In this document: positions 1-64,000 of the stretch, piece by piece
Layout of the letters: every line of letters starts with the position of its first letter
Position numbering within the stretch: position 1 is the first letter of the stretch
Virus record (IMG/VR): IMGVR_UViG_3300011116_001229
Source: a virus
Taxonomy: Duplodnaviria > Caudoviricetes
Reading direction: 5' to 3' (one strand)
DNA length: 64,000 nucleotides
Program-made: the position numbers and the translations under genes
The notes under the pieces: generated by a model
The model's database searches: none
The model's input: only the letters and a program-made list of their open reading frames with translations
Told to the model about the DNA's origin: nothing

Positions 1-563
1 CAGCTAATTTTGAAAAATTTCGGTCGCTTTGCGAGAAACTCGGCGAGCGGTCGGAAGCAGCTCTTGCTCTTGTTGACCACCTTGGAGAAAGACTAGCTTT
101 GTGTCCTGCGTCCGGACGCAAAGAATACCATGCAGCTTACCCAGGCGGTCTAGTTGACCATTCTCTTCGGGTCTTGTCTTATTCTATGAAATTGTGTAAG
201 ACTTTTGGCTGGTCTGTCTCAAAAGAATCGTTGATCATCGGTTGTCTTTTTCACGACCTTGGAAAGGTGGGCGACCACGAGCATGACTATTATATCCCGC
301 AGGATTCTGACTGGCACCGTGAGAAGCTCGGAGAGATGTACAAACACAACAAAGACATACTGTATATGACGGTACCCGACCGCGGTGTGTGGCTCTGTCA
401 GCACTTTGGCCTTAAATTGACACAAGATGAGTGGCTGGCAATCAAACTAAATGACGGCCAGTACATACAGGAGAACACACCCTACAAGATGAAAGAACCT
501 CTCCTTGCTGATATTGTTCACCAAGCTGATATTATCGCAACAAAAGAAGAAAAAGATACTTGA
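1..563 (+). CDS. HD-domain phosphohydrolase, 5' partial
   Basis: Frame is open from the window start (ANFEKF...LALCPAS). HD motifs: YHAAYPGGLVDHS, FHDLGK, HQAD. Confidence 0.8.
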   Translation, partial: ANFEKFRSLCEKLGERSEAALALVDHLGERLALCPASGRKEYHAAYPGGLVDHSLRVLSYSMKLCKTFGWSVSKESLIIGCLFHDLGKVGDHEHDYYIPQDSDWHREKLGEMYKHNKDILYMTVPDRGVWLCQHFGLKLTQDEWLAIKLNDGQYIQENTPYKMKEPLLADIVHQADIIATKEEKDT

Positions 564-583
564 TAGACTGATATTTAAGTTGC

Positions 584-886
584 ATGGAAGAGTTACTTCG
601 TGAGTTCTTAGAACTGGCTTTATATGAGCTAAGGGATGCACGTGTGCCCAATCAGCTTCGTAGTAGAAAATCTAAGAAAAAAGACGACGAAGACAAGAAC
701 GAAATGTCGACAGTTGGTGTTAGTCTTGGTGGAGCTGCTGCCCCTGGTGGGCCACTTGGTCCTGGTGGATTTGGCGGTTATACAGCGCCCCTTGGTGCAT
801 CATCAGCTGACATGAAACCCGGCAAACATGCGACACCCGGTAAAAAAGTAAAGAAGCATAAGAAAAAACACGTTCGTATTAAGTGA
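584..886 (+). CDS. Hypothetical Gly/Pro-rich protein with basic tail
   Basis: 100-aa ORF; TATTTA at 572-577 precedes the ATG. Confidence 0.65.
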   Translation: MEELLREFLELALYELRDARVPNQLRSRKSKKKDDEDKNEMSTVGVSLGGAAAPGGPLGPGGFGGYTAPLGASSADMKPGKHATPGKKVKKHKKKHVRIK

Positions 887-1043
887 CAAGATTAAATGGA
901 TCTCTTCTTGCCAACAGCGTGAACAATCGCGTAGCTTCGGTATACAGTGTCACATATCAAAGGAGTTCGACCGTTAAAAGCATGTTGCTTAACAGCGGTC
1001 AACGTTACAATTAACGGAATAGGAAACGGAAAAGGAAAATATT

Positions 1044-1874
1044 ATGGCTATTGATCTAGAAGCAATTAAGAAGCGTGTTGCAGAACTCAGCGGTGTGAAG
1101 AAGACCTCGTCGGTCCAATTGTGGAAGCCTTCGATCGGTGAACACAAAATTCGCTGCCTACCATGGAAGAATGCACCGGATGGTCAACCTTTCGCAGAGA
1201 GGTGGTTCTACTACATCGGTGAGAATGCAGGCATTCTGGCACCCAACCAGTTTGGCAAACCAGACCCAATTAATGATCTCATTAAGAAGTTATACAGCAG
1301 TGGCAAGCCAGATGATCGTCTTCTTGCTAAGAAGTTGGCACCTAAAATGCGATGCTATGCACCTGTTGTCGTCCGCGGCGAAGAGGATAAGGGAGTTCAA
1401 GTCTGGGCATTCGGCAAACTTGTATACCAGAGAATGCTTAGCTTCTTCTTGGATGAAGAAGTTGGTGATATCTTATCGCCGTCAGAAGGATTTGACTTGA
1501 AGGTTTCAATTACAAAGCAACCTGGCAAGCAGTTCAATGACACGACTGTTGACCCAGCTCGTCGTCCTTCAAAGCTACATGAGGACGCAAAGGTGTCTGA
1601 GCAGTGGCTTAACTCAATCCCAAGCCTTGACGATATGTACCGCCTCAAGAATACGCAAGAAATTGAGACAGTTCTTAACAACTGGCTTTCAGGCGGGGCT
1701 CCCGCTGATGTTGAGAAGACCGATGGAACTGCTAGAGGCGTCGCACCAGTTGATGAACTTGACAGCTTGACTGCAGAGCTTAAGTCTTCTGCGCCTGCTG
1801 AAAAGAAGTCAAAGAAAGAGACAGCTAAGAAGCAGTCGCTTGATGAAGCTTTTGCTGACTTAATGAGCGAGTGA
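1044..1874 (+). CDS. Single-stranded DNA-binding protein, T4 gp32-like
   Basis: LWKP..G.H.IR.LP, aromatic-rich OB core, GFDLKV, acidic tail (LDEAFADLMSE); lies upstream of the recA-like gene. Confidence 0.75.
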   Translation: MAIDLEAIKKRVAELSGVKKTSSVQLWKPSIGEHKIRCLPWKNAPDGQPFAERWFYYIGENAGILAPNQFGKPDPINDLIKKLYSSGKPDDRLLAKKLAPKMRCYAPVVVRGEEDKGVQVWAFGKLVYQRMLSFFLDEEVGDILSPSEGFDLKVSITKQPGKQFNDTTVDPARRPSKLHEDAKVSEQWLNSIPSLDDMYRLKNTQEIETVLNNWLSGGAPADVEKTDGTARGVAPVDELDSLTAELKSSAPAEKKSKKETAKKQSLDEAFADLMSE

Positions 1875-1899
1875 CATTAGTTTAATTGTTGATCTCTTG

Positions 1900-1930
1900 A
1901 AAGCGCCGCCAACAGCGGCGCTTTCTTTTT
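1900..1930 (+). terminator. Rho-independent terminator
   Basis: AAAGCGCCGC-caaca-GCGGCGCTTT followed by CTTTTT. Confidence 0.85.
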
Positions 1931-1991
1931 CTGATCCATTAAAACAAATTGAGTAGTCTATGTTAGAATGAGAGGCAACTGAGAGTTACAT

Positions 1992-3179
1992 ATGGTTAAG
2001 AAGACAAAAAGTGAAATAAGCGCTGAAGACAATATTGTTGACTCAATGACTAATGATTTGATCAAAGCTCTTAACAAAGAGTTTGGCCAAAAGATTGCTT
2101 TTAATCTATCAGAAGATGAAGCACCAACCATCGTAAAGCGCTGGATCGATACAGGTTCTATTCAGCTTAACTACGCCGTGAGAAATGCATTCGCTGGCGG
2201 TTATCCAGAGGGACGAATCATTGAGATCAGCGGACCACCTTCCATCGGCAAGTCTCATCTTGCCTACCATGCAGCGCTTGTAGTTCAGTCTCTCGGTGGG
2301 CTTGTGGTTTATATTGACACTGAGAATGCTACAAGCCCCCAGAAGCTCGCTGATATGGGCATCGATGTTCGTAAGCGATTTGTTTATTGTGACTCACACT
2401 GTACAGAAGAGGTATTCTCGATTATTGAGTCAACAATTCTTAAGGCGAAACAGATCATAGACAAGAATGTTCCCATCTTGGTTGTATGGGACTCAGTCGC
2501 AGCAACATCACCAAAGGCAGAACTTGACGGTGAGTACGAAGATAACACAATCGGTCTTCAGGCTCGCGTAATTTCAAAGGGTATGCGTAAGATCACTGGT
2601 GTGATTGGTCAGAATAACGTAACTCTTCTCTGTCTTAATCAGTTAAGAACTGCAATCGGAGTAATGCACGGTGACCCAGACATTACACCAGGTGGAAAAT
2701 CCATCCCTTACCATGCGTCTCTCAGAATTAAGTTAACTAGCGGTACGCAGGTAAAAGACAAGAATGGAAATGTGATTGGTATTCACGTCATCTGCACGAT
2801 CAAGAAGAATAAGGTTGCTCCGCCATTCCGCAAATGTGAGTTCGATATTATCTTTGGCAAGGGTATCGTTGAGGATGAGTACATCTTTGATGAAGTCCGA
2901 AATCACTGCAAGGATGTTGGACCTGTTAAGCGTAAGGGTAAGTCAATTAAGATATCAGGTGAAGGCGCATGGAAAGAACTTTCAGTCCTTGATGACAAGA
3001 CAGGCGAAGTTATTATTGAAAAGAAGTTCTACAAGAATGAGTTTGGTGCATTGCTAAAAGATGACAAATATTCACCATGGATTATGGAGGCAATTGATTC
3101 AGCGCTTACGCTTGTGAGTGGTCCCCCACGCGATGAGTCGGATGTAATTGAAGACGACGAGGAAGATTCCGATGAGTGA
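1992..3179 (+). CDS. recA: RecA/UvsX recombinase
   Basis: GRIIEISGPPSIGKS (Walker A), YIDTE, VVWDSVAA (Walker B), IGLQAR, PGGK, KNKVAPPF. Confidence 0.95.
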   Translation: MVKKTKSEISAEDNIVDSMTNDLIKALNKEFGQKIAFNLSEDEAPTIVKRWIDTGSIQLNYAVRNAFAGGYPEGRIIEISGPPSIGKSHLAYHAALVVQSLGGLVVYIDTENATSPQKLADMGIDVRKRFVYCDSHCTEEVFSIIESTILKAKQIIDKNVPILVVWDSVAATSPKAELDGEYEDNTIGLQARVISKGMRKITGVIGQNNVTLLCLNQLRTAIGVMHGDPDITPGGKSIPYHASLRIKLTSGTQVKDKNGNVIGIHVICTIKKNKVAPPFRKCEFDIIFGKGIVEDEYIFDEVRNHCKDVGPVKRKGKSIKISGEGAWKELSVLDDKTGEVIIEKKFYKNEFGALLKDDKYSPWIMEAIDSALTLVSGPPRDESDVIEDDEEDSDE

Positions 3180-3642
3180 CAAGGGAATGACAAGAAAAGT
3201 TAACCCGATCTGGGTAAGAGCTACCATTGACAAAAACGGATCTTTCCCTAAATACCAGACGGAGTCTTCAATAGGCTGCGATTTGCACGCTGCTGAAGAT
3301 GCTGTTATTAAACCAGGAAAAAGATTGCTTATTGGAACTGGAATCCGTCTAGAGACGCCTAGCGGCATCGGAGCAATCGTATGTTCTAGATCAGGACTTG
3401 CGATCAAGCATGGTGTAGCTGTCCTAAACTCTCCAGGAATAATTGATAGTGACTTTAGGGGAGAAATAAAAGTTATACTACACAACTCCGGTGATGAAGA
3501 TTTTCACGTAAATGCAGGTGATAGAATTGCACAGCTCGTGTTTTTCCCAATTGTGCAAGCTATCTTTCAGCATTCCGAAGAATTAACACAGACAGGACGC
3601 GGCGAGGGCGGATTTGGTAGTACTGGTATTTCTTCGACATGA
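3172..3642 (+). CDS. dut: Trimeric dUTPase
   Basis: GCDL, SRSGLA, GIIDSDFRGE, RIAQLV, RGEGGFGSTG. ATG at 3172 overlaps the recA stop. Confidence 0.95.
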   Translation: MSDKGMTRKVNPIWVRATIDKNGSFPKYQTESSIGCDLHAAEDAVIKPGKRLLIGTGIRLETPSGIGAIVCSRSGLAIKHGVAVLNSPGIIDSDFRGEIKVILHNSGDEDFHVNAGDRIAQLVFFPIVQAIFQHSEELTQTGRGEGGFGSTGISST

Positions 3643-3660
3643 TATTTAGGAGGACAAATT

Positions 3661-3963
3661 ATGAAGTCTAATGAAGTATTAAGTTTTTTGCTTTTCGTAG
3701 CGGGTTATACCCTTGGAAGGGTAGACACAATTATTGGATCTTTTAAAAATAAGAAGCTCGAATCTTTTGTTGATAAAGTCTGCCAAGATGAGAAGAAAGA
3801 TAAAAACAAAAAGAAGCTTTTAATCGATGACAAAAAATATGTGACCAAAGTTTCTACAGAAAAATTTAAGAAAAGTGCTGATCTTGGTGTTCAGTCAGAA
3901 GTTAATGACAGCATTGAAAACGAAACAGCTAAGCTGAGCTCACTGAAAAAAAAGAAAGGCTGA
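3661..3963 (+). CDS. Small protein with N-terminal hydrophobic segment and Lys-rich tail
   Basis: VLSFLLFVAGYTLG; GGAGG Shine-Dalgarno; ends 2 nt before the actin-like gene. Confidence 0.65.
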   Translation: MKSNEVLSFLLFVAGYTLGRVDTIIGSFKNKKLESFVDKVCQDEKKDKNKKKLLIDDKKYVTKVSTEKFKKSADLGVQSEVNDSIENETAKLSSLKKKKG

Positions 3964-3965
3964 TT

Positions 3966-4970
3966 ATGGCTAAAGGTCTAGACGTTGGAACATCTTTTAT
4001 TGTGCTTGCATCTGAGGGTAACAAGGGCAAAGTAGTCTACAAAGACTTTAGAGACGCTTTTTATGTCATTAAGCCCACGACTCCAATCGCCACAAAGATG
4101 ATTGAGAAGGGTCTTTCTGGCAAGATCTTTGTAAAAGATGACGATGGATCTTTTATTATTCTAGGAAAAGACGCGATTGAGAAGGCAGTCGAGAGAAATG
4201 ACTCAGCCAAGCGTCCAATGCACAAGGGTGTGGTTTCTTCTAAAGAGAAAGAAGCTAGAAGAATTTTAACATACATACTTAAAGAAGTTGCAGGACAAGC
4301 AGCTGAACAAGATGAAAAACTTGTCTTCTGCATTCCGGCTCAACCTGTCGATCAAGAGGATGAAGATTTTGACGTTGGTTATCATGAAGACGTCGTTAAG
4401 TCTGTTCTTTCTGATTGCGGCTATGACGCAAAGTCTATTAATGAAGCAGAAGCCCTTTGCTATTCTGAGCTTGCAGATGATGATTACACCGGTGTTGCTC
4501 TGTCGTGGGGCGCAGGGATGGTGAACGTCTGCGTGATGCTCAATGGTGAGCCTGTGCTGAAATTCTCAACAACAAAGTCCGGTGACTGGATTGATCGTAT
4601 GGCAGCAGTTGCCACTGGAGAAACTGACTCTGTCGTACAGGCGGAGAAAGAAAATGGTGATTTCACAGTGGGGCAAGACAATGATAATCAAGTTCTTGCG
4701 GCCGTTGCTTCTTACTACGATAGACTAATTGATTACACTGCAAAACAATTAGTAGATGCGCTAGAGGAAAACAAAGCACTGCCCAAGTTTAAGGATGCAA
4801 TTCCAGTTGTTCTTGCAGGCGGCACGACAAAGGCAAAAGGCTTTGTCGACCACTTTAAGATTAAGCTTGAAGAAAATGGGTTTCCGCTGCCCGTCAAGGA
4901 TGTTCGCCATGCAGCTGATCCTCTTCACGCTGTGGCTAGAGGCTGCTTAATCGCATCCCAGATTCTTTGA
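3966..4970 (+). CDS. Actin-fold ATPase (MreB/ParM/MamK-like)
   Basis: GLDVGT (phosphate-1), INEAEAL (connect-1), SWGAG (phosphate-2 variant), VLAGGT (adenosine), AVARG (connect-2). Confidence 0.8.
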   Translation: MAKGLDVGTSFIVLASEGNKGKVVYKDFRDAFYVIKPTTPIATKMIEKGLSGKIFVKDDDGSFIILGKDAIEKAVERNDSAKRPMHKGVVSSKEKEARRILTYILKEVAGQAAEQDEKLVFCIPAQPVDQEDEDFDVGYHEDVVKSVLSDCGYDAKSINEAEALCYSELADDDYTGVALSWGAGMVNVCVMLNGEPVLKFSTTKSGDWIDRMAAVATGETDSVVQAEKENGDFTVGQDNDNQVLAAVASYYDRLIDYTAKQLVDALEENKALPKFKDAIPVVLAGGTTKAKGFVDHFKIKLEENGFPLPVKDVRHAADPLHAVARGCLIASQIL

Positions 4971-5016
4971 CTTTAGTTAATTGTAAAGATAGATACGAAC
5001 GTGCAAATATAAGCGC

Positions 5017-5988
5017 ATGAGTCTAGTTTTACTAATAGATGGAATGAATCTTTTCGTTCGATCCTGGGCTGCTTTCCCGCAGATGTCAACTCATGGCTAT
5101 CAAGTGGGCGGGTGTGTAGGATTTCTTAAGACGCTGCAGAAACTCGTGAGAGAATTATCACCCTCTTCAGTCTGTGTTGCATGGGAAGGCGGAGGGTCTC
5201 AGAGGCGTCGAAAATTATTCCCAGAATATAAGCTTAATAAACGCCCCGAGAAATTAAATAGATTTTATGGGGACGACATTCCTGACACAGAGAAAAATAA
5301 GAAGCATCAACTTTTATCTCTCCTCAGCATGCTTAAGCAGACACCTGTCTGCCAAGTCTATGTCGACAACTGCGAAGGAGACGACATTATTGCTTTCCTC
5401 TGTAAAGGACCCTTTAGAGAAGATGATAAAATTATCGTGTCTTCTGACAAAGATATGCTGCAGCTCCTCGATGAAAGAACAAGAATATACTCAACTCACA
5501 AGAAGAGAATTGTCACGAGTGAAGATGTTCTAAAAGAATATAAGATTCACGTTAACAATTTTGCGATAGCCAAAGCACTTTGCGGAGACAGTTCAGACAA
5601 CATCCCGGGTGTGAAAGGTCTAGGTTATAAGACTGTTTCTTCTAAGTTTCCTTTCTTGGCAAAGGAAGAGACTATTATTCTTCAAGACCTCTTAAACTAC
5701 TCCGCTAGTCACACATCTGAGAGCGTTATCTATAAGAGGGTGCACTCTGAGTCTCAAGCGGTGCATAGAAATTGGAACTTGGTTCATCTTGATGGTAGTA
5801 TGCTCTCTGCAGATCAAACATCAAAGCTTCAAAATGTAATAGATACATTTGAGCCTAGAGCGAATAGGATTGAGCTCATCAAGACGCTTGTCAAAGAAGG
5901 CATAAATGATTTCGACGTCGATAAATTCTTTTACGATTTATCTTGCGTTAAGGGTCTGAAGAACACGGCAAGGATGCAAAATGACTGA
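5017..5988 (+). CDS. 5'-3' exonuclease/flap endonuclease (T4 RNase H-like)
   Basis: LIDGMN, EGDD, SSDKD, GDSSDNIPGVKGLG (H3TH motif). Confidence 0.92.
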   Translation: MSLVLLIDGMNLFVRSWAAFPQMSTHGYQVGGCVGFLKTLQKLVRELSPSSVCVAWEGGGSQRRRKLFPEYKLNKRPEKLNRFYGDDIPDTEKNKKHQLLSLLSMLKQTPVCQVYVDNCEGDDIIAFLCKGPFREDDKIIVSSDKDMLQLLDERTRIYSTHKKRIVTSEDVLKEYKIHVNNFAIAKALCGDSSDNIPGVKGLGYKTVSSKFPFLAKEETIILQDLLNYSASHTSESVIYKRVHSESQAVHRNWNLVHLDGSMLSADQTSKLQNVIDTFEPRANRIELIKTLVKEGINDFDVDKFFYDLSCVKGLKNTARMQND

Positions 5989-7426
5989 TAGTGAAAATAT
6001 GCTGAAGGCTGGGACTGTAACTTTCGGGCAGTTTGGCAAGTCTTTTCAAGAAAAACTTGTCCAGGCTCTTCTCACTGACACAAAGTGGGCAGAACAAATG
6101 ATGGAAGTAATCGACAATGGTTACTTTGAAGTAAACTATTTAAGATTTTTATCTGATCGATATTTTTCTTATGCAAAGAAATACAAGGTATTTCCTACAT
6201 TGCAGCTACTAATCACTATCATTAGAGATGACTTAAAGACGGGCACCGATACGATTCTACGCGATCAGATCATTGATTATCTTCAGCGTATGAAGGCAAA
6301 TCCAGACGTAGGTGATCTACAATTCGTCAAAGATAAGTCGCTCGATTTCTGTCGCAAGCAAGCTCTGAAGAAGGCTCTTGAAGATGCCGTTGATCAAATT
6401 GCTGCTGAGAAGTACGAGTCTATTGTTGAGTCAATTAAGAAAGCCGTTCTCGTTGGTACAGCACCGGCTCTTGGACATGACTTCTTTGCTGATTACGAGT
6501 CGAGATTCACTCGTCTACAAAGAAACTGCGTTCCAACAGGTCTCGACGAGCTCGATCGTAAAGAGATCCTCAACGGAGGCCTTGGTGCCGGTGAAATCGG
6601 AGTTATTGTCGCGGCAACAGGCGTCGGCAAATCCCACTTCCTTACAATGCTCGGTGCTAACGCTCTAAAGCAAGGCAAGAATGTTTTGCATTACACCTTC
6701 GAGCTTTCTGAAACAGCGGTCGGCGTGCGCTACGATTCAAATCTATGCGATATGGAATCCAACCAGGTCATCGACCGCAAGGACGAAGTTTTGGAAAAGT
6801 ACAAAGACATGAAGCTTGGTCGACTCATCATCAAGGAGTTTCCAACTAATACTGCTTCTATCTACACAGTTCGATCCCACATCGAACGTCTTGATGTCAA
6901 AGGTTTCAGGCCTGATGTAATTGTTATTGACTATGCTGATATTATGCGATCAACTAGACAGTTTGATTCTTTAAGACATGAATTAAAACTCGTTTATGAA
7001 GAGCTTCGTGGTTTTGCTTCAGAAAAAGGCATACCAATCTGGACTGCATCGCAGTCAAATAAAGAAGGATCTAACAGTGAGATCGTCGATCTCAGCAATA
7101 TGTCTGAGGCTTACGGCAAGGCTATGGTTGCTGACGTGGTTCTCTCTATCTCTCGTAAGTCGCATGAGAAAGCCACCGGATGGGGTCGTCTATTTGTTGC
7201 AAAAAATAGAGCAGGTAGAGACGGTTTAGTTTATCCAATTAAGATTGATACTGCACGAAGCAGGTTTGAAGTCGCCGGCCAAGCTGGTTCTCTTGAAGAT
7301 AGCAAGGTTGATGATGATGTTGCGCAGAAGAAGGCGCTTAAAGCAAAGTGGGAAGAACTAAAAAAAGAACTTCCAACGAAGAAAACTAACTTTGAAGCTA
7401 GCAGTTCTCTAGCAATTGTTGTATAG
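5981..7426 (+). CDS. Replicative helicase, DnaB/gp41 family
   Basis: AATGVGKS (Walker A), YTFELSE, VIDYAD, WTASQ, KNRAG. Confidence 0.92.
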   Translation: MTDSENMLKAGTVTFGQFGKSFQEKLVQALLTDTKWAEQMMEVIDNGYFEVNYLRFLSDRYFSYAKKYKVFPTLQLLITIIRDDLKTGTDTILRDQIIDYLQRMKANPDVGDLQFVKDKSLDFCRKQALKKALEDAVDQIAAEKYESIVESIKKAVLVGTAPALGHDFFADYESRFTRLQRNCVPTGLDELDRKEILNGGLGAGEIGVIVAATGVGKSHFLTMLGANALKQGKNVLHYTFELSETAVGVRYDSNLCDMESNQVIDRKDEVLEKYKDMKLGRLIIKEFPTNTASIYTVRSHIERLDVKGFRPDVIVIDYADIMRSTRQFDSLRHELKLVYEELRGFASEKGIPIWTASQSNKEGSNSEIVDLSNMSEAYGKAMVADVVLSISRKSHEKATGWGRLFVAKNRAGRDGLVYPIKIDTARSRFEVAGQAGSLEDSKVDDDVAQKKALKAKWEELKKELPTKKTNFEASSSLAIVV

Positions 7427-7451
7427 TTAGAATCCACGCAAGAGAGAAAAT

Positions 7452-10400
7452 ATGTCGTACACACGTGATGAAGCTTTTAACGCCTCTTTAAAGTATTTCA
7501 ACGGAGATGAATTAGCTGCGAGCGTATTTGTTGATAAATACGCGCTGAGAGACGCGTCAGGGAAATTACACGAACTGACACCGTCAGATATGCACCGTAG
7601 ACTGGCGCGTGAGTTTGCAAGAATTGAAGCCAAGTATCCCAATCCGTTGTCTGAAAAAGAAATCTTTTGTCTTTTGGCTGACGTAGATCACATTGAAGAA
7701 TCAAAGCGCGCATCTATGACATTGGATGAATTGGCTTCTGAATCTCGAGGATTCGGTGCCGTGGTGCCGCAGGGTTCTCCGATGTCGGCCATTGGTAATG
7801 AATTTCAGTATCAGTCGTTATCTAATTGCTTCGTGATTCAGTCGCCTTATGATTCCTACGCTGGTATCCTAAAAGCCGACCAAGAGCAAGCTCAAATCAT
7901 GAAACGTCGAGGAGGTGTTGGCTTTGATGTTTCTACTATTCGTCCAAAAGGATTAATCACAGCAAACGCTGCCCGTACCACAGACGGCATTGGGGTCTTC
8001 ATGGAAAGGTTCTCAAATACCTGCCGCGAAGTTGCCCAAGGTGGCCGCCGCGGAGCGTTAATGCTTACTATCGATGTTCACCACCCAGAGATCCGCACCT
8101 TCATCAACATCAAGCGCGACCTCAAGAAGGTTACTGGTGCCAACATCTCCATTCGTCTCACTGACGAATTCATGCAAGCAGTGAAAGATGGTGAAAAAGC
8201 ACACCTTAGATTCCCTGTTGAGAAGGACGCAAAGCATACAGTTGAAACTTGGGTTGATGCTCGAGAACTTTGGCATGAAATTATTGAAGCAGCTTGGGCT
8301 TCTGCAGAACCAGGACTATTATTCTGGGACACTGTCAAGAAGCGTACACCAACTGAGGCATATGAGGATTATCGTTCAACATCCACGAATCCATGTATTG
8401 TTGGTGATACGCTCATTGCCGTTGCAGACGGAAGAAATGCAGTCAGTATCCGTCAGCTTGCGGAAGAAGGCAAGGACGTTCCGGTGTATTCGACTAACCC
8501 AGAAACTGGTCAAGTTGAAATTAAATTAGGAAGAAAACCGAGACTAACAAAGAATCAAGTCGAGGTCTGGAAGTTGACGCTTGACGATGGAAGCTTCCTT
8601 ATTGCAACACCTGATCATAGGATCATGAAGCGCGACTGCACTTATGTGGAGCTTCAGAACCTAAAGTCTGGTGATTCCATCTTTCCATTCAACTCTTTTA
8701 ATTCAAATGGGTACAGACAAGTTTCCAACACAGGTGTCTTGATGACAGGCGGAGCTCGAAGAAATAGACGACAGTATCGTCTCATCCACGAGTTCCATTT
8801 TGGGCCCGTTGATCCAAAAATTCATGCTATTCATCATATTGATTGTGATTCTCTCAATGACAGCATTGAGAACATGAGGATCATGACCCATAAGGAACAT
8901 CATGATTTACATTCTAAGAACATGCTGGGGGAGAGCAATCCTTACTTCAAGATGTCTGAAGAGTGGAAAACAAACTTTGCAACCCATCCTGGCGAAACAA
9001 ATGGCAGATTCTCGGGCCATACTAACGATCAGCTTCTTGAACATGGCAGGAATCTATTTGAGAAACATGGCAAGCTGACAGGAAAGATCTGGTCGGACCA
9101 TGCCAAGAAACATGGTCTACCTCAATTCCTTGCAAATAAGTTCCGGTTTGAGTCTTGGAATAACTTTGTTAATCAGGTATCTAACAATCACAAGGTCGTC
9201 TCAGTAGAGAAATTCGGCATTGAGGATGTCTACAATATCACGGTTGACGATAATCACAACTACCATGTTATCACTTCACATGAGGATTCCAAGTTCGTGG
9301 TTTCCTCTGGCATCTGTGTCAAGAACTGCGGTGAAATCGTTCTATCACCATACGATTCTTGTAGGTTGCTTCTCGTCAATCTCTACAAGTTCGTCAAGAA
9401 CCCATTCACATCTGCTGCCTCATATGACAACGAGAGACTCAAGGATGTTGCAGTTAAAGCACAGCGTCTCATGGATGATCTCATCGACCTTGAGATTGAA
9501 GCTGTTGATAAGATCATTGCTAAGATTCAGAATGATCCAGAACCAGAAGACGTTAAAAGGTCTGAACTTGACCTCTGGACTAAGATTAAAAAAGCAGCTC
9601 TCGGAGGTCGGAGAACTGGCTTGGGTATCACTGCGCTTGGAGACACATTGGCTGCAATGGGCTTCGTCTACGGTTCAAAGAATTCTATCCAAATGACTGA
9701 ATCGCTCTACAAGGCATTAGCACTTTCTGCCTATCGTTCGACTGTCGCGATGGCTGCAGAGCGTGGTGCATTCCCAGTCTTCTCTCATAAGCTTGAGGAG
9801 AAGCATCCATTCATCCAACAAATCCTTGAAGCAGACCCTGATCTCGCAAAGGATTACAAGAAGCACGGCCGCCGAAACATCGCTCTAACAACTACAGCAC
9901 CGGCTGGTTCTGTGTCTGTCCTAACGCAAACGACGTCTGGTATCGAGCCGGCGTTCATGCTCTTCTACAAACGCCGCAAGAAGGTCAACGGTGATGATCC
10001 AAATGTTCGTGTCGACTTTGTAGATCCACTCGGCGACAAGTGGCAGGAGTACATGGTATACCATCATGCTTTCAAGAAGTGGATGGAGGTCAACGGAAAG
10101 ACCGAAACCGACTTCGCTGAGTCTCCATACCACGGCGGCACCGCAAATGAGATCGATTGGGTTGCCAAGGTCGACCTCCAAGCCGCCGCCCAGAAGTGGA
10201 TCTGTCATTCTATCTCCAACACAACAAACATTCCAAATTCAACTTCAGTTGATGTTGTCAAGGGCATCTACATGAGGGGTTGGGAGACTGGGTGTAAGGG
10301 TGTCACAATCTATCGTGATGGATGCCGAACCGGCGTTCTCGTAGCAGAGACTCCGAAGGAAGAGCAGACAATTGAAGGTCAGCCTGATACCTTAATAGAA

Positions 10401-10955
10401 AATCATGCACCAAAGCGACCCAAGGAATTAACCTGTGATATTCACAGAATTAACGTGAGGTCATCTGGTGACAATGAGAGCTATCTTGTTTTGGTGGGTA
10501 AGCTAGAAGATAAGCCATACGAAATCTTCTGCGGTCTATCGCAGCACGTTGAGGTACCGAAAAAAGCCAAGACAGGTACGATGATCAAGAATGGCAAGAA
10601 GGATGGGGTTGCGACCTACAATCTTCAGATTCCGATTGGTGATGATGATCAGCTATTGTTCAAGGACGTTGTAGAATTATTTTCAAATCCAAATCATGGA
10701 TCCATGACAAGAACTTTATCGTTAGCACTACGACATGGAGTTCCTGTTCAATACGTGGTTGAGCAGCTTCAAAAGGACAAACACAGCGGCCTTCAGTCTT
10801 TCTCTAGAGCTATCTCTCGTGTCTTAAAAACATATATTCCTGATGGAACAAAAGCGCAGTCAGACAAGATCTGCGGTTCTTGCGGTCTTGAAGGAATTGT
10901 CTACAAAGAAGGTTGCGCAACCTGTAACTCTTGCGGTTGGTCAAAATGTGGGTGA
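7452..10955 (+). CDS. nrdJ: Class II (B12-dependent) ribonucleotide reductase containing an intein
   Basis: LSNCFV, RRGGGVG, GGRRGA, TNP|CGE once the intein is removed, TAPAGS, TSGIEP, TIYRDG, C-terminal Cys ribbon. No beta-subunit gene nearby. Confidence 0.9.
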   Translation: MSYTRDEAFNASLKYFNGDELAASVFVDKYALRDASGKLHELTPSDMHRRLAREFARIEAKYPNPLSEKEIFCLLADVDHIEESKRASMTLDELASESRGFGAVVPQGSPMSAIGNEFQYQSLSNCFVIQSPYDSYAGILKADQEQAQIMKRRGGVGFDVSTIRPKGLITANAARTTDGIGVFMERFSNTCREVAQGGRRGALMLTIDVHHPEIRTFINIKRDLKKVTGANISIRLTDEFMQAVKDGEKAHLRFPVEKDAKHTVETWVDARELWHEIIEAAWASAEPGLLFWDTVKKRTPTEAYEDYRSTSTNPCIVGDTLIAVADGRNAVSIRQLAEEGKDVPVYSTNPETGQVEIKLGRKPRLTKNQVEVWKLTLDDGSFLIATPDHRIMKRDCTYVELQNLKSGDSIFPFNSFNSNGYRQVSNTGVLMTGGARRNRRQYRLIHEFHFGPVDPKIHAIHHIDCDSLNDSIENMRIMTHKEHHDLHSKNMLGESNPYFKMSEEWKTNFATHPGETNGRFSGHTNDQLLEHGRNLFEKHGKLTGKIWSDHAKKHGLPQFLANKFRFESWNNFVNQVSNNHKVVSVEKFGIEDVYNITVDDNHNYHVITSHEDSKFVVSSGICVKNCGEIVLSPYDSCRLLLVNLYKFVKNPFTSAASYDNERLKDVAVKAQRLMDDLIDLEIEAVDKIIAKIQNDPEPEDVKRSELDLWTKIKKAALGGRRTGLGITALGDTLAAMGFVYGSKNSIQMTESLYKALALSAYRSTVAMAAERGAFPVFSHKLEEKHPFIQQILEADPDLAKDYKKHGRRNIALTTTAPAGSVSVLTQTTSGIEPAFMLFYKRRKKVNGDDPNVRVDFVDPLGDKWQEYMVYHHAFKKWMEVNGKTETDFAESPYHGGTANEIDWVAKVDLQAAAQKWICHSISNTTNIPNSTSVDVVKGIYMRGWETGCKGVTIYRDGCRTGVLVAETPKEEQTIEGQPDTLIENHAPKRPKELTCDIHRINVRSSGDNESYLVLVGKLEDKPYEIFCGLSQHVEVPKKAKTGTMIKNGKKDGVATYNLQIPIGDDDQLLFKDVVELFSNPNHGSMTRTLSLALRHGVPVQYVVEQLQKDKHSGLQSFSRAISRVLKTYIPDGTKAQSDKICGSCGLEGIVYKEGCATCNSCGWSKCG
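8394..9326 (+). mobile_element. 311-aa intein with HNH homing endonuclease
   Basis: Starts CIVGDT and ends ICVKN before +1 Cys; block B ATPDH; HNH-type IHHID...N.SIENM...H. Removal restores NPCGE. Confidence 0.92.
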
Positions 10956-10978
10956 TTAATTGATTTTTTCACCTACTT

Positions 10979-11332
10979 ATGTTGTCGACTATGAGCAAGC
11001 GTAGAGATAGAGGCAGTGATTTTGAAGAAAGAGTATATGATAGTGTGAAGAAGAGGTTACTAGAAACAAATACAAGGTGGCGCGGTGAGTCGACACGTTC
11101 GTATGCAGAAGGTAATTTGACTTCGATTCCTGAGTTTGTCATCGACGAATTGTCTGAAGAGTTTGTTAATAGTTTGGGAAGAAGAATTATTGCTCAGATA
11201 AATGTACAACCGCTCGAGCCACAGACGCGTAGAAACCTAAAGGCTCAACTCAATGATCTATTAACTTCAATGAAGAAAGATCTTAAAAATACAACAAAGA
11301 GCCACTTAGATCGTTTCTTTCAAGTGTATTGA
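10979..11332 (+). CDS. Hypothetical protein
   Basis: 117-aa ORF between nrdJ and a terminator. Confidence 0.6.
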   Translation: MLSTMSKRRDRGSDFEERVYDSVKKRLLETNTRWRGESTRSYAEGNLTSIPEFVIDELSEEFVNSLGRRIIAQINVQPLEPQTRRNLKAQLNDLLTSMKKDLKNTTKSHLDRFFQVY

Positions 11333-11357
11333 TAACTACAACATATGTAACAATTTG

Positions 11358-11387
11358 AAGGCTGATCTTTTTTGATCAGCCTTTTTT
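11358..11387 (+). terminator. Rho-independent terminator
   Basis: AAGGCTGATC-tttttt-GATCAGCCTT followed by a T run. Confidence 0.85.
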
Positions 11388-11412
11388 GTTCACATTGACT
11401 TGACTTTGTATT

Positions 11413-12081
11413 ATGTGGGCTATGCCTCCGCAACCTAATAAAGTTGAGTTGATTGGTTTTTATGGATCTGATGAAATTCATGCTCTTTCAGCGTGGACTT
11501 CAACTTCAAGAGATCTTACGGAAGAAAAGAGAAGTCGAATTCCTAATCTTTTAAAAATGTTGGCCGAAAATGGACATGAAACTCCTTTTGAAAAATCTTC
11601 GCTACATTTTCTTGTAACGACAGAGATAGCTACACACGCACAACTCCTTAAACATCGTATTGGTGTCTCTATCAACGCTGAGTCTGCTCGTTATAAAGAG
11701 CTCAAGGATGATAAGTACTATGTTCCCGTTGATTGGCCCGCAGCTGAAAAAGAGCTCTACATCGAGCACATGGAATCTTCTCTTCAAAAGTACCATGAGA
11801 CGCTTGAACGCTTAGTTCAAGGAGGAATGTCAAGAAAGCGCGCAAAGGAGTCTGCTAGACTATATCTTCCCTATGGCAATCAGATCACTGCTGACATTAT
11901 GTTTAATTTTCGAAGCTTCGTCCACTTTATTCGCCTACGATATTCAGAACACGCGCAATTAGAGATCAGAGATATTGCAAGTTGCATGTTAAACCTAGTA
12001 GAATCTACTAAAGTCTTTCCGGCAACTTTAGAGGCATTTGGACTCACGGAAAGCGGCGTATTAAGAAGACCATTTTCATGA
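11413..12081 (+). CDS. thyX: Flavin-dependent thymidylate synthase (true start possibly 11422)
   Basis: GHETPFE, KHRIGVSINAESARY (ThyX motif), ARLYLP, HAQLEIR. Confidence 0.92.
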   Translation: MWAMPPQPNKVELIGFYGSDEIHALSAWTSTSRDLTEEKRSRIPNLLKMLAENGHETPFEKSSLHFLVTTEIATHAQLLKHRIGVSINAESARYKELKDDKYYVPVDWPAAEKELYIEHMESSLQKYHETLERLVQGGMSRKRAKESARLYLPYGNQITADIMFNFRSFVHFIRLRYSEHAQLEIRDIASCMLNLVESTKVFPATLEAFGLTESGVLRRPFS

Positions 12082-12665
12082 GTAAAATTATCGTTTTTGA
12101 AGGTGCAGATCGCTGTGGAAAAGCTACACAGAGCGCTATTCTTAAAGATCATATTCAATCTTTGGGGAACACTGCGGCAATTGTAGAAGTACCAATCCGC
12201 TCTGCTATCACATATAGAGCTATTTATTGGATGCTTAAGAATGGACTCGCAAAAAATCTTCCAAAAACATTCCAGGTCATTCAATTCCTCAATAGAAAGT
12301 TTTTTCAGTGGTTTACTCTCCCACGCCTAGAGAAAGTTTATGACTACATTATCTTAGATAGATGGAGTTTATCAACTGTTATTTACGGCGGCGCTGAAGG
12401 TGTTTCGCAGTGTTTTACTGTTGGTCTCTCAAAATTTCTGCGTGATCCTGATCACACTGTTGTCCTAATTGGCAAATCGTTTCCTCACGATGCGGAGGAT
12501 GTATATGAAGCTGATCAAGCTCTTCAAGAAAAAGTCAGAGAAGGTTATGCCCAATGGGTAGTGAATAACTACGACAAGGCTAGTCTTCATGACTGTCGGC
12601 AAGAAAAGCATGTTCTAGCAAAAAAGATACAACTAGTTTTATCATCTAAGAAAATCATCCCTTGA
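12078..12665 (+). CDS. tmk: Thymidylate (dTMP) kinase
   Basis: FEGADRCGKATQ P-loop, LDRW motif; coupled to thyX by an ATGA overlap. Confidence 0.85.
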   Translation: MSKIIVFEGADRCGKATQSAILKDHIQSLGNTAAIVEVPIRSAITYRAIYWMLKNGLAKNLPKTFQVIQFLNRKFFQWFTLPRLEKVYDYIILDRWSLSTVIYGGAEGVSQCFTVGLSKFLRDPDHTVVLIGKSFPHDAEDVYEADQALQEKVREGYAQWVVNNYDKASLHDCRQEKHVLAKKIQLVLSSKKIIP

Positions 12666-12687
12666 GCGATGATATATTTAGAGATAC

Positions 12688-13632
12688 ATGCACTACATCA
12701 CGCCTAAGAAAATAAAGAAGGGATCAAGAGTCGCGATTGTTGCTCCCTCGTCCGCTGTTCACACAGACCGTCTAAGCGTCGGTCTAGATATCATGAGAGA
12801 ACACGGCTTAGTTCCTGTTCTTGGTCCATGCGTCAAGAGGCTTAAGATTGATGGAATGCATGCAGCGCCTCTTGAAGACAGAATTGATGAGCTCAATTGG
12901 GCATTTTCTAGTGATGAGATTTCCGCTGTATTTTGTGCAATAGGTGGAATCGGAAGTTCTGCTGTTTTACCCTATCTTAATTATGATGCCATTTATAATA
13001 GCAGAAAACCTTTACTTGGTAGGTCTGACATCTCAGCATTAAATTGCGGTATTTTAAAGCACGCCGGACTAATCAGCATAAATGGTCAGACTCCGAGTAT
13101 ACGTCTAGATAAAGGTAGCAAGCACCAAATTGGTCAAACTGACTCTTTTGTGAGAACGTTAAAGTTAATGATGTCAAATAGACCTTGGGGCATTTCGCCG
13201 CTTACACACAATGAGTATATACCCCGAACAGTATCTTCAGGTATTGCTGGAGGTCATGCGATCGGTTGTACTGCCGACACAATCTCAAGACTGATAGGCA
13301 CACCACACGAGCCAGACTTTTCAGATGCAATCTTATTTTTAGAAGACATTCATGAAAGCCCCCAGAGCCTTGCAAGAATTTTCTTGCATATGAAGTTGGC
13401 GGGTGTGCTAGATAGAGTTGCAGGTGTGGTCATTGGAGAATTTCAAGACATTAGAGATGCAGATGATCATGATATGGAAGAGGTCGTTAAAGAATATTTC
13501 TCAGACGGCCCACCATGCGTCTTTGGATATTCTTTTTCTCACGGATCTACTGTGTCACCCATTCCAGTTGGTGCCCAGTGCACAATGAATGCAGATACTG
13601 GAGATATTTCTTTCGATTTTTCAATGGGTTGA
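12688..13632 (+). CDS. Peptidase S66 (LD-carboxypeptidase/MccF family)
   Basis: VAPSS, GGIGS, GRSDIS (catalytic Ser), LFLED (Glu), FSHG (His). Confidence 0.88.
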   Translation: MHYITPKKIKKGSRVAIVAPSSAVHTDRLSVGLDIMREHGLVPVLGPCVKRLKIDGMHAAPLEDRIDELNWAFSSDEISAVFCAIGGIGSSAVLPYLNYDAIYNSRKPLLGRSDISALNCGILKHAGLISINGQTPSIRLDKGSKHQIGQTDSFVRTLKLMMSNRPWGISPLTHNEYIPRTVSSGIAGGHAIGCTADTISRLIGTPHEPDFSDAILFLEDIHESPQSLARIFLHMKLAGVLDRVAGVVIGEFQDIRDADDHDMEEVVKEYFSDGPPCVFGYSFSHGSTVSPIPVGAQCTMNADTGDISFDFSMG

Positions 13633-13675
13633 TACAAGACTGATTTAAGCTGTATAAGATAACCACGAGGTACTT

Positions 13676-13939
13676 ATGAGTTATAAAATTTCAGATTCAG
13701 TCGCAATGCGTTTCATTCAAATCTTTCAAGAAGCTGTCTTGATGGGTCTAGATGGAGCTGACTTAATGAGACAAGTAAGATTAGTTGTCGATTCTGAAGA
13801 AGCTGATACATTAACACTTGATCCTGAATATAAGAAATTTGTTCAGGAATCTCACGAAAAGTATTTGGCCGACATTGAAAAGAAACTTTCTACAAATAGT
13901 GATCTCAATATTCAGTTCGAAGATTCAAAAAAAGTTTAG
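13676..13939 (+). CDS. Hypothetical protein
   Basis: 87-aa ORF with GAGG Shine-Dalgarno. Confidence 0.65.
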   Translation: MSYKISDSVAMRFIQIFQEAVLMGLDGADLMRQVRLVVDSEEADTLTLDPEYKKFVQESHEKYLADIEKKLSTNSDLNIQFEDSKKV

Positions 13940-14019
13940 TCGAGGGGTTACCTTACAAAAAGTAATGATTATCTTCTGATCACAAGGCAACAGCCTAATA
14001 ACACAGGAGAAACAATACT

Positions 14020-14397
14020 ATGTTAGCTAAGTACTATTTGGACAGACTTGACTCTCGTAATTTTTTTGATCCCTTTTGCTCCCTTTCTGAACTTGCTTGG
14101 TCAGAGACGCCCGGTAAATCTAAACGAAGAATTAGTTATGACATCACGTCAGATGACAATTCTTTAACTCTCACAGTTGACTTACCAGGTGTAAAAAAAG
14201 AAGATTTGCAAGTCGAAGCCACTGGCCAAACGATTGCTGTAAAAGCAAAAAGGGGAGAAGAAGATTGTTCAACAACCTATAAGATCTCTAAAGAATATGA
14301 CACATCTCAAGTAGATGCGCACCTTGACGATGGTGTTCTTACGCTTAAATTCAATAGAGCAAAGTCAGCAGACGTTAAACGGATTGTTATTAGATAG
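14020..14397 (+). CDS. Small heat-shock protein (Hsp20)
   Basis: VDLPGVKKEDLQV, AHLDDGVLTL; AGGAG Shine-Dalgarno. Confidence 0.9.
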   Translation: MLAKYYLDRLDSRNFFDPFCSLSELAWSETPGKSKRRISYDITSDDNSLTLTVDLPGVKKEDLQVEATGQTIAVKAKRGEEDCSTTYKISKEYDTSQVDAHLDDGVLTLKFNRAKSADVKRIVIR

Positions 14398-14423
14398 CTG
14401 ATAAACTCTGATATTTAGAAATA

Positions 14424-14455
14424 GGGGGGACGCGTCAAAAAGCGTCCCCTTTTTT
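14424..14455 (+). terminator. Rho-independent terminator
   Basis: GGGGACGC-gtcaaaaa-GCGTCCCC followed by TTTTTT. Confidence 0.85.
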
Positions 14456-14509
14456 ATTTTCAATGAATAATTAGTATCATCTGTTTATAGAAACACTATT
14501 AGGACTAAA

Positions 14510-15706
14510 ATGCGTCTAGACAACAAAACTCAAAAATTGCACAGCGTAATCAAATACAAGGCATATACATCTCTCCTTGAGGGAAGAATCACTCAGAAAG
14601 AGTACAATATGCTCTCTGAGATCGGTTTTCTCGACAAGATCAAATCTTTTTTTGGTGGCGGAGTTGATGTCAGCAAGGACCTGGGCAAATTATTTTCTAA
14701 CAAGGTTGCACAGCGTCAATTAACAGCAGCAAAAGATGCAATTACGAAAGCTGTTCAAGATTTAAGAAAAGTTGCAGGTGAAGCTGGCGTTGATGAAGAC
14801 ACAATCAATGAGTTTTTGATGGGCGTCTTTAAGAGTGCTGATATTGATCCTGCCGAGGTAGCATCAGCAGGCAAGGGCGGCGGTGAGGACAAGGGCGGAG
14901 AGAGCGCAGCAGGAGAGGCTCCAAGTGGCACGCCAGTCAGCGCTGCAGCTATTGAAAAGAACCCTGCAGTTATTACAAGGATAGTTGCTGACGTCACTGG
15001 CAAAGATGAAGAGAAAGTCGCAGCTGAGATCGAGAAGAAGAAGCCCGATGTCGCTGCTCTGTCAGCTGTTCTTGGCAACGCAATCGGTAAAAATGTTGGT
15101 GTTGATGGAAAGATCGTTACAGACGTCGTCAAGGCTCTGATTGACAAGGGACATCTTAAGCTTGAGAACGGAAATCGTCTCACTCTCCGCGGATTAATGA
15201 GCTTTATTAATGAAGTAAATGAGTTAAACAATCAGTATGATCTCATGGAAAGATGGCAGAAACTTGCAGGTGTAAGAACTGGTGTAATGTTAGAGGGTCG
15301 AACAGGAGACATTCTAAAAGACATAAAAGCGAAAAAAATAAAGTCTGTAGAAGAGCTTGAAGCAAGAATTAAGCAGGCTACTGCCGATGGTCAAGGTGGT
15401 CAAGTTCTTAAAAGAAAAGATGAGATTATGTCTGCATTTAAAGAAATTAATCCAGACGTCAAGCCTCAAGATGAGAAAAAAATTGATACAGCAATTCAGG
15501 ACGCAGGAAAAGATGCGCCCGCAGGCGGTGATAAGAAAGAAATTTCACCTGAAGATCAAAAGAAAGCTGAAGAAGTCAAGAAAGAGTTTGGACCTGCTTT
15601 CAAGGATGTCCGAGCTGTTATCGATCCCAAGAAGGTCGATGATACAACTTTAGCCAAGGTGATAGGTGCAATTGACGGCTTTAAGTCTGTTTCGATTGCT
15701 GCTTAA
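14510..15706 (+). CDS. Hypothetical protein, possibly virion-associated
   Basis: 398-aa helical-looking ORF with MERWQKLAG segment; TAATTA upstream. Confidence 0.7.
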   Translation: MRLDNKTQKLHSVIKYKAYTSLLEGRITQKEYNMLSEIGFLDKIKSFFGGGVDVSKDLGKLFSNKVAQRQLTAAKDAITKAVQDLRKVAGEAGVDEDTINEFLMGVFKSADIDPAEVASAGKGGGEDKGGESAAGEAPSGTPVSAAAIEKNPAVITRIVADVTGKDEEKVAAEIEKKKPDVAALSAVLGNAIGKNVGVDGKIVTDVVKALIDKGHLKLENGNRLTLRGLMSFINEVNELNNQYDLMERWQKLAGVRTGVMLEGRTGDILKDIKAKKIKSVEELEARIKQATADGQGGQVLKRKDEIMSAFKEINPDVKPQDEKKIDTAIQDAGKDAPAGGDKKEISPEDQKKAEEVKKEFGPAFKDVRAVIDPKKVDDTTLAKVIGAIDGFKSVSIAA

Positions 15707-15728
15707 TATCACACTTACTTGATACTTG

Positions 15729-15765
15729 AAGCGCCTAACAAGTTACAATACTTTTAGGCGCTTTT
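15729..15765 (+). terminator. Inverted repeat: terminator and/or operator
   Basis: AAGCGCCTAA-C-AAGT-[TACAAT]-ACTT-TTAGGCGCTT then TT, immediately before the methyltransferase ATG. Confidence 0.6.
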
Positions 15766-16548
15766 ATGTATTTGCGAAAAGATTTACACAAAGATGGACT
15801 GACTATTTGCGGTGACTGCACTGATCCTGACGTTCTTGCTGAAGTCAAAACTTACCTTGAAAGTCAAGGTCAAGGAAAAGCAGCATTGATCTATGCTGAT
15901 CCACCTTACGGTAATATCTTAGATGAAAAATGGGATAAAACCAAGCTTAATGAAAAGCAATTTGCGTCCTGGATGATCGATTGGTCAAAACAGTGGTGCG
16001 ATGTTCTTGAAGACGGCGGCGCTTTTTATGTGTGGGGCGGTGTAGGTAAAAGAAATTTCCGTCCCTTCTTTCAATACATGCTTGACGCCGAAACTGACTC
16101 ATTCCAGTTAGCCAATCTAATTACGTGGAAAAAGAAGCGTGCATACGGTGTACCCAGAAATTATATCTTCACACGAGAAGAGCTTGCTTATTTCGTTAAA
16201 GGTCGCGCTGATAGACCTCGAAAATTTAACATTCCTTACCTGGATGACAAGCGAGGTTATGCAGGATACAACAAGAAATATCCTGCCAAGAGTGAATTTT
16301 ATCGTAGAACAAACGTGTGGACTGACATTACTGAGATCTTCAAAGGCAAAGTTCACCCTACGGAGAAACCTACAAGACTTGCTCAGATTCCTATCGAAAT
16401 TCACACAGAGCAAGATGAATATGTGATTGACATGTTTGCAGGAAGCGGTTCCACAGCTCATGCTGCAAGACTGCTAGGAAGAAAATTCATTCTTGTAGAA
16501 AAAGATCCAGCGTACTATGATAAAATTATTGACTCTTTAAAAATTTAA
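15766..16548 (+). CDS. N6-adenine/N4-cytosine DNA methyltransferase (beta class)
   Basis: DPPY precedes HPTEKP and VIDMFAGSGST. Confidence 0.92.
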   Translation: MYLRKDLHKDGLTICGDCTDPDVLAEVKTYLESQGQGKAALIYADPPYGNILDEKWDKTKLNEKQFASWMIDWSKQWCDVLEDGGAFYVWGGVGKRNFRPFFQYMLDAETDSFQLANLITWKKKRAYGVPRNYIFTREELAYFVKGRADRPRKFNIPYLDDKRGYAGYNKKYPAKSEFYRRTNVWTDITEIFKGKVHPTEKPTRLAQIPIEIHTEQDEYVIDMFAGSGSTAHAARLLGRKFILVEKDPAYYDKIIDSLKI

Positions 16549-16556
16549 GCAGTCGT

Positions 16557-17120
16557 ATGCGTACAAGAGCTAATTATAGAACGAATGGGCTGTCAATGAA
16601 AATGTCACTCTTGTTGAATGACGATTACACACCCTTAAATTTTGTCTCTCCAATTCGTGCTTTGACGCTTTTATTTAGAGGAAGTGCTGAAGTTGTATCT
16701 GTTGATGGTCCAAGCATGTGGGATATCACATATGCAACTACTAGCAGAGAGTATAAAGCTCCAGCAACTTTGCGTCTGAAAAGAAGAGTCCCAAGAATTG
16801 AGGTACCGCCTCGCTTTCGAAGAAAAGCTCTGTTCAATAGAGATAATTGGCAGTGTCAATATTGTGGCGTTGATCTAGATGATGACACTGTTACAATTGA
16901 TCACATTATTCCAAAGACGCGAGGTGGTCCAAGGTCTTGGAAAAATTGTGTTACAGCGTGTAAAAAATGCAATTTAAAGAAGGGTTCAAAAGCTTTGTCT
17001 GAATCGGGTCTTCGTCTTTTAAAGAGTCCTGCTTCGCCAAAGATTCATCACTTTTGGGACATTCGTAAGAAAAATTTTGAGTGGCATTCTGACTGGGTTC
17101 ATTTCTTAAACAACATGTAG
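16557..17120 (+). CDS. HNH endonuclease (McrA-like); true start may be slightly downstream
   Basis: LLLNDDYTPL, RDNWQCQYCG, TIDHIIP, NCVTACKKCN.KG. Confidence 0.88.
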   Translation: MRTRANYRTNGLSMKMSLLLNDDYTPLNFVSPIRALTLLFRGSAEVVSVDGPSMWDITYATTSREYKAPATLRLKRRVPRIEVPPRFRRKALFNRDNWQCQYCGVDLDDDTVTIDHIIPKTRGGPRSWKNCVTACKKCNLKKGSKALSESGLRLLKSPASPKIHHFWDIRKKNFEWHSDWVHFLNNM

Positions 17121-17133
17121 ATAATTACTTGTT

Positions 17134-17334
17134 GTGAAAGATACGTCAAATAAGCGCTTGAGATTGCTGCTAAGACAACTTGTTAAAGAAGCTGTATTGG
17201 CTGGGTCTCACCCAGACGAATCTTATAAAAATCAAATGATAGACGACCCTGCTTTTAATGAAAAAAGCGTCTATGTATCTGATGATATCAAAGATGCTAT
17301 AAAGAAATGGCTGAAGGCCATGAAGTTAGATTAA
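17134..17334 (+). CDS. Hypothetical protein with shared N-terminal motif
   Basis: GTG start after TAATTA; LRLLLRQLVKEA. Confidence 0.6.
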   Translation: MKDTSNKRLRLLLRQLVKEAVLAGSHPDESYKNQMIDDPAFNEKSVYVSDDIKDAIKKWLKAMKLD

Positions 17335-17385
17335 TTTTTCAACCTTTTGCGCTCGTTGATATTTAGAAACTAGGAGTGTCTTTGA

Positions 17386-18519
17386 ATGCAACTCAAGCTG
17401 AAGAATCTGCAAGGAATCGTCAAAGAGACGATGAAGAGAGAAAAAGCTGCACATCAGTTAATGAAAGAAGCAGTTGAAGTTTTTGGTCCGACTGTTGAAG
17501 TCTCAAGCGATCCGCGCCGAGTTTTCGCAGCGATCAATGATAAATTAACCGTTATGGAAGCGCGCGGCCAAGATCTGCCAGTTGGATCTTTGAGAGTCTC
17601 AGCATTATTGTCAGCTGCTGAAACTAACAAAGAAGCTAGAAAATTAGCAGCAAGATTACTTCCTGAAAAATATGCTGTTAAATTTTTAACTGATAAAGAC
17701 TCGAGCGTTAGATGCGCAGCAGCAAAGAGGTTTTCTTATGATCAGCTTGCTGAAACGCTGAGAAGATATCCATTCGATGATCAGCTCTTGACTATAGCAC
17801 AGCAAAAGCGTCTTTTTGAAGCAGGAATTCCTACACCAAAATCTGACGATGATCAATTTGATATGTACGGTGACGGTCCTATCGCTGAGATTCTCGATGG
17901 ATATGAACCAGAAGATTTAACAGATGGCTGGTACAAGAGGATGGCTGTTAAGATTTTCAACGATTATAGAGGTAGACTAGACGGTAACTGGAAACACCTA
18001 GCTGTTTCAAGGCTCTGCTCGAGCATATACGCAACGTCTGGCGTCAAAGTCGATTACATGAAACTCACAGAAGAACTCGAAGCAGTGTGTGAGAACTATG
18101 GCTTCCTCAAGGAGGGCTTTGCCTTTGAAGAGACTAAAGAAAGACTTATCTTTGAAGCAGACGAAGCAGAAACTAATGTTATGCCCGTCCTCGATGAGAG
18201 CTTCTTTGCTGATCCTATTAAGGAATTGCTTCGAGAAGGATCTTCAAAAACAAGCTATGTTGACTCTGCAAACAAGCTGTTTAACATTACACATGACTTA
18301 ATAGAAGAATCACTGTACACGGGTGATGTGCAATTAGTTGAAGCTCCTCAATATGGACGACTTCCCGGTGGTTATAATTGGAACTCGTCTGCTGAGAAAG
18401 CTCTTGATAGATACGTAAGTAATTGGAATGAAAGAGCAGACGCGAGAGGCTCTAATTGTAGAATTGCTTGGAATTACGGCTTTAACACAAAAATTAACTT
18501 TTCAGTGGTGGACAAATGA
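17386..18519 (+). CDS. Hypothetical protein with shared N-terminal motif
   Basis: 377 aa; MQLKLKNLQGIVKE; TATTTA and AGGAG upstream. Confidence 0.7.
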   Translation: MQLKLKNLQGIVKETMKREKAAHQLMKEAVEVFGPTVEVSSDPRRVFAAINDKLTVMEARGQDLPVGSLRVSALLSAAETNKEARKLAARLLPEKYAVKFLTDKDSSVRCAAAKRFSYDQLAETLRRYPFDDQLLTIAQQKRLFEAGIPTPKSDDDQFDMYGDGPIAEILDGYEPEDLTDGWYKRMAVKIFNDYRGRLDGNWKHLAVSRLCSSIYATSGVKVDYMKLTEELEAVCENYGFLKEGFAFEETKERLIFEADEAETNVMPVLDESFFADPIKELLREGSSKTSYVDSANKLFNITHDLIEESLYTGDVQLVEAPQYGRLPGGYNWNSSAEKALDRYVSNWNERADARGSNCRIAWNYGFNTKINFSVVDK

Positions 18520-19088
18520 ATCTAAAATCTTCTGGAGTAGTTCCTGTAAAGGCTGCAGTTACTGTAGTTGCTGTTGAGCCTAACATTAATATCTTGACAG
18601 ATAATATGATTGCTGAGTGGGGACACGTCCCATATGCAGGCTTGTCAGTCGTCTTATCGCATCTTAAGTATTTGTATGAATTGCATCAGTATCATCACTG
18701 GACTGCAATGGGTGACCCTTTCTACGGAGATCATTTGCTCTTTCAGCGTTTATATGATGGCGTCTCAAAAGAGATTGACATGATTGCTGAGAAAGCTATT
18801 GGTCTAGGCTGCACGACAAATGTTGACCTTCACCTAGTTCATTCTCAAGTTCTAAAATTGATCTCTGGCACTGATTCCGCGACTATGATTCCTCAATCTT
18901 CTGACCTTGCAAGAAAATCTTTGATGGCGGAGACGAATTTCTTAAAAGTGATTGAGCACATTATCTCGCACCTTCAAGAGTGCGGTCTTCTCACCTCAGG
19001 ACTTTCAAATATGCTTGAAGGAATTGCTGACTCTCATGAAGGGCATGTTTATTTGTTAAAGCAGAGAGTCTCTAATCCCCTAGTTTAA
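18516..19088 (+). CDS. Dps/ferritin-like protein
   Basis: HHW...G..FYGDHLLF..LY......D.IAEK, the Dps ferroxidase pattern. Confidence 0.8.
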   Translation: MNLKSSGVVPVKAAVTVVAVEPNINILTDNMIAEWGHVPYAGLSVVLSHLKYLYELHQYHHWTAMGDPFYGDHLLFQRLYDGVSKEIDMIAEKAIGLGCTTNVDLHLVHSQVLKLISGTDSATMIPQSSDLARKSLMAETNFLKVIEHIISHLQECGLLTSGLSNMLEGIADSHEGHVYLLKQRVSNPLV

Positions 19089-19096
19089 GGAACATT

Positions 19097-19789
19097 ATGA
19101 AACTTACAACCTCACAGCTTCGTCAAATTATCAAAGAAGAACTTAATGATATTAATAGCGTCACAAACGATTCTCAGCGTTTCTTGCACGGCTATGAAGA
19201 GAATCATCCTCACGATGACGAAGGTTATATGCTGAAGTCTAATCTGTATTCTATGAAACAGATGGCGGAAGAAGTCTGTGAAATTGTTCAGTCGGATGAT
19301 CAGCTTCCAGGTTGGGTACAAGAACTTTTAGCCGTATCTCATGAGAATCTCTCACACGTGCATCGGTACCTTACAGGCGATGAAGCACTGAGAAAATATT
19401 CTCAGCAGCCACAAATGAAAGAATCTAAACTGAACGAGAGTCATAATCGTATCACTAAAGAAGAGATGGATGCTTGGATGAGAGGTGACTGGGGTTTTGT
19501 TTCAGAAGGGGGCACTATGAAGACCTATGATAACAATACCGACTGGGTGAACGCTGTCTATTCTGATGATCGTACCATTGGACAATTGCTTAATGCTCAT
19601 GATGACATGTCAAAAACCCCCATTCGAGGTTACGACGTGTCCGTATCAAGTTCTGCATTTCAAGATCTTTTACCTTATGAAGATTTGAAGATCAATAATT
19701 TACAAGATCCAAAAATTAATGAAAGAGTCAAAGAACTTGTTTCTGATTTGATAAGCTTGGCTGCTGCTATAGACGAAGACATGATGTGA
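19097..19789 (+). CDS. Hypothetical protein with shared N-terminal motif
   Basis: MKLTTSQLRQIIKEEL. Confidence 0.7.
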   Translation: MKLTTSQLRQIIKEELNDINSVTNDSQRFLHGYEENHPHDDEGYMLKSNLYSMKQMAEEVCEIVQSDDQLPGWVQELLAVSHENLSHVHRYLTGDEALRKYSQQPQMKESKLNESHNRITKEEMDAWMRGDWGFVSEGGTMKTYDNNTDWVNAVYSDDRTIGQLLNAHDDMSKTPIRGYDVSVSSSAFQDLLPYEDLKINNLQDPKINERVKELVSDLISLAAAIDEDMM

Positions 19790-19797
19790 ATATCTCT

Positions 19798-19826
19798 TTG
19801 TAAATTCAATCATAAGATGTTATGAT
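19798..19826 (+). promoter_or_regulatory. Sigma70-type promoter with extended -10
   Basis: TTGTAA-N17-TATGAT with TG at 19818-19819; next ATG 7 nt downstream. Confidence 0.6.
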
Positions 19827-19833
19827 TGAATAC

Positions 19834-20925
19834 ATGCAAAAAACTCTTTGCTTTGATGATGTACTGTTAATTCCTCAATATTCTGAGATTGAGTCAAGAA
19901 AAAATGTTGATCTAACAGTCTCAGGATTTGATGAAAATGCTGCAAAATTAACATGTGCTTTTCAGGCATTGAGATGCCCTATTGTGGGATCTCCTATGGA
20001 CACTGTAATGAGCCCAGACGCTGCTGCTGTGCTGGATCGAGTGGGAGGTTTTGGTATTTTACACCGTTATTGTACAATAACTGAAGCTGTAAAAACGTTC
20101 TTAGACACAATGGAAAAGACGGTCTATGAGGATAATCCTATGCCCAATATTATGTCTGCAGTTGGTGCAACTGGCGATTATCTAGAAAGATCACATGCAC
20201 TTTATGAAGCAGGTTGCCGAGCCTTTTGCATTGATGTTGCTCACGGACATCATGCTTCTGTTAAAACAGCTATCTCTGAAATGCGTCTAAAATTTGGAGA
20301 TGATATCCACATCATGTCTGGAAATGTTGCCACGCTTGAAGCGTTCAATGATCTTGCAGATTGGGGGTCAAACTCGATTCGTGTTGGAGTCGGCGGTGGA
20401 TCCATGTGTTCTACTCGTATTCGAACTGGACATGGAATTCCAACTTTGCAATCTGTGTTAGATTGTGGGAAATCAGATAGAGACGTATTGTTAATTGCTG
20501 ACGGAGGTATTAGAAATAGCGGCGACTTTGTAAAATCACTTGCTGCAGGCGCGGATATGGTGATGCTAGGTTCACTTCTTGCAGGTCACAAAGAATGCCC
20601 AGGCGACGTGATAGATGACAAAGGTTTCATATACCAGAATCTGCCATCGGGCTCTATTAAATTATTTAAAAAATTTAGAGGAATGGCCTCGCGTGAAGCA
20701 CAGCTCAAATGGAGAGGACGTGTTTCTGTCGTTGAGGGAGAGTCAACAGCTGTACCTTACAAGGGACTAATGATGAATACCATCGCTGATCTGCTTGAAG
20801 GAGTTAGGTCAGGCCTGTCTTATTCAGGTGCTAGAACAATTAGAGAGCTACGAAGTAAAGCGAGGTTTGTTTCTGTGACATCGCAGGGAGTACGAGAAAA
20901 TGTACCCCATGGTAAATTGGCTTAA
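19834..20925 (+). CDS. IMP dehydrogenase/GMP reductase family, no CBS domains (ORF track start 19822)
   Basis: FDDVLL, SPMDTV, IDVAHGH, GNVAT, GVGGGSMCSTR (catalytic Cys), IADGGI, FRGMAS, EG, GVRSGLSY. Confidence 0.9.
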   Translation: MQKTLCFDDVLLIPQYSEIESRKNVDLTVSGFDENAAKLTCAFQALRCPIVGSPMDTVMSPDAAAVLDRVGGFGILHRYCTITEAVKTFLDTMEKTVYEDNPMPNIMSAVGATGDYLERSHALYEAGCRAFCIDVAHGHHASVKTAISEMRLKFGDDIHIMSGNVATLEAFNDLADWGSNSIRVGVGGGSMCSTRIRTGHGIPTLQSVLDCGKSDRDVLLIADGGIRNSGDFVKSLAAGADMVMLGSLLAGHKECPGDVIDDKGFIYQNLPSGSIKLFKKFRGMASREAQLKWRGRVSVVEGESTAVPYKGLMMNTIADLLEGVRSGLSYSGARTIRELRSKARFVSVTSQGVRENVPHGKLA

Positions 20926-20946
20926 TTTAAAGATCAATTATTTAAG

Positions 20947-21579
20947 TCATTCTTTTTCACTTGGCCATTTCCCATAAGCCTTGTGTGTCATCCATGCAGC
21001 CGCCGCCGCTGGGTCATCAGCCCAACTTGAAACTTTCTTCATTTTTTGCTTAAATGATTTTGTGCCTCGAAGAATTTTTCGAGCAGTTTTAGCTGATGGT
21101 CCTTTCTTTGACTCACTCATGTTGCAGCCACACGAACCATCAACAGGCATCATGCCGCAGTCTGGGCAAACTTCATCGTTCTGTTCACACCCGCACTTGC
21201 CATCAATTACCATCATGCCACATTCTGGGCACGCTGATTCATCTTCTGCGTTAGCACCTAGCGCATCACCCAGATCAATTTTAATCGTTACTGGATCAAG
21301 CTTGACTGGGTCAACGATAGAAAGCTTAATGGGCTCTTCTTCATATTCCTCACATCCGCAAGATCCGTCCATTATCTGCATTCCACAGTCAGGACAAATT
21401 TCTCCATCATCTTGTTTGTCGCTGTGATCGCAGCCACAAGAATTATCTATGTGCATCATACCGCAGTCCTGACAAACTTCTGATGAGATTTCATTTCGTA
21501 CACCAGCTGGGGCGTCTCCTGCATAAGATCCAATAGGTTCACCAAAAGCCTCTTCTAAAATCTTTTCATATTTGTCCAT
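20947..21579 (-). CDS. Cys-rich repeat protein (4 x CxxCGM...CGC)
   Basis: Four CxxC-x8-CGC units with acidic spacers; TATTTA upstream on the - strand. Confidence 0.75.
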   Translation of the reverse strand: MDKYEKILEEAFGEPIGSYAGDAPAGVRNEISSEVCQDCGMMHIDNSCGCDHSDKQDDGEICPDCGMQIMDGSCGCEEYEEEPIKLSIVDPVKLDPVTIKIDLGDALGANAEDESACPECGMMVIDGKCGCEQNDEVCPDCGMMPVDGSCGCNMSESKKGPSAKTARKILRGTKSFKQKMKKVSSWADDPAAAAAWMTHKAYGKWPSEKE

Positions 21580-21602
21580 AAAACCTAAATATTACGGTCC
21601 CT

Positions 21603-22016
21603 TTGTACTTTACTTCCAATGATTCTAAAATACGATTAAGGAAAAGACACATGGATAAACTTGACGAGATGTATAACCAGCAGCGAGACTTCAATTATCT
21701 CTTGAGAGATGAAAGAGGTTATCCTGACTTTCCGCTCGATCTAAAAGAAAAGAAGAATCAACAGATTCTTAAGGGGCTTGCGCATGAGTGCATGCATGAA
21801 CTCTTCGAGGCTAATCATCTACTAAAGAATAGCAAGAATCATCGAGTTACCGAAGTAAAAGAATTTGACAGAGAGTCTTACAAAGAAGAACTTGTTGATG
21901 CGCTACATTACTTCTTTGGAATTGTAATCTATAGCGGCATTTCTGCAGAAGAGCTACATGAAGCTTTCATGAAGAAGGGTGCTGTTAACGTGCAACGAGT
22001 GAAGACCGGTTATTGA
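21603..22016 (+). CDS. All-alpha NTP pyrophosphatase (dimeric dUTPase/MazG-like)
   Basis: ECMHELFEA and KEELVDALHY acidic motifs. Confidence 0.75.
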   Translation: MYFTSNDSKIRLRKRHMDKLDEMYNQQRDFNYLLRDERGYPDFPLDLKEKKNQQILKGLAHECMHELFEANHLLKNSKNHRVTEVKEFDRESYKEELVDALHYFFGIVIYSGISAEELHEAFMKKGAVNVQRVKTGY

Positions 22017-22960
22017 CTATGACAAAGTGGGACGACTTGCATAATGCTCTAAAAGCTCAGAAATCCTTTTCCGATTATTTTTATGACACTAATCAACTAA
22101 CAAATGAGCAGAAAATTGAAGAACTAAAGACTTTGAGCTTAGCGTTACACTCTGAGATTTCAGAGATGTGCAATGCTGTCAATTACAAAGAGCATCGCAG
22201 AGAATCTCGCGAAACAGACTTGCAGAAGATTCTGTACAAGTCTGCTGATGCTTATCGTTATATTCTTGCTATAGCAAACCTATGGGGAATAACTGCAGAT
22301 AAATTAACATCTGCCTTAGAACAAAAGGACCACTATCTGCACTATAGACATCAACTTCGTGACAAGAGATGGTGCGGAGAACCGATTGTGCTCTTTGATA
22401 TTGACGACGTACTTGCTGAGTTCAGATATGAGTTCTGCAGATTTGTTACAGATCAGACTGGAATCTTCATGGATCCTAACAGCTCAGAGTACTATAACAC
22501 TGTTAAGTTCAAAGAACACGGTCTTAACAGCGAGTATTTCTTTAAAAAATTTATTGACGATCATGGATTTTTGAGATTGGACTTGAACAAGCGTTACTAC
22601 GATTTGTTGACGCGTCTAAAAGCTCGAGGACACTGGGTGCAAATAGTCACTGCACGAGATGCAAGCAATCTCACGTGTTTCTATGACACTTACGCATGGC
22701 TGCATCTCAACAACATTCCAGCAGATGATGTAGTTTTCACGCCCGAGAAATTTGCCTGGTTGGCAGGCCAAGATTTCTATAAGACAGCTCGATTATTTGC
22801 TGTTGATGATTCAGCAAAGCATGCATCTGAATACGCTAAGCATGGCGTGACTTGCGTTGTTCCAAAAAAATCTTACAATGTTGAAGTAAAAAATGTCAAG
22901 GGTGTCATCTACATCGAAGACAGCGACGATATTTTTGCTAAAATTAACACTATCCTTTAG
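22013..22960 (+). CDS. MazG-like NTP pyrophosphatase fused to HAD 5'-nucleotidase
   Basis: N-terminal ALHSEISE...ADAYRYI; C-terminal FDIDDVL (HAD motif I), IVTAR, K, VDDS. Confidence 0.75.
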   Translation: MTMTKWDDLHNALKAQKSFSDYFYDTNQLTNEQKIEELKTLSLALHSEISEMCNAVNYKEHRRESRETDLQKILYKSADAYRYILAIANLWGITADKLTSALEQKDHYLHYRHQLRDKRWCGEPIVLFDIDDVLAEFRYEFCRFVTDQTGIFMDPNSSEYYNTVKFKEHGLNSEYFFKKFIDDHGFLRLDLNKRYYDLLTRLKARGHWVQIVTARDASNLTCFYDTYAWLHLNNIPADDVVFTPEKFAWLAGQDFYKTARLFAVDDSAKHASEYAKHGVTCVVPKKSYNVEVKNVKGVIYIEDSDDIFAKINTIL

Positions 22961-23030
22961 CGCGAGAACGTGTTATACTTTACAGACTGCTCGACTAATA
23001 ATTGCAGCTTGACTCAAACTTGGAGAAATT

Positions 23031-24011
23031 ATGCCCATTAATAAAGACCTACAGCCGATTGAACTACCCATGGAATTAAAGTTCGGACGACCTGTTCGCA
23101 CCAAGTTCCATAATAATATTGATGCACTAAAGATTGAGCTCGTCGACCATCCTGCGCGTCAACAAGCATGGAACGTCGCTTGGCATTATGTTAAGGCAAC
23201 TTGGGCAGATAGACCTGACATCTCGCCTGAGTCTGTATCGCATCGAGAACTTTCTAAAAACCTGGAAGATGTTTTCGGAGGCCGCACTCTGCCAGCGCCC
23301 ATGGAATGTCTTGGCTTCACATTTAGATTAAGTGGTATGTCTTTTCAAGAGGTGACTCATATTATCAGACATCGTGCAGGAACTTTTGCTGCACAATGCA
23401 CAGGCGATCGTGACCTCCGAGATGATGATGCAGTAATTCCAGAACCCGTAGAGAATTCACCTGAGTTCTTAGCGCGCTGGAAGAAGATTGTGGAAGATTC
23501 CAAGCAACTCTATGCTGATATGACTGATTCAAAGGTTGTGTCCATGATGGACGCACGTTTGATTCTACCAAAGTGCATGACGTCTTTCTACTACATGCGA
23601 CTTCCTCTCAAGGAGCTAATTGGCTTCATCTATCAACGTCAGGATAGGCAGATTCAGACGTCAGCTGATAATATTCTGGCAGCACGCATGGCAGTTGAGG
23701 TGGCTAAGGTCATTCCTGAGTTCACTACGCTAGTTGATTTCAACAAGCCTGACATGCACTACATCAAGACCTTCCGCGTGAAGGAAGGTGATAAGTTCGT
23801 GTCTCGCGGAACGAACCTCTATTGGCCGGAACCCAAGAACGACAAGTTTGAGTTCCACCCAGATGACACTATCTACCAGGCTCGCCGTGAAGAGCTCAAC
23901 GGCACGCATGGTGATGGCCCACAGCGAAAGTTTGTAGCTGCCTGGGATTCTGCAGTGTCCGAGTTTGAGAGTATTAAAAAGCAACACAATGATTGGAAGG
24001 AAGGTAAATAA
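23031..24011 (+). CDS. Divergent ThyX-family flavoprotein
   Basis: FTFRLSG, HIIRHR, DARLILP; the motif after RHR departs from canonical ThyX. Confidence 0.75.
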   Translation: MPINKDLQPIELPMELKFGRPVRTKFHNNIDALKIELVDHPARQQAWNVAWHYVKATWADRPDISPESVSHRELSKNLEDVFGGRTLPAPMECLGFTFRLSGMSFQEVTHIIRHRAGTFAAQCTGDRDLRDDDAVIPEPVENSPEFLARWKKIVEDSKQLYADMTDSKVVSMMDARLILPKCMTSFYYMRLPLKELIGFIYQRQDRQIQTSADNILAARMAVEVAKVIPEFTTLVDFNKPDMHYIKTFRVKEGDKFVSRGTNLYWPEPKNDKFEFHPDDTIYQARREELNGTHGDGPQRKFVAAWDSAVSEFESIKKQHNDWKEGK

Positions 24012-24053
24012 AGTAATTAAGTACTTTTGTACCTGACGGAGATAAGTATAGCC

Positions 24054-24233
24054 ATGAAACAATCGAAGATCTCGGTCGATGAAGAGACCCATAAATTGCT
24101 GAAGATATACTGTGCTCAGCACGGTCTGATTATGAGTCAGTTCACCGCCGAGATCATTCGAGAGAGGATTGGCAATGAAAGAGAAGATCTGCGCACAATG
24201 CGAAAAGAAATTTGTGCCAAAGAATCCATTTAG
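24054..24233 (+). CDS. Small ribbon-helix-helix-like protein
   Basis: SKISVDEETHKLLKIYC..HGLIMSQF. Confidence 0.5.
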   Translation: MKQSKISVDEETHKLLKIYCAQHGLIMSQFTAEIIRERIGNEREDLRTMRKEICAKESI

Positions 24234-25068
24234 TAATAAGTCTGGTTTCTTCTTTTGCTCGAAAGAGTGCACTTATCTTGCTCAGAAGAAGGGCGGTGTC
24301 ACATATGAGCTCCGTCGAAAGAGGTCACTAGAGAAGCACGGCACCGACTTTCCAATGTCTTGCCCTGAGATAAAGAATAAGCGCAGCAACAACAACATAA
24401 AAAAGTACGGTGTTGCCAGCACGTTTGAACTTGATTCAGTCAAAGAGAAGTCAAAAAAGACTTCACGTGAGAAATATGGGGTTGATGTTTACTCACAAAC
24501 AACAGAATTCAAGTCCAAGATCGAAGAGACAAATCTAAAGAGATTCGGACATAAGTCTCCGATAGAAAATCCCAACATTCTAGAACGACGACGGCAGACA
24601 ATGATCGACAGATGGGGAGGTCCATCAACTTTCGAATCACCTGTTCTACGAGCTCGCGCTGAAGATACCTGTATTGAAAAGTTCGGAGTTCATAATATTG
24701 TCTTATCGCCGACGTTTATCTCTTCTTCCATGGATAAGAAACTGCTCAAATCACATGGAAAAACTTGGCAGCAGTACATCGATGACCTACCTGAATTTCA
24801 GGATTATCGAAGAAAAGTCGATCACTTTACACGCATGCAGCCGATCGAACAGCTAGCCAATCATGATAAACGTGGTGAATATCATCTCGATCACAAGTTT
24901 TCAGTCGCTGAAGGGTTTAGACAAGGTCTACCACCCGAGGTGATAGGTCACATTGTGAATCTGGAATTCATACCGGCTGCAGAAAATCTTCGAAAACAGT
25001 CAAGTTGTTCAATTGACAAAGACGCATTACTATCAGAATACTCAACTAGAAAGGTAAATCAAAGATGA
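24175..25068 (+). mobile_element. Free-standing homing-endonuclease-like gene (Zn finger, KYGV-type repeats, C-terminal HNH-like domain)
   Basis: CAQC/CSKEC; about six (E/K)K(Y/F/H)G repeats; YHLDHKFS...NL....ENLRK. Confidence 0.7.
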
Positions 25069-25520
25069 ATCGAAAAAAGATGTATCTCGCAAGCGGATGG
25101 TTCAACCCTACACAGGAAGCAGAGCTCACGAGGCTCGAGCAGATTATGGAAGCACGTAAGGACTGGATCGATATGGCTTCACCACGTAGGATCTTCATCT
25201 GTCCACCTAATGCATCTCGTGAAGTACAAGATGCAACCTATCAGGGTAATCTTAAACACATCCGCGAGGCTGACTTCCTCGTTGTGAACACCCGCGACAA
25301 GGATCTCGGTACGATCATGGAATGTGGTTATGCTACAGCCTTTGACAAGCATATCATCTACTTCTGTGCAGGACTTCCCCCCGGAGCAAAATTTAATCTT
25401 ATGCTTTCAAGATCGGGTGCATTCGTGGCTACTTCGTTCGAACAACTCGAAGACTACCTCGATCGGTGCAAGTCTGCAGGCGAGATGCTTTACGAACCGT
25501 ACGACAAGGAAATTGAGTGA
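25065..25520 (+). CDS. Nucleoside 2-deoxyribosyltransferase / dNMP N-glycosidase family
   Basis: MYLASGWF, ADFLVV, DLGTIMECGYA (catalytic Glu motif). Confidence 0.85.
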   Translation: MNRKKMYLASGWFNPTQEAELTRLEQIMEARKDWIDMASPRRIFICPPNASREVQDATYQGNLKHIREADFLVVNTRDKDLGTIMECGYATAFDKHIIYFCAGLPPGAKFNLMLSRSGAFVATSFEQLEDYLDRCKSAGEMLYEPYDKEIE

Positions 25521-25534
25521 CTTAAAGTGAAAAT

Positions 25535-25567
25535 GAAGAGAGGCGCTATAAAATTGGCGTCTCCTTC
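25535..25567. terminator. Hairpin, possible terminator
   Basis: GAGGCGC-tataaaattg-GCGTCTC with flanking GAAG/CTTC; no clear U tract. Confidence 0.4.
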
Positions 25568-25580
25568 ATAATTAAGTGTT

Positions 25581-26342
25581 ATGTTAATCAAGCTTTCACA
25601 ACTTCGTAAAATTATTAGAGAAGAGCTTTCACGTACTTTGAGTGAAGACGCATCTGATTTAAGCGCAGCAGAACCAAGCGAAATGGTAAAAAATCTAGCT
25701 GGGAAAACAGGATTGGGTCCTTTCTCTTACGGCCCTATCTCTTTAAGAAATTTAATGGCAAAAGTTGAATCAACAGGAGATATATCGCTGTTAGATAACT
25801 GGGACAAAGTAGTTGCTGCAGCGTATGAAACAGAGAAAGAAATAAAGCGAATAAGAAACACTCCTACTTATGAGATCACTGATGCGCAGGGAAATAAACA
25901 AGTTCGACCCAGATCTCCTGGTTCAATTTTAAATACTGAGAGTAGAAAAGCAGCTGAAGATGCAGCAGCTGAACAGGGCCTCGAAGGAGAAGTTGCCGGT
26001 CGAGATTATGCAGCATATGTTTCAACACTTGTCGATAGCATGAAGAACTTTAAACAGGTTCCGCCTATAAGAGCTGATATCCTCGCTGCTCTTGAATTTC
26101 GCAAACAAAAGAAAGAAGCTCACGAGAATAGAGAGGCTTCACCCGAAGATATAAAGAAGCTTAGAAATCTTTTAGCATCCCACGATTGGTACTACGAGAG
26201 AGCTGAAGGTCTTCAGCCGTCTTATACTAAGGGTGCTGCTCAAGCCGAAGAGATTAAGCTCCTTGTCAATAAAATGGGCAAAACAGGTAGAGATATGTAC
26301 AACGCTGCCGCAGCAAAAGCATTCCCAAAGGGTGCGACTTGA
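25581..26342 (+). CDS. Hypothetical protein with shared N-terminal motif
   Basis: MLIKLSQLRKIIREEL; TAATTA at 25569. Confidence 0.7.
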   Translation: MLIKLSQLRKIIREELSRTLSEDASDLSAAEPSEMVKNLAGKTGLGPFSYGPISLRNLMAKVESTGDISLLDNWDKVVAAAYETEKEIKRIRNTPTYEITDAQGNKQVRPRSPGSILNTESRKAAEDAAAEQGLEGEVAGRDYAAYVSTLVDSMKNFKQVPPIRADILAALEFRKQKKEAHENREASPEDIKKLRNLLASHDWYYERAEGLQPSYTKGAAQAEEIKLLVNKMGKTGRDMYNAAAAKAFPKGAT

Positions 26343-26405
26343 TCTAAGCGAGATGATTAAAATCTTCTTTGCAGTTATATTTAAAGACATCATTTGGAGA
26401 AAAAC

Positions 26406-26684
26406 ATGAAATTGACATCATCACAGCTTCGCAAGATCATCTCAGAAGAGGTCTCAAAGGTTGTCACCGAGCAAGGATTAACACCAGGCAGACTTGCGCT
26501 AGGATCACTTGCAGATATTTCTGAAATAGAAAAAGCAAAAGCTGCTTTAGACTCTTTTCGTATGCACATAGAGAAGAATGCTATCGCCGAGGGGCATGAC
26601 AGTGAAGAAGCAGAAGACTTCGCGCGCGACGGATTGGGCGAGATGTTTCAAGAATTCATGCAAAGCATTGGATACAGGATGTGA
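26406..26684 (+). CDS. Hypothetical protein with shared N-terminal motif
   Basis: MKLTSSQLRKIISEEV; GGAG Shine-Dalgarno favours 26406 over 26394. Confidence 0.7.
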   Translation: MKLTSSQLRKIISEEVSKVVTEQGLTPGRLALGSLADISEIEKAKAALDSFRMHIEKNAIAEGHDSEEAEDFARDGLGEMFQEFMQSIGYRM

Positions 26685-26724
26685 TTTTTAGTTTGTAATT
26701 CGTTCTTAAAATCTCGAGATGTAT

Positions 26725-26756
26725 AAAAAGCGACCTTGTATTTGGTCGCTTTTTTT
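26725..26756 (+). terminator. Rho-independent terminator
   Basis: AAAAAGCGACC-ttgtattt-GGTCGCTTTTTTT. Confidence 0.85.
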
Positions 26757-26764
26757 GTTATAAT
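26736..26764 (+). promoter_or_regulatory. Sigma70-type promoter overlapping the terminator
   Basis: TTGTAT-N17-TATAAT with TG extension; the -35 box lies in the terminator loop. Confidence 0.75.
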
Positions 26765-26783
26765 GGTCTGCATCGGAGGAAAC

Positions 26784-27776
26784 ATGCGTTTTTACATCAC
26801 AGGTGGTGCAGGTTTTATTGCTAGACATTTGAAGAAGAATCTGATTGTTAGAGGGCATTCGATTCTCTCGGACGCCGATCTGATCGGTGATGGCATGCTT
26901 ACCTTGCCCAAGACGGGTGAAGTCTGTGTGCATCGCAATTCAGAAGACGCTTGGACAAGAGCTTTTGAAAAATACGGCGTTGATGTTGTTGTGCACAATG
27001 CAGCTGTGGTGGGAACAGACGTGGTTGCTCTCAATCCCGCAGAAGCGACTCTGAGCAACGTGCACGGTTCTTACAATATTGTTAGAGCAGCTAACGCAAC
27101 TGGTGCCGGCGTGTGCTACATGGGTACCACCGTGATTTATGACACGCCTTCCTACCAGAACCAGCAAATTTTTGAAGATTCTGTCAGAAAACCACTTACG
27201 TACTACGGCGTACAGAAGCTTGCAGGTGAACAGATCATCACCAGCATGGCAAAACGCTGGTCTGTGGTGCGTCCTCTCTTCGCTTTTGGTGACGAGGGTG
27301 ACATGAATTCACTCATCGCCAAGAGTATCTATGCATCCTTGCAGAACAAAGATTCTGTTGACATCTTCTTAGACCCCGCGAAGATCAAGGATTATCTCCA
27401 CGTGTCCGATTACTGTGAAGCCGTGTCGATGATCTGTGAGAGCAAGGATGGTTGGGGTACTGATTTTAACGTCGCAGCTGAGACACCTCACACCGCCGCA
27501 GAGATCATGAATCTTGTTTCTCGTGTTGTCGGGAAAAACGTAGAAAAAATCGTCCGCTGGTATCCAAAGACTGATTATCTCGGAAACCACAGACTGTCAT
27601 CTGCCAAGGTCAGAAAGCAAATTGGCTGGTCTCCGAAGCTTGACTTGGAGGGCGGCGTCAAGGCGACTTACGATTGGATTTCTTCAAATTCATCTAAGAA
27701 CTATAACCCTCTGAAGTATCTCGATGAAGCTAAGTCGAAAGGTACAGATCTACTGCAACATTTCCCTAAAGTTTGA
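26784..27776 (+). CDS. NAD-dependent NDP-sugar epimerase/dehydratase (extended SDR)
   Basis: ITGGAGFIA, HNAA, YGVQK (YxxxK), KDYLHVSD; GGAGG Shine-Dalgarno. Confidence 0.88.
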   Translation: MRFYITGGAGFIARHLKKNLIVRGHSILSDADLIGDGMLTLPKTGEVCVHRNSEDAWTRAFEKYGVDVVVHNAAVVGTDVVALNPAEATLSNVHGSYNIVRAANATGAGVCYMGTTVIYDTPSYQNQQIFEDSVRKPLTYYGVQKLAGEQIITSMAKRWSVVRPLFAFGDEGDMNSLIAKSIYASLQNKDSVDIFLDPAKIKDYLHVSDYCEAVSMICESKDGWGTDFNVAAETPHTAAEIMNLVSRVVGKNVEKIVRWYPKTDYLGNHRLSSAKVRKQIGWSPKLDLEGGVKATYDWISSNSSKNYNPLKYLDEAKSKGTDLLQHFPKV

Positions 27777-27878
27777 CGTGTAAATAACTAGTATGTGTGT
27801 GATGTTCTCCATATTTATAATGAGTCTCGAGAAAAGATACGGCCTTGTGCCGTAACTATTTGACCACCGGAGGAAACA

Positions 27879-28772
27879 ATGGAGAGTAAATGTGAAGTTT
27901 GCGGAATTAGCATAGAATCAAAACCAAGACTACGTACTTGTTCAAAAAAATGCGGTTACGTGTTGAGAAGTCGTACTAGAAATATAAAACATGAGCCTGT
28001 TGAAAAGATATGTCTCGACTGCGAGTGTAATTTTCAAGATACTTCAAAAAAGAAGTTAGTCGTTAGATGCAAACCATGCATAAACAATTCCATGGTTGCT
28101 ACACGTTACGCAAGAGGAAGCTATGAGCGCTCAGAAGAGCAGAACGAGAAATTGTCTATTACGCTTAAGACAAAGTACGAATCAGGATGGAACCCTAACA
28201 CTGAAGAGCATCGAGAAAAATTATCCGAGGGAATGAAGGCTCGCTGGCAAGATGGTTCAATGAGAAAGAAGTCGGTTGCAACAACGCTTGAAAAGTATGG
28301 AGTTGAGCACTGGGCGCAGTCTGAAGAAGGAAAGACAGTGCTATCACAGAGGTCAAGAGGCAGAAAATTTTCTGATGAAACTCGTAAAAATATGAGTCAA
28401 GGCGCTGCAAGGCGCATTAGAGAGAATAATAATCATTATGAACGAGGTAATGGAGGTTTTAGAGAAGACCTCGGACACTATGTACGGAGTAACTGGGAAG
28501 CTAATTTTGCTAGAATATTAAAAATTCAAGGAAAGTCTTACGAATACGAACCTAAGACATTTCAAATTGCTGAGGATAAAACGTATACACCCGATTTTCT
28601 TGTCGATGGTATTTTCTACGAAGTTAAAGGCTATTGGACCGAAAAATCGAAACTTAAATTAGAATCATTTGTAAAAATATATCCCGAAATAGAATTGCAA
28701 ATCATCGACGGCACAAAGTACAATGAGCTTAGAGAAGCTTACCAAGATCTAATTCACTGGGAAGGCAAATAA
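27879..28772 (+). mobile_element. Homing-endonuclease-like gene (Zn fingers, NUMOD3-like segment, T7 endonuclease I-like PD-(D/E)XK domain)
   Basis: CEVCG/CSKKC, CLDC/CKPC, KYGV, GRKFSDETR, RSNWE...YEYEP...YTPDF...EVKGYW. Confidence 0.75.
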
Positions 28773-28775
28773 TAA

Positions 28776-31700
28776 ATGAACAGCACAAAGGAGAAGAGCT
28801 ACTTGAAGCTTGAGTCCGTGCGACCTCCTACTCGGTTTGTGGGGTTTCACGCGCACTCAGGCTTCTCGTAAAGTTACGACATTTGACGGTTTGGGTTACC
28901 CTGCAGATCACATTGCCTTTGTCACCTCTGAGTCACAAGGCATGGATGCCTGGGCACTGACAGATCACGGCAATGGCAACGGACTTGCACACGCACATTC
29001 TGCTGCCAAGAAGATTCAGAAGAAAGGTGTGAAGTATCGACAGCTCTACGGCGTGGAGTTCTACTTCGTTCCTTCACTTTCGCAGTGGCGTATCGATTAC
29101 GAGGCCCACAAGCAATCAGTCAAGGACGCGAAGTCTGCAGCTGAGGCTGAGAAGAAAGCAAAGATTCGAACTGACATCGACGCTGACGAGGCAGCAGAGG
29201 AAGAGGAGGCCGGTGGCCACGTCGTGGAGGATGAGGCAGAGACGAAGGCCGACGACTACAAGGAGAAGCCTGACTGGCAGCGTCGTTACCACCTCGTGGC
29301 AGTGGCGCAGTCAGCTGAGGGGCTCGCGAACATCAACCGTCTCGTCAAGGCATCATTTAAAGACGGATTCTACCGTTATCCACGCATCGACTTCGACCTC
29401 CTCAGAAAGTGGGGCAAAGGGATCGTGTGGTCGAGCGCCTGCCTCGGCGGAACAATGGCGGGTACAATTCTACGAGGCGTAGCACATAATAGAACTTCTG
29501 AGCAAATTATTGCTGATCTTGAAGTTCTCACAGGTCAGTTCGTCGAAGCAGTCGGCCAAGAGAACTTCTTCCTCGAACTGCAATTCAATAAGCTCGAGAA
29601 ACAACACACCGTAAACAAGTACCTCATCGACCTGTCTCGAAAGACCGGTGTGAAGCTGCTGGCCACATGCGACTCTCACTATCCAGATCCCTCCAAGTGG
29701 CAGGCCCGTGAGCTCTACAAGAAGCTGGGCTGGATGGGCACGAAGCTAGACGAGCAAGCACTACCGAAGTTCGAGGACCTGAAGTGCGAGCTGTATCCCA
29801 AGAACGCTACCCAGATGTGGGACGAGTTCAAGAAGTCCTACGAACAGTACGACTTCTACAAGGGTTCCGAGGAGGAAGTTCGTGACGCGATCGAGCGGAC
29901 TCACGACGTCGCTTGGCAGCATTGCGAGGACACTTGGGTCGATGTGAAACCAAAGCTGCCCAAGGTCGACACACCAGAAAAAACAGCATTCCAGCAGCTC
30001 ACTGAGCTTGTTAAAGAAGGTCTTACCCGCGAAGGTCTTGCTGATAAGCCTGAGTATGTCGATCGAGCTAAATATGAGCTCGGAGACATCAAATATCTGA
30101 ATTGTGCTTCTTACTTCATTACGATGTATAAAGTGTTCAATCTTGCGAAGGAGAAGACGCTCTTTGGAAGCGGCCGCGGGAGTGGTGCGGGATCGCTCGT
30201 CAACTTCCTGTTAGGCATCACGCAGATCGATCCGATACCATACGGTTTGCTTTGGAGCAGATTTTTAGGACGACACCGAGTGAGCTTTCCGGATATCGAT
30301 ACAGACGCAGGTGACAGGGATGTCCTTATCGATGCGGCACGAACTCTGTTCGGCGATGACGCCGTGATCCCGGTGTCCAACTTCAACACCCTGAAGCTCA
30401 AGTCCCTCGTCAAGGACATCGCCAAGATCTACGGCGTGCCCTTCGAGGAGGTGAACGAGATGACCGGCCCTCTCCAGGACGAGGTGATGCCGCTGGCTCG
30501 AGACGAGGACCAGGAGAAGTCGGTCTTCGTGCTGAAGCATGAGGACTGCATGAAGTACTCGCCGAAGTACACGGCCTTCATGGAGAAGTATCCTGACGTT
30601 GCTGCACACGTCGAGACACTGTTCATGCAGAACAGGTCCATCGGAAGGCATGCAGGAGGCGTACTCTTAGCAGATCCTGAAGATCTTGCTGCAAACATGC
30701 CTATCATTGGCGTCAGAGGCGAGCTGCAGACACCGTGGACAGAGGGTATGAACTTCCGCAATCTGGAGGATAACGGCTTCTTGAAGTTTGACTTCCTAGG
30801 TCTCACGCTTCTCAAAGATGTCGAGAACTGCATTAGACGCATTCTCATCAAGAATGGCAATCTTGATCCTACCTTCCTGGACATTAGAGGCTTCTTCGAC
30901 AAGCATCTAAACTGTCGATACGTGAAGCAGGACGATCCTGCTGTGTGGAAGCATGTCTACCAGGACGGCTCGTTTGTGTCAGTCTTCCAGATGACTGCAG
31001 AGGGTGCTCGGAAGTTCTGCAAGGCAGTTAAACCGACGAAGATCGAAGACCTCACAGCTATTACAGCGATCTACCGCCCTGGGCCTCTCAAAGCAAACGT
31101 GCACAACCTCTTTGTCGAAGCTAGAAAGCTTGACAAGATCAATTACCCACACCCAATCATCGAGCAAGTCCTTGGACCTACGAAAAATTTCGTTGTGTAT
31201 CAGGAACAATTTATGTTGTTAGCAGAAAAACTAGGTGGCTTTACACCTGGTGAAGCTGATCAGCTGCGCAAGACGCTAGTTAAGAAGTCGCTTGACACGC
31301 TGGACAAAAAGTCATCAGAGAAGGAGCTTGCTAAGCAGAAGTTTATTGAGGGTGCTCAGCGACTTCACGGAGTTCCTCCAGAAGTGACCGAGCCTCTTTG
31401 GCAAACAATTGACAACATGAGCGTCTATTGTTTCAATAAATCCCACAGTTTAGCATATGCTATCGATTCCTACTATGCAGCATGGCTTCATACACACTAC
31501 GAGAAAGAGTGGCTGGCAACTGCACTTCAATCAGCTTCCAGCAACCCAAAAGAACTTGCGAAGACGATCTCCGAGATCAAGGCGTTAGGCTTCAAGTTCT
31601 CGAAGCACGACATCAACTACTCGGGCAAGGAGTGGCAGTTCTCTGAGGAGGCCGATGCTTTCGTGCCGCCTCTCGGTTCAGTGAAGGGAATTGGATCTGC

Positions 31701-32409
31701 AGCAGTTGAAGAGATCATGGCGAACAGGCCCTACAAGGATCTAGCTACTATGCTCTATGACGACGCAGGTGAGTGGCGACACAGCAAGGTGAACAAGACA
31801 GCTCTGTCAGCTCTTTGCAAGATTGATGCGCTTTCTTCTTTGGAAGATTTTAATCTAGGTAGAGTTAATAATCATAAGCAACTTCTAATGGCTTTGACAG
31901 ATGACAAGAATTACGAGATGCTTCGACGTGGTCTCTACGGCCTGACTGCATCGCAGCTGAAGAAGAAAGCTAAGGCCGGCGAAAAGATCGAAGCTTTCTT
32001 GGATCTAATGCTTACATCGCTAACAAATGTCGAAGATTGGTCTCGAGAAGAAAAGATTGAGATGTGTCAAGATTTAACACAATCTGTGGACACTGACCTG
32101 CTGTTTCCTCCCGCAGTCATGGAAAAGATTGCAGAAAAAAATGTTCCAAAACTTCATGATGTACCAGCAGGGGCTGAGGGAATAGGATGGTTCTGCGTTG
32201 CTGAAATTCAAATGAAGAAAACTAAGAATGGTAAAGTTTTCTATCGAATTAAAGCAACAGACGATGAACATCGAACAGCTTGGGTTAGAGCATGGGGAAC
32301 TCCAAAGGAAGAAATTCGTCCATACACACTTTGGGTTGCTCAAGTTCAAAATGATCCAAACTGGGGATTCTCAACGTCTGTGTATAAGATGCGTGAACTA
32401 GTTGGGTGA
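28776..32409 (+). CDS. dnaE: DNA polymerase III alpha (DnaE), interrupted: segment 28776-28868, 10-nt gap 28869-28878, segment 28879-32409
   Basis: First segment encodes FVGFHAHSGFS then TAA. The +1 frame resumes TFDG and continues TDHGN, GRGSGAGS, FPDIDTD, HAGG, KFDFLGL, YRPGP, YQEQ, FNKSH, KGIG and an OB domain. Confidence 0.93.
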
Positions 32410-32416
32410 GACTACA

Positions 32417-33328
32417 ATGAAGACACAACTTCCTATCAGGTATATAATCGTCGAAGGACCGGACCTTGCAGGTAAATCTACGTTTATTCAGCAACTGCAT
32501 AAGGTGACAGGTTTTAAATACAATATTCAGGATAGATCATGTCTTTCTATGTTGTGCTACGCGAGACAGTATAGTCGGGATATTGATCTACAGCGTCAAT
32601 TCTTGCATGAAGAGTTGTCTGATCTTAATAACTTTTTTATTGTGCTCCTACCATCAGAAGAAGTTTTGCTAGATCGACTTGCGTATAGAGGCGATGAGTT
32701 TCAGAATTCATCATCCGTTGTGACTCTTAGAAATCTATTTGTTGAAGAGACTGAAAGTGTTGAGCACAAACCGAATGTTCTCGTGATTAGAAATATTGCT
32801 TCAGCAGAACAGCTAGCTGAGTATGTCAGTCAGCGTTTGCGCTCATATGAAAGTCCTACAATTGAAAAAGCTGGTGCGATGACTTCACGCTGGATTACAA
32901 GTGATCAACATCCTGAAATGCAACTAAAGCTTAAGCTGCACATCAATCCAGCACATGATGATGCTGAAATACTCAAACATCCGCATGAAGGTGAATATTA
33001 TTCTGGAATATTGGAAAGATGTTGCTCAATTATTCAAGATGAATTGGATGGAAAGAATCCGTACAACAAACCACAAGATCTCACGTCAAGACGGTTCTTC
33101 TATTCAAGTGATTCTTGCATCTCATCTATTCACTTTTTGCCAAGAGACGGCAGTTTAAAAGTTCTTTGCACGCTCCGCAGTACTGACGTTAACAAGAATG
33201 GATCGATTGACACGAGATTTTTAGCTCACTTGTCAGCTTTCGTTGCTAGGAAATTTAAATGGCCAACATCTAACATTGCGCTTTTCATCAACTTTAATAG
33301 TGCACATGTAAGAAAAGATTTAGAGTGA
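32417..33328 (+). CDS. NMP kinase fused to a truncated thymidylate-synthase-fold domain
   Basis: EGPDLAGKST and QDRS in the kinase part; SCISSIHF...LRSTDV..N..D...NSAHV in the TS-like part. Confidence 0.7.
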   Translation: MKTQLPIRYIIVEGPDLAGKSTFIQQLHKVTGFKYNIQDRSCLSMLCYARQYSRDIDLQRQFLHEELSDLNNFFIVLLPSEEVLLDRLAYRGDEFQNSSSVVTLRNLFVEETESVEHKPNVLVIRNIASAEQLAEYVSQRLRSYESPTIEKAGAMTSRWITSDQHPEMQLKLKLHINPAHDDAEILKHPHEGEYYSGILERCCSIIQDELDGKNPYNKPQDLTSRRFFYSSDSCISSIHFLPRDGSLKVLCTLRSTDVNKNGSIDTRFLAHLSAFVARKFKWPTSNIALFINFNSAHVRKDLE

Positions 33329-33344
33329 CATTATAATTGCTGAC

Positions 33345-34340
33345 ATGATTAAGATACTGATAACTGGCGCTGCAGGTTTGCTGGGAAATAATCTATCACG
33401 ACATTTTATTAGCAAGGGATTCAGGGTTGTCGGAGTAGATGACTTTAGCGGTGGATTTAAAGATTTAGTGCATGGAAATGTGCATCTGTATGAATGTAAT
33501 CTGACGGACGATAAAAAAGTTTCTCAGATCTTTATGACAGAAAAACCCGACTATGTGTTTCACTTTGCAGCATATGCAGCTGTTGGTTTGAGTCCATTTA
33601 TACGCAGGCACAACTATATGAATAATGTTGTTGCTTCTGCAAATGTTATTAATGCGTGTGTCAATTATGGAGTTCAAAAGCTAATATTTGCAAGCTCAAT
33701 GGACGTATACGGCACGCAAGATCCACCGTTTGTTGAGTCCCAGCGACCTATGCCAGAAGATCCGTATGGCATTGCAAAATTTACAATAGAGCAGGACATA
33801 CATGCTGCAGGTCGCCTTTTTGGCCTGAGATACAGCATCGTAAGGCCCCACAATGTCTTTGGTGTCTACCAGAATATTTGGGACAAATATAGGAATGTAA
33901 TAGGCATCTGGATTAGGCAGAGTTTATCTGGACAACCCCTGACAATCTATGGTGAAGGCAAGCAGATGCGCTCTTTCTCCGACATTGAATTTTACATGGA
34001 GCCTTTTGAGAAACTATTGGAGCTAGGTGATGGTGAGATTTACAATATTGGTGCTGATAGCTACGTCTCTATTTCCGAAGCTGCAAGTAGATTTCAGTCT
34101 GTTGCAAAGCATAATGGTCTTGACACTTCGGTTATTCACCTCGAACCTCGAGATGAAGTAATTTTTGCTTATTGCGATCATTCAAAAGCCAAGAGTCAGC
34201 TAGGTTTTAAAGACGGCACACATTTTGAAAATCTAGTTAACAAAATGATTATATGGGCGAAAAGTCAACCACAAAGACCTGTTAAGTTAATGGATTATGA
34301 AATAGAAAAGGGAATGTACTCTTATTGGAAGAAGAGTTAA
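33345..34340 (+). CDS. NAD-dependent NDP-sugar epimerase/dehydratase
   Basis: ITGAAGLLG, HFAA, YGIAK, RPHNVFG, RSFSDI. Confidence 0.9.
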   Translation: MIKILITGAAGLLGNNLSRHFISKGFRVVGVDDFSGGFKDLVHGNVHLYECNLTDDKKVSQIFMTEKPDYVFHFAAYAAVGLSPFIRRHNYMNNVVASANVINACVNYGVQKLIFASSMDVYGTQDPPFVESQRPMPEDPYGIAKFTIEQDIHAAGRLFGLRYSIVRPHNVFGVYQNIWDKYRNVIGIWIRQSLSGQPLTIYGEGKQMRSFSDIEFYMEPFEKLLELGDGEIYNIGADSYVSISEAASRFQSVAKHNGLDTSVIHLEPRDEVIFAYCDHSKAKSQLGFKDGTHFENLVNKMIIWAKSQPQRPVKLMDYEIEKGMYSYWKKS

Positions 34341-34366
34341 TATGACTGCGTACAAGGAGAGCAGAA

Positions 34367-35320
34367 ATGATTAAGGCGCTTATTACTGGGGGAGCTGGTT
34401 TTATTGGAAGCAATTTATGTAATACACTACATAAAATGGGATGGGATATTGACATTGTTGACAATATGTCTAATGGTCATGTTGAATTTTTGCATGTTGA
34501 TCTTCGATCAGAAAAACTTTGGGTTGAAGATTTTGCTGCTTATGAAGTTCTTGAAAAGATTGGTAGCAAAGAATATGATTACGTCTTTCATTTGGCTGCA
34601 AATCCAAGAGTAACTTACTCTATTGAAAATCCTGTTGAAACACATGAAACTAACGTTTTGAAAACGTTAATGCTGCTAGACGCATGTAAAGGCAATATTA
34701 AGCGCTTAGTTTTTGCTGCATCTTCATCTACTTATGGAAATGCCGATGTACTCCCAACGACCGAGGATTTGCCAGACAGCCCAAAATCACCGTATGCTTT
34801 GCAGAAAGCAATCGTTGAAAAATACTTAAAACTTTATAGCGAGCTCTACGGTTTAGATTCTGCCTGTCTTAGGTTCTTTAATGTTTTTGGACCGAACCAG
34901 CTTGGTGATTCCCCCTACTCTACGGCAATTTGTGCATGGTTGACAGCAATTAAAAGAGATAAATCAATGAGATCAGACGGCGATGGATCTCAATCACGCG
35001 ACATGTGTTACGTTGATAATGTTGTTGATTGCTTGATTAAAGCTGCAATTGCTGAGAAAAATTTAAACGCTGAAGTTTTAAACGTTGGTGTTGGTGAAAG
35101 CGTTTCTAACGCCGAGATTCTTAAATATCTTAAAAAGAAGTATCCACAAGCAGTCTCACATGACGCTCCGTGGAGACCAGGCGATGTCATGCATACTAAG
35201 TCTGATATCTCAAAGGCAAAGAGGCTTATCGGATATGAACCAAAAGTTGATGTCTGGCAGGGCTTAGACAAAACTATCGTATGGTTTGAGGAAAACTGGT
35301 CCTGGCTTAAGAATATGTGA
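34367..35320 (+). CDS. NAD-dependent NDP-sugar epimerase/dehydratase
   Basis: ITGGAGFIG, HLAA, SSSTYG, YALQK, RFFNVFGP, RDMCYV. Confidence 0.92.
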   Translation: MIKALITGGAGFIGSNLCNTLHKMGWDIDIVDNMSNGHVEFLHVDLRSEKLWVEDFAAYEVLEKIGSKEYDYVFHLAANPRVTYSIENPVETHETNVLKTLMLLDACKGNIKRLVFAASSSTYGNADVLPTTEDLPDSPKSPYALQKAIVEKYLKLYSELYGLDSACLRFFNVFGPNQLGDSPYSTAICAWLTAIKRDKSMRSDGDGSQSRDMCYVDNVVDCLIKAAIAEKNLNAEVLNVGVGESVSNAEILKYLKKKYPQAVSHDAPWRPGDVMHTKSDISKAKRLIGYEPKVDVWQGLDKTIVWFEENWSWLKNM

Positions 35321-35329
35321 GGATTGATC

Positions 35330-35899
35330 ATGACTATTGTACCTGAGTTTATTGTTTACACCGGCCCGATGTTTTCTTCAAAAACATCAAGTCTTCTATC
35401 TTCACTTGAAAGATACAAATATCAGCACAAGAGAATTGTGCTCTATAAGCCTGAAATTGACGACAGATATAGCATTTCCGAAGTTGTCACACATGGCGGT
35501 CTTAAGATGCCTGCGTTTTGTGTTAAGACGGGCGCTGATATAATTGAGCACTTAGCAACTCTTAATGAAAATCCACACGTAATCGCAGTAGATGAGGCAT
35601 TCATGATTGCGGGTGTTGCAGATACACTTATTTGGCTGTATAGAAATGGTTACACTGTTGTTGTATCATCTTTGGACTTGTCAGCTGCAGGCACTGTTTT
35701 TCATGAGATTGAAAAGATGATGATCTGGGCGACTAGAGTTGAAAAATGCACCGCTGTTTGTACTGTCTGCGGTAGAGATGCTCATTACACTCATAAAAAG
35801 CAGACTGGGGGAGAAGAGATTGAAGTTGGTGGATCGGAACTTTACGAGCCAAGATGTTTCTTACACCATCTGCATATTGATAAGAGGCTAACGGACTGA
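35330..35899 (+). CDS. tdk: Thymidine kinase
   Basis: GPMFSSKT, VDEAF, C-terminal CTVC...YEPRC..H lasso/zinc site. Confidence 0.9.
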   Translation: MTIVPEFIVYTGPMFSSKTSSLLSSLERYKYQHKRIVLYKPEIDDRYSISEVVTHGGLKMPAFCVKTGADIIEHLATLNENPHVIAVDEAFMIAGVADTLIWLYRNGYTVVVSSLDLSAAGTVFHEIEKMMIWATRVEKCTAVCTVCGRDAHYTHKKQTGGEEIEVGGSELYEPRCFLHHLHIDKRLTD

Positions 35900-35900
35900 C

Positions 35901-36326
35901 ATGGACAGACCCGCATGGCCTGAAACGTGGATGAAGATTGCTTGGAATATCTCAGACAGATCTTATGATCCTCGACTAAAAGTTGGCGCTATAATTGTTT
36001 CAGACGATAATACTCGATTGCTTTCACTAGGCTATAACGGAAATTATCGAGGCGGTCCAAATGAGCCTGAGAGTGATGTGCCCGGACAAAGCGGAATGAT
36101 TCACGCAGAAGTAAATGCATTAATTAAATGTGATTATAATTTCAATAGAAAAAAGATCATGTACCTAACACATTCGCCGTGTGTATCATGCGCCAAGCTT
36201 ATTGTAAATGCCGACATTGCCAGTGTAATTTATGACGTGGAGTACAGGGATCTTTTGGGCTTGCAGATACTTACAAATTCAGGCATTCATGTAAATAGAC
36301 TGGGTGACTTGATAATTAGATCTTGA
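35901..36326 (+). CDS. dCMP deaminase
   Basis: VGA, GYNG, HAEVNAL, SPCVSCAK. Confidence 0.92.
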   Translation: MDRPAWPETWMKIAWNISDRSYDPRLKVGAIIVSDDNTRLLSLGYNGNYRGGPNEPESDVPGQSGMIHAEVNALIKCDYNFNRKKIMYLTHSPCVSCAKLIVNADIASVIYDVEYRDLLGLQILTNSGIHVNRLGDLIIRS

Positions 36327-36337
36327 GAATCTGTGCA

Positions 36338-36631
36338 ATGAAGAAAAAAGATAATGACTTTATCAGACTCATGCGTGAAGAGTGGAATGCAAAAATGTCC
36401 GCGCTTCAAGAAGAAGTTGAGCTTATGTTTAATACCAAGGTCGATAATGATAAAAAGACTGTCATTAGCCCCGGCTTAAAGATAAGAAGCAAAGATGAGC
36501 AAATTCTTTATAAAGTAGCCGCCGTGAGCATTAGAGGAGTCGATTTAAGACCACCAGATGCACCTGAAGATGGCTCTAAAGACTTCTTTGTTGACAAGGA
36601 CACCCTGGAGAAAAACTATGAGCTCGATTAA
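36338..36631 (+). CDS. Hypothetical protein
   Basis: ORF preceded by TAATTA at 36313. Confidence 0.6.
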   Translation: MKKKDNDFIRLMREEWNAKMSALQEEVELMFNTKVDNDKKTVISPGLKIRSKDEQILYKVAAVSIRGVDLRPPDAPEDGSKDFFVDKDTLEKNYELD

Positions 36632-37349
36632 GAAAAGCGATGAAATTCTTGGCATTGATGTCAATAGCATTATAAAAAATACTTTTAAAGAACAGTCAAA
36701 GACTTCTTCTGGCGGTCTAAAACAGGCGCTTGATGAAGCTTTTGTGCATGAGCCAAAACAGTTTAAGCAAGTTACTGAATTCTTGTCTGAGAAGGCAAAA
36801 TCTGCACATATTGAACTCTATAAGGGCTACATTGAGTCTTTTAATAAGGTGTCAGCAAAACTAGATTCAGTCAATAGATCTGAAGCAAATTCTAGACACG
36901 CCGATTACAGATCATTAAAACTTGACGAAGCGTATAACTTGAATGGTACATGGCTACACGAACTTCACTTTGCTAATGGTTTTGATCCACATTCAGAAAT
37001 AGTAATGGATTCAATGTCTTATCTTCGACTGCAGAGAGACTTTGGAACTTTTGAAGATTGGCAGAGAGATTTCATTGCCGCCGGCATGAGCGCAGGTAAT
37101 GGCTGGGTTGTTACAGGTTTTAATATGTTCTTAAAGAAGTATGTTAATACAATTGTTAGCCATCACAGTGGCGATATTCAAATGGGTCTCTATCCAGTAA
37201 TTGTGGTTGACATGTGGGAACATGCTTATTTTAGAGACTATCTTACAGACAAGAAGTCTTATTTGATTGCACAGATGAAAGAGCTGAATTGGACAGTCAT
37301 TGAGGAGCGCTTCAAGAAGGCTGAAGCCATAGCTCAGGTGTTAAAATGA
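36618..37349 (+). CDS. Fe/Mn superoxide dismutase family
   Basis: AHIELY, LHELHF, FGTFEDW..DF, DMWEHAY. Confidence 0.88.
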   Translation: MSSIKKSDEILGIDVNSIIKNTFKEQSKTSSGGLKQALDEAFVHEPKQFKQVTEFLSEKAKSAHIELYKGYIESFNKVSAKLDSVNRSEANSRHADYRSLKLDEAYNLNGTWLHELHFANGFDPHSEIVMDSMSYLRLQRDFGTFEDWQRDFIAAGMSAGNGWVVTGFNMFLKKYVNTIVSHHSGDIQMGLYPVIVVDMWEHAYFRDYLTDKKSYLIAQMKELNWTVIEERFKKAEAIAQVLK

Positions 37350-37879
37350 AAAATTCTATGTTTAGACATCTTGTAGCTTCGCTCTTATCAGAAGCAGACA
37401 AAAACGACAAGAAAGTAGAGATAGAGGATTCTCTCGATGCTCAAGTCGATAAATTCTTAATTTCATATGAGAAAGACTCAAAAGCTGTCAAGAAAGAATC
37501 ATTTGACTTTAGGCAGTCAATGAGAGATATGCTTATTGAAGCAGAAGAAGGCGAAGAAGAAAAATCAGACGATGATAACAAAGATGAACCAGCAGAGAAA
37601 TTACCTGCTGAAGATCTTGACATGGAGGCTTTCGTCAATAACGTAATGCGGCTTGTTGAGAACTATGATAGCTTGCTTGAGGTGAGAGATACAATTCTTA
37701 AAAGAGCGCTAAATTTTATAGCTAAAAATTACAAAAAAGATGCACAGACTTCTTTTGAAGATACAATGCTCGAACTGTATGGTGTAAAAATTGGTAGTTC
37801 CAAGCAAGATGTTGATGATGAATATTTCCCATCACCAAAAGCAGGTGCTGCCGGCCCGAGCGCTGGGGGTGGTGGTTGA
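37346..37879 (+). CDS. Hypothetical acidic protein
   Basis: 177 aa, overlap-coupled to the upstream gene; LLSEA and LIEA motifs. Confidence 0.65.
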   Translation: MKNSMFRHLVASLLSEADKNDKKVEIEDSLDAQVDKFLISYEKDSKAVKKESFDFRQSMRDMLIEAEEGEEEKSDDDNKDEPAEKLPAEDLDMEAFVNNVMRLVENYDSLLEVRDTILKRALNFIAKNYKKDAQTSFEDTMLELYGVKIGSSKQDVDDEYFPSPKAGAAGPSAGGGG

Positions 37880-38196
37880 GACACGATATTTTTCAGGACA
37901 GAAAAAGTATTCACATAAAGCTGTCCAAAGAATCACATGCTGCTTTGCGTGAAAAACTTTTTAAGTTTGGCCTGACTATGCAAGATGTGTTTGAAGAATT
38001 AGCTGTTTTAGTTTTGTCAGATAATTCTCGTGCCGATAGACTGATACAAAGCATCATAAGGAAGAAAATAAAAGAACAGTTAGATGGTCCAAAGAAAAAT
38101 GTGAGTCATCGACGATCTATGAATGAATTTGATGCAGAAACACTGTATAATTTAATTGAAGAAGGACAAGAATTTGATGACGACAGACAAGCATGA
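37876..38196 (+). CDS. Ribbon-helix-helix-like DNA-binding protein
   Basis: KSIHIKLSKESHAALREK...GLTMQDVF. Confidence 0.5.
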   Translation: MRHDIFQDRKSIHIKLSKESHAALREKLFKFGLTMQDVFEELAVLVLSDNSRADRLIQSIIRKKIKEQLDGPKKNVSHRRSMNEFDAETLYNLIEEGQEFDDDRQA

Positions 38197-38551
38197 TAAT
38201 GACTCTATTGTGAGTCAACTAGTCAGCTGGTTAAATAAACATGCTGAATCAAGGCAGTCTGATCCTGAATCAGAAGAATCTCAGAAATCTTTTGATGATG
38301 TCACATTAGAACAGTCTGTTTCAATTCTTTCACAGACACTCACAAAGTGTATTGGTGAAATCTCTAAAGTAGCACTTTCTTTATCTTCAACAATTAAAGC
38401 TGTCAATGAACATTCGACTATGATTGAAGAGCTATATACAATACAGACGTCTATCTTAAAGCTTCTCAAGACAGGAGCAGTAACTGCACCTACCTCGCAC
38501 GAGTCTAACAGTCACGACAAGAATAAGAAAAAAACAGAGAAACCTAATTAG
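38177..38551 (+). CDS. Hypothetical protein
   Basis: ORF in the coupled gene run. Confidence 0.6.
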   Translation: MTTDKHDNDSIVSQLVSWLNKHAESRQSDPESEESQKSFDDVTLEQSVSILSQTLTKCIGEISKVALSLSSTIKAVNEHSTMIEELYTIQTSILKLLKTGAVTAPTSHESNSHDKNKKKTEKPN

Positions 38552-38557
38552 TTTTCT

Positions 38558-38974
38558 ATGAGCTTATTTTTAATAAAACTCTGGGAATTCACCAAGAAGA
38601 ATTGGCAAGCACTTATCGTTTTAGCTGCAGCAGTAATAATTGTTTGGCAGGTACGCAGTTTTTTTATTAGTCGTGAAAATAATCTTCTTAAACAGATGGA
38701 AGACATGAAGAGAATTCATGATGAAGAAATTAATTCTGTAAAGAAAGCACATGAAGAAGAGCGTCAGCGACACGACAAAAACGTGAAGAAGCTAGAAGAA
38801 GATTTAAAAACTTCACAAGACAAATACGATCAGACAATTCTAGAACTCGAAAATAAGAAAAAGATAAATGTTGTCAAGATTGTGAAAAAATACGGCAAGG
38901 ATCCTGCTGAGTTGGCCAAAAAAGTTCAGTCTATCACAGGTTTTGAGATCGTCATGCCGGAGGTAAAAAAATGA
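38558..38974 (+). CDS. Membrane-anchored coiled-coil protein (i-spanin-like architecture)
   Basis: N-terminal ALIVLAAAVIIVW followed by a charged heptad region. Confidence 0.55.
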   Translation: MSLFLIKLWEFTKKNWQALIVLAAAVIIVWQVRSFFISRENNLLKQMEDMKRIHDEEINSVKKAHEEERQRHDKNVKKLEEDLKTSQDKYDQTILELENKKKINVVKIVKKYGKDPAELAKKVQSITGFEIVMPEVKK

Positions 38975-39471
38975 ATTTTAAAAGAGCCATTTCTTTAGGA
39001 ACATGTTTGTCTCTAATTTTTTCAACAACAGAGCTGCATGCACAGTCACCTTCACCCGAGCCCGACCCACAAGAAACAATTTCTAAAATTTCCCCCATGC
39101 GCCAGGGCGACGTCGCGCCATTCACTGGCGTTTTATTTTCACCAAAGGCAACTGCAACTATTATCACTGAGTTTGAGACATTTGACGAGAGAATGAAACT
39201 TGAAGTTGACAAGGCAGTAAGAGACACTATTGCAAAAAAACAATTTGAGATCAATGAAGTTAGTTCAAAATGCACCACAGATAAAACTGTTCTTCAAGCC
39301 GACATAACTGCTAAGTCAAAACAGATAACAAAGCTGTCAGAGGATCTACAAGTTGCGCAAAATGCTGCAGCAAATGCTCCAAGTAGACTAGTTTGGACAG
39401 GAATAGGCGTCGCAGTAGGGGCCGCAACTGCCATTCTTATCACTTTTGCCGTCAACCAGGCTTCTAAATAA
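38971..39471 (+). CDS. Exported coiled-coil protein with C-terminal transmembrane helix
   Basis: Signal-like N-terminus; C-terminal LVWTGIGVAVGAATAILITFAV. Confidence 0.55.
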   Translation: MNFKRAISLGTCLSLIFSTTELHAQSPSPEPDPQETISKISPMRQGDVAPFTGVLFSPKATATIITEFETFDERMKLEVDKAVRDTIAKKQFEINEVSSKCTTDKTVLQADITAKSKQITKLSEDLQVAQNAAANAPSRLVWTGIGVAVGAATAILITFAVNQASK

Positions 39472-39508
39472 AGATTTGCAGCCTATTTAGTGTGCGGAGT
39501 TCTGACAC

Positions 39509-39784
39509 ATGAGCGAAGAAGCACAAATAAAACAAAAACCAAAAAAAGAAGTTTCTAAACTGTGGATCATTGGCACCGATGGTAAGGCTTCAGTAAGTGC
39601 AACATTTGCAACAATTGCGTTTCTAGCTACGACTGCTGCTTACGTTGCTTCAATTGTTGAAGCATATGGTGAATTAAAGTTTAGACCATTTGATGTCGCA
39701 GCTTGCGGTGCTTACATGGTTCCAATCTTATCACTTTACTTTGGCCGTCGCTGGACAGAGAAATCTTCAAAGAAAGAAGACTGA
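39509..39784 (+). CDS. Small two-TM membrane protein (holin-like)
   Basis: Two hydrophobic helices with charged termini. Confidence 0.5.
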   Translation: MSEEAQIKQKPKKEVSKLWIIGTDGKASVSATFATIAFLATTAAYVASIVEAYGELKFRPFDVAACGAYMVPILSLYFGRRWTEKSSKKED

Positions 39785-39785
39785 A

Positions 39786-41243
39786 ATGCAAGCGATGCGA
39801 AAGTCAGGTGCCTCTGTTAGAGATAGCAGATTTGATCATCCTCCTTATGTGCCTGAGGACGATAAACCCATCGACGCTTCGGATGTGGTTGACCCATCAG
39901 CTCTGGCTGTAGATCCGAATAATGAAAATTTTATTCCATCTAATAAAGATGAGCTAAAATTAGCTGTGCAAACAATGCTATCCGATATAGATAATTTAGA
40001 AATACCAAGAACATATCAGATAATCAAAAAATCAATTGATAAGATGCGCGAGGAGCAAGAAATGAAAAAATTGAGTGCCGTTGATGAGTCAATAATTCGC
40101 CGTGTAATTAGAAGCTTTTTAAATGAAGCTCCCGCAATCTCAGCCCCGCAGTCAACATCAATCGACAAATATGCAACCGACCCCGAGATAGTTGATCTTG
40201 TTTTAAGCTTTAAGCCAAGTGAAAAAGATGAAGGCGAAGAGTCTAAGAAAAAGAAACTAGTCAATTTGCAAAAACAAGTCGAACGTAAGCTTAAGTCAAA
40301 AGGTATCAAAGCAGATGTAGAAATGATGGCAGCGCAAGTAATGGATAAAATTTTAGATCCTCGAAATGCTGCCGCTAGAGACCAGTATCTTAAGTCTTAT
40401 GAAGTGACAAAGCTTGACCCTGGCGCCTCTGCTTCATATGGTCCCGGAGATCCTAAGTGGGAATCAGAAGTTAAGAGTCTTAGAAGCACACTTCAAGGAA
40501 TGTCATTTGATAAGGAAGTTGACAAGGGCATTAGTTCAGCAGCGCTTAGAATCGTTAAGAATCACGCTGATAATCCTGTCAATCTAGTCAAGAAGACTGC
40601 TCGCTGGCTTAAAGACAATGTTTCTGGTGACATTGGAGCAAACCTTTCGCTAGTTATTCAAACAGTAATTGATCTTGGCGATGACTCTGGTGATGAAGAC
40701 GTCAAAAAAACTGGCATGAGCATGCTAGACGTGATCAAATCCCAGCCGAAACTTGTGCCTAGTGAAAAGAAAGCAAAGACGGGGGATGAGTCTCGTGATG
40801 CGATTGCATCAGCTGTTGGTGTCAAATATGGCACAAACGTTCGCGGTATAGAAGAAGAAGCACTTCAAAAATTTAAAGAACGAATCTCACCAGACTCAAC
40901 TGTAACTGACGCTGAGCTAAAAGCTAGCGTTGAAATTGCAGTCATGTATGCGTTAAAAGACTTCTTAAACGCAATTCCCGAGTCTGATCTTTATTCCAAG
41001 GAAGATATTGCACTTCTTAAATCTCACCCAGATATAGCAACTGAACTTCCAATATTTAGAGTCTTCTTAAATGGTTATCTTGATAATCTTGATGTTGATG
41101 AATTTGTTGACAATCCAGATAATACTAGCATAAAAAATGCCGCATTGAGAAACGGTCTCAGGGCACTTAAGGGTGAACTTAAGAAAGTCTTTAAAGACGA
41201 ACCAGCTGAGCTAGCTCCGGAGCTGACAGACAAATACATCTAA
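39786..41243 (+). CDS. Large hypothetical protein (ORF track start 39690)
   Basis: Long ORF with internal IIRRVIRSFLNEA copy of the shared motif. Confidence 0.7.
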   Translation: MQAMRKSGASVRDSRFDHPPYVPEDDKPIDASDVVDPSALAVDPNNENFIPSNKDELKLAVQTMLSDIDNLEIPRTYQIIKKSIDKMREEQEMKKLSAVDESIIRRVIRSFLNEAPAISAPQSTSIDKYATDPEIVDLVLSFKPSEKDEGEESKKKKLVNLQKQVERKLKSKGIKADVEMMAAQVMDKILDPRNAAARDQYLKSYEVTKLDPGASASYGPGDPKWESEVKSLRSTLQGMSFDKEVDKGISSAALRIVKNHADNPVNLVKKTARWLKDNVSGDIGANLSLVIQTVIDLGDDSGDEDVKKTGMSMLDVIKSQPKLVPSEKKAKTGDESRDAIASAVGVKYGTNVRGIEEEALQKFKERISPDSTVTDAELKASVEIAVMYALKDFLNAIPESDLYSKEDIALLKSHPDIATELPIFRVFLNGYLDNLDVDEFVDNPDNTSIKNAALRNGLRALKGELKKVFKDEPAELAPELTDKYI

Positions 41244-41252
41244 TGGTGAAGT

Positions 41253-42011
41253 ATGACCCGAGATAGACAAATAGTAGCAGCTGTACAGTACGAACCAAGG
41301 CTCTTGGACGTGCATTTTAATCTTTTGCAAGGCCAGCAACTTGCATTTGAAGCTGCAGCAAAGGGTGCAGCTGTAGTTGTTCTGCCGGAACTTTGTTTAA
41401 GCGGCTACGTTCTGAGAGATAAACAGGAAGCAGCTAGTTGTGCGCAAACATCAAATGGCTATCAAACTGAAGCCTTCATACCAATTGCTAAAAAATACAA
41501 TACACACATTGTGTTTGGATTTGTTGAGCTAAAGGAAGGCAAACTTTATAATTCTGCAGCCGTAGTTGGTCCGCAAGGTTTAGTCGCAACATGTCAGAAG
41601 CACAATCTGTGGGGAAGTGACTATCTATGGGCAGAGTCGGCCGACAACTTGTTACCAGTTGTCACTACCAGCGTTGGTCGTCTAGGCGTTTTAATATGTC
41701 GTGATGCAATGAACAACGACAGAGACACATATAAATTCTTTAAAGAGAATCACAAGTATTACAGAAAAGGTTCTGTTGATACAATAGCGCTATTGACTAA
41801 CTGGGGCGCTGATTTTGGCTATCCTGATTCAACTTGGGTAGAATTAACTGAAGAGACTGGTGCTAACGTTATTGTGTCAAACAGAGTCGGTAAAGAGCGT
41901 GATATGAAATACAAGGGCGGGTCTTGCATTGTCGATAGAGAAAGAAAAGTTTGGACTCACGGATCCTCATTTAATGAGTCCGCCGTCGTCGGGGGTTATG
42001 TCATTCTATGA
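41253..42011 (+). CDS. Carbon-nitrogen hydrolase (nitrilase superfamily)
   Basis: LPELC (Glu), LYNSA, QKHNL (Lys), LICRD (Cys). Confidence 0.88.
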   Translation: MTRDRQIVAAVQYEPRLLDVHFNLLQGQQLAFEAAAKGAAVVVLPELCLSGYVLRDKQEAASCAQTSNGYQTEAFIPIAKKYNTHIVFGFVELKEGKLYNSAAVVGPQGLVATCQKHNLWGSDYLWAESADNLLPVVTTSVGRLGVLICRDAMNNDRDTYKFFKENHKYYRKGSVDTIALLTNWGADFGYPDSTWVELTEETGANVIVSNRVGKERDMKYKGGSCIVDRERKVWTHGSSFNESAVVGGYVIL

Positions 42012-42379
42012 TTCGATCTCTTGCTGATTTGCATGAATCTTTTATCAATAAAGCTCGCGAGCCTATGATCAAAGGATCCCTTCCGGTGCAACCAAAAGAA
42101 GATTTTCTTCCGATTGTTGCCATGAATACCTGGAAGAAGTCGCAAGAATTTTACGTAAAAAAATTTGAATTTAGAACACAGAAACACCGAAACGATTTTA
42201 TTAAAATTCTTCTTGAGTATGAAGACGAAGTTGAACATAATGCTAAGATGGTCGTGAACGAGGGATTAGTCGTTCTAATGCTTCAAACTAAAGATGTGGA
42301 AAAAGTCACAGAGTTAGACAAAGAGTATGCCAAATACGCAGATGCAGTGTATAAAGATGTAGTACTTTTACCAGCGTGA
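42008..42379 (+). CDS. Pterin-4a-carbinolamine dehydratase-like protein
   Basis: W......KKFEF......F......EH.A......V....T.D...VTELD...A..D pattern. Confidence 0.55.
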   Translation: MIRSLADLHESFINKAREPMIKGSLPVQPKEDFLPIVAMNTWKKSQEFYVKKFEFRTQKHRNDFIKILLEYEDEVEHNAKMVVNEGLVVLMLQTKDVEKVTELDKEYAKYADAVYKDVVLLPA

Positions 42380-42795
42380 CTATGATAGACCAAGACACAG
42401 CGCGATTATTAGTGAGTGAAGCTCTAAAAGACAGACTTGCAATTAAGGAGTCGGGAGAAGTAACTTTAGAACAGGGCAGTCCGTTAAACCTGGAATTAAT
42501 CCTATCTGCAGACGATCAAGATAAATTTTCATTTAGCGGTCCACTTATCGATCTTGAGATTAAATCACAAGTAGAAAAATTTTTGCAGTTTAAATCAAGT
42601 GTTCAAGATGCGTATGAACTACTAAATTTATTAAACGGTCACACGTGCAAATGCTTTGAGTATAGCATTGTTTACCTTGGTAAGGCGGTAAAGTTTACTG
42701 GGCCTTACGATGCAACTATTAGAAAAATAACAAATTTTGATTACTCAAAAAATCAGTGCACTGTCAGCATTGAACTAATTAAAACTGATCAATAA
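42376..42795 (+). CDS. Hypothetical protein
   Basis: GTG start overlapping the previous stop. Confidence 0.6.
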   Translation: MTMIDQDTARLLVSEALKDRLAIKESGEVTLEQGSPLNLELILSADDQDKFSFSGPLIDLEIKSQVEKFLQFKSSVQDAYELLNLLNGHTCKCFEYSIVYLGKAVKFTGPYDATIRKITNFDYSKNQCTVSIELIKTDQ

Positions 42796-42816
42796 TTACA
42801 ACAGAGGAAAAGTTTA

Positions 42817-43389
42817 ATGCAGCCTTCTAACACAAAGCGGTCCTTGACTGAAATTTTAGACAACATAATAAATCAAAGCTTGCGTTCAGCAAAAAAGAAA
42901 TCTAAAAATCTTTTTGAAGCAGACGAGGCTGATCCTTTTGATGATGACGCCGCAGAAGGCAAACAAGACAAAGACACAAGCATCGTTGATGATAAAAAAG
43001 AGGAAGAAAAGCTCAAGAGGGGCGACATCACAGTTGACGATGTTATTGAAAAGTTAAATGCTATCAGATCAGGCAAGTCTTACAAAGATGAAGAAATTTT
43101 AACAAAGCTTTCTGAATATATTGATGAACTTAAGGATGCAGAGAAAACTGCGTTATTAGCATTCTTGAAAGCGCTCGCTCAAATTGTAACAGGTGAAATT
43201 GCTACCAAAGATGTTTTAAAGCCCTCTGAAAAGCCCGTCGACGTAAAGATGGAAAAGGAACCCGCCGTCAAAAAGCGAACTATTAAGCCGATGGTGATCA
43301 AAAAACCTGAGATGGAAGATGAGAAGGAAAAGACCCCTGCCGAAGACACTAAAGGTCCGGTTCCAATCGTAGCTAAAAAGAAAGGTTGA
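42817..43389 (+). CDS. Hypothetical acidic protein
   Basis: TAATTA at 42793; NLFEA motif. Confidence 0.65.
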   Translation: MQPSNTKRSLTEILDNIINQSLRSAKKKSKNLFEADEADPFDDDAAEGKQDKDTSIVDDKKEEEKLKRGDITVDDVIEKLNAIRSGKSYKDEEILTKLSEYIDELKDAEKTALLAFLKALAQIVTGEIATKDVLKPSEKPVDVKMEKEPAVKKRTIKPMVIKKPEMEDEKEKTPAEDTKGPVPIVAKKKG

Positions 43390-43392
43390 GTC

Positions 43393-43581
43393 ATGATGCA
43401 AGTCGCAGATACAGTTGATATTGTTCTTAGTTCAGGTGACATAGCATCTATAGAGATGTCATCAGAGCTCTTAAAAAGAATTAGACAAGCATATAACCTT
43501 GATGAAAGCCAACGGCCCACTGCGTCTCAGGTTAAATTCTTCTTAGCAAAATCAATGCAAAATGCTCTGGAGATGGAGTGA
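43393..43581 (+). CDS. Hypothetical protein
   Basis: Short coupled ORF. Confidence 0.5.
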   Translation: MMQVADTVDIVLSSGDIASIEMSSELLKRIRQAYNLDESQRPTASQVKFFLAKSMQNALEME

Positions 43582-43865
43582 TGCACTTTAGCGTCATTAA
43601 ACAGTACATTAGACTTATACTGACAGAAAGCAAGCTTAGAGAAGCAGAAATTTCTGGAGACAGAAAAGTTCCCTGGGGATGTCAAGATCACATTGACGAT
43701 CTTGAAAACCGTGTTTTAGATGCAGAATATTGGCGCAATAAACATCCAAGAGGATCTGTAAAAAGATACCACTGGGGGACAGTTTTGCGTCAGCTCAAAG
43801 AAGAGCTAAAATCTGCGAAGAGGACTGCACAACAAAGACAGTTGCACGAAAAAGACGAGGAATAA
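43578..43865 (+). CDS. Hypothetical protein with shared N-terminal motif
   Basis: VIKQYIRLILTES. Confidence 0.6.
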   Translation: MMHFSVIKQYIRLILTESKLREAEISGDRKVPWGCQDHIDDLENRVLDAEYWRNKHPRGSVKRYHWGTVLRQLKEELKSAKRTAQQRQLHEKDEE

Positions 43866-43866
43866 A

Positions 43867-45057
43867 ATGGGTGGCGCAGCTGGGCATCTTCAGCACTTGT
43901 ACGAAGATAGAGATCTCACTTTTAAAGATCTTAAAAAGATTTTAAGTGACGCCTCACAGGGTAACCTCGAGGAGGTGACAGAGAAGTTCGATGGCATGAA
44001 CATAATGTTCAGCTGGGAATATTCTACGAATGCTCTTCGCGTCGCACGATCTGATGGCGATATAAAGCGCGGCGGGATGAATGCAAAGCAGCTATCAGAA
44101 AAATTTAAGGGCCGAGGTCAACTCTCCGAAGCATTTAACAATGCTTACAAGGTCTTGCGAGGAACTCTTAGCACATTGTCACAGCATGACAAAAAAAGCA
44201 TCTTCGGCACCAATAAAAACAGATGGTATTCGGTTGAAGTAATTTACGCGGAAAATCCAAACGTAATTAATTACGATTGTAATGCGCTGACATTTCATAG
44301 CTGGCCCGTTAAGTCGCTGAATTCGAACAGGGTTGTCGTAGTTGAAGCCCCAGAGGCTGCTGACACTTTGATTAAAAATGTTGATAAGATGCAGAAATCT
44401 CTTGTGCAGTCAACATGGAAAGTCTCAGGCCCGTTTATCTTGAAATTAAAGCGGTTGTCTGATGGTACCAGCTTAAAAGAGGCTGTGAACACTGTCAATG
44501 CAGCAATGATGAGAGCGGGCGTTTCTGACAGAAATACCTTAGGCGACTATTTGCGTTCACTTCTCGAAGAAAGTGTTCTTGATCTCATGCTCACTCCAAA
44601 GGTTTCGGAGATGGTAGTCTCTCGATGCATGGAAGACTCTTTTGCACCTTCTCTGATTGATATTAAAAAACTAGTTGAAAAAAATGAATATGTTGCAATT
44701 AGACAATTTGTAGAGAATTGTCCGAGCCTATTCAGAGAATATCTGCAACCCATCAAGCATGCCATTAACGTACTGGCTACTGAAATGCTAGAGGGGCTGA
44801 AGTCGTCGTTAATCTCCAATGGAGAGCAAGAAATTTCTAGGATTAGGCAGACTGTTAGCTCAAAAATTAGTGAAATTACAGCTTTGGGAGACAAGAAAAC
44901 TTCTCATCTTCTTGAAGAGCATCTACGCAGTTTAGGATCAATTGACAGAATTGTAACTCCTGTCGAAGGTGTCGTGTTCGTCTACAAAGGACGCACTTAT
45001 AAATTTACAGGTTCTTTTAGCGCAGTTAATCAAATTCTTGGACTGACTCGTTATTAG
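43867..45057 (+). CDS. Conserved jumbo/T4-like phage protein with ligase-type KxDG motif
   Basis: GHLQHLYE, VTEKFDG, C-terminal EGVVF..KG..YKFTG.F. Confidence 0.6.
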   Translation: MGGAAGHLQHLYEDRDLTFKDLKKILSDASQGNLEEVTEKFDGMNIMFSWEYSTNALRVARSDGDIKRGGMNAKQLSEKFKGRGQLSEAFNNAYKVLRGTLSTLSQHDKKSIFGTNKNRWYSVEVIYAENPNVINYDCNALTFHSWPVKSLNSNRVVVVEAPEAADTLIKNVDKMQKSLVQSTWKVSGPFILKLKRLSDGTSLKEAVNTVNAAMMRAGVSDRNTLGDYLRSLLEESVLDLMLTPKVSEMVVSRCMEDSFAPSLIDIKKLVEKNEYVAIRQFVENCPSLFREYLQPIKHAINVLATEMLEGLKSSLISNGEQEISRIRQTVSSKISEITALGDKKTSHLLEEHLRSLGSIDRIVTPVEGVVFVYKGRTYKFTGSFSAVNQILGLTRY

Positions 45058-45060
45058 TAT

Positions 45061-45651
45061 CTAGCTTGCTAAAATATTTCTAATGAATGTTCTTAACAAG
45101 GATTCATTTTTCTTTTTAAGAAGCATACTAGCTATCTCTTTGCTGTGCTTCCTCACATTGGGAGGTAACATTTCAGCAAAGCTTTTAAGATCCCCTGCTT
45201 CAAGATATGATCTCATTGCGGTGCCGCTGATATCAGGCGTCTCGAACCCGCGAGCCACGCCCCGAGTATTAATCTGGCCTGCAGCCGCTAGTGTCGGCGC
45301 GTACTGCATGAGAGACTTTTCATTAAATCGCTGAATGTCTTCACTGTCTGAATAGATAGTGAAATTATCTTCTGATTTTTCAGACTCGGCTTTCTCCAAT
45401 TCCTTCCAGACAGCTGCAACAGGTACACCAACGTCTATCATCTGCACTTTGCTTGGCAAGCTTGGTCTGACAAATTTATCAATTACTTTCTGCATGTCAG
45501 CACCATAAAGTGGAAGTTCACCCTTTCGTGTTCTATCCGCTGTTGAACTAAAAACATAGACTAGATCATTTTCATCAGCTGCAATTCTGATGAGTGCATC
45601 GTGTCCTGCGTGGTAGGGCTTGAAGCTTCCTGGAACGAGACCAATTTTCAT
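45061..45651 (-). CDS. HIGH-motif nucleotidyltransferase (cytidylyltransferase/NMNAT-like)
   Basis: GSFKPYHAGH and ISGTAMR. Confidence 0.8.
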   Translation of the reverse strand: MKIGLVPGSFKPYHAGHDALIRIAADENDLVYVFSSTADRTRKGELPLYGADMQKVIDKFVRPSLPSKVQMIDVGVPVAAVWKELEKAESEKSEDNFTIYSDSEDIQRFNEKSLMQYAPTLAAAGQINTRGVARGFETPDISGTAMRSYLEAGDLKSFAEMLPPNVRKHSKEIASMLLKKKNESLLRTFIRNILAS

Positions 45652-45690
45652 ATGCCTATATTTATCTCATGGAGAGAGTAAGATAAATTC

Positions 45691-46092
45691 ATGAGTGGCG
45701 TAATTTCCTGCGGTGCTGTTGTGTACAGGTTAAATCCTGCACCACAAATTTTACTCATCAAGCAAAGCAGATATGACGATCTCTGGGGTATTCCAAAAGG
45801 TCATATGGAACCTGGTGAAACTTTTATAGAAACGGCATGTAGAGAAGTTAGAGAAGAGACTGGCGTGAAGATACAAGTTGTGAGTCGTCTTCCTCATGTC
45901 GTCTTAAAAAAGAAAAAATTTAAGAAAACAGTCATTCCATACCTTGCTGTGCAAATTTGTAACTCAAAGCCCCGCTGCGATGATGAGAACAGTGAAGTTC
46001 ATGATGTGAGATGGTTCAATATCAATTGTCTACCACCGATCTATAATTATCAGCAACCCGTCATTGAAGCCGCCTTACTATTCATCTCATAG
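45691..46092 (+). CDS. NUDIX hydrolase
   Basis: PKGHMEPGETFIETACREVREETG, a complete Nudix box. Confidence 0.93.
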   Translation: MSGVISCGAVVYRLNPAPQILLIKQSRYDDLWGIPKGHMEPGETFIETACREVREETGVKIQVVSRLPHVVLKKKKFKKTVIPYLAVQICNSKPRCDDENSEVHDVRWFNINCLPPIYNYQQPVIEAALLFIS

Positions 46093-46112
46093 TTATATTT
46101 ACGTAAGATAAA

Positions 46113-47282
46113 ATGAATTCCCGACAAGAACGCCTTCTAAAAGAATATATTCGTCAGTCATTATCCGAAAAAAGCAAAAGCCTGAATGAGGACTCGGGAT
46201 TTGATGCCGGCTTAGGATTAGGCGGCGCAGATTGGGCTGGGTATGCAAAACTAGGCGTTGGACCATTCATGGACCCTATGTTTTATACGGGTGGTAGAGA
46301 CCCGAATCCCTTGCTTAAAGCTTTCGTGGAACCCTTTGCCGACGTTTTTAAGACTGCTGTAGCGGGAGCTAAAAAAGTCACAACAGACGTCGCCACACTG
46401 ATGAGAGTCGTATTTGAAGGTGCAATCTCTGCAATAATTCCAGGTATATCCGCTGATTATCAAGCCATATTTGATCGACGAGATGAAAAGATGGCTAAAC
46501 TAGAGTCTGAATACGCTGATGTGTTTGAGAGAACGGACGCTGCGCTGAAGGACGACGCAAAACTCCTAGCTTTTATGGCAAATCCAGCCGTGTTCTTGGC
46601 GGGCTCTGCTGCGCTAAAAGCTCCTGCTGCCACTAAAGAACTCTTGTCTGTTGCAACAGGTGGTGCCACAGACACTGCTTTTGAGAGCGCAAAGTCAGCA
46701 TGGGAAAAAATAGAACGAGCATTGTTGTCGGGTGACATTACAGCGAAAAAAGCTGCTGCTCGTAAAGAGAGCGTCTACGAAGATTTGATTGCATCTATCG
46801 GCGGCGGCGGAAGATCGTCAAAGAGAGAATCAATCAATAGATCGTCTGTATTTCGTATTAATGAAGAAAAAGAGTCTGACAGCTTTAAAGATTTTCTTAA
46901 AGATGTTCTTAAAAATGACAGTGTTAGACAAGCAATTTCTCAAAAGATCAAAAGCAACGATCGAATGAAAGATCTGCATAAAAAACTTGCAAGCATAGAA
47001 ACTGATACTCTCAAAGAGGCAGAGCAATCTGCACAGAAGTTTATCAATCAGGTTAGTAGCTTCGAGGGTGTAAAAAATCTTGCTTCTAAAAATCCTAAAA
47101 TCAAACAACAGATTGAAAATCTGAACGATCCAAAGGCACAAAAAATGCTAGTTGACAATGTCGAAAAAGCGACCAAGACTGTGTTTATTTCTACATTGTC
47201 TACGAGGCTTAAAATGCTTCCAAAGGGTTCTGAAGAACGCAAGCAATATGAACAGGCGCTTGCTAAAGTTACAAAACTCTGA
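46113..47282 (+). CDS. Hypothetical protein with shared N-terminal motif
   Basis: RLLKEYIRQSLSE; TATTTA at 46096. Confidence 0.7.
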   Translation: MNSRQERLLKEYIRQSLSEKSKSLNEDSGFDAGLGLGGADWAGYAKLGVGPFMDPMFYTGGRDPNPLLKAFVEPFADVFKTAVAGAKKVTTDVATLMRVVFEGAISAIIPGISADYQAIFDRRDEKMAKLESEYADVFERTDAALKDDAKLLAFMANPAVFLAGSAALKAPAATKELLSVATGGATDTAFESAKSAWEKIERALLSGDITAKKAAARKESVYEDLIASIGGGGRSSKRESINRSSVFRINEEKESDSFKDFLKDVLKNDSVRQAISQKIKSNDRMKDLHKKLASIETDTLKEAEQSAQKFINQVSSFEGVKNLASKNPKIKQQIENLNDPKAQKMLVDNVEKATKTVFISTLSTRLKMLPKGSEERKQYEQALAKVTKL

Positions 47283-47316
47283 ACAAAATTCTTCTTCTTG
47301 TGTATGATATTCAATC

Positions 47317-47607
47317 ATGCCAAAGAAGCAACCGAAAAATTATAATATTGCAATTATGCAGCCTGATGAGATTGGTGCTCTGCGCACTCTTGTCAAAGAG
47401 TTTGTAACCAAAATTAATGCTGTTGATAATGAGATTGAACTTCTCAAGGGCGATAGAAAAGAAATCATCGAAGAATATACCGACAAGCTTGATATGAAGA
47501 CACTTCAAGCGGCATTGAAGGTTACAAAAATTCAGAATGAAGTTGCGCATAGAGACACTTTTGATATGTTCCTTGAAGCATTAAATGAAGGGAATGAGCA
47601 ATCTTGA
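47317..47607 (+). CDS. dsDNA-binding protein (T4 DsbA/GapR-like)
   Basis: Coiled helix ending DRKEII.E....LD.KTL...LK pattern. Confidence 0.55.
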   Translation: MPKKQPKNYNIAIMQPDEIGALRTLVKEFVTKINAVDNEIELLKGDRKEIIEEYTDKLDMKTLQAALKVTKIQNEVAHRDTFDMFLEALNEGNEQS

Positions 47608-47996
47608 AGTCTAAGAAAAAAGTCAAGGAAGAAGAAAAGATCAAGAAGATCAAACTTTTTGAACTAAAGCTTTCTAAAATTGAACTTATTCACTTAAGGG
47701 ACATGCTCAGTATTCTATTCCCCTCTGCAGAGGAGAAAACAATAAGTCAGGCACTTGCAGCTTCTGAACATCGAACATTTGAAGAAGTTTCTTTATGGAA
47801 GAAGATTGCTTCTTTGTGTGTAGATGCTGAAGTGCCTATTGACGATGAAGCGCCCGATTATGCCGTAGTTCCAACTGGGCATGCTCCAATGGGAGTTTTT
47901 ATGCTTGGTCAGGATGATGAGGAGCAAGCTAAGCTATCTTTTCTAAAAGAGCAGACAGAAAATTCTGAAACAAGCAAAGACATTGATGAGGAATAA
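47604..47996 (+). CDS. Hypothetical protein
   Basis: TTG start overlapping the previous stop. Confidence 0.6.
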   Translation: MKSKKKVKEEEKIKKIKLFELKLSKIELIHLRDMLSILFPSAEEKTISQALAASEHRTFEEVSLWKKIASLCVDAEVPIDDEAPDYAVVPTGHAPMGVFMLGQDDEEQAKLSFLKEQTENSETSKDIDEE

Positions 47997-48444
47997 TATG
48001 TACGAGATTGGTCAAGTTTTATTTGTTGTTCTTGCGAGCAAGCAGCAGATATTTCCCATGCAAGTGGTTGAAACTGTCACAAAGAAGACTTTAGAAGGTG
48101 AAGAAGTCAAATATTGTCTTCAGGCAGGATCAGACAAGTCTACAAAAATTATGCTTGATCAATTAGAAGGTGAAGTCTTTATTTCTGCAGAAGAAGCTAG
48201 AAGCACGCTTGTAGAGAGAGCAACTTCTCAAATTAATGCTCTTGTTGCTGCCGCAGAGAAAAAAGCAAGAGTCTGGTATTCGACAGAAACTGAACAAAAC
48301 AAGATTGATACACGATCATTTATGAAGCAGACTGAAGAACTAAAAGTTTCTTATTTAGACGAAGATGACCAAGAAGAAAGCATGGTCGTTTTACCTGATG
48401 GGCAAGTAGCAAAAATTAAAATGCCAGTTGATAAAGCTGTCTAA
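47983..48444 (+). CDS. Hypothetical protein
   Basis: 153-aa coupled ORF. Confidence 0.65.
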   Translation: MMRNNMYEIGQVLFVVLASKQQIFPMQVVETVTKKTLEGEEVKYCLQAGSDKSTKIMLDQLEGEVFISAEEARSTLVERATSQINALVAAAEKKARVWYSTETEQNKIDTRSFMKQTEELKVSYLDEDDQEESMVVLPDGQVAKIKMPVDKAV

Positions 48445-48461
48445 AAAGATAGTTATCAACT

Positions 48462-48980
48462 ATGAAGATAACAATTAATGCCTTGAAGACTCTTGTCAGA
48501 GAGTCGCTAGATACCACGAGGATCATAAAAGAAAGACCATGGGCTGTTGAACATGAATTTTCTTTAGGCTCAGGAAAAGCTGAGGACTCTGAGGGTGTTG
48601 CACCCGATGGTTTTGCGATTGTTCTCAAGGGCGAATCGGGTAAAACAGTACGTGTTATTGTTGACACTTACTGGAATCCGCAATCAGGCGACAAATCAGG
48701 AAATTCTTTGAAGATTGAAATAGACGGTCAGCAACCTGCTGCTGCAGAGACTTACGTCCCGGTCAGATTTGACACAGGCACCAAACAAAAAATAATCATT
48801 TCAAACTCTCCTCTTTCTGGACTGCTTACAGTAGCACACGCTGCTGACCTCAAGGCTGTGCCTATTGTATTATTAGCGGTAAAAAATCCATTTGATATTG
48901 ACGAAGATATTGAATTTGATACAAAGAATTTAGGCAATGGTGAATTCAAAGCCGATGTTGTGAGATTTTCATCAATCTAG
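48462..48980 (+). CDS. Legume-lectin/ConA-like domain behind the shared N-terminal motif
   Basis: PDGFAIVL and VIVDTYWN resemble the L-lectin ADG.AF and VEFDT.N motifs. Confidence 0.55.
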   Translation: MKITINALKTLVRESLDTTRIIKERPWAVEHEFSLGSGKAEDSEGVAPDGFAIVLKGESGKTVRVIVDTYWNPQSGDKSGNSLKIEIDGQQPAAAETYVPVRFDTGTKQKIIISNSPLSGLLTVAHAADLKAVPIVLLAVKNPFDIDEDIEFDTKNLGNGEFKADVVRFSSI

Positions 48981-48985
48981 AACAT

Positions 48986-49015
48986 TTGCAAAATTGCGCC
49001 CAGATGTGGTAAAGT
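48986..49015 (+). promoter_or_regulatory. Sigma70-type promoter with extended -10
   Basis: TTGCAA-N18-TAAAGT with TG at 49007-49008; ATG 7 nt downstream. Confidence 0.6.
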
Positions 49016-49022
49016 TTATTAC

Positions 49023-49607
49023 ATGGGAATAGGAAAAATTGACCTCTGCGAAGCTAAGTTAATCGCAGAAAAAGTTCTCAGTCACATCGCACCTTCAATG
49101 AGTCGGGTTGAAGTAGCTGGATCTATTCGCCGTCGAAAAGCAATCGTTGGCGATATTGAAATTTGTGGCATCCCAGGAGACAGAGAAAAACTCATTAAAT
49201 TGCTGGGTGATGTTGGTCAACACATTAAACCCGGTGTACCTGGAGTGGTTCCATGGGAACCGAAGACCACTGCCAAGTATCTTCGAGTACGCCTTCAAGA
49301 AGACATGAATCTTGATGTGTTCTTGGCAACTCCTCAGAACTGGGGTGGTCTGTACATGATGCGGACCGGCAGCGGCGCAAGTCCTGATGGAAACACTTTT
49401 CATGGCTTCATTCCTGGTATCTTTGGACGATGGAAGAAGATGTCCGGCGGCGGCCGCATGACCGACTGCATGCCTACTATGCCGTCCGGGGAACAACTTT
49501 GGGTCCCTGAAGAGCAGGACTTCTTTGATCTTTTGGAGATGAATTTTGTCCCTCCTGAGCAGCGCATCACAAAAGGCGCCATTAAGAAACATGTCAAGGT
49601 GGCTTAA
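49023..49607 (+). CDS. Minimal family X DNA polymerase
   Basis: VAGSIRR....GDIEI, LDVF, RTGS; no 8-kDa or PHP domain. Confidence 0.8.
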   Translation: MGIGKIDLCEAKLIAEKVLSHIAPSMSRVEVAGSIRRRKAIVGDIEICGIPGDREKLIKLLGDVGQHIKPGVPGVVPWEPKTTAKYLRVRLQEDMNLDVFLATPQNWGGLYMMRTGSGASPDGNTFHGFIPGIFGRWKKMSGGGRMTDCMPTMPSGEQLWVPEEQDFFDLLEMNFVPPEQRITKGAIKKHVKVA

Positions 49608-49634
49608 AATTAGAGTCACAGCATAATTGTAGCT

Positions 49635-49904
49635 GTGGTCATAGAGAACTTAACAGTGGGTGCGCTAGTCATACCTAGAGTACCCACGCAACTATTTTCA
49701 AGTCTTTTCAAGAACTCTGCCGACGGTGCTGTGTTCGCCCCAGATCCGAGCGTATTTGTGTGGGAGCCGCCCGAGATGGCTGTAGTCGTCGAGGTATTTG
49801 AGATGCCGTTCGACAGAAAAAAGCTTTACAGAGTCTTATTGAATCGAGGCGGAGTAGGCTGGGTGTGGGACGATAAACTTCTCTCTGTCTACAAGGAAAG
49901 CTAG
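49635..49904 (+). CDS. Small beta-barrel-like hypothetical protein
   Basis: GTG start; YRVLL..GG.GWV, similar to 51333-51605. Confidence 0.5.
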   Translation: MVIENLTVGALVIPRVPTQLFSSLFKNSADGAVFAPDPSVFVWEPPEMAVVVEVFEMPFDRKKLYRVLLNRGGVGWVWDDKLLSVYKES

Positions 49905-49905
49905 C

Positions 49906-50487
49906 GTGAAGGTCCGAAATAGTAGCAGAAAGATCAAAAGCCTTGAGTATTCGATAGCACATCTGAAGCTTGAACTTGAAGAATTATCTGAAGAGATGCA
50001 AAATTATGTCGCAGACTTCACAAAAAGTCTGTACGAAACTGCTGACTTCAATGAAGAACATAACAAATTAGCAGACACATCTGAGAACGTAAATGAATTT
50101 GTGCAACTATCAGATATGCCTGTTCTACCAGATGACCTTAGAAAACTGTGGAAAAAAATAGCATTAATTACACACCCAGATAAAACTGGAAATAATCCAA
50201 GACTCACGAGATTATATAGAAGGGCATCTGATGCCGTAAAGACATCTTCTGCACAAGAATTAGTGCAGATTGCAGTTGAACTTGGTATAGAATCACCGAC
50301 TATCAACAGGGAAATCACACTAGCTGCGTTAATAGAATTGCAGGCGAATCTTTCTACAAAGCTTTTGTCTCTTCAAAATTCAACTTTGATAAAGTGGGGT
50401 AGATCGCAAAACGAAGAAGAGAAAAAGTTCATCATGGATTTTTACATCTCTTCAAAGGGATATAAGAACCGCGGTTGCAACAGTTAG
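49906..50487 (+). CDS. J-domain-like protein
   Basis: LRKLWKKIALITHPDK (helix-HPD) followed by L..LY..A..A. Confidence 0.65.
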   Translation: MKVRNSSRKIKSLEYSIAHLKLELEELSEEMQNYVADFTKSLYETADFNEEHNKLADTSENVNEFVQLSDMPVLPDDLRKLWKKIALITHPDKTGNNPRLTRLYRRASDAVKTSSAQELVQIAVELGIESPTINREITLAALIELQANLSTKLLSLQNSTLIKWGRSQNEEEKKFIMDFYISSKGYKNRGCNS

Positions 50488-50504
50488 CGAACACGTGATA
50501 GAGT
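50475..50504 (+). promoter_or_regulatory. Sigma70-type promoter with extended -10
   Basis: TTGCAA-N18-TAGAGT with TG at 50496-50497; ATG 6 nt downstream. Confidence 0.6.
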
Positions 50505-50510
50505 ATAAAC

Positions 50511-51344
50511 ATGACGATTCTTTGTATCGACTTCATGAATCAGTGTCACCGAGCTCGTAGCGGTTTTAAGCTAGGCCCAGCTCCTGTGGTCTTCAACTTC
50601 TTTCGACAGTTTAAAGCTCTCGTTGAGGAGTTCAAGCCGAATCGGGTCTATGTTGTTCTCGAAGGTCGACCTGTAAAGAGGCACGAAGCTCTTGCAGAGT
50701 ACAAGGCAAATCGAGTCATCTCAGAAGATGATCCTCGACGTGAAGAACTCTTGAAATTCTTTGCTCAAAAAGACGTTATTGTAGATCTTCTCACCAAGCA
50801 TTTTCCTGTATCGGTCGTGAGGCATCCCACGTCTGAGTGCGATGATACCATCGCGAATCTCGTGCGCAGATCCTCTACAGCGATCCCGTGGGTGATCGCA
50901 TCCTCAGACACAGACTTCATCCAGCTCTTACAAGAGCGAGACAACTTGAGACTCTACAATCCTGTTCGAAAGGAATTTGTGGAAGCTCCTGACTATCCAT
51001 ACGTGACATGGAAAGCTCTTCGAGGTGACGCAACTGACAACATACCAGGAATTCCAGGCGTAGGTGATAAAACTGCAGAAAAGTTGGCGTCAGATCCGGA
51101 CCTTCTTTCAGCATTTCTTAATAAGCCGGAAATAGCGCCAATATTTGAAAGAAACTACGAGCTCATTAGTTTTATGGAATGGTCTGATGAAGACAGGAGC
51201 TTGATGACGTCATCGACTCCCGCTAAAGACTGGCAAACGGTCAAGTCAGTCTTTGAGAATTATGGATTTAGTTCCATTGTGAAAGATGAATCATGGTCTA
51301 AATTTGTAAAAACGTTCGATGTGCTCTGGGGTTTAGGTGAGTGA
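50511..51344 (+). CDS. Second 5'-3' exonuclease/flap endonuclease
   Basis: IDFMN, YKANR, ECDD, SSDTD, GDATDNIPGIPGVGDKTA. Confidence 0.9.
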   Translation: MTILCIDFMNQCHRARSGFKLGPAPVVFNFFRQFKALVEEFKPNRVYVVLEGRPVKRHEALAEYKANRVISEDDPRREELLKFFAQKDVIVDLLTKHFPVSVVRHPTSECDDTIANLVRRSSTAIPWVIASSDTDFIQLLQERDNLRLYNPVRKEFVEAPDYPYVTWKALRGDATDNIPGIPGVGDKTAEKLASDPDLLSAFLNKPEIAPIFERNYELISFMEWSDEDRSLMTSSTPAKDWQTVKSVFENYGFSSIVKDESWSKFVKTFDVLWGLGE

Positions 51345-51605
51345 AAGGGGCTGCAACCAGCCTGCTCCAATCCAGCCAGACTGACCAGAAGACGAAAGAA
51401 CTCTGTAGGCACCTTGTGACCATTCTTCGGACGTAGCTTTCCCAAAATCAAAAGTCATTTCTCTATACTCTAAAATTAGTAGTAATTCTTCAGGTTGGGC
51501 GCTACCTTGAGGTTCGTCAAGGCTGCATTCAAGTGATGACCACAATATCAATTGGTCAGCATCAATATTACTAATCGCGAGTTGGCCCGGTCTCAACAAT
51601 AGCAT
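51333..51605 (-). CDS. Small beta-barrel-like hypothetical protein
   Basis: YRVLSSSGQSGWI, similar to 49635-49904. Confidence 0.55.
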   Translation of the reverse strand: MLLLRPGQLAISNIDADQLILWSSLECSLDEPQGSAQPEELLLILEYREMTFDFGKATSEEWSQGAYRVLSSSGQSGWIGAGWLQPLSLT

Positions 51606-51676
51606 AGCATTTTTTCTTCATTGTATGCGCTTTTCCTAAATTGTTCATGTAGAATATTTAGAAAGAAAGAGGAATT

Positions 51677-52222
51677 ATGTTGACTAGCAACGAATATGAA
51701 TTATTAGTACTCGAAGTAAAGAAAGAATTCCCAGATTTTTTAATCTTGCCAAAAGACAAATCTGCGCTCATGAAGTTCATCGATGTTTCATTAATGATGA
51801 TTACATTTGGGCAAATGAAGAACTTCATGACAGGATTTATTACCACAATTGGCAACAAAGTGTACGTTCCTGATTCTTGGGATAAACATACATTTTCTAG
51901 CAAAGCAGAAATTATTCGTCACGAACGCATCCATATGCGTCAGTCCCGCAAATACGGGCGTCTTCTCTTTTCTTTTCTCTACCTCGCATGTCCGTTTCCT
52001 GTCGGCATTGCATACTTTCGCAAGAAGTTTGAACAGGAAGCATATGAAGAAAGCCTTAGAGCTCTATATGAGTACCACGGTGAAAAAATCTTTACAGCTA
52101 GCTTAAAGCAAGGAATTCTTTCTCACTTCACTTCGGCTCAATATTTCTGGATGTGGCCTTGGAGAAAAGACCTTGAAAAGTGGTACGACTCAGCAGTAGA
52201 AAAAGTCAAGTCAAAGACCTAA
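51677..52222 (+). CDS. HExxH zincin-like metallopeptidase
   Basis: IIRHERIH followed by FEQEA; TATTTA and GAGG upstream. Confidence 0.65.
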   Translation: MLTSNEYELLVLEVKKEFPDFLILPKDKSALMKFIDVSLMMITFGQMKNFMTGFITTIGNKVYVPDSWDKHTFSSKAEIIRHERIHMRQSRKYGRLLFSFLYLACPFPVGIAYFRKKFEQEAYEESLRALYEYHGEKIFTASLKQGILSHFTSAQYFWMWPWRKDLEKWYDSAVEKVKSKT

Positions 52223-52456
52223 TCTATCTTTCACGAGACACTTAGGGCAAGGTATTCTACCCCATTGAATGTTGTCTGAACTCATCATTCGATGGTATGG
52301 ATCCCCAATTAGTTTTAGCCACATCTTCAAAGCAGCAGGAGTCAATTGCGAAAGATCAGATAATCTACCCCAGAGCACAGAAAAAAATGCAACACAGCAT
52401 GCTGGATAACCTTCTCTCTTGCCACTTAATATGTCATACCTGATTCTTCTCAGCAT
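52211..52456 (-). CDS. Small Cys-containing hypothetical protein
   Basis: GYPACC...F and PCPKC; ATG at 52456. Confidence 0.5.
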   Translation of the reverse strand: MLRRIRYDILSGKREGYPACCVAFFSVLWGRLSDLSQLTPAALKMWLKLIGDPYHRMMSSDNIQWGRIPCPKCLVKDRLGL

Positions 52457-52481
52457 GATCTGAATACTTATATGAAGTTTT

Positions 52482-52829
52482 ATGATGTATAAAATTTCAG
52501 AAGGCTTTGCACAAAAAATGCTTAGAGAAGGCTGGTTTGACAAGCTGGCTTCTTTCTTTAAAAAGGGAAGATCCTCTTCCTCTGCCTCAAAAAAAATAGC
52601 TGATGCCTGGATTGCTGAAAAAGAAATTGATATTGGCGAAGACTTGTCAGATGAGACAAGAGAACAAATTTATCAATTTGTTGAAAGCAGATATGAAAGA
52701 GCGCTTAAAGTTTATGAGGACAGCGATAACCCTGTTAGAAAAGCTGTTTTTGCTATTGTAAGATTGCTTGACAAGAAGATAGGACCAATTGTTGACAGAT
52801 CTTATAGCAATCAAATTGATCAATACTGA
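52482..52829 (+). CDS. Hypothetical protein
   Basis: TACTTA at 52465; MLREG motif. Confidence 0.6.
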   Translation: MMYKISEGFAQKMLREGWFDKLASFFKKGRSSSSASKKIADAWIAEKEIDIGEDLSDETREQIYQFVESRYERALKVYEDSDNPVRKAVFAIVRLLDKKIGPIVDRSYSNQIDQY

Positions 52830-52868
52830 GTCTTATTTGCGTGTTACAATGTTCTCTCAAGAGGCATT

Positions 52869-53924
52869 GTGAAAAGATATCCCGGTTTTCTTAAAGATCT
52901 ACAACAACAGTTAGAAGGCTTGCCGCAAGAAACGCTTTCAAGAGTTTCTAGGCATGGTGGTCTAGATCTTCATGATCTAATTTCATTGCTGCTTGAACCG
53001 CAAGACTTTACTGTTGATTGTCCTGACGTTCTTTCGCAAGATGAAATATTCCATTATGCAGAGATAAAATCCTCAGAGACAGGTAGAAAACTAATTCTTG
53101 ATGACGAGGTTGCTTTTTGCATTTTAGCAGGCGGCGCAGGCACAAGAATTGGTGGTCCTAAATGCTTGCTGAGCATCGGTGATGGTGAAACTCTTCTGTC
53201 AAGAAAAATTAGACAGGCTGGTGTTTTAAAAAATATCTGGGTGATAGTAAGCCCAGACCTAAAATCACACGTACGTGAGCACTTGACTGAAAGAGGTCTA
53301 TTTTCAGATAATATAAAAATTATTGAGCAGTTTGAATCTGTTCGACTCACTCCAAGCAATCAATTGTTTTTAATGAACAATCAGGCAAGTTTATACCCAT
53401 GCGGACACGGGGATGTCGTTCCTGCCTTAATACAGAGTGAAGTTCTACAAAAATTCAATGAGAACGGCGGTAAACACGTTTACGTAGCAAATGTTGATAA
53501 TTTTTCTGCAAGCATCGATCCTGATATATTGGGTCTTCATCATGAAAACAAAGTGCCAGTTACCTGTGAAGTTGTTGCACGAAATTCAAATGATAGCGGA
53601 GGCTTTTTGTGCAAGCACATGGGCATCTCACAGATTGTAGAAGGATTTAGAATGTCTTCTGTCACTGATCAAACAAAGTTTACCCATATAAACACAAACA
53701 CGATGATTTTTCAGGCAAACCTTGACTTCAATGCTATTGCTTGGTCGTGGCACAGAGTCAAGAAAAATTATAATGGTAATCTAGTCATTCAGTATGAAAG
53801 ATTGCTTCAGCAGCTAACAGCTCATTTTAAGACTCAATTTGTAGAAGTTGAGAGAGAAAGAAGATTTGCGCCGATAAAGAGCGCGTCAGATCTTGATACT
53901 ATAAAGAAAAATGATTCCCCCTAG
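52869..53924 (+). CDS. UDP-sugar pyrophosphorylase (UDPGP/UAP family)
   Basis: LAGGAGTR.G.PK, PCGHGDV, NVDN, NTNT, RFAPIK. Confidence 0.85.
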   Translation: MKRYPGFLKDLQQQLEGLPQETLSRVSRHGGLDLHDLISLLLEPQDFTVDCPDVLSQDEIFHYAEIKSSETGRKLILDDEVAFCILAGGAGTRIGGPKCLLSIGDGETLLSRKIRQAGVLKNIWVIVSPDLKSHVREHLTERGLFSDNIKIIEQFESVRLTPSNQLFLMNNQASLYPCGHGDVVPALIQSEVLQKFNENGGKHVYVANVDNFSASIDPDILGLHHENKVPVTCEVVARNSNDSGGFLCKHMGISQIVEGFRMSSVTDQTKFTHINTNTMIFQANLDFNAIAWSWHRVKKNYNGNLVIQYERLLQQLTAHFKTQFVEVERERRFAPIKSASDLDTIKKNDSP

Positions 53925-54327
53925 GTCGCCTTATTGTCTTATACAAGAAGATCTGTGGCCTGACAAGTGGAAGATGCTTGTGTCTTGTGTTCTTCTTAAT
54001 AGAACAGCGAGAAAGCAAGTTGAAAGAATTTTACCTCAGCTTTTTGCATTGTGGCCGTCAGCAATTGACATGGCTCAGTGTGACCCTGCGCTGTTAGCCT
54101 CTGTTATATCTCCTTTGGGCTTTAAGAATAGACGGGCTGTTACACTCATCAATTTATCAAAGAATTTTCTAATGACAAATTGGAATCACGCTAGTGAATT
54201 ACCCGGCATTGGACAATACGGTTCAGCGGTTTGGGACATATTCGTACTTAATAAAATACCAGATCAACCACCAAACGATCATGCTTTGGTTTGGTATTAT
54301 AACTGGAGATTACAGAATGACCATTAA
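53911..54327 (+). CDS. MBD4-like HhH-GPD mismatch DNA glycosylase
   Basis: WKMLVSCVLLNRT, PLGF...R, LPGIGQYG, P.DH.L..Y. Confidence 0.85.
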   Translation: MIPPRSPYCLIQEDLWPDKWKMLVSCVLLNRTARKQVERILPQLFALWPSAIDMAQCDPALLASVISPLGFKNRRAVTLINLSKNFLMTNWNHASELPGIGQYGSAVWDIFVLNKIPDQPPNDHALVWYYNWRLQNDH

Positions 54328-54622
54328 AAGAAAAGAAGTAGTTAAAGAAAAGAAAGAGAAAGCGCCAAGAAAGCCGCGCCCAAGGAAAGTCGACGCTCAA
54401 ATTCTACAAGACGCCATAGTTGAAGGCAAGTGGACTGTAGCTGTTGGCCAAGACTTTCTTGTGTCTAAGAAAGTTAGCGGAAGGCAGACGCAGTCAATTT
54501 GTACTTTTAAAGAAATGCTCAATGAAAAAACAGTAAATGCTTGGGACAAGTCTCTTGAGCGATGGTTTGCTTTTAATATTGACGATCTAGAAAAGTTTGG
54601 AATTGTCGTAAAGAAGTTCTGA
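54317..54622 (+). CDS. Hypothetical basic protein
   Basis: ATG at 54317 overlaps the upstream gene end and follows GGAG. Confidence 0.6.
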   Translation: MTIKRKEVVKEKKEKAPRKPRPRKVDAQILQDAIVEGKWTVAVGQDFLVSKKVSGRQTQSICTFKEMLNEKTVNAWDKSLERWFAFNIDDLEKFGIVVKKF

Positions 54623-54639
54623 TGTGCCTTATTTAGAAT

Positions 54640-54747
54640 ATGAACTTTCGTGGTATCATAGTATCCATTTTGTTGCTGACGCCATGGACCTTTGTGATAC
54701 CGGGTGCTATCTACGCATATAGATACCTTAAAAACAGAAATAAATAA
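54640..54747 (+). CDS. 35-aa hydrophobic micro-protein (absent from the ORF track)
   Basis: MNFRGIIVSILLLTPWTFVIPGAIYAYRYLKNRNK; TATTTA at 54630; terminator directly after. Confidence 0.55.
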   Translation: MNFRGIIVSILLLTPWTFVIPGAIYAYRYLKNRNK

Positions 54748-54777
54748 AGGCCGATGTTTTCCACCGGCCTTATTTAT
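54741..54777. terminator. Bidirectional terminator between convergent genes
   Basis: AGGCCG-atgttttccac-CGGCCT core with AAATAA and TATTTAT flanks. Confidence 0.75.
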
Positions 54778-54783
54778 CCTGAT

Positions 54784-55596
54784 TTATTTAGAAGAGTTTT
54801 CTTGAGGTTGTTGTTCTAACAACCTTCGTTTTTCTTCACGATTTTTAGCTTGAGTCTTGCGTCTTTTTTCAATCGTTTCTTGAGAAGGAGAAGGTCTGGG
54901 CTTTCCCTTTTGGGATTCTGACATTCTTTTTTTCGTTTCTTCTGAACGTTTTCTTCCTTTACTAACGGCAGATAACTTTTGCCTCGTTTCTTCTGAAACT
55001 GGCTTTTTATTCTCTGCTATCTTTTTCTTTTGTTCTTCCGTAAGCTTCCACTTTCTTCTGGCTTCAGAAAGCTTTCTTCGATGTTCTTCTGATTTAGGAC
55101 CGGTATTTTTCCCCTTCATAGACTCAGACATTTTGCGAAGTGTTTCTTCAGAATGAGGTGGAGGTTTTTTGCCTTTGTTGACTTCCCGAAGCTTTTGTTT
55201 ATGTTCTTCAGAAAGATGTTTGCCACGGAATGAAGAACCTCGTATATAACGTTGTTCATCTGAAAGATTTGAATTTGCTTCTTTTATCTTTTGTATTGTT
55301 TCAGTTGAAAACTCAAAATGATCGCCGCCAGACGTTAGGTTATAACCTCGTTTAAAAGAATCGAATCTTTCTATCCATACACGTTCTCGTTCATTTGTAA
55401 CTTCATCTTCACACTCTTCTATTATTTCGAATGTAAAGTTTTCTTTACCGTATTTTCTAATAGCAGCGTGAAATTTATATCCTGTTCCTTTTAACGCTTC
55501 ACAAAGATGACCCCTTACTCTTTTGTTAAAATCTTTTGTTTGTCCTACATAACATTTACCATCTAACAAATTTTTTGCCAAATAAATAAACCGCAT
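54784..55596 (-). mobile_element. GIY-YIG homing endonuclease with NUMOD3 repeats
   Basis: FIY...N...K.YVGQT, R...H, E; repeated (H/V)SEET/H..K.S units. Confidence 0.88.
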
Positions 55597-55680
55597 ACAA
55601 TTAAGTATACGGCTTATTTAAAGTTAGCAACTAGTAATATAAGGTAAATTATTGCAAAGTGTCTAAATAGTTGAAATCAT

Positions 55681-57615
55681 TCACGAATCTCTCCAGAGGT
55701 TATTTGTGGCAAAAACGAGGACCTCCTCGGCGGATTCTGGAGAATATGAGTAATCACGGATCATGGTTTCAACCATGTCACTGTACTTCTTCTGCTGTTC
55801 ATCATTCCTCGTCTTAGACTTGGTGATGATTCTTGCCATTGTTCTAACTGAAGATATCAAGAATGACTCGATTGCATTCTTGAGCGGCTCGTAAGTCTTG
55901 TAAGAAACCTTTTCACCTCGTCTCATCTTGGCAAACATGTAAGCTGTGACATCGGATCGGAAGCCGTCCTTTGCTGAACCTGTGACGCCGATCTGCTCTT
56001 CAATAGACACCATGAATTGCTCATCAGGCTTGCGCTCTTCTTTGGTGATCCTATCCTTGAGCTTTGATCTCGTTGTGTAAGCCTCAGCATTATCGAGGTA
56101 AGAGTCAAAGAGAGACTGTGCTTGTTCCTCATATGCTGAGATGAAAGCCTTGGCAATCTCGGTCTCTAGGATTTTGAGGTACTCTTCTCGAATTGTTTTC
56201 TGAAGAAGCTCTAGGCACTTTGACTTGAATTGCTCATCGACAATTTGCTCTTTCACCATCTTGGTCAAAGAATCCATGATAGAGATTGGTGTGATCATGT
56301 TCTTGTCGGATGCTGTAAGAGCATTGTCAAGAGCCTTCGTGATGAACCGCGTAGAGATGCCATCAAGACCTTCGTGCTTCGCTTCCTCCCTAAGGTCCTT
56401 GATGTCGACCTTGCGAACCCTTCCCTTTTCGAGGACGTCTTCACCGTTGTAGATCTTCATCTTGGTGAGGAGGTCACACTTGGCAGAATCCTTGAGACGG
56501 CTCATGACTGAGAACATTGAAGCAATCTTTAGGGTGTGCGGAGCGATATGTGACTCGAAGTCCGACTTGCCCAACATCTTCTCGTAGATCTTTACTTCTT
56601 GATTTAGCTCAAGGCAGTAAGGAACGGAGATCTTCACGATGCGGTCCATGATGGCTTCGTTGGTGTGCTCAGACTTAAATCTGTTCCATTCAGCCTCGTT
56701 GCAGTGTGCTAGGATAACACCGTCGAAGTGAAGCATGTCGGACTTACCAGGAGATGGGACTCGCTTTTCCTGCGTTGCTGTGATGATGGTGTGGAGGAAC
56801 TCAATCTCGTTCTTGAAGACCTCGACGAGTTCAACGATACCACGATTACCCACGTTGAATGCACCGTTAAGAGAAAGAGCTCTTGGATCATCTTCTGCGT
56901 ACTTATCAAGTTTCGAGATGTCGACGGAGCCGATGAGAACGGAAACGTCTTGCGAGTTAGCATCCATTGGAGGAACAGAGGCTACGCCACGTCTGCCGCG
57001 CTGTGAGAAGGTAACTTCTTCAACCTCGAAGTCCTCGTACTTGCCAGCGTAATCGTTGAGAAGCTTGTGACGAGCGACAGGAGAAATGTCACCGTCAATT
57101 TTCACGTTGATAGCCGCTTCGATTGATGGGCGGAGCGAACGTGGGATGAGTTGTAGAGGTTCACCGCGGTGAGGATCGCCTTTGAGGGTGTAGTACTTCT
57201 TTCCTTCGAGAGCCTTTTTGATGTGCTCTGTTAGCGCAGACTTACCTGCGCCGACTGGACCCATGAGCAAGAGGACCTGACGAGATTCTTCACCCTTGTG
57301 AGCCGCGGAAGACAAGAAGCTCATGACCTTCTCGATGACTGTCTCCATTCCGAAGAACTCCCCCTCGAAGTACTTGTGAATCTTGATGTTCTCGCCGTCG
57401 AAAATCTTATTTTTTCTTGGATCAGAATCTGGCAGGACATAAGAACCATGTTCAGAAATTGCGTCGAAAAGTCTCTTGTGAGCAGACTTGACAACAGCTG
57501 GATCTTTCTCAACCATCTCGATGTAGTCCATCAAATTACCTGAGAATTTCTTGGTCTTGCTTGATTCTTCTCTTGCTGATTTAATCTGTTGTAGAAGTTG
57601 TTTCTTGATGCTCAT
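55681..57615 (-). CDS. prkA: PrkA/YeaG AAA+ protein
   Basis: EFFGME, GPVGAGKS, NRGIVELVE, HCNEAEW, VPYCL. Confidence 0.93.
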   Translation of the reverse strand: MSIKKQLLQQIKSAREESSKTKKFSGNLMDYIEMVEKDPAVVKSAHKRLFDAISEHGSYVLPDSDPRKNKIFDGENIKIHKYFEGEFFGMETVIEKVMSFLSSAAHKGEESRQVLLLMGPVGAGKSALTEHIKKALEGKKYYTLKGDPHRGEPLQLIPRSLRPSIEAAINVKIDGDISPVARHKLLNDYAGKYEDFEVEEVTFSQRGRRGVASVPPMDANSQDVSVLIGSVDISKLDKYAEDDPRALSLNGAFNVGNRGIVELVEVFKNEIEFLHTIITATQEKRVPSPGKSDMLHFDGVILAHCNEAEWNRFKSEHTNEAIMDRIVKISVPYCLELNQEVKIYEKMLGKSDFESHIAPHTLKIASMFSVMSRLKDSAKCDLLTKMKIYNGEDVLEKGRVRKVDIKDLREEAKHEGLDGISTRFITKALDNALTASDKNMITPISIMDSLTKMVKEQIVDEQFKSKCLELLQKTIREEYLKILETEIAKAFISAYEEQAQSLFDSYLDNAEAYTTRSKLKDRITKEERKPDEQFMVSIEEQIGVTGSAKDGFRSDVTAYMFAKMRRGEKVSYKTYEPLKNAIESFLISSVRTMARIITKSKTRNDEQQKKYSDMVETMIRDYSYSPESAEEVLVFATNNLWRDS

Positions 57616-57647
57616 AGTATTTATTGTACTTATTGTTAGGTGTTTGA

Positions 57648-58958
57648 TTAATCAATTTCCCAAGGTTCTTCTTCTACAATAGTGTAGAATTTGACCGGTT
57701 TGCCCCAGAGGTGTTTGACGTGTTCAACCACCTCGTCAGCATGTTTTAATTCAAGATCACGTCCGTCATGCTCATGCCTTATCACTAACAGTCCGTCTTT
57801 CTTTAACTCATCAACATAAACGACGGGTATTGAACCCCCCGCTACATTTGCGATGAGGTCTTCTTTCACTTCCTTCCAGCCTTTTTCATCTGAAACGTCA
57901 TCAACTGTGACACCTGATTTTTTCTTAGATGAATAGCTAAAAAGATTTAGATCAACGCAATCCTCTTCGGTTAGATACTGTCGTAAGAACGAAACATCGT
58001 AACAGACTTCGCGAGCCAAGAAGCACTCGTCAATTCCGTGTCGTTCTTTAATTTTTTGGAAAAGATGGAATCCAAGGTGGTAGGGATTAATGGAACCAAT
58101 ATGTGGGCGCACAACAGCGTTATGCATCTTGATGATGGGGATGTGAAGTTCTCCAGGAAGATCTAGTTCGTGACAGAGCGTATAGTGCCAGTACGAAGCC
58201 CAGCCCTCGTTCATGATCTTTGTCTGGATCTGTGGCCAAAAATATTGACCTTCTTCGCGACACACATGAATGATATCACGCTTCCATTCAGGAATGTCAG
58301 CATTGTCTTCTATGAATCCTAATAAGTCGTAGTCGGGTTCAAGTGGGTATGTGTCTAGATTGAAATCTTTGTATTTGCTTTCGTCTTTGTTGCTGTTGAT
58401 TTCCTCAATATACTCAGCTTTAATTTCATCGTGTGATCTTCTGATTTGCCCGTATTTTGTCGTCTGAAATTGCAGGGCCTGACAGGCATCTAGTGTTCTC
58501 TCGACTTTTTCAATTCCAATGTGCTGATCTTCTACGTACTTTTGGATTCTCTTCTTTGCAGAACGTAAACGCTGGATCACGGATTCGGGACGCGTGTTCT
58601 TGAACATCCTGTTGTTCTTGAAGAAATCAGAGTGTCCGACGCAGTGCGCCATGATGAGAATCTGAAGATATAACGGATTCTCTCTCATAAGATACGCCAA
58701 CGACGGATTGCTATTGATGATAAGCTCGTAGGGCAATCCTTCGGCACCGAGGTTGTAGCGATTCATTGTCTGTTCGAAAGACTTGCCGAAAGACCAGTGG
58801 GAATACATGGACGGCATGCCGTGATGTACCATTGCGCCGATCATCTCATGATAATCAACGACTTCGTAATCTAAGTCAAACCAGTCGAGATTATGATTTT
58901 TAGCTAACTCAATGATTCGTTCGTCCCAAGTCTTAAGATCTTCAAGCTTATAATCCAT
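57648..58958 (-). CDS. spoVR: SpoVR/YcgB family protein
   Basis: HWSFGK, YELIINSNP, AHCVGHSDFFKNN, TKIMNEGWASYWH, NPYHLG. ATG overlaps the yeaH stop (TAATG). Confidence 0.93.
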   Translation of the reverse strand: MDYKLEDLKTWDERIIELAKNHNLDWFDLDYEVVDYHEMIGAMVHHGMPSMYSHWSFGKSFEQTMNRYNLGAEGLPYELIINSNPSLAYLMRENPLYLQILIMAHCVGHSDFFKNNRMFKNTRPESVIQRLRSAKKRIQKYVEDQHIGIEKVERTLDACQALQFQTTKYGQIRRSHDEIKAEYIEEINSNKDESKYKDFNLDTYPLEPDYDLLGFIEDNADIPEWKRDIIHVCREEGQYFWPQIQTKIMNEGWASYWHYTLCHELDLPGELHIPIIKMHNAVVRPHIGSINPYHLGFHLFQKIKERHGIDECFLAREVCYDVSFLRQYLTEEDCVDLNLFSYSSKKKSGVTVDDVSDEKGWKEVKEDLIANVAGGSIPVVYVDELKKDGLLVIRHEHDGRDLELKHADEVVEHVKHLWGKPVKFYTIVEEEPWEID

Positions 58959-60118
58959 TATTGTGCCTCCACTGTGCCATTCATCAGATTCAAGAAGCTC
59001 GGCCAAACGTCCTCTTTCTTTTGAATTCTCACTTGCTTTAATTTATTGCCTTGAAGGGGCTTAAGAAGTGAGTATATCTTGTCAGGTGCTGTCGACCAAT
59101 TAGCATCCGGTTCTATTTCGCAGTAGCCGTACAGTTGAATCGACGTGAGAAGCTTTCTTGCTTCATTTAGAAAATTCTCATTATCGTCAGAGAAGTTGTC
59201 TCCATCTGAACACTGGAAAAGGTAAACGTTCCACGAGTTGGGATGGAATCTCTTGCTCATGATGTCGGAGGCAAGCTTGAGCGCAGACGAGGCTCTAGTC
59301 CCGCCAGTTGATGCTTTTTCGAAGAAGTCTTTTTCTTCAACTTCTTGTGCTTCTGTGTCGTGAGAAATAAAGACGATCTCTATCGTCTCGTACTTGAGCC
59401 TGAGGAACTGATACAGGAGAAAGAAGAAAGATCTCGCTAAAAACTTCTTATCCTGTGACATGGACCCCGACACATCCATGACAAAGAAGATGACTGCATT
59501 CGTGCACGGCTTCTTTGTAATCTTATAATGTCTGTACTTCAGATCGTCTTCGTGAAAGGGAAAACTGTCATCTTCAGAATTTTCATGATCAAAGCCTGCT
59601 GCCTTCATCCTTTTGATCCTAGCAATTGCAGATTTTTTGCGATCAAGTCGAGGTATGATACCCTCAGTTCTATAGCCTTTTCTCTTCAACTTTTCTGTGT
59701 CAATATTGCTTAATTGACGCTTCTGCAATTCAGGAAGTTGCAGTTCTGAGAAGAGGTATTCAGCGAGTTCTTCATGTGTAATCTCTACGTCGTAGTATTC
59801 TTCACCTTTGTCACCGCTTGCTTTGTTTGGTTGACCCTGTCCTTCGGGCGGAGGATCACCAATCTTCTGACCTCTCTTGACGTCTTTTCCTGGTGCTGAT
59901 CCTACTTGTTTACCGTTGCTGCCGTAAACAAATCTGTACTCTTTTATTCCTCTGACTGGAATGCGGTACTTTTGCTTACCATCCTTGCCGATGATGCTTT
60001 CATCGGCAACAATGTGGTGAATTCCCTCGCGTATCGCCTTTTCGATCTTCTGCTTGTGTCGGCGCCGATCTGATGCAGTTCGATCTGCGACAGTTTTGTG
60101 TTCTCGAAAAATACTCAT
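58958..60118 (-). CDS. yeaH: YeaH/YhbH (DUF444) vWA-domain protein
   Basis: DRRRH, EYRF.YG, VMDVSGS (MIDAS), HDTEA, GGT, SDGDN. Confidence 0.92.
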   Translation of the reverse strand: MSIFREHKTVADRTASDRRRHKQKIEKAIREGIHHIVADESIIGKDGKQKYRIPVRGIKEYRFVYGSNGKQVGSAPGKDVKRGQKIGDPPPEGQGQPNKASGDKGEEYYDVEITHEELAEYLFSELQLPELQKRQLSNIDTEKLKRKGYRTEGIIPRLDRKKSAIARIKRMKAAGFDHENSEDDSFPFHEDDLKYRHYKITKKPCTNAVIFFVMDVSGSMSQDKKFLARSFFFLLYQFLRLKYETIEIVFISHDTEAQEVEEKDFFEKASTGGTRASSALKLASDIMSKRFHPNSWNVYLFQCSDGDNFSDDNENFLNEARKLLTSIQLYGYCEIEPDANWSTAPDKIYSLLKPLQGNKLKQVRIQKKEDVWPSFLNLMNGTVEAQ

Positions 60119-60194
60119 GAGTTAGTGTTCTGATTATAAGTAATCGTCTAAACTTTGATTATCTTTTGTTTTTTGAAAGTCAACAATTACTAGG

Positions 60195-60224
60195 TTGCAA
60201 ATATCAGACTGAATGTGTTACAGT
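60195..60224 (+). promoter_or_regulatory. Sigma70-type promoter with extended -10
   Basis: TTGCAA-N18-TACAGT with TG at 60216-60217. Confidence 0.6.
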
Positions 60225-60254
60225 TAGATTATTAATAGAAAGGCGGGTATTCCA

Positions 60255-61100
60255 ATCCCAGAAGGTCCAGAGCTTAAACATTCACGTGATAGACTTAGAG
60301 AGGTCTTGCTTGATAAAAAAATCACAAGATTGATGACCGCTGAAACGGGTCGCTACAAAACAAAGCAACCCGATGGCATGTCAGAAATCATTGAAGATTT
60401 GCCTCTCAAGGTCACTTCAATTGACACAAAGGGCAAGTTCATGTGGTGGACTTTGTCAGGAAAAAATAAATTTTGGTACATGTGGTGTACATACGGCATG
60501 TCAGGTCAGTGGTCGCGTGCAGCAGGCAAACACGTTGGTTTCATTGTAGAATTCAATGATTCAGGTGCACTAATCACCAGAGATCAGCAGAAGATGTTCT
60601 TTAATGACACTAGACGGTTCGGTACAATTAAATTCGTCTGCAATCAAGATCAACATGATAAGAAGTTGAACTCACTAGGCCCAGATGTACTGGAAGACCC
60701 ACCAGTTGACCCAGAATTATTCGCAAAAAGAATTCTACATAAACCTAATCGCACAATAGCAGAAGCTCTCATGGACCAATCTTGTGTCTCTGGCGTAGGA
60801 AATTATCTCCGTTCGGAAATTTTGTATGATTGTAAAGTTGATCCCTGGCGGTGTGTAACTGATATTACTAGCGAAGAATTCGTGAAGCTGTGTGAGGCAA
60901 CAATAAGAATCGCAAAGAAATCCTACAAATCACAGGGAGCGACCATCAAAACGTATCGAAATATTGATGGATCTGAAGGGACCACGCAATTTAATTTTAA
61001 GGCATACGGTCGCAGGCTGTGCCCGTCAGGTCACGTGATTGCTCGGAAGAAAGATAGAAATGGAAGGATGATGCATTGGTGTACTTTGTGTCAAAAGTAA
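60255..61100 (+). CDS. Fpg/Nei DNA glycosylase with apparent ATC start codon
   Basis: ATC-PEGPE, KGK, YGMSG, D.RRFG, LGPD, MDQ...SGVGNY...E, C-terminal zinc finger. Confidence 0.88.
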
Positions 61101-61134
61101 GTTACATGAAGCCTGGACTCCTATATTTAGGAGT

Positions 61135-61911
61135 ATGATCATATACTCATGCTTTAATACAAACACGGGCAAACACTACATCGGGCAAACCAAGTTCACT
61201 GTATTCGAGAGGTTCCGCGGGCATCTCAAAGATGCCAGAATGCAAAAATCGTATAGAAAAGGAAGTAAGTTTCACTCAGCATTAAGAAAGTACGGGAAAG
61301 ACGCGTTCATTATTACTGTTCTCACCACATGTAATACCCAAGAGGAAACAGATTTGGCTGAGCAGTACTGGATATCGTACTTCAACTCAACGGATGATGA
61401 TTTCGGATACAACACTGCGATTGGTGGATTAACACACTTTGGCCCCAAGAATCATTCCGAGGAAACTAAGGCAAAGATGAGGGCAACAAAACTCGGCAAG
61501 AAATTTACAGAAGAGCACAAACGAAGAATAAGTGAATCCAACAAGGGAAAGCACAATCACTCAAAAGAAAATCATCCGCTTTGGGGTAAAAAACACTCTG
61601 AAGAAACTAAGCAAAAGATTGCTGATGCAAACAGAATAAAAAGCTCAGGTGAAAACAATGCACGATGGGGAGCAATAGTTTCTGATGAAACTCGAAGAAA
61701 AATATCCGAGGCAAACAAAGGGATGTTCTTGGGATCTAAATCTCCCTCTGCGAAATTAAATGAAGATAAAGTTGTAGAAATTCTCATGTACTCTTTATCT
61801 CATTCAGAAAAAGATACATGCGATACCTTTTCGAAAAAATTTGATGTATCACAGCAACTCATAAAAAGTGTGGTAAGAAGAAAATCGTGGAAACATGTTG
61901 AAATTAAATAG
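61135..61911 (+). mobile_element. GIY-YIG homing endonuclease with NUMOD3 repeats
   Basis: IIY...N...KHYIGQT, RF.GH, E, YN; HSEETK and GENN repeats; C-terminal helix-turn-helix-like segment. Confidence 0.88.
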
Positions 61912-61913
61912 TG

Positions 61914-61997
61914 ACGGACGGTTTTTGTCACAAGACGACGAGAGAAGAAACAGAAGACCGACGTACATCCTGGTGGTGTGAAACTTGTCAAAATTAA
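61914..61997 (+). pseudogene. Orphan 27-codon duplicate of the Fpg/Nei C-terminus
   Basis: TDGFCHKTTREETEDRRTSWWCETCQN* aligns without gaps to [27 protein letters not shown]. Confidence 0.75.
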
Positions 61998-62047
61998 ACT
62001 AACTTGTCAATTTATGCTATATTTAAATTTGATGACTCAAGGTCGTT

Positions 62048-62323
62048 ATGAAGACTGACATGGCAACAAGAAGTAGCTCAGCTGGCTGGAAGATCGGTGA
62101 AAGATCTACAGAATTTCAGCTACACAAGTCTCAGCTTCCTGCGTCTAATGTCAAAAAGGTCTTGGACTACACCGAACACAGGCTGAGAATTTTTCTCCAA
62201 AGAATCTTAGACCCTCAGCAAAAACAAACACTCAATGAAGTCATTAAAAAATATTGCAAGGGCGAGGTTGCAGTTGCTTGGAAAGCTGGAAAACCTGTCT
62301 GGATTAATGTGACGAAAGATTGA
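62048..62323 (+). CDS. Hypothetical protein
   Basis: 91-aa ORF; TATTTA at 62020. Confidence 0.6.
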   Translation: MKTDMATRSSSAGWKIGERSTEFQLHKSQLPASNVKKVLDYTEHRLRIFLQRILDPQQKQTLNEVIKKYCKGEVAVAWKAGKPVWINVTKD

Positions 62324-62366
62324 CGTAATTTATACAGTTTGATCATTTGACTTAAAATTCAAAGCT

Positions 62367-64000
62367 ATGTACGTCAATAATGATCAACCGAAAACAACTA
62401 AAGTTGTATTTTCATCCGAAGCGCGCAAGTCACTTTTTCAAGGAATGCAAACAGTTGCTCGTGCAGTTGGAAGCACTTTAGGACCGCGCGGTAAGACTGT
62501 TCTTATACAACAAAGCTCAAATTCTCAACCAATTATTACAAAAGACGGAGTTACAGTTAGCAAGTCTATAAATCTAAAGACTCCGATTGAGAGAATGGGA
62601 GCCCAGCTCATAAGAGAAGCAGCGTCACAGACTAATGAAATTGCAGGTGACGGCACTACAACCGCAACCGTTCTCACTTTCTCCATGGTGAAATCCGGAC
62701 TTAAATTGTTGGAGGCGGGCTATGACGCTAAAGCACTTTGTTCGGGCATCACCAGCGCATCAGAAGCTGTTTCTTGTTTGTTAAAAGAAAGTGCAAAGCA
62801 ATTGACAACCGTCGAAGAGATTGCTCAGATCGGAACAATCAGCGCAAACGGCGACAAATCAATAGGTCATCTCATTGCTGACGCAATGACAAAAGTGGGC
62901 CATGATGGGATCATAACAGTTGAAGAGGCTAAGAGTATGCAAACTCAGCTTGACGTAGTTGAAGGCATGCAAATTGACAGAGGATATCTCAGTCCATATT
63001 TTGTTACCAACAATGAGAAAATGCACGCTGCTTATTCTGATGCTAAAGTTCTATTAGTTGATCAAAAACTTAATAGCATGAGAGAAATGCTGCCACTTCT
63101 TGAAAAAGTTTTGCAATCAAAAGTTCCTTTATTAGTAATTGCTGACGAAGTTGAGGGTGAAGCTTTGCAGGGCTTAGTTGTTAACAGAATTAATGCACAT
63201 TTACCTGTTGTTGCGATTAAAGCACCTGGTTATGGCAAAAGCAGGGAAGAATTCATGCGAGACATCGCGGTAATGACTGGTGCGAAAATTGTGTCGCCTT
63301 CAACTGGTCTATCCATGAGCAAGACAACTATGTCCGACTTGGGATCTCTCAAGAGTCTGCTTGTTGATGCAAAATCTACTACTATGGTTGGCACAGGCGC
63401 AACAAAACAGTCTATTAATGCGCACGTTGAAGAACTTAAAATTCAATTGAGAGACATCACGCTTACACAGGAAGAAGCTGAAAGACTCAGACTTCGAGTA
63501 GCTAGATTATCTTCCGGTGTGGCTATTATCAAAGTAGGTGGAGCAACTGAGCTTGAGATCATTGAGACTAAGTACAGAATTGAAGATGCATTAAATGCAA
63601 CCCGCGCTGCCGTTGATGAAGGAATCGTTCCAGGCGGAGGGATGGCGCTGTTTGAAATTTGGAGAAAACTCTCCAGTGACAAAGATTCTGGTTGGGCTCA
63701 ATTTGGCACGGGTGGATCAATTGTTGCTGATGCTTGCTTAGCTCCCATTCAAAAGATTTCTGAAAATGCCGAGAAGAGTTACGAAGTTATTATTAGCGAT
63801 CTTATGCGTCAGAAAAAAGAAGACAATTGTCCAGAGATTGGATACAACGCAGCATCTGAAGAGTACGTCAATATGATTGAAACAGGAATAATCGATCCTG
63901 TTAAAGTAACAAGAACGGCTCTCAGAAATGCCGCCTCAGTTGCGTGTACATTTCTCTCTCTTGATGCAGTAATTGTCGAAGAAGATGATGAACAAGAATA
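62367..64000 (+). CDS. groEL: Chaperonin GroEL; runs to the window edge, last bases TA may begin the stop codon
   Basis: TLGPRG, ITKDGVTV, AGDGTTTAT, EGMQIDRGY.SPYF, KAPGYG, PGGG, IIDPVKV. Not in the ORF track because the stop is outside the window. Confidence 0.95.
   Translation, partial: MYVNNDQPKTTKVVFSSEARKSLFQGMQTVARAVGSTLGPRGKTVLIQQSSNSQPIITKDGVTVSKSINLKTPIERMGAQLIREAASQTNEIAGDGTTTATVLTFSMVKSGLKLLEAGYDAKALCSGITSASEAVSCLLKESAKQLTTVEEIAQIGTISANGDKSIGHLIADAMTKVGHDGIITVEEAKSMQTQLDVVEGMQIDRGYLSPYFVTNNEKMHAAYSDAKVLLVDQKLNSMREMLPLLEKVLQSKVPLLVIADEVEGEALQGLVVNRINAHLPVVAIKAPGYGKSREEFMRDIAVMTGAKIVSPSTGLSMSKTTMSDLGSLKSLLVDAKSTTMVGTGATKQSINAHVEELKIQLRDITLTQEEAERLRLRVARLSSGVAIIKVGGATELEIIETKYRIEDALNATRAAVDEGIVPGGGMALFEIWRKLSSDKDSGWAQFGTGGSIVADACLAPIQKISENAEKSYEVIISDLMRQKKEDNCPEIGYNAASEEYVNMIETGIIDPVKVTRTALRNAASVACTFLSLDAVIVEEDDEQE

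What the first reader, a model, noticed from the sequence alone, without database searches (positions are those of the whole stretch)
32417..33328. NMP kinase fused to a minimal thymidylate-synthase fold, directly before two sugar epimerases
Seen: an N-terminal P-loop kinase and a C-terminal domain of about 120 aa with TS hallmarks (Cys in SCISSIHF, RSxD, AH) but lacking most of a normal ThyA. Known: TS-fold paralogs next to NMP kinases and sugar-nucleotide genes occur in T-even phages with sugar-modified cytosines. Inference: this could be the group-transfer step coupled to a kinase selective for the modified dNMP.
Basis: partly seen in the sequence, partly recalled or inferred. Interest (0 to 1): 0.6.

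Follow-up and report, generated by a model that had tools for sequence, protein, structure and literature searches.

The report
Phage kinase fused to mini thymidylate synthase
An uncultured marine jumbo phage encodes, right after its DNA polymerase gene, one protein that joins a nucleotide kinase to a stripped-down thymidylate-synthase-type enzyme with a cytosine-reading residue, so it probably makes and activates an altered C nucleotide for the phage's DNA, by chemistry not yet known.

Summary
Observation confirmed. Window 32417-33328 (+) is a 303-aa ORF starting 7 nt after dnaE. Residues 1-146 are a YorR/thymidylate-kinase-type P-loop kinase (Z 14.5). Residues 147-303 are a 157-residue core of the thymidylate synthase (TS) fold: all 7 top hits among 48,161 PDB chains are TS-family (Z 8.6-10.6), the next is 5.5.

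The catalytic Cys, the Arg-Arg pair, Arg-Ser, the His and an Asp at the E. coli N177 (cytosine-specifying) position are conserved in about 50 homologues down to 32% identity. The folate-binding helices and C-terminal tail of normal TS are missing.

Two NDP-sugar SDR epimerases follow directly. That adjacency is not universal, and no glycosyltransferase is in the window.

Best reading: a bifunctional enzyme that modifies C5 of dCMP and phosphorylates the product. It resembles the separate kinase plus TS-homologue gene pairs of RB69/DLP3 5-hydroxycytosine clusters. The product and cofactor are unknown. The window protein lacks the D169N signature of 5-hydroxy-dCMP synthases, though half the family has it.

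Stand-alone mini-TS proteins exist. One sits beside a kinase, a ThyX-like paralogue and a family-B polymerase.

The family is unannotated and unreported in the literature searched. This scan noted the same family earlier on other DNA.

The parts
32417..33328 (+). Whole ORF: 303-aa kinase::mini-TS fusion (stop included)
   Evidence: ORF list. 280 homologues, those listed nearly all about 300 aa. 51 IMG/VR loci, nearly all matching almost full length. AF2 pLDDT 92.9, pTM 0.89.
32417..32854 (+). N-terminal YorR/thymidylate-kinase-like dNMP kinase domain (res 1-146). P-loop res 13-21 lies at 32453-32479.
   Evidence: Profile against PDB sequences: YorR 2axp/3kb2, E 7e-10. VIA-align 3kb2 Z 14.5; TMPKs Z about 12. 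phrog_761 'thymidylate kinase' 5e-11. D16, G19, K20, D39, R40, S41, R87, R91, G92, D93 are invariant in 51 sequences.
32855..33325 (+). C-terminal 157-residue minimal thymidylate-synthase-fold domain (res 147-303)
   Evidence: Model m81adb473f3c3, pLDDT 94. The top 7 of 48,161 chains are all TS family, Z 8.6-10.6. Foldseek top hit is 9iqu AfhB, 2.8e-7. hhalign with T4 gp42 E 7e-8 and with RB69 gp48 E 1.6e-5.
33116..33118 (+). Codon of C234, the predicted catalytic nucleophile (aligned with T4 dCH C148 / E. coli ThyA C146)
   Evidence: Aligned by hmmsearch and hhalign. Invariant in 51/51 fused and 16/16 stand-alone sequences.
33209..33211 (+). Codon of D265, at the base-specificity position (E. 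coli N177 / T4 dCH D179)
   Evidence: Aligned with T4 D179 and the AfhB Asp. Asp in 50/50 sequences with a residue at this column. Lee et al. 2026 cite Asp at this position as conferring dCMP preference.
28810..32409 (+). dnaE-type replicative polymerase directly upstream (7-nt gap)
   Evidence: DnaE is directly upstream in 30 of 55 loci; elsewhere an IMPDH-like gene intervenes.
33345..34340 (+). SDR NDP-sugar epimerase 1 (GalE-like)
   Evidence: PF01370 9e-49. Best PDB sequence hit is 4zrm UDP-glucose 4-epimerase, 3.5e-43.
34367..35320 (+). SDR NDP-sugar epimerase 2 (WbpP/WbgU/TviC-like UDP-hexose 4-epimerase type)
   Evidence: PF01370 5e-50. NCBIfam TviC 2e-49, below the cut-off. PDB sequences WbpP and WbgU about 1e-50.
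35324..36326 (+). Thymidine kinase (35324-35899) and dCMP deaminase (35901-36326), syntenic partners downstream
   Evidence: PF00265 5e-38 and PF00383 3e-19. Conserved order in nearly all loci.
21603..25520 (+). Upstream nucleotide module: all-alpha NTP pyrophosphohydrolase (21603-22016), NT5C-like nucleotidase (22013-22960), divergent ThyX paralogue (23031-24011), homing-endonuclease-like DUF7487 gene (24169-25068), nucleoside deoxyribosyltransferase-like gene (25065-25520)
   Evidence: The same set of functions flanks a stand-alone mini-TS in L058. The ThyX paralogue is present in 5 of 5 related long contigs.
11413..12665 (+). Canonical ThyX (11413-12081) plus canonical thymidylate kinase (12078-12665). 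dTMP/dTDP synthesis is already covered elsewhere in the window.
   Evidence: PF02511 3e-37 and PF02223 3e-8.

Best explanation
The gene encodes a bifunctional enzyme of pre-replicative pyrimidine modification.

The C-terminal mini-TS domain binds a deoxypyrimidine 5'-monophosphate, most likely dCMP because the specificity position carries Asp265. It would attack C6 with Cys234 in the usual TS manner, so that C5 becomes nucleophilic and receives a substituent. The fused TMPK/YorR-type kinase domain then converts the modified dNMP to the diphosphate. Cellular NDP kinase and the phage DnaE polymerase, encoded immediately upstream, would put it into phage DNA.

Shown here:
- the two folds;
- conservation of the kinase motifs and of the TS catalytic and phosphate-binding residues;
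- loss of the folate-binding parts;
- the fusion and its synteny.

Inferred: substrate, catalysis and channelling.

Unknown: the electrophile or cofactor, and so the product. Candidates are 5-hydroxymethyl-, 5-hydroxy-, 5-methyl- or a new 5-substituted dCMP. The window protein has Ser231/Asp257/Asp265 at the E. coli L143/D169/N177 positions. That is closer to the T4 hydroxymethylase pattern at position 169 than to the D169N pattern of flavin-dependent 5-hydroxy-dCMP synthases.
For: - Folds: kinase Z 14.5 to YorR. Mini-TS Z 10.6/10.4/9.0/8.6 to 9iqc, ThyA, MilA and T4 dCH, with a gap to 5.5.
- Sequence homology restricted to cytosine-specific phage TS homologues: T4 dCH 7.6e-4 and AfhB 0.015 by hmmsearch; hhalign 7e-8 and 1.6e-5.
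- Residue equivalences from these alignments: R225/R226 = T4 R123/R124; C234 = C148; R254/S255 = R168/S169; D257 = D171; D265 = D179; H297 = H216.
- These residues, plus E191 and Y194 and the kinase residues K20, D16, R40, R87 and R91, are invariant or nearly so in 51 fused proteins down to 32% identity. All of them except D257 (variable, see the signature classes), Y194 and the kinase residues are also conserved in 16 stand-alone mini-TS proteins.
- The motif E191-G-E-Y-Y resembles T4 E60-L-E-W-Y around the catalytic Glu (motif-level inference).
- The window already has canonical ThyX plus TMPK, so this pair is an additional pathway.
- Precedent: a YorR/TMPK-like kinase lies next to the TS homologue in the RB69, DLP3 and RL38JI 5-hydroxycytosine clusters. 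There, co-expressing the TS homologue with each phage's T4-gp1-type dNMP kinase (gp159/gp169, a different gene from the cluster kinase) puts the modified base into DNA (PMC13326640).
- Independent Rosetta-stone support: in L058, a family-B-polymerase phage, a stand-alone 166-aa mini-TS lies in one operon with a TMPK-like kinase, an Ndt-like protein, an HD 5'-nucleotidase and a ThyX-like paralogue, next to the polymerase gene.
Against: - No biochemical data exist for any family member.
- The domain lacks everything that holds the folate in normal TS. About 60 residues between helix B and the Arg-Arg strand are replaced by a roughly 13-residue loop, and the C-terminal roughly 55 residues are absent. 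Catalysis would need another cofactor site or a partner protein.
- It falls below the Pfam and NCBIfam thresholds.
- The window protein lacks the D169N and L143D/E signatures of proven 5-hydroxy-dCMP synthases.
- An equivalent of phosphate-binding R21 of ThyA was not identified.
- Synteny is shared by a single phage lineage with collinear genomes, so adjacency alone is weak evidence.
- No dedicated DNA glycosyltransferase was found in the window.
Confidence: 0.6

Rival explanations
1. Sugar-coupled reading, close to the first reader's. The domain is a flavin/O2-dependent 5-hydroxy-dCMP synthase like AfhB/RB69 gp48. The 5-OH is later glycosylated using NDP-sugars made by the adjacent epimerases and the UDP-sugar pyrophosphorylase at 52869-53924.
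For: - The top structural hits are AfhB 9iqu/9iqc.
- 24 of 51 family members carry Asn at the D169 position and 24 carry Asp at the L143 position; 17 carry the full D/N/D signature.
- Three SDR epimerases and a UDPGP are in the window.
- Related complete or near-complete genomes carry clusters of GT-B (PF00534) and GT-A (PF00535) glycosyltransferases.
Against: - The window protein itself has Asp257 and Ser231, not the D169N/L143E signature.
- The glycosyltransferase clusters of relatives lie more than 100 kb from the fusion and could serve polysaccharide or protein glycosylation.
- No glycosyltransferase is in the 64-kb window.
- The epimerase is absent next to the fusion in many loci, and from the L058 module.
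- Flavin binding cannot be judged from sequence.
Confidence: 0.15
2. The TS-like domain is a catalytically dead remnant that serves only as a nucleotide-binding, regulatory or dimerisation module for the kinase.
For: The cofactor-binding half of TS is lost. No Pfam-level match. The kinase domain looks fully competent on its own.
Against: The nucleophilic Cys, Glu191, His297, the phosphate-binding Arg/Ser set and the specificity Asp are invariant across proteins that share only about 30% identity, and also in stand-alone 160-186-aa proteins that have no kinase to regulate. Variation at the cofactor-facing position 257 (D/N/E) falls into clade-specific classes, which looks like functional tuning.
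Confidence: 0.1
3. It is a compact thymidylate synthase plus thymidylate kinase acting on dUMP/dTMP, a back-up dTTP pathway.
For: Databases call the family 'thymidylate kinase'. Thymidine kinase and dCMP deaminase are neighbours. There is a weak TIGR03283 archaeal TS hit.
Against: Asp, not Asn, sits at the N177 position in all members. The folate site is absent. The window already has canonical ThyX plus TMPK as an adjacent pair. Sequence similarity is to dCMP-specific enzymes only.
Confidence: 0.05

Closest known systems
Flavin/O2-dependent 5-hydroxy-dCMP synthases (AfhB of phage HY126, PDB 9iqu/9iqc; RB69 gp48; DLP3 gp80) together with the YorR/TMPK-like 'nucleotide kinase' of the same clusters (RB69p045, DLP3_078, RL38J1_214)
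   Same: TS fold, catalytic Cys, Arg-Arg, Arg-Ser, and Asp at the N177 position. Best structural match. Kinase plus TS-homologue pairing next to the DNA polymerase gene. Sugar-nucleotide genes nearby (PMC13326640). The kinases share the GPDxxGK(S/T)T P-loop.
   Different: Here the two are one polypeptide. The TS part is about 157 aa against 217-238 aa. The window protein has Asp, not Asn, at the diagnostic D169 position and Ser at L143. No adjacent glycosyltransferases. A DnaE rather than a family-B polymerase. Only the P-loop aligns with RB69p045.
T4 dCMP hydroxymethylase gp42 (PDB 1b5d/1b49) with dNMP kinase gp1
   Same: Best sequence-profile match (E 7.6e-4; hhalign 94.6%). C148, R123/124, R168/S169, D171, D179 and H216 all have conserved counterparts. 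An E-x-E-aromatic-Y motif surrounds the catalytic Glu. Pathway logic: modify dCMP, then phosphorylate.
   Different: gp42 is 246 aa with a folate site, and its kinase is a separate gene of another kinase family (gp1). The mini-TS lacks the folate-binding helices and the C-terminal segment. Ser rather than Asp at the position of gp42 D145.
MilA (CMP hydroxymethylase) with MilB (Ndt-fold N-glycosidase) of mildiomycin biosynthesis
   Same: TS-fold enzyme acting on a cytosine nucleotide (Z 9.0). It co-occurs with a nucleoside-deoxyribosyltransferase-fold protein, as in the window (25065-25520) and in L058.
   Different: MilA is full-size, folate-dependent, acts on the ribonucleotide, and belongs to antibiotic biosynthesis. 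The MilB parallel is recalled from memory and was not tested here.
Viral 437-aa 'thymidylate kinase/thymidylate synthase domain-containing' proteins (ESM Atlas cluster, 62 members)
   Same: Apparently the same domain combination, with a full-length PF00303 domain (feature score 0.90, a lead only).
   Different: About 130 residues longer and recognised by Pfam. The sequences could not be retrieved, so order, signatures and kinship were not tested.

Membership tests
Thymidylate synthase / dCMP hydroxymethylase superfamily (ThyA fold, PF00303) | ThyA alpha/beta fold core (central sheet, helix J, helix B) | tested here: met
   VIA-align wide: the 7 best of 48,161 chains are all TS family, Z 8.6-10.6, with 135-143 of 157 residues aligned; the next is Z 5.5. 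Foldseek probability 1.00.
Thymidylate synthase / dCMP hydroxymethylase superfamily (ThyA fold, PF00303) | Sequence match to the family model above the curated threshold | tested here: not met
   No PF00303 hit at E <= 0.1. TIGR03283 scores 17.2 bits against a cut-off of 174.55. Homology is seen only by profile methods.
Thymidylate synthase / dCMP hydroxymethylase superfamily (ThyA fold, PF00303) | Catalytic Cys (E. coli C146) and the nucleotide-phosphate ligands R126'/R127', R166, S167 | tested here: met
   C234, R225/R226 and R254/S255 align to T4 C148, R123/R124 and R168/S169. They are invariant, or 50 of 51.
Thymidylate synthase / dCMP hydroxymethylase superfamily (ThyA fold, PF00303) | Folate-binding elements (W80/W83 helices, C-terminal tail) | tested here: not met
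   The domain is 157 aa. The segment between the long helix and the Arg-Arg strand is a roughly 13-residue loop, and the chain ends 6 residues after H297.
Thymidylate synthase / dCMP hydroxymethylase superfamily (ThyA fold, PF00303) | Obligate homodimer with shared active sites | not testable with these tools
   No multimer prediction is available. Retention of the Arg-Arg pair, which in ThyA comes from the other subunit, is suggestive only.
5-hydroxy-dCMP synthase (AfhB / RB69 gp48 type) | Asp at the E. coli N177 position (dCMP specificity) | tested here: met
   D265 aligns with the Asp of AfhB and RB69 gp48. Asp in 50 of 50.
5-hydroxy-dCMP synthase (AfhB / RB69 gp48 type) | Asn at the E. coli D169 position (diagnostic according to PMC13326640) | tested here: not met
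   The window has D257 (RSTD, against RSQN in AfhB/gp48). Across the family: N 24, D 13, E 13 of 51.
5-hydroxy-dCMP synthase (AfhB / RB69 gp48 type) | Acidic residue at the E. coli L143 position | tested here: not met
   The window has S231, with D232 next to it. Across the family: D 24, S 15, Q 9.
5-hydroxy-dCMP synthase (AfhB / RB69 gp48 type) | Bound flavin and O2-dependent hydroxylation | not testable with these tools
   Needs purification and assay. The He et al. paper on AfhB is not in the library.
T4-type dCMP hydroxymethylase (gp42) | C148, D179, D171 and H216 equivalents | tested here: met
   hhalign alignment.
T4-type dCMP hydroxymethylase (gp42) | Catalytic Glu60 equivalent | tested here: inconclusive
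   Invariant E191 lies in E-G-E-Y-Y, against T4 E60-L-E-W-Y. This is motif resemblance only. hhalign does not align the N-terminal half, and no residue-level structural alignment is available.
Thymidylate kinase / YorR-like dNMP kinase | P-loop NMP-kinase fold with a TMPK-type P-loop Asp, a DR(Y/S) motif and lid arginines | tested here: met
   Z 14.5 to YorR and about 12 to TMPKs. D16, K20, D39-R40-S41, R87 and R91 are invariant. The profile hits YorR at 7e-10.
Thymidylate kinase / YorR-like dNMP kinase | Pfam PF02223 above the gathering score | tested here: not met
   16.6 bits against a cut-off of 27.

The most novel reading that the evidence does not exclude
The mini-TS is a cofactor-less 'pyrimidine-activating' half-enzyme that supplies only the Cys nucleophile and the dCMP pocket. 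It would work in complex with the divergent ThyX-like flavoprotein that always accompanies it. That paralogue lies 8 kb upstream here, is present in 5 of 5 related genomes, and is translationally coupled to a stand-alone mini-TS in the unrelated phage L058. Together they would install a so far undescribed C5 substituent on dCMP, and the fused kinase would channel the product towards the polymerase. Abundant aquatic jumbo phages would then carry an unrecognised cytosine modification made by a hybrid ThyA-core/ThyX system.
Probability: 0.2. Interest if true: 0.85.

Novelty: new variant of a known kind. Interest (0 to 1): 0.62.

Why it matters
TS-family enzymes are the entry point of every known pre-replicative pyrimidine hypermodification in phages (5hmC, 5hmU, 5mC and, since 2025-26, 5hoC). 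This family is a TS core of about 150 residues that has lost the cofactor-binding half, keeps every catalytic residue, and is welded to the kinase that normally sits beside it.

It is widespread. The domain profile finds 425 clusters at 50% identity, and the fused form lies on viral contigs of up to 284 kb from marine and other metagenomes (the earlier scan note reports it in a lake phage). Public databases call it only 'thymidylate kinase' or 'hypothetical'.

If active, it defines the minimal catalytic unit of the TS fold. It would also point to unknown DNA chemistry in abundant uncultured phages, with consequences for restriction and CRISPR evasion, for sequencing bias in viromes, and for enzymatic synthesis of modified dNTPs.

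Tried and rejected
- tblastn of the protein, its C-domain and a stand-alone mini-TS against 50,697 phage records found no homologue of the family in a sequenced phage record. There were only weak hits to ordinary TS homologues.
- The DnaE is at most about 29% identical to any isolate, so no host or taxon could be assigned.
- No whole genome is held for the window.
One metagenome locus (L058) was obtained.
- hhalign does not align the N-terminal half of the mini-TS to T4 gp42 or RB69 gp48. Foldseek and VIA-align give no residue-level alignment and model coordinates are not exposed. Equivalents of E. coli R21, E58 and Y94, the inter-domain geometry and dimerisation could therefore not be established.
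- RB69p045 aligns to the kinase domain only over the P-loop.
- A region search with the kinase domain returned only the same roughly 300-aa fusions among the 120 best hits listed.
- The AfhB paper (He et al.) is not in the library.
- Literature searches for a kinase-TS fusion in phages found nothing.
- Sugar transfer by the TS domain itself was considered and rejected as without precedent or supporting evidence.
Full report
**1. The observation**

Window 32417-33328 (+) is an ORF of 303 codons. Its ATG lies 7 nt after the TGA of a 1199-aa dnaE-type polymerase gene, and its stop lies 16 nt before the next gene. Standard libraries barely see it:
- Pfam gives only sub-threshold thymidylate-kinase and P-loop hits.
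- PHROGs gives phrog_761 'thymidylate kinase' (5e-11).
- NCBIfam gives a 17-bit match of residues 232-298 to the archaeal thymidylate synthase model.

The next two genes are extended-SDR NDP-sugar epimerases (PF01370, about 1e-49; nearest solved relatives are UDP-glucose 4-epimerase 4zrm and the WbpP/WbgU type).

**2. The family**

A word-indexed search found 280 homologues. Those listed are nearly all about 300 aa, come from metagenomes, lie on contigs of up to 284 kb, and are named 'thymidylate kinase' or 'hypothetical' at best. IMG/VR holds 51 loci in which nearly all matches span almost the whole fusion, down to 32% identity.

Across 51 distinct sequences these residues are invariant or nearly so:
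- Kinase: D16, G19, K20, D39-R40-S41, R87, R91-G92-D93.
- TS-like part: E191, Y194, R225, R226 (50 of 51), C234, H239, R243, R254, S255, D265, H297.

**3. The folds**

The full-length AF2 model is confident (pLDDT 92.9, pTM 0.89).

Residues 8-149 superpose on the SPbeta prophage protein YorR (3kb2: Z 14.5, rmsd 2.7 A, 139 residues) and on thymidylate and deoxynucleoside kinases (Z about 12). The family profile also finds YorR by sequence (7e-10).

The C-terminal 157 residues were modelled alone from 44 sequences (pLDDT 94) and compared with 48,161 representative chains without a Foldseek pre-filter. The seven best are all thymidylate-synthase-family enzymes, and the eighth drops to Z 5.5:
- the flavin-dependent dCMP monooxygenase 9iqc (Z 10.6, 138 aligned);
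- four ThyA entries (Z 9.3-10.4);
- MilA (Z 9.0);
- T4 dCMP hydroxymethylase (Z 8.6).

Foldseek ranks the phage HY126 dCMP hydroxylase AfhB first.

By sequence profile the only solved relatives are T4 dCMP hydroxymethylase (7.6e-4) and AfhB (0.015). hhalign gives 94.6% probability (E 7e-8) to T4 gp42 and 79% (E 1.6e-5) to RB69 gp48.

**4. What is kept and what is lost**

The alignments equate R225/R226 with T4 R123/R124 (E. coli R126/R127), C234 with C148 (C146), R254/S255 with R168/S169 (R166/S167), D257 with D171 (D169), D265 with D179 (N177), and H297 with H216 (H207).

The invariant E191 sits in E-G-E-Y-Y, which resembles T4 E60-L-E-W-Y around the catalytic glutamate. This is a motif-level inference only.

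Secondary structure is helix A, a strand, a long helix, then directly the Arg-Arg strand, the Cys strand, its hairpin partner, helix J and the last strand. The roughly 60 residues that in ThyA lie between helix B and R126 are reduced to a loop of about 13 residues. In ThyA that segment holds W80, W83, Y94 and the helices that clamp the folate. The chain also ends six residues after H297, so the C-terminal segment that closes over the folate is missing.

The domain is thus a TS core with an intact nucleotide and nucleophile site and no canonical cofactor site.

**5. Specificity signatures**

Lee et al. 2026 (PMC13326640) summarise three points:
- Asp at the N177 position gives dCMP preference.
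- An acidic residue at L143 goes with non-methyl products.
- Asn at D169 is diagnostic of the flavin/O2-dependent 5-hydroxy-dCMP synthases they validated.

In this family the N177 position is Asp in every sequence. The other two positions fall into classes (L143/D169 positions): D/N in 17 sequences, S/D in 10 (the window's clade), Q/E in 7, D/E in 5, and others. The window protein therefore fails the 5-hydroxy-dCMP synthase signature, while many relatives meet it.

From memory, not tested here: D169 is the side chain that hydrogen-bonds the pterin in ThyA. Clade-specific variation at that position would suggest that some cofactor still docks there and that the family may span more than one chemistry.

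**6. Context**

The window is part of an uncultured jumbo phage:
- It carries gp32-like SSB, RecA, DnaB, an RNR with an intein, DnaE, homing endonucleases and GroEL.
- A related contig of 284 kb is rated complete.
- No isolate has a DnaE more than about 29% identical.

It has a canonical ThyX-TMPK pair at 11413-12665, so the fusion is an extra pathway.

Around dnaE lie an all-alpha NTP pyrophosphohydrolase, an NT5C-like nucleotidase, a divergent ThyX paralogue, an Ndt-like protein, a third SDR, the fusion, two SDRs, thymidine kinase and dCMP deaminase.

The order Epi-DnaE-fusion-(Epi)-TK-dCD-SOD-like is kept across the 51 loci. These genomes are collinear, so this is weak evidence of coupling. 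An epimerase is the immediate downstream gene in 28 of 50 informative loci, lies a few kb further downstream in 10, and TK follows directly in 9.

None of the 50 window ORFs scanned against Pfam, including all those of about 250 aa or more, matched a glycosyltransferase family, and six of the larger unknown ORFs also had no PHROG match. Related genomes do carry GT-B/GT-A clusters, but more than 100 kb away.

**7. Independent support from a different phage**

A profile of the mini-TS domain searched against 1.84 billion representatives gave 425 hits. Most are the fusion, but there are also complete 160-186-aa stand-alone proteins with the same invariant residues.

One of them (L058) lies in a phage with a family-B polymerase, in this gene order: TMPK-like kinase, Ndt-like protein, YfbR-type HD 5'-nucleotidase, ThyX-like paralogue (39% identical to the window's), mini-TS (4-bp overlap with the ThyX-like gene), polymerase.

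So the kinase, the ThyX-like paralogue, the Ndt-like protein and a nucleotidase travel with the mini-TS in an unrelated replication background, without sugar genes. The ThyX paralogue was also found in 5 of 5 long related contigs.

The ESM Atlas lists a viral cluster of 437-aa proteins with PF00303 and PF02223, possibly the full-size version of the same fusion (a lead only).

**8. Interpretation**

The best-supported reading is a bifunctional enzyme. The mini-TS activates C5 of dCMP through Cys234 and adds a substituent. The fused kinase makes the diphosphate. The polymerase encoded just upstream uses the triphosphate.

This mirrors T4 gp42 plus gp1, and the RB69/DLP3 pairs of a TS homologue with a YorR-like kinase. 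In those systems, co-expressing the TS homologue with the phages' gp1-type dNMP kinase suffices to put the new base into DNA.

The electrophile and product are open. The link to the epimerases is possible but not required by the data.

The rivals (dead domain; thymidylate back-up) are disfavoured by the conservation pattern, the Asp at the specificity site, and the presence of canonical ThyX/TMPK.

**9. Novelty**

No paper in the library describes this fusion or a TS core of this size, and databases do not annotate the TS part.

Earlier notes of this scan describe the same family on other genomes and reached a similar reading. I used them only as leads and re-derived the points above independently.

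Noticed in passing
window 23031-24011 (+); L058 6398-7276: Divergent ThyX paralogue of 326 aa, beside a canonical ThyX at 11413-12081. It keeps RHR, but the ThyX motif region reads RHRAGTFAAQCTGD, replacing the serine-rich motif of the canonical copy (HRIGVSINAESARY), and it has N- and C-terminal extensions. It accompanies the mini-TS in 5 of 5 related genomes and is translationally coupled to a stand-alone mini-TS in an unrelated phage.
   Followed up: partly
window 21603-22960 and 25065-25520 (+): An all-alpha NTP pyrophosphohydrolase (phrog_12184), an NT5C-like nucleotidase with a roughly 120-aa N-terminal extension, and a nucleoside-deoxyribosyltransferase-like protein. These could deplete canonical nucleotides. 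The same functions flank the mini-TS in L058.
   Followed up: partly
window 7452-10955 (+): Ribonucleotide reductase large subunit interrupted by an intein with an HNH endonuclease.
   Followed up: no
window 24169-25068, 27879-28772, 54784-55596 (-), 61135-61911: Four homing-endonuclease-like genes (DUF7487, Endo I-like, and two GIY-YIG/NUMOD3). In several related loci dnaE appears in 2-4 pieces with an Endo I-like gene between them (L007, L026, L045, L049), which suggests mobile insertions in the polymerase gene.
   Followed up: no
window 55681-60118 (-): A PrkA, DUF444 (YeaH-like), SpoVR gene triad on the opposite strand. This is a bacterial stress/sporulation-associated set and is unusual in a phage.
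   Followed up: no
window 3966-4970 (+): Actin-like protein matching the Pfam Volactin family (1e-68), between the RecA and 5'-3' exonuclease genes.
   Followed up: no
window 52869-53924 (+); related contigs G001, G002, G005: A UDP-sugar pyrophosphorylase (PF01704) in the window. Relatives carry clusters of 5-6 GT-B/GT-A glycosyltransferases more than 100 kb from the fusion. The target of this sugar metabolism (DNA, virion or host envelope) is unknown.
   Followed up: partly
window 36558-37349 (+): A protein with only the C-terminal Fe/Mn superoxide dismutase domain clearly recognisable. It is conserved in synteny after dCMP deaminase in nearly all related loci.
   Followed up: no
BFVD entry A0A3G1L3Q7 (Synechococcus phage S-CBWM1, 151 aa): An uncharacterised protein of a cultured cyanophage resembles the mini-TS model (TM 0.50 by target, 130 columns). 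It may be an isolate carrying a stand-alone mini-TS. It was not confirmed by sequence.
   Followed up: no

Follow-up and report, generated by a model that had tools for sequence, protein, structure and literature searches.

A putative end-replacing homing-endonuclease cassette in the DNA glycosylase gene fpg of freshwater phages

Free-standing homing endonucleases of phage T4, such as SegB, SegF, SegG and MobE, spread by intronless homing: a GIY-YIG or HNH gene lies between or beside conserved genes, and a break in an endonuclease-less phage is repaired from the co-infecting donor with co-conversion of flanking markers. To our knowledge, both flanks are homologous in these T4 cases and no duplicated gene fragment has been described. 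In the WHO elements of Torulaspora and Lachancea yeasts, a free-standing endonuclease gene is located just 3' of full-length FBA1 (Coughlan et al., 2020, eLife; PMC7282813). WHO integration replaces the FBA1 3' end by the donor's presumably resistant version and displaces the old end downstream, where the fragment provides a second homology region for homing; the 5' and 3' phylogenies of the host gene are discordant, and fragments and endonuclease genes later decay or are deleted (PMC7282813). Mobile endonuclease ORFs (mORFs) of fungal mitochondria make 'gene hybrids', as with atp6 of Allomyces macrogynus and atp6, atp9, cox2 and nad3 of Glomus (Beaudet et al., 2013; PMC3630166), the native copy matching close relatives, the inserted copy being divergent and the atp9 mORF being of the GIY-YIG type (PMC3630166). 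For phage 'HEG-islands' (homing-endonuclease gene islands), Barth et al. (2023; PMC10055350) describe small genes which are fragments of neighbouring essential genes and may serve as recombination substrates. A search of the phage literature, covering part of the journals, led to no paper resolving end replacement with empty, occupied and lost alleles.

Here we describe a locus in a phage sequence of 64,000 nt (IMG/VR record IMGVR_UViG_3300011116_001229; the whole stretch is referred to as the window), in which fpg is followed by a GIY-YIG endonuclease gene and a second, orphan fpg tail. An earlier note, made from the letters of the window without database searches, had interpreted this arrangement as an element that inserted into the fpg 3' region and carried its own replacement C-terminus. 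Comparison with related loci makes it probable that an end-replacing homing-endonuclease cassette has spread here without intron or intein ('intronless homing'), with cleavage of the empty allele and resistance of the converted one as the parts that we infer.

The fpg locus and the borders of the putative cassette

As the window encodes a DNA polymerase, a DnaB-like helicase, a ribonucleotide reductase and a UvsX-like recombinase, its source is a phage by gene content; the recombinase was counted in favour of a homing context. A DNA search of a phage collection with 60200-62400 gave no match, and the GroEL is at most 46% identical to those of cultured phages, among which the window phage has no close relative. 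The stretch is present in at least 16 runs from 8 studies, with run labels of lake, river, estuary or freshwater metagenome. Downstream of the orphan tail follow orf91 (62048-62323, 91 aa, unknown function) and GroEL (from 62367); the order fpg-orf91-GroEL in the endonuclease-free loci L001, L071 and L111 identifies orf91 as the resident downstream gene. The spacer between orphan stop and orf91 is 50 nt long, and 49 nt separate fpg from orf91 in L001. Upstream of fpg, the other strand carries DUF444/YeaH, SpoVR and a PrkA-like gene; a search for a PrkA orphan tail after a second GIY-YIG gene (54784-55596, minus strand) revealed nothing significant. An intron- or intein-borne endonuclease was considered and rejected: no Rfam family (group I/II intron or other RNA) was found in 60000-62400 at E values up to 1, fpg has its own stop, and the endonuclease starts with its own ATG 34 nt later in a different frame.

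The fpg/nei DNA glycosylase gene (60255-61100; plus strand, as are all features given below up to and including orf91) was identified by Pfam matches to Fapy_DNA_glyco (PF01149, 50.5 bits) and H2TH (PF06831, 59.2 bits), both above the cut-off, and its reading frame is complete, with a zinc-finger tail and TAA at 61098-61100. Translation probably starts at ATC 60255, directly 5' of the catalytic Pro (PEGPEL), since Fpg/Nei enzymes use an N-terminal Pro. Comparison of 27 relatives showed ATG, GTG, TTG, ATT, ATC or GTT at this position, and a start at TTG 60306 had to be given up.

When this fpg was compared with its relatives (12 IMG/VR loci and 51 metagenome loci), it proved to be a chimera as judged from identity along the gene, with resident first two thirds and a foreign last third. 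The 5' part (60255-60791) shares 79-93% of its amino acids with endonuclease-free L001, L071 and P0125, and about 48% with L003 and L064. The 3' third (60809-61100; 97 codons with a CHCC zinc finger, and TAA), here called type B, is 40% identical to L001 versus 75-84% to L003, L064, L066 and L067. Between columns 1-206 and 207-302 of the protein alignment, identity changes from 79% to 40% for L001 and from 48% to 75% for L003. The two parts meet in a patch of 17 nt (60792-60808, codons G-V-G-N-Y-L) that is identical in the resident type and the cassette and represents the putative left crossover. Similarly, blastn matched window positions 60258-60808 and 61944-62393 to endonuclease-free L001, and 60711-61907 to the cassettes of L064 (83.7%) and L063 (77.9%), which carry the same endonuclease after fpg but other neighbouring genes. 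In addition, 217 nt of the window cassette are 99% identical in L067 and L069; after this match, both switch to the orphan type of tail (type A) at the Cys-x3-His codons. The 5' part of these two loci is about 75% identical to the window in DNA, and their GroEL 66%. The working tail of the window reads C-x3-H-x15-C-x2-C, a CHCC finger that presumably resembles the one of NEIL2. As intact tails of both types have this spacing, the proposed swap of zinc-ligand patterns was not confirmed; the odd C-H of the orphan sits at its truncated 5' edge.

A spacer of 34 nt (61101-61134) leads from the fpg stop to the endonuclease start; it is colinear with the spacers of L063, L064 and L066 and partly kept in the endonuclease-less L065. 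A possible hairpin over the endonuclease ribosome-binding site (61117-61137, 7-bp stem) is of ordinary energy (z -0.92; 34 of 200 shuffles fold as well) and cannot be formed by the homologous spacers in L063, L064 and L066. Homology to the other cassettes ends at 61905-61907, 2-4 bases 5' of the endonuclease stop. Taken together with the left switch at 60792-60808, this places the foreign cassette at 60809-61907, about 1.1 kb that comprise 97 codons of fpg, the spacer and the gene for the endonuclease. The idea of an inserted element with its own replacement C-terminus is thus supported by the chimeric gene and by relatives with an empty site, the replaced length being about 97 codons (60809-61100) and not the 27 first assumed.

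The gene at 61135-61911 most likely encodes a free-standing homing endonuclease of 258 aa, with a GIY-YIG domain (PF01541, 30.3 bits; cut-off 22.6) and, C-terminal of the nuclease domain, NUMOD3 DNA-binding modules (PF07460, 70.7 bits in two stretches). Residues Y4, Y15, G17, R26, H30, E76 and N93 are each the residue held by 81-98% of 122 homologues, and we take them to be equivalent to residues of I-TevI; the last 50 residues are conserved among P0001-P0006. A PDB sequence search with the endonuclease gave no match. Its closest relatives in IMG/VR are at best 37% identical, none of these loci having fpg nearby, and every family member with readable context (down to 62% identity) lies directly after fpg, namely the window, L066, L063, L064, L122/L123 and L124. 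Among cassettes, dN/dS is 0.07-0.13 for the endonuclease, indicative of purifying selection, and 0.06-0.12 for the type B part of fpg. As dS between the window and L066 is lower in the endonuclease gene (0.26) than in the adjacent type B segment (0.92), the cassette is a recombinant in its own right and has not always moved as one block.

The orphan tail and the states of the site

The orphan frame opens at 61908, overlapping the endonuclease TAG; its stop codon is the TAA at 61995-61997, and its register is that of the fpg end. The coordinates and translations in the earlier note, with the fpg tail and the orphan residues from 61914, proved correct. Within the window, working tail and orphan have about 8 of 27 residues in common, which is weak alone. 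The likeness is nevertheless not due to chance because relatives match as well: tblastn with the orphan retrieved the real fpg tail of L001 (E 4e-8 in a small set), and the matches to L120/L121 and L111 described below and the nearly equal spacers point in the same direction.

Detailed comparison shows that the orphan is a mosaic. Its 5' edge belongs to a junction filler (61908-61928, with the last endonuclease codon and the stop), which has no match in any locus and resembles the Cys-x3-His codons of L120 only weakly and with gaps. The following segment (61929-61969, codons H-K-T-T-R-E-E-T-E-D-R-R-T-S) is identical in 41/41 nt to L120/L121, a different lineage with the gene order fpg, UvdE, orf97, GroEL, and the 27 nt from 61944 to 61970 differ at 8 positions from the resident allele L111. 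The informative sites switch in the TGGTGGTGT patch (61970-61979), which is common to L120 and L111 and forms the putative right crossover interval. What is left of the old fpg end (61980-61997, E-T-C-Q-N plus the stop codon) is identical to L111, and the whole stretch 61971-63375 has 12 mismatches to L111 in 1405 nt. The view that the orphan is the old end of this genome therefore holds for the last 9 codons (61971-61997), which match L111, but not for the 5' 41 nt, which are of the L120 type and would have come with the cassette. The orphan of L066 shows a similar structure, its 3' part and the downstream DNA being 98.5% identical to L001 and its 5' 128 nt being foreign. Both mosaics suggest that a stub came in together with the cassette and then recombined with the tail already present, so that the orphan would have acted as right-hand homology arm, with crossovers inside it in two lineages (window and L066).

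The orphans differ in length, with about 3 codons in L064, 27 in the window, 30-36 in L065, 45-53 in L066, about 75 in L063 and 99 in L122. The orphan of L063 is 90.6% identical to the endonuclease-free L089, that of L122 begins directly after G-N-Y, and both are callable as ORFs (88 aa and 98 aa, respectively). The complete orphan in L122 suggests that the whole 3' third was duplicated first and the stub then trimmed by deletions; independent illegitimate right junctions would be a less likely source of the length variety than progressive deletion of a complete orphan. An L063 ORF (5656-5922) considered to be SET-like turned out to be this orphan fpg 3' part. A real SET-like gene is found after the endonuclease in L064 and after fpg in L003.

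Endonuclease-free relatives end fpg with an orphan-type tail, as expected if the orphan represents the older end: L111, L001, L071 and P0125 (...GRTSWWCETCQN*) all do so. L111, a 1.7-kb contig 99.1% identical downstream, has only one tail, of type A, in the syntenic position; L001 (GroEL 88%, orf91 81% aa identity) has fpg, ending with ...GHPVRHEETADGRTSWWCETCQN*, followed by orf91 and GroEL. Endonuclease-free relatives with the CPSGH-type end also exist (L119, L068 and L065) but are derived by endonuclease loss, and the tails of L111 and L001 therefore speak for the original reading. L119 belongs to the same strain (1 mismatch in 2015 nt downstream, 0 across 60702-61096) and lacks endonuclease and orphan owing to an 897-bp deletion whose endpoints fall in an 8-nt direct repeat, TGTCAAAA; the left copy is part of the working tail (61089-61096) and the right copy part of the orphan (61986-61993). 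The chimeric fpg is kept with the end ...CQN*. In run X5, which belongs to another study than the samples from which the window probably derives, both forms were detected as separate contigs, the occupied one (61067-62015) with a depth of 28.1, the deletion contig with 28.5 and the flanks with 51-52, which as contig means and not read counts give a rough ratio. The X5 deletion contig (52 nt, 897-bp skip) has the same deletion endpoints, and 8 nt at its joint can be assigned to either side. L068 represents the endonuclease-lost form in the L001 background, and in L065 orphan and part of the spacer are kept while the endonuclease is gone. All data are metagenomic contigs, and by their comparison three allelic states of one site can be distinguished: empty (L111), occupied (window) and endonuclease lost (L119). 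A contig of run X12 has 61 unmatched letters 5' of 61861.

The same cassette appears in at least seven fpg lineages, always with the same left boundary; the left switch point is identical in 7 chimera/parent pairs. In the tree of the fpg 3' part, type B tails form one group, and the type B label requires 3 changes here but 14 in the 5'-part tree, where well-supported branches force 7 or more of them. AU tests, with groups named after the trees had been seen, rejected a single type B clade on the 5'-part data (p 1e-13) and the window with its 5'-part kin on the 3'-part data (p 2e-6). Between 5' and 3' part, identity falls from 96% to 54% for L064/L092, from 97% to 59% for L077/P0237 and from 93% to 36% for the window and P0125. 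As most type B loci are without endonuclease (L003, L075, L077, L083), some transfers may have been plain recombination.

Proposed mechanism and alternative explanations

The mobile unit would consist of a foreign, presumably cleavage-resistant fpg 3' third, the spacer and the GIY-YIG/NUMOD3 gene, with an older fpg 3' fragment downstream. During co-infection, the endonuclease would cut an endonuclease-free fpg, most likely near the H2TH (G-V-G-N-Y-L) codons, where the cut is placed because this segment is missing from every orphan. Repair from the cassette-bearing genome would set the left crossover in the conserved 17-nt patch and, as can be seen from the mosaics, the right one in the orphan or real tail (TGGTGGTG patch) or further downstream. 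The product would be a working chimeric fpg with the endonuclease gene and a displaced stub; the stub would be neutral and could be trimmed by deletions, giving sizes of about 99, 75, 50, 32, 27 and 3 codons. Finally, short repeats in working tail and stub would allow precise loss of the endonuclease, and the chimeric fpg left behind would probably be resistant. Of this scheme, the compared loci themselves show the mosaics, the three states of the site and the spread to many lineages. We infer that the uninvaded allele is cut, where it is cut and that the cassette-type allele resists. In no orphan are the first few codons behind G-N-Y both intact and still connected with their upstream context, and the sequences of type A and type B part directly behind the 17-nt patch; on these grounds we predict, with low to moderate confidence, a recognition site spanning the G-N-Y point, roughly the equivalent of 60780-60890. 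The target could also lie elsewhere (orf91, GroEL or intergenic DNA), with fpg being merely a co-converted flank.

Alternatively, ordinary homologous or illegitimate recombination among co-infecting phages may have shuffled the fpg 3' module, with the endonuclease as a bystander. Phage genomes are generally mosaic, the cassette is itself internally mosaic with unequal dS in its two genes, and the type B loci without endonuclease would fit as well. However, in each of four different contexts the foreign block stops within 2 nt of the point where the endonuclease gene ends, the endonuclease family adjoins fpg in every context read, and duplicated orphan fragments occur only beside the endonuclease or its remnant spacer. 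Moreover, presence and absence are polymorphic at one site between near-identical genomes, with co-converted flanks, a pattern by which homing endonucleases are recognized, and we consider the bystander explanation unlikely.

Still less probable is that the orphan has a function of its own as a regulatory element or a small gene, such as one for a zinc-ribbon peptide whose translation is coupled to that of the endonuclease via TAG/GTG at 61909-61913. The GTG does overlap the endonuclease stop codon, and the orphans of L063 and L122 are long enough for gene calling, but from lineage to lineage the orphan varies in length, in 5' edge and in its frame relative to the endonuclease, and the window orphan lacks the first zinc ligand. 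In addition, alleles with and without the orphan reach about the same abundance in one sample (run X5), and no promoter or terminator pattern was found in 60900-62100.

A tandem duplication of the fpg 3' end, with divergence of the copies and later insertion of the endonuclease gene between them, would explain why both tails are equal in length and register. It can practically be dismissed, given that the working tail clusters with distant lineages (75-84% aa) and shares the 217-nt, 99% identical segment with L067, that the orphan is identical first to L120 (41/41) and then to L111, and that the near-isogenic L111 has one type A tail only. Although the window is an assembly from an uncultured phage, a metagenomic assembly chimera is just as implausible, as the stretch recurs in the 16 or more runs of 8 studies mentioned above, contigs from independent runs span both junctions (X5 record 25, 61067-62015; X16 record 14, 61676-62030) and the independent assemblies L063, L064, L066 and L122 show the same architecture.

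Significance and comparison with known systems

With homing by end replacement as the preferred explanation, the locus is a well-resolved natural phage example of a gene invaded by replacement of its end and not by splicing, which is otherwise documented in fungal mitochondria and yeast nuclei. Empty, occupied and lost-but-converted states are available as near-identical sequences, two of them coexisting in one sample, so that public time series of metagenomes allow the life cycle of a homing endonuclease to be traced. The locus also shows how protein modules, in this case the H2TH/zinc-finger third of Fpg/Nei, are carried by such elements from phage to phage even when the remaining genes share only 63-90% identity. 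In annotation, a short ORF behind an endonuclease gene, as in L063 (88 aa) and L122 (98 aa), can be a gene fossil, and for a so far uncharacterised GIY-YIG enzyme a concrete target-site prediction is obtained.

Among the known systems, the locus shares with the T4 Seg and Mob enzymes a free-standing endonuclease beside a conserved gene and co-converted flanks, and differs from them in the duplicated fpg fragment beside the endonuclease. The statement of Barth et al. is a general remark on ICP1-like phages (PMC10055350), whereas here end replacement, a mosaic orphan and three alleles are resolved. With mORFs, the order of foreign C-terminus, endonuclease ORF and native C-terminus downstream is common (PMC3630166). 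Unlike mORFs, which reside in organelle genomes and are often in phase with the host gene (PMC3630166), the cassette has a separate fpg stop and endonuclease start; the mosaic orphan and the precise-loss allele found here are not described for mORFs (PMC3630166). The similarity to WHO elements comprises an intact chimeric host gene, discordant 5' and 3' phylogenies, a displaced end downstream and, from the mosaics, use of this fragment as homology arm. The enzymes of WHO elements, which are LAGLIDADG/intein-like and contain a zinc finger, act in meiotic diploid nuclei, and the elements build tandem clusters (PMC7282813), whereas the present enzyme is a GIY-YIG/NUMOD3 protein of a phage with fpg/nei as its presumed target, and no locus showed more than one endonuclease and one orphan. 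On balance we lean slightly towards a true phage counterpart of the WHO class, in which a resistant gene end, an endonuclease and a travelling orphan that serves as homology arm and as loss repeat would have remodelled at least seven freshwater lineages, and the full cycle would be visible within single water samples. If so, one element would have remodelled the DNA-binding third of a DNA-repair enzyme in these seven or more phage lineages. The proposed mechanism matches that of the mORFs in fungal mitochondria and of the WHO elements in yeasts, and is unusually well documented at this phage locus.

Probable recombination patches around fpg

Comparison of the window with loci of related phages revealed a stretch of 217 nt (L067:~800-1020, and likewise in L069) that differs from window 60793-61011 at only 2 positions. 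As the flanking DNA of these phages is only 66-75% identical, this points to a portion of the cassette, which comprises the fpg 3' end, spacer and endonuclease gene, having been exchanged very recently without the endonuclease. All 13 mismatches found upstream of the cassette between the window and L119, a locus of the same strain that has lost the endonuclease, fall within 60287-60701 (415 nt, 5' part of fpg), with none in the 395 nt after 60701 and only one in 2015 nt downstream. This confinement suggests a further small recombination patch at 60287-60701.

Variant ends of the endonuclease gene

In L122 (L122:2501-3404) and likewise in L123, both loci of relatives, the endonuclease has only 206 aa, stops ~50 residues short of the C-terminus found in its relatives and continues directly into a complete 99-codon orphan, the displaced fragment of an older fpg 3' end, which gene callers report in L122 as a 98-aa gene. 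At the joint in L122 there is a microhomology of 5 nt, TAAAG, to the sequence of the full-length endonuclease. In L064 the endonuclease ORF appears to finish in the old fpg end: its final codons (L064:2227-2239) read S-Q-K-stop for the C-Q-K/T-stop of fpg, and are retained along with the stop/start overlap (GTGA) into the next, SET-like gene. A 167-nt contig of metagenome run X12 matches window 61861-61966 after 61 unrelated letters and may come from a further variant of the 3' end or junction of the endonuclease. At the 5' end, a 7-bp hairpin over the AGGAG preceding the endonuclease ATG was detected at window 61117-61137, and was not found in the equivalent spacer of L066, L064 and L063.

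The fpg start codon

In the window, ATC (60255-60257) is the codon immediately 5' of the Fpg catalytic Pro. Among the 27 sequences compared, 10 (window, L002, L004, L067, L068, L070, L081, L082, L086 and L119) have ATC, ATT or GTT at this position and the remainder ATG, GTG or TTG; several have the upstream motif GAAAGGCGGG in common. Because Fpg/Nei enzymes require Pro as first residue after Met removal, the ATC, ATT and GTT codons look like genuine non-canonical starts.

Further endonuclease-like sequences and the PrkA-like block

Residues 365-532 of the ribonucleotide reductase large subunit (1167 aa; window 7452-10955) match the HNH endonuclease family phrog_59 and split the reductase homology into two flanking blocks, and may be an intein or in-frame endonuclease insertion. 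A second GIY-YIG/NUMOD3 endonuclease gene (54784-55596, minus strand; 270 aa) shares 35% identity with the first one (61135-61911) and lies immediately downstream of a PrkA-like gene (minus strand, 55681-57615); a search beyond it for an orphan PrkA tail yielded none. The PrkA-like, SpoVR and DUF444/YeaH genes (55681-60118, minus strand) form a conserved block adjoining fpg in this phage group (window, L065, L066 and L120), and a triad of this type is normally bacterial.
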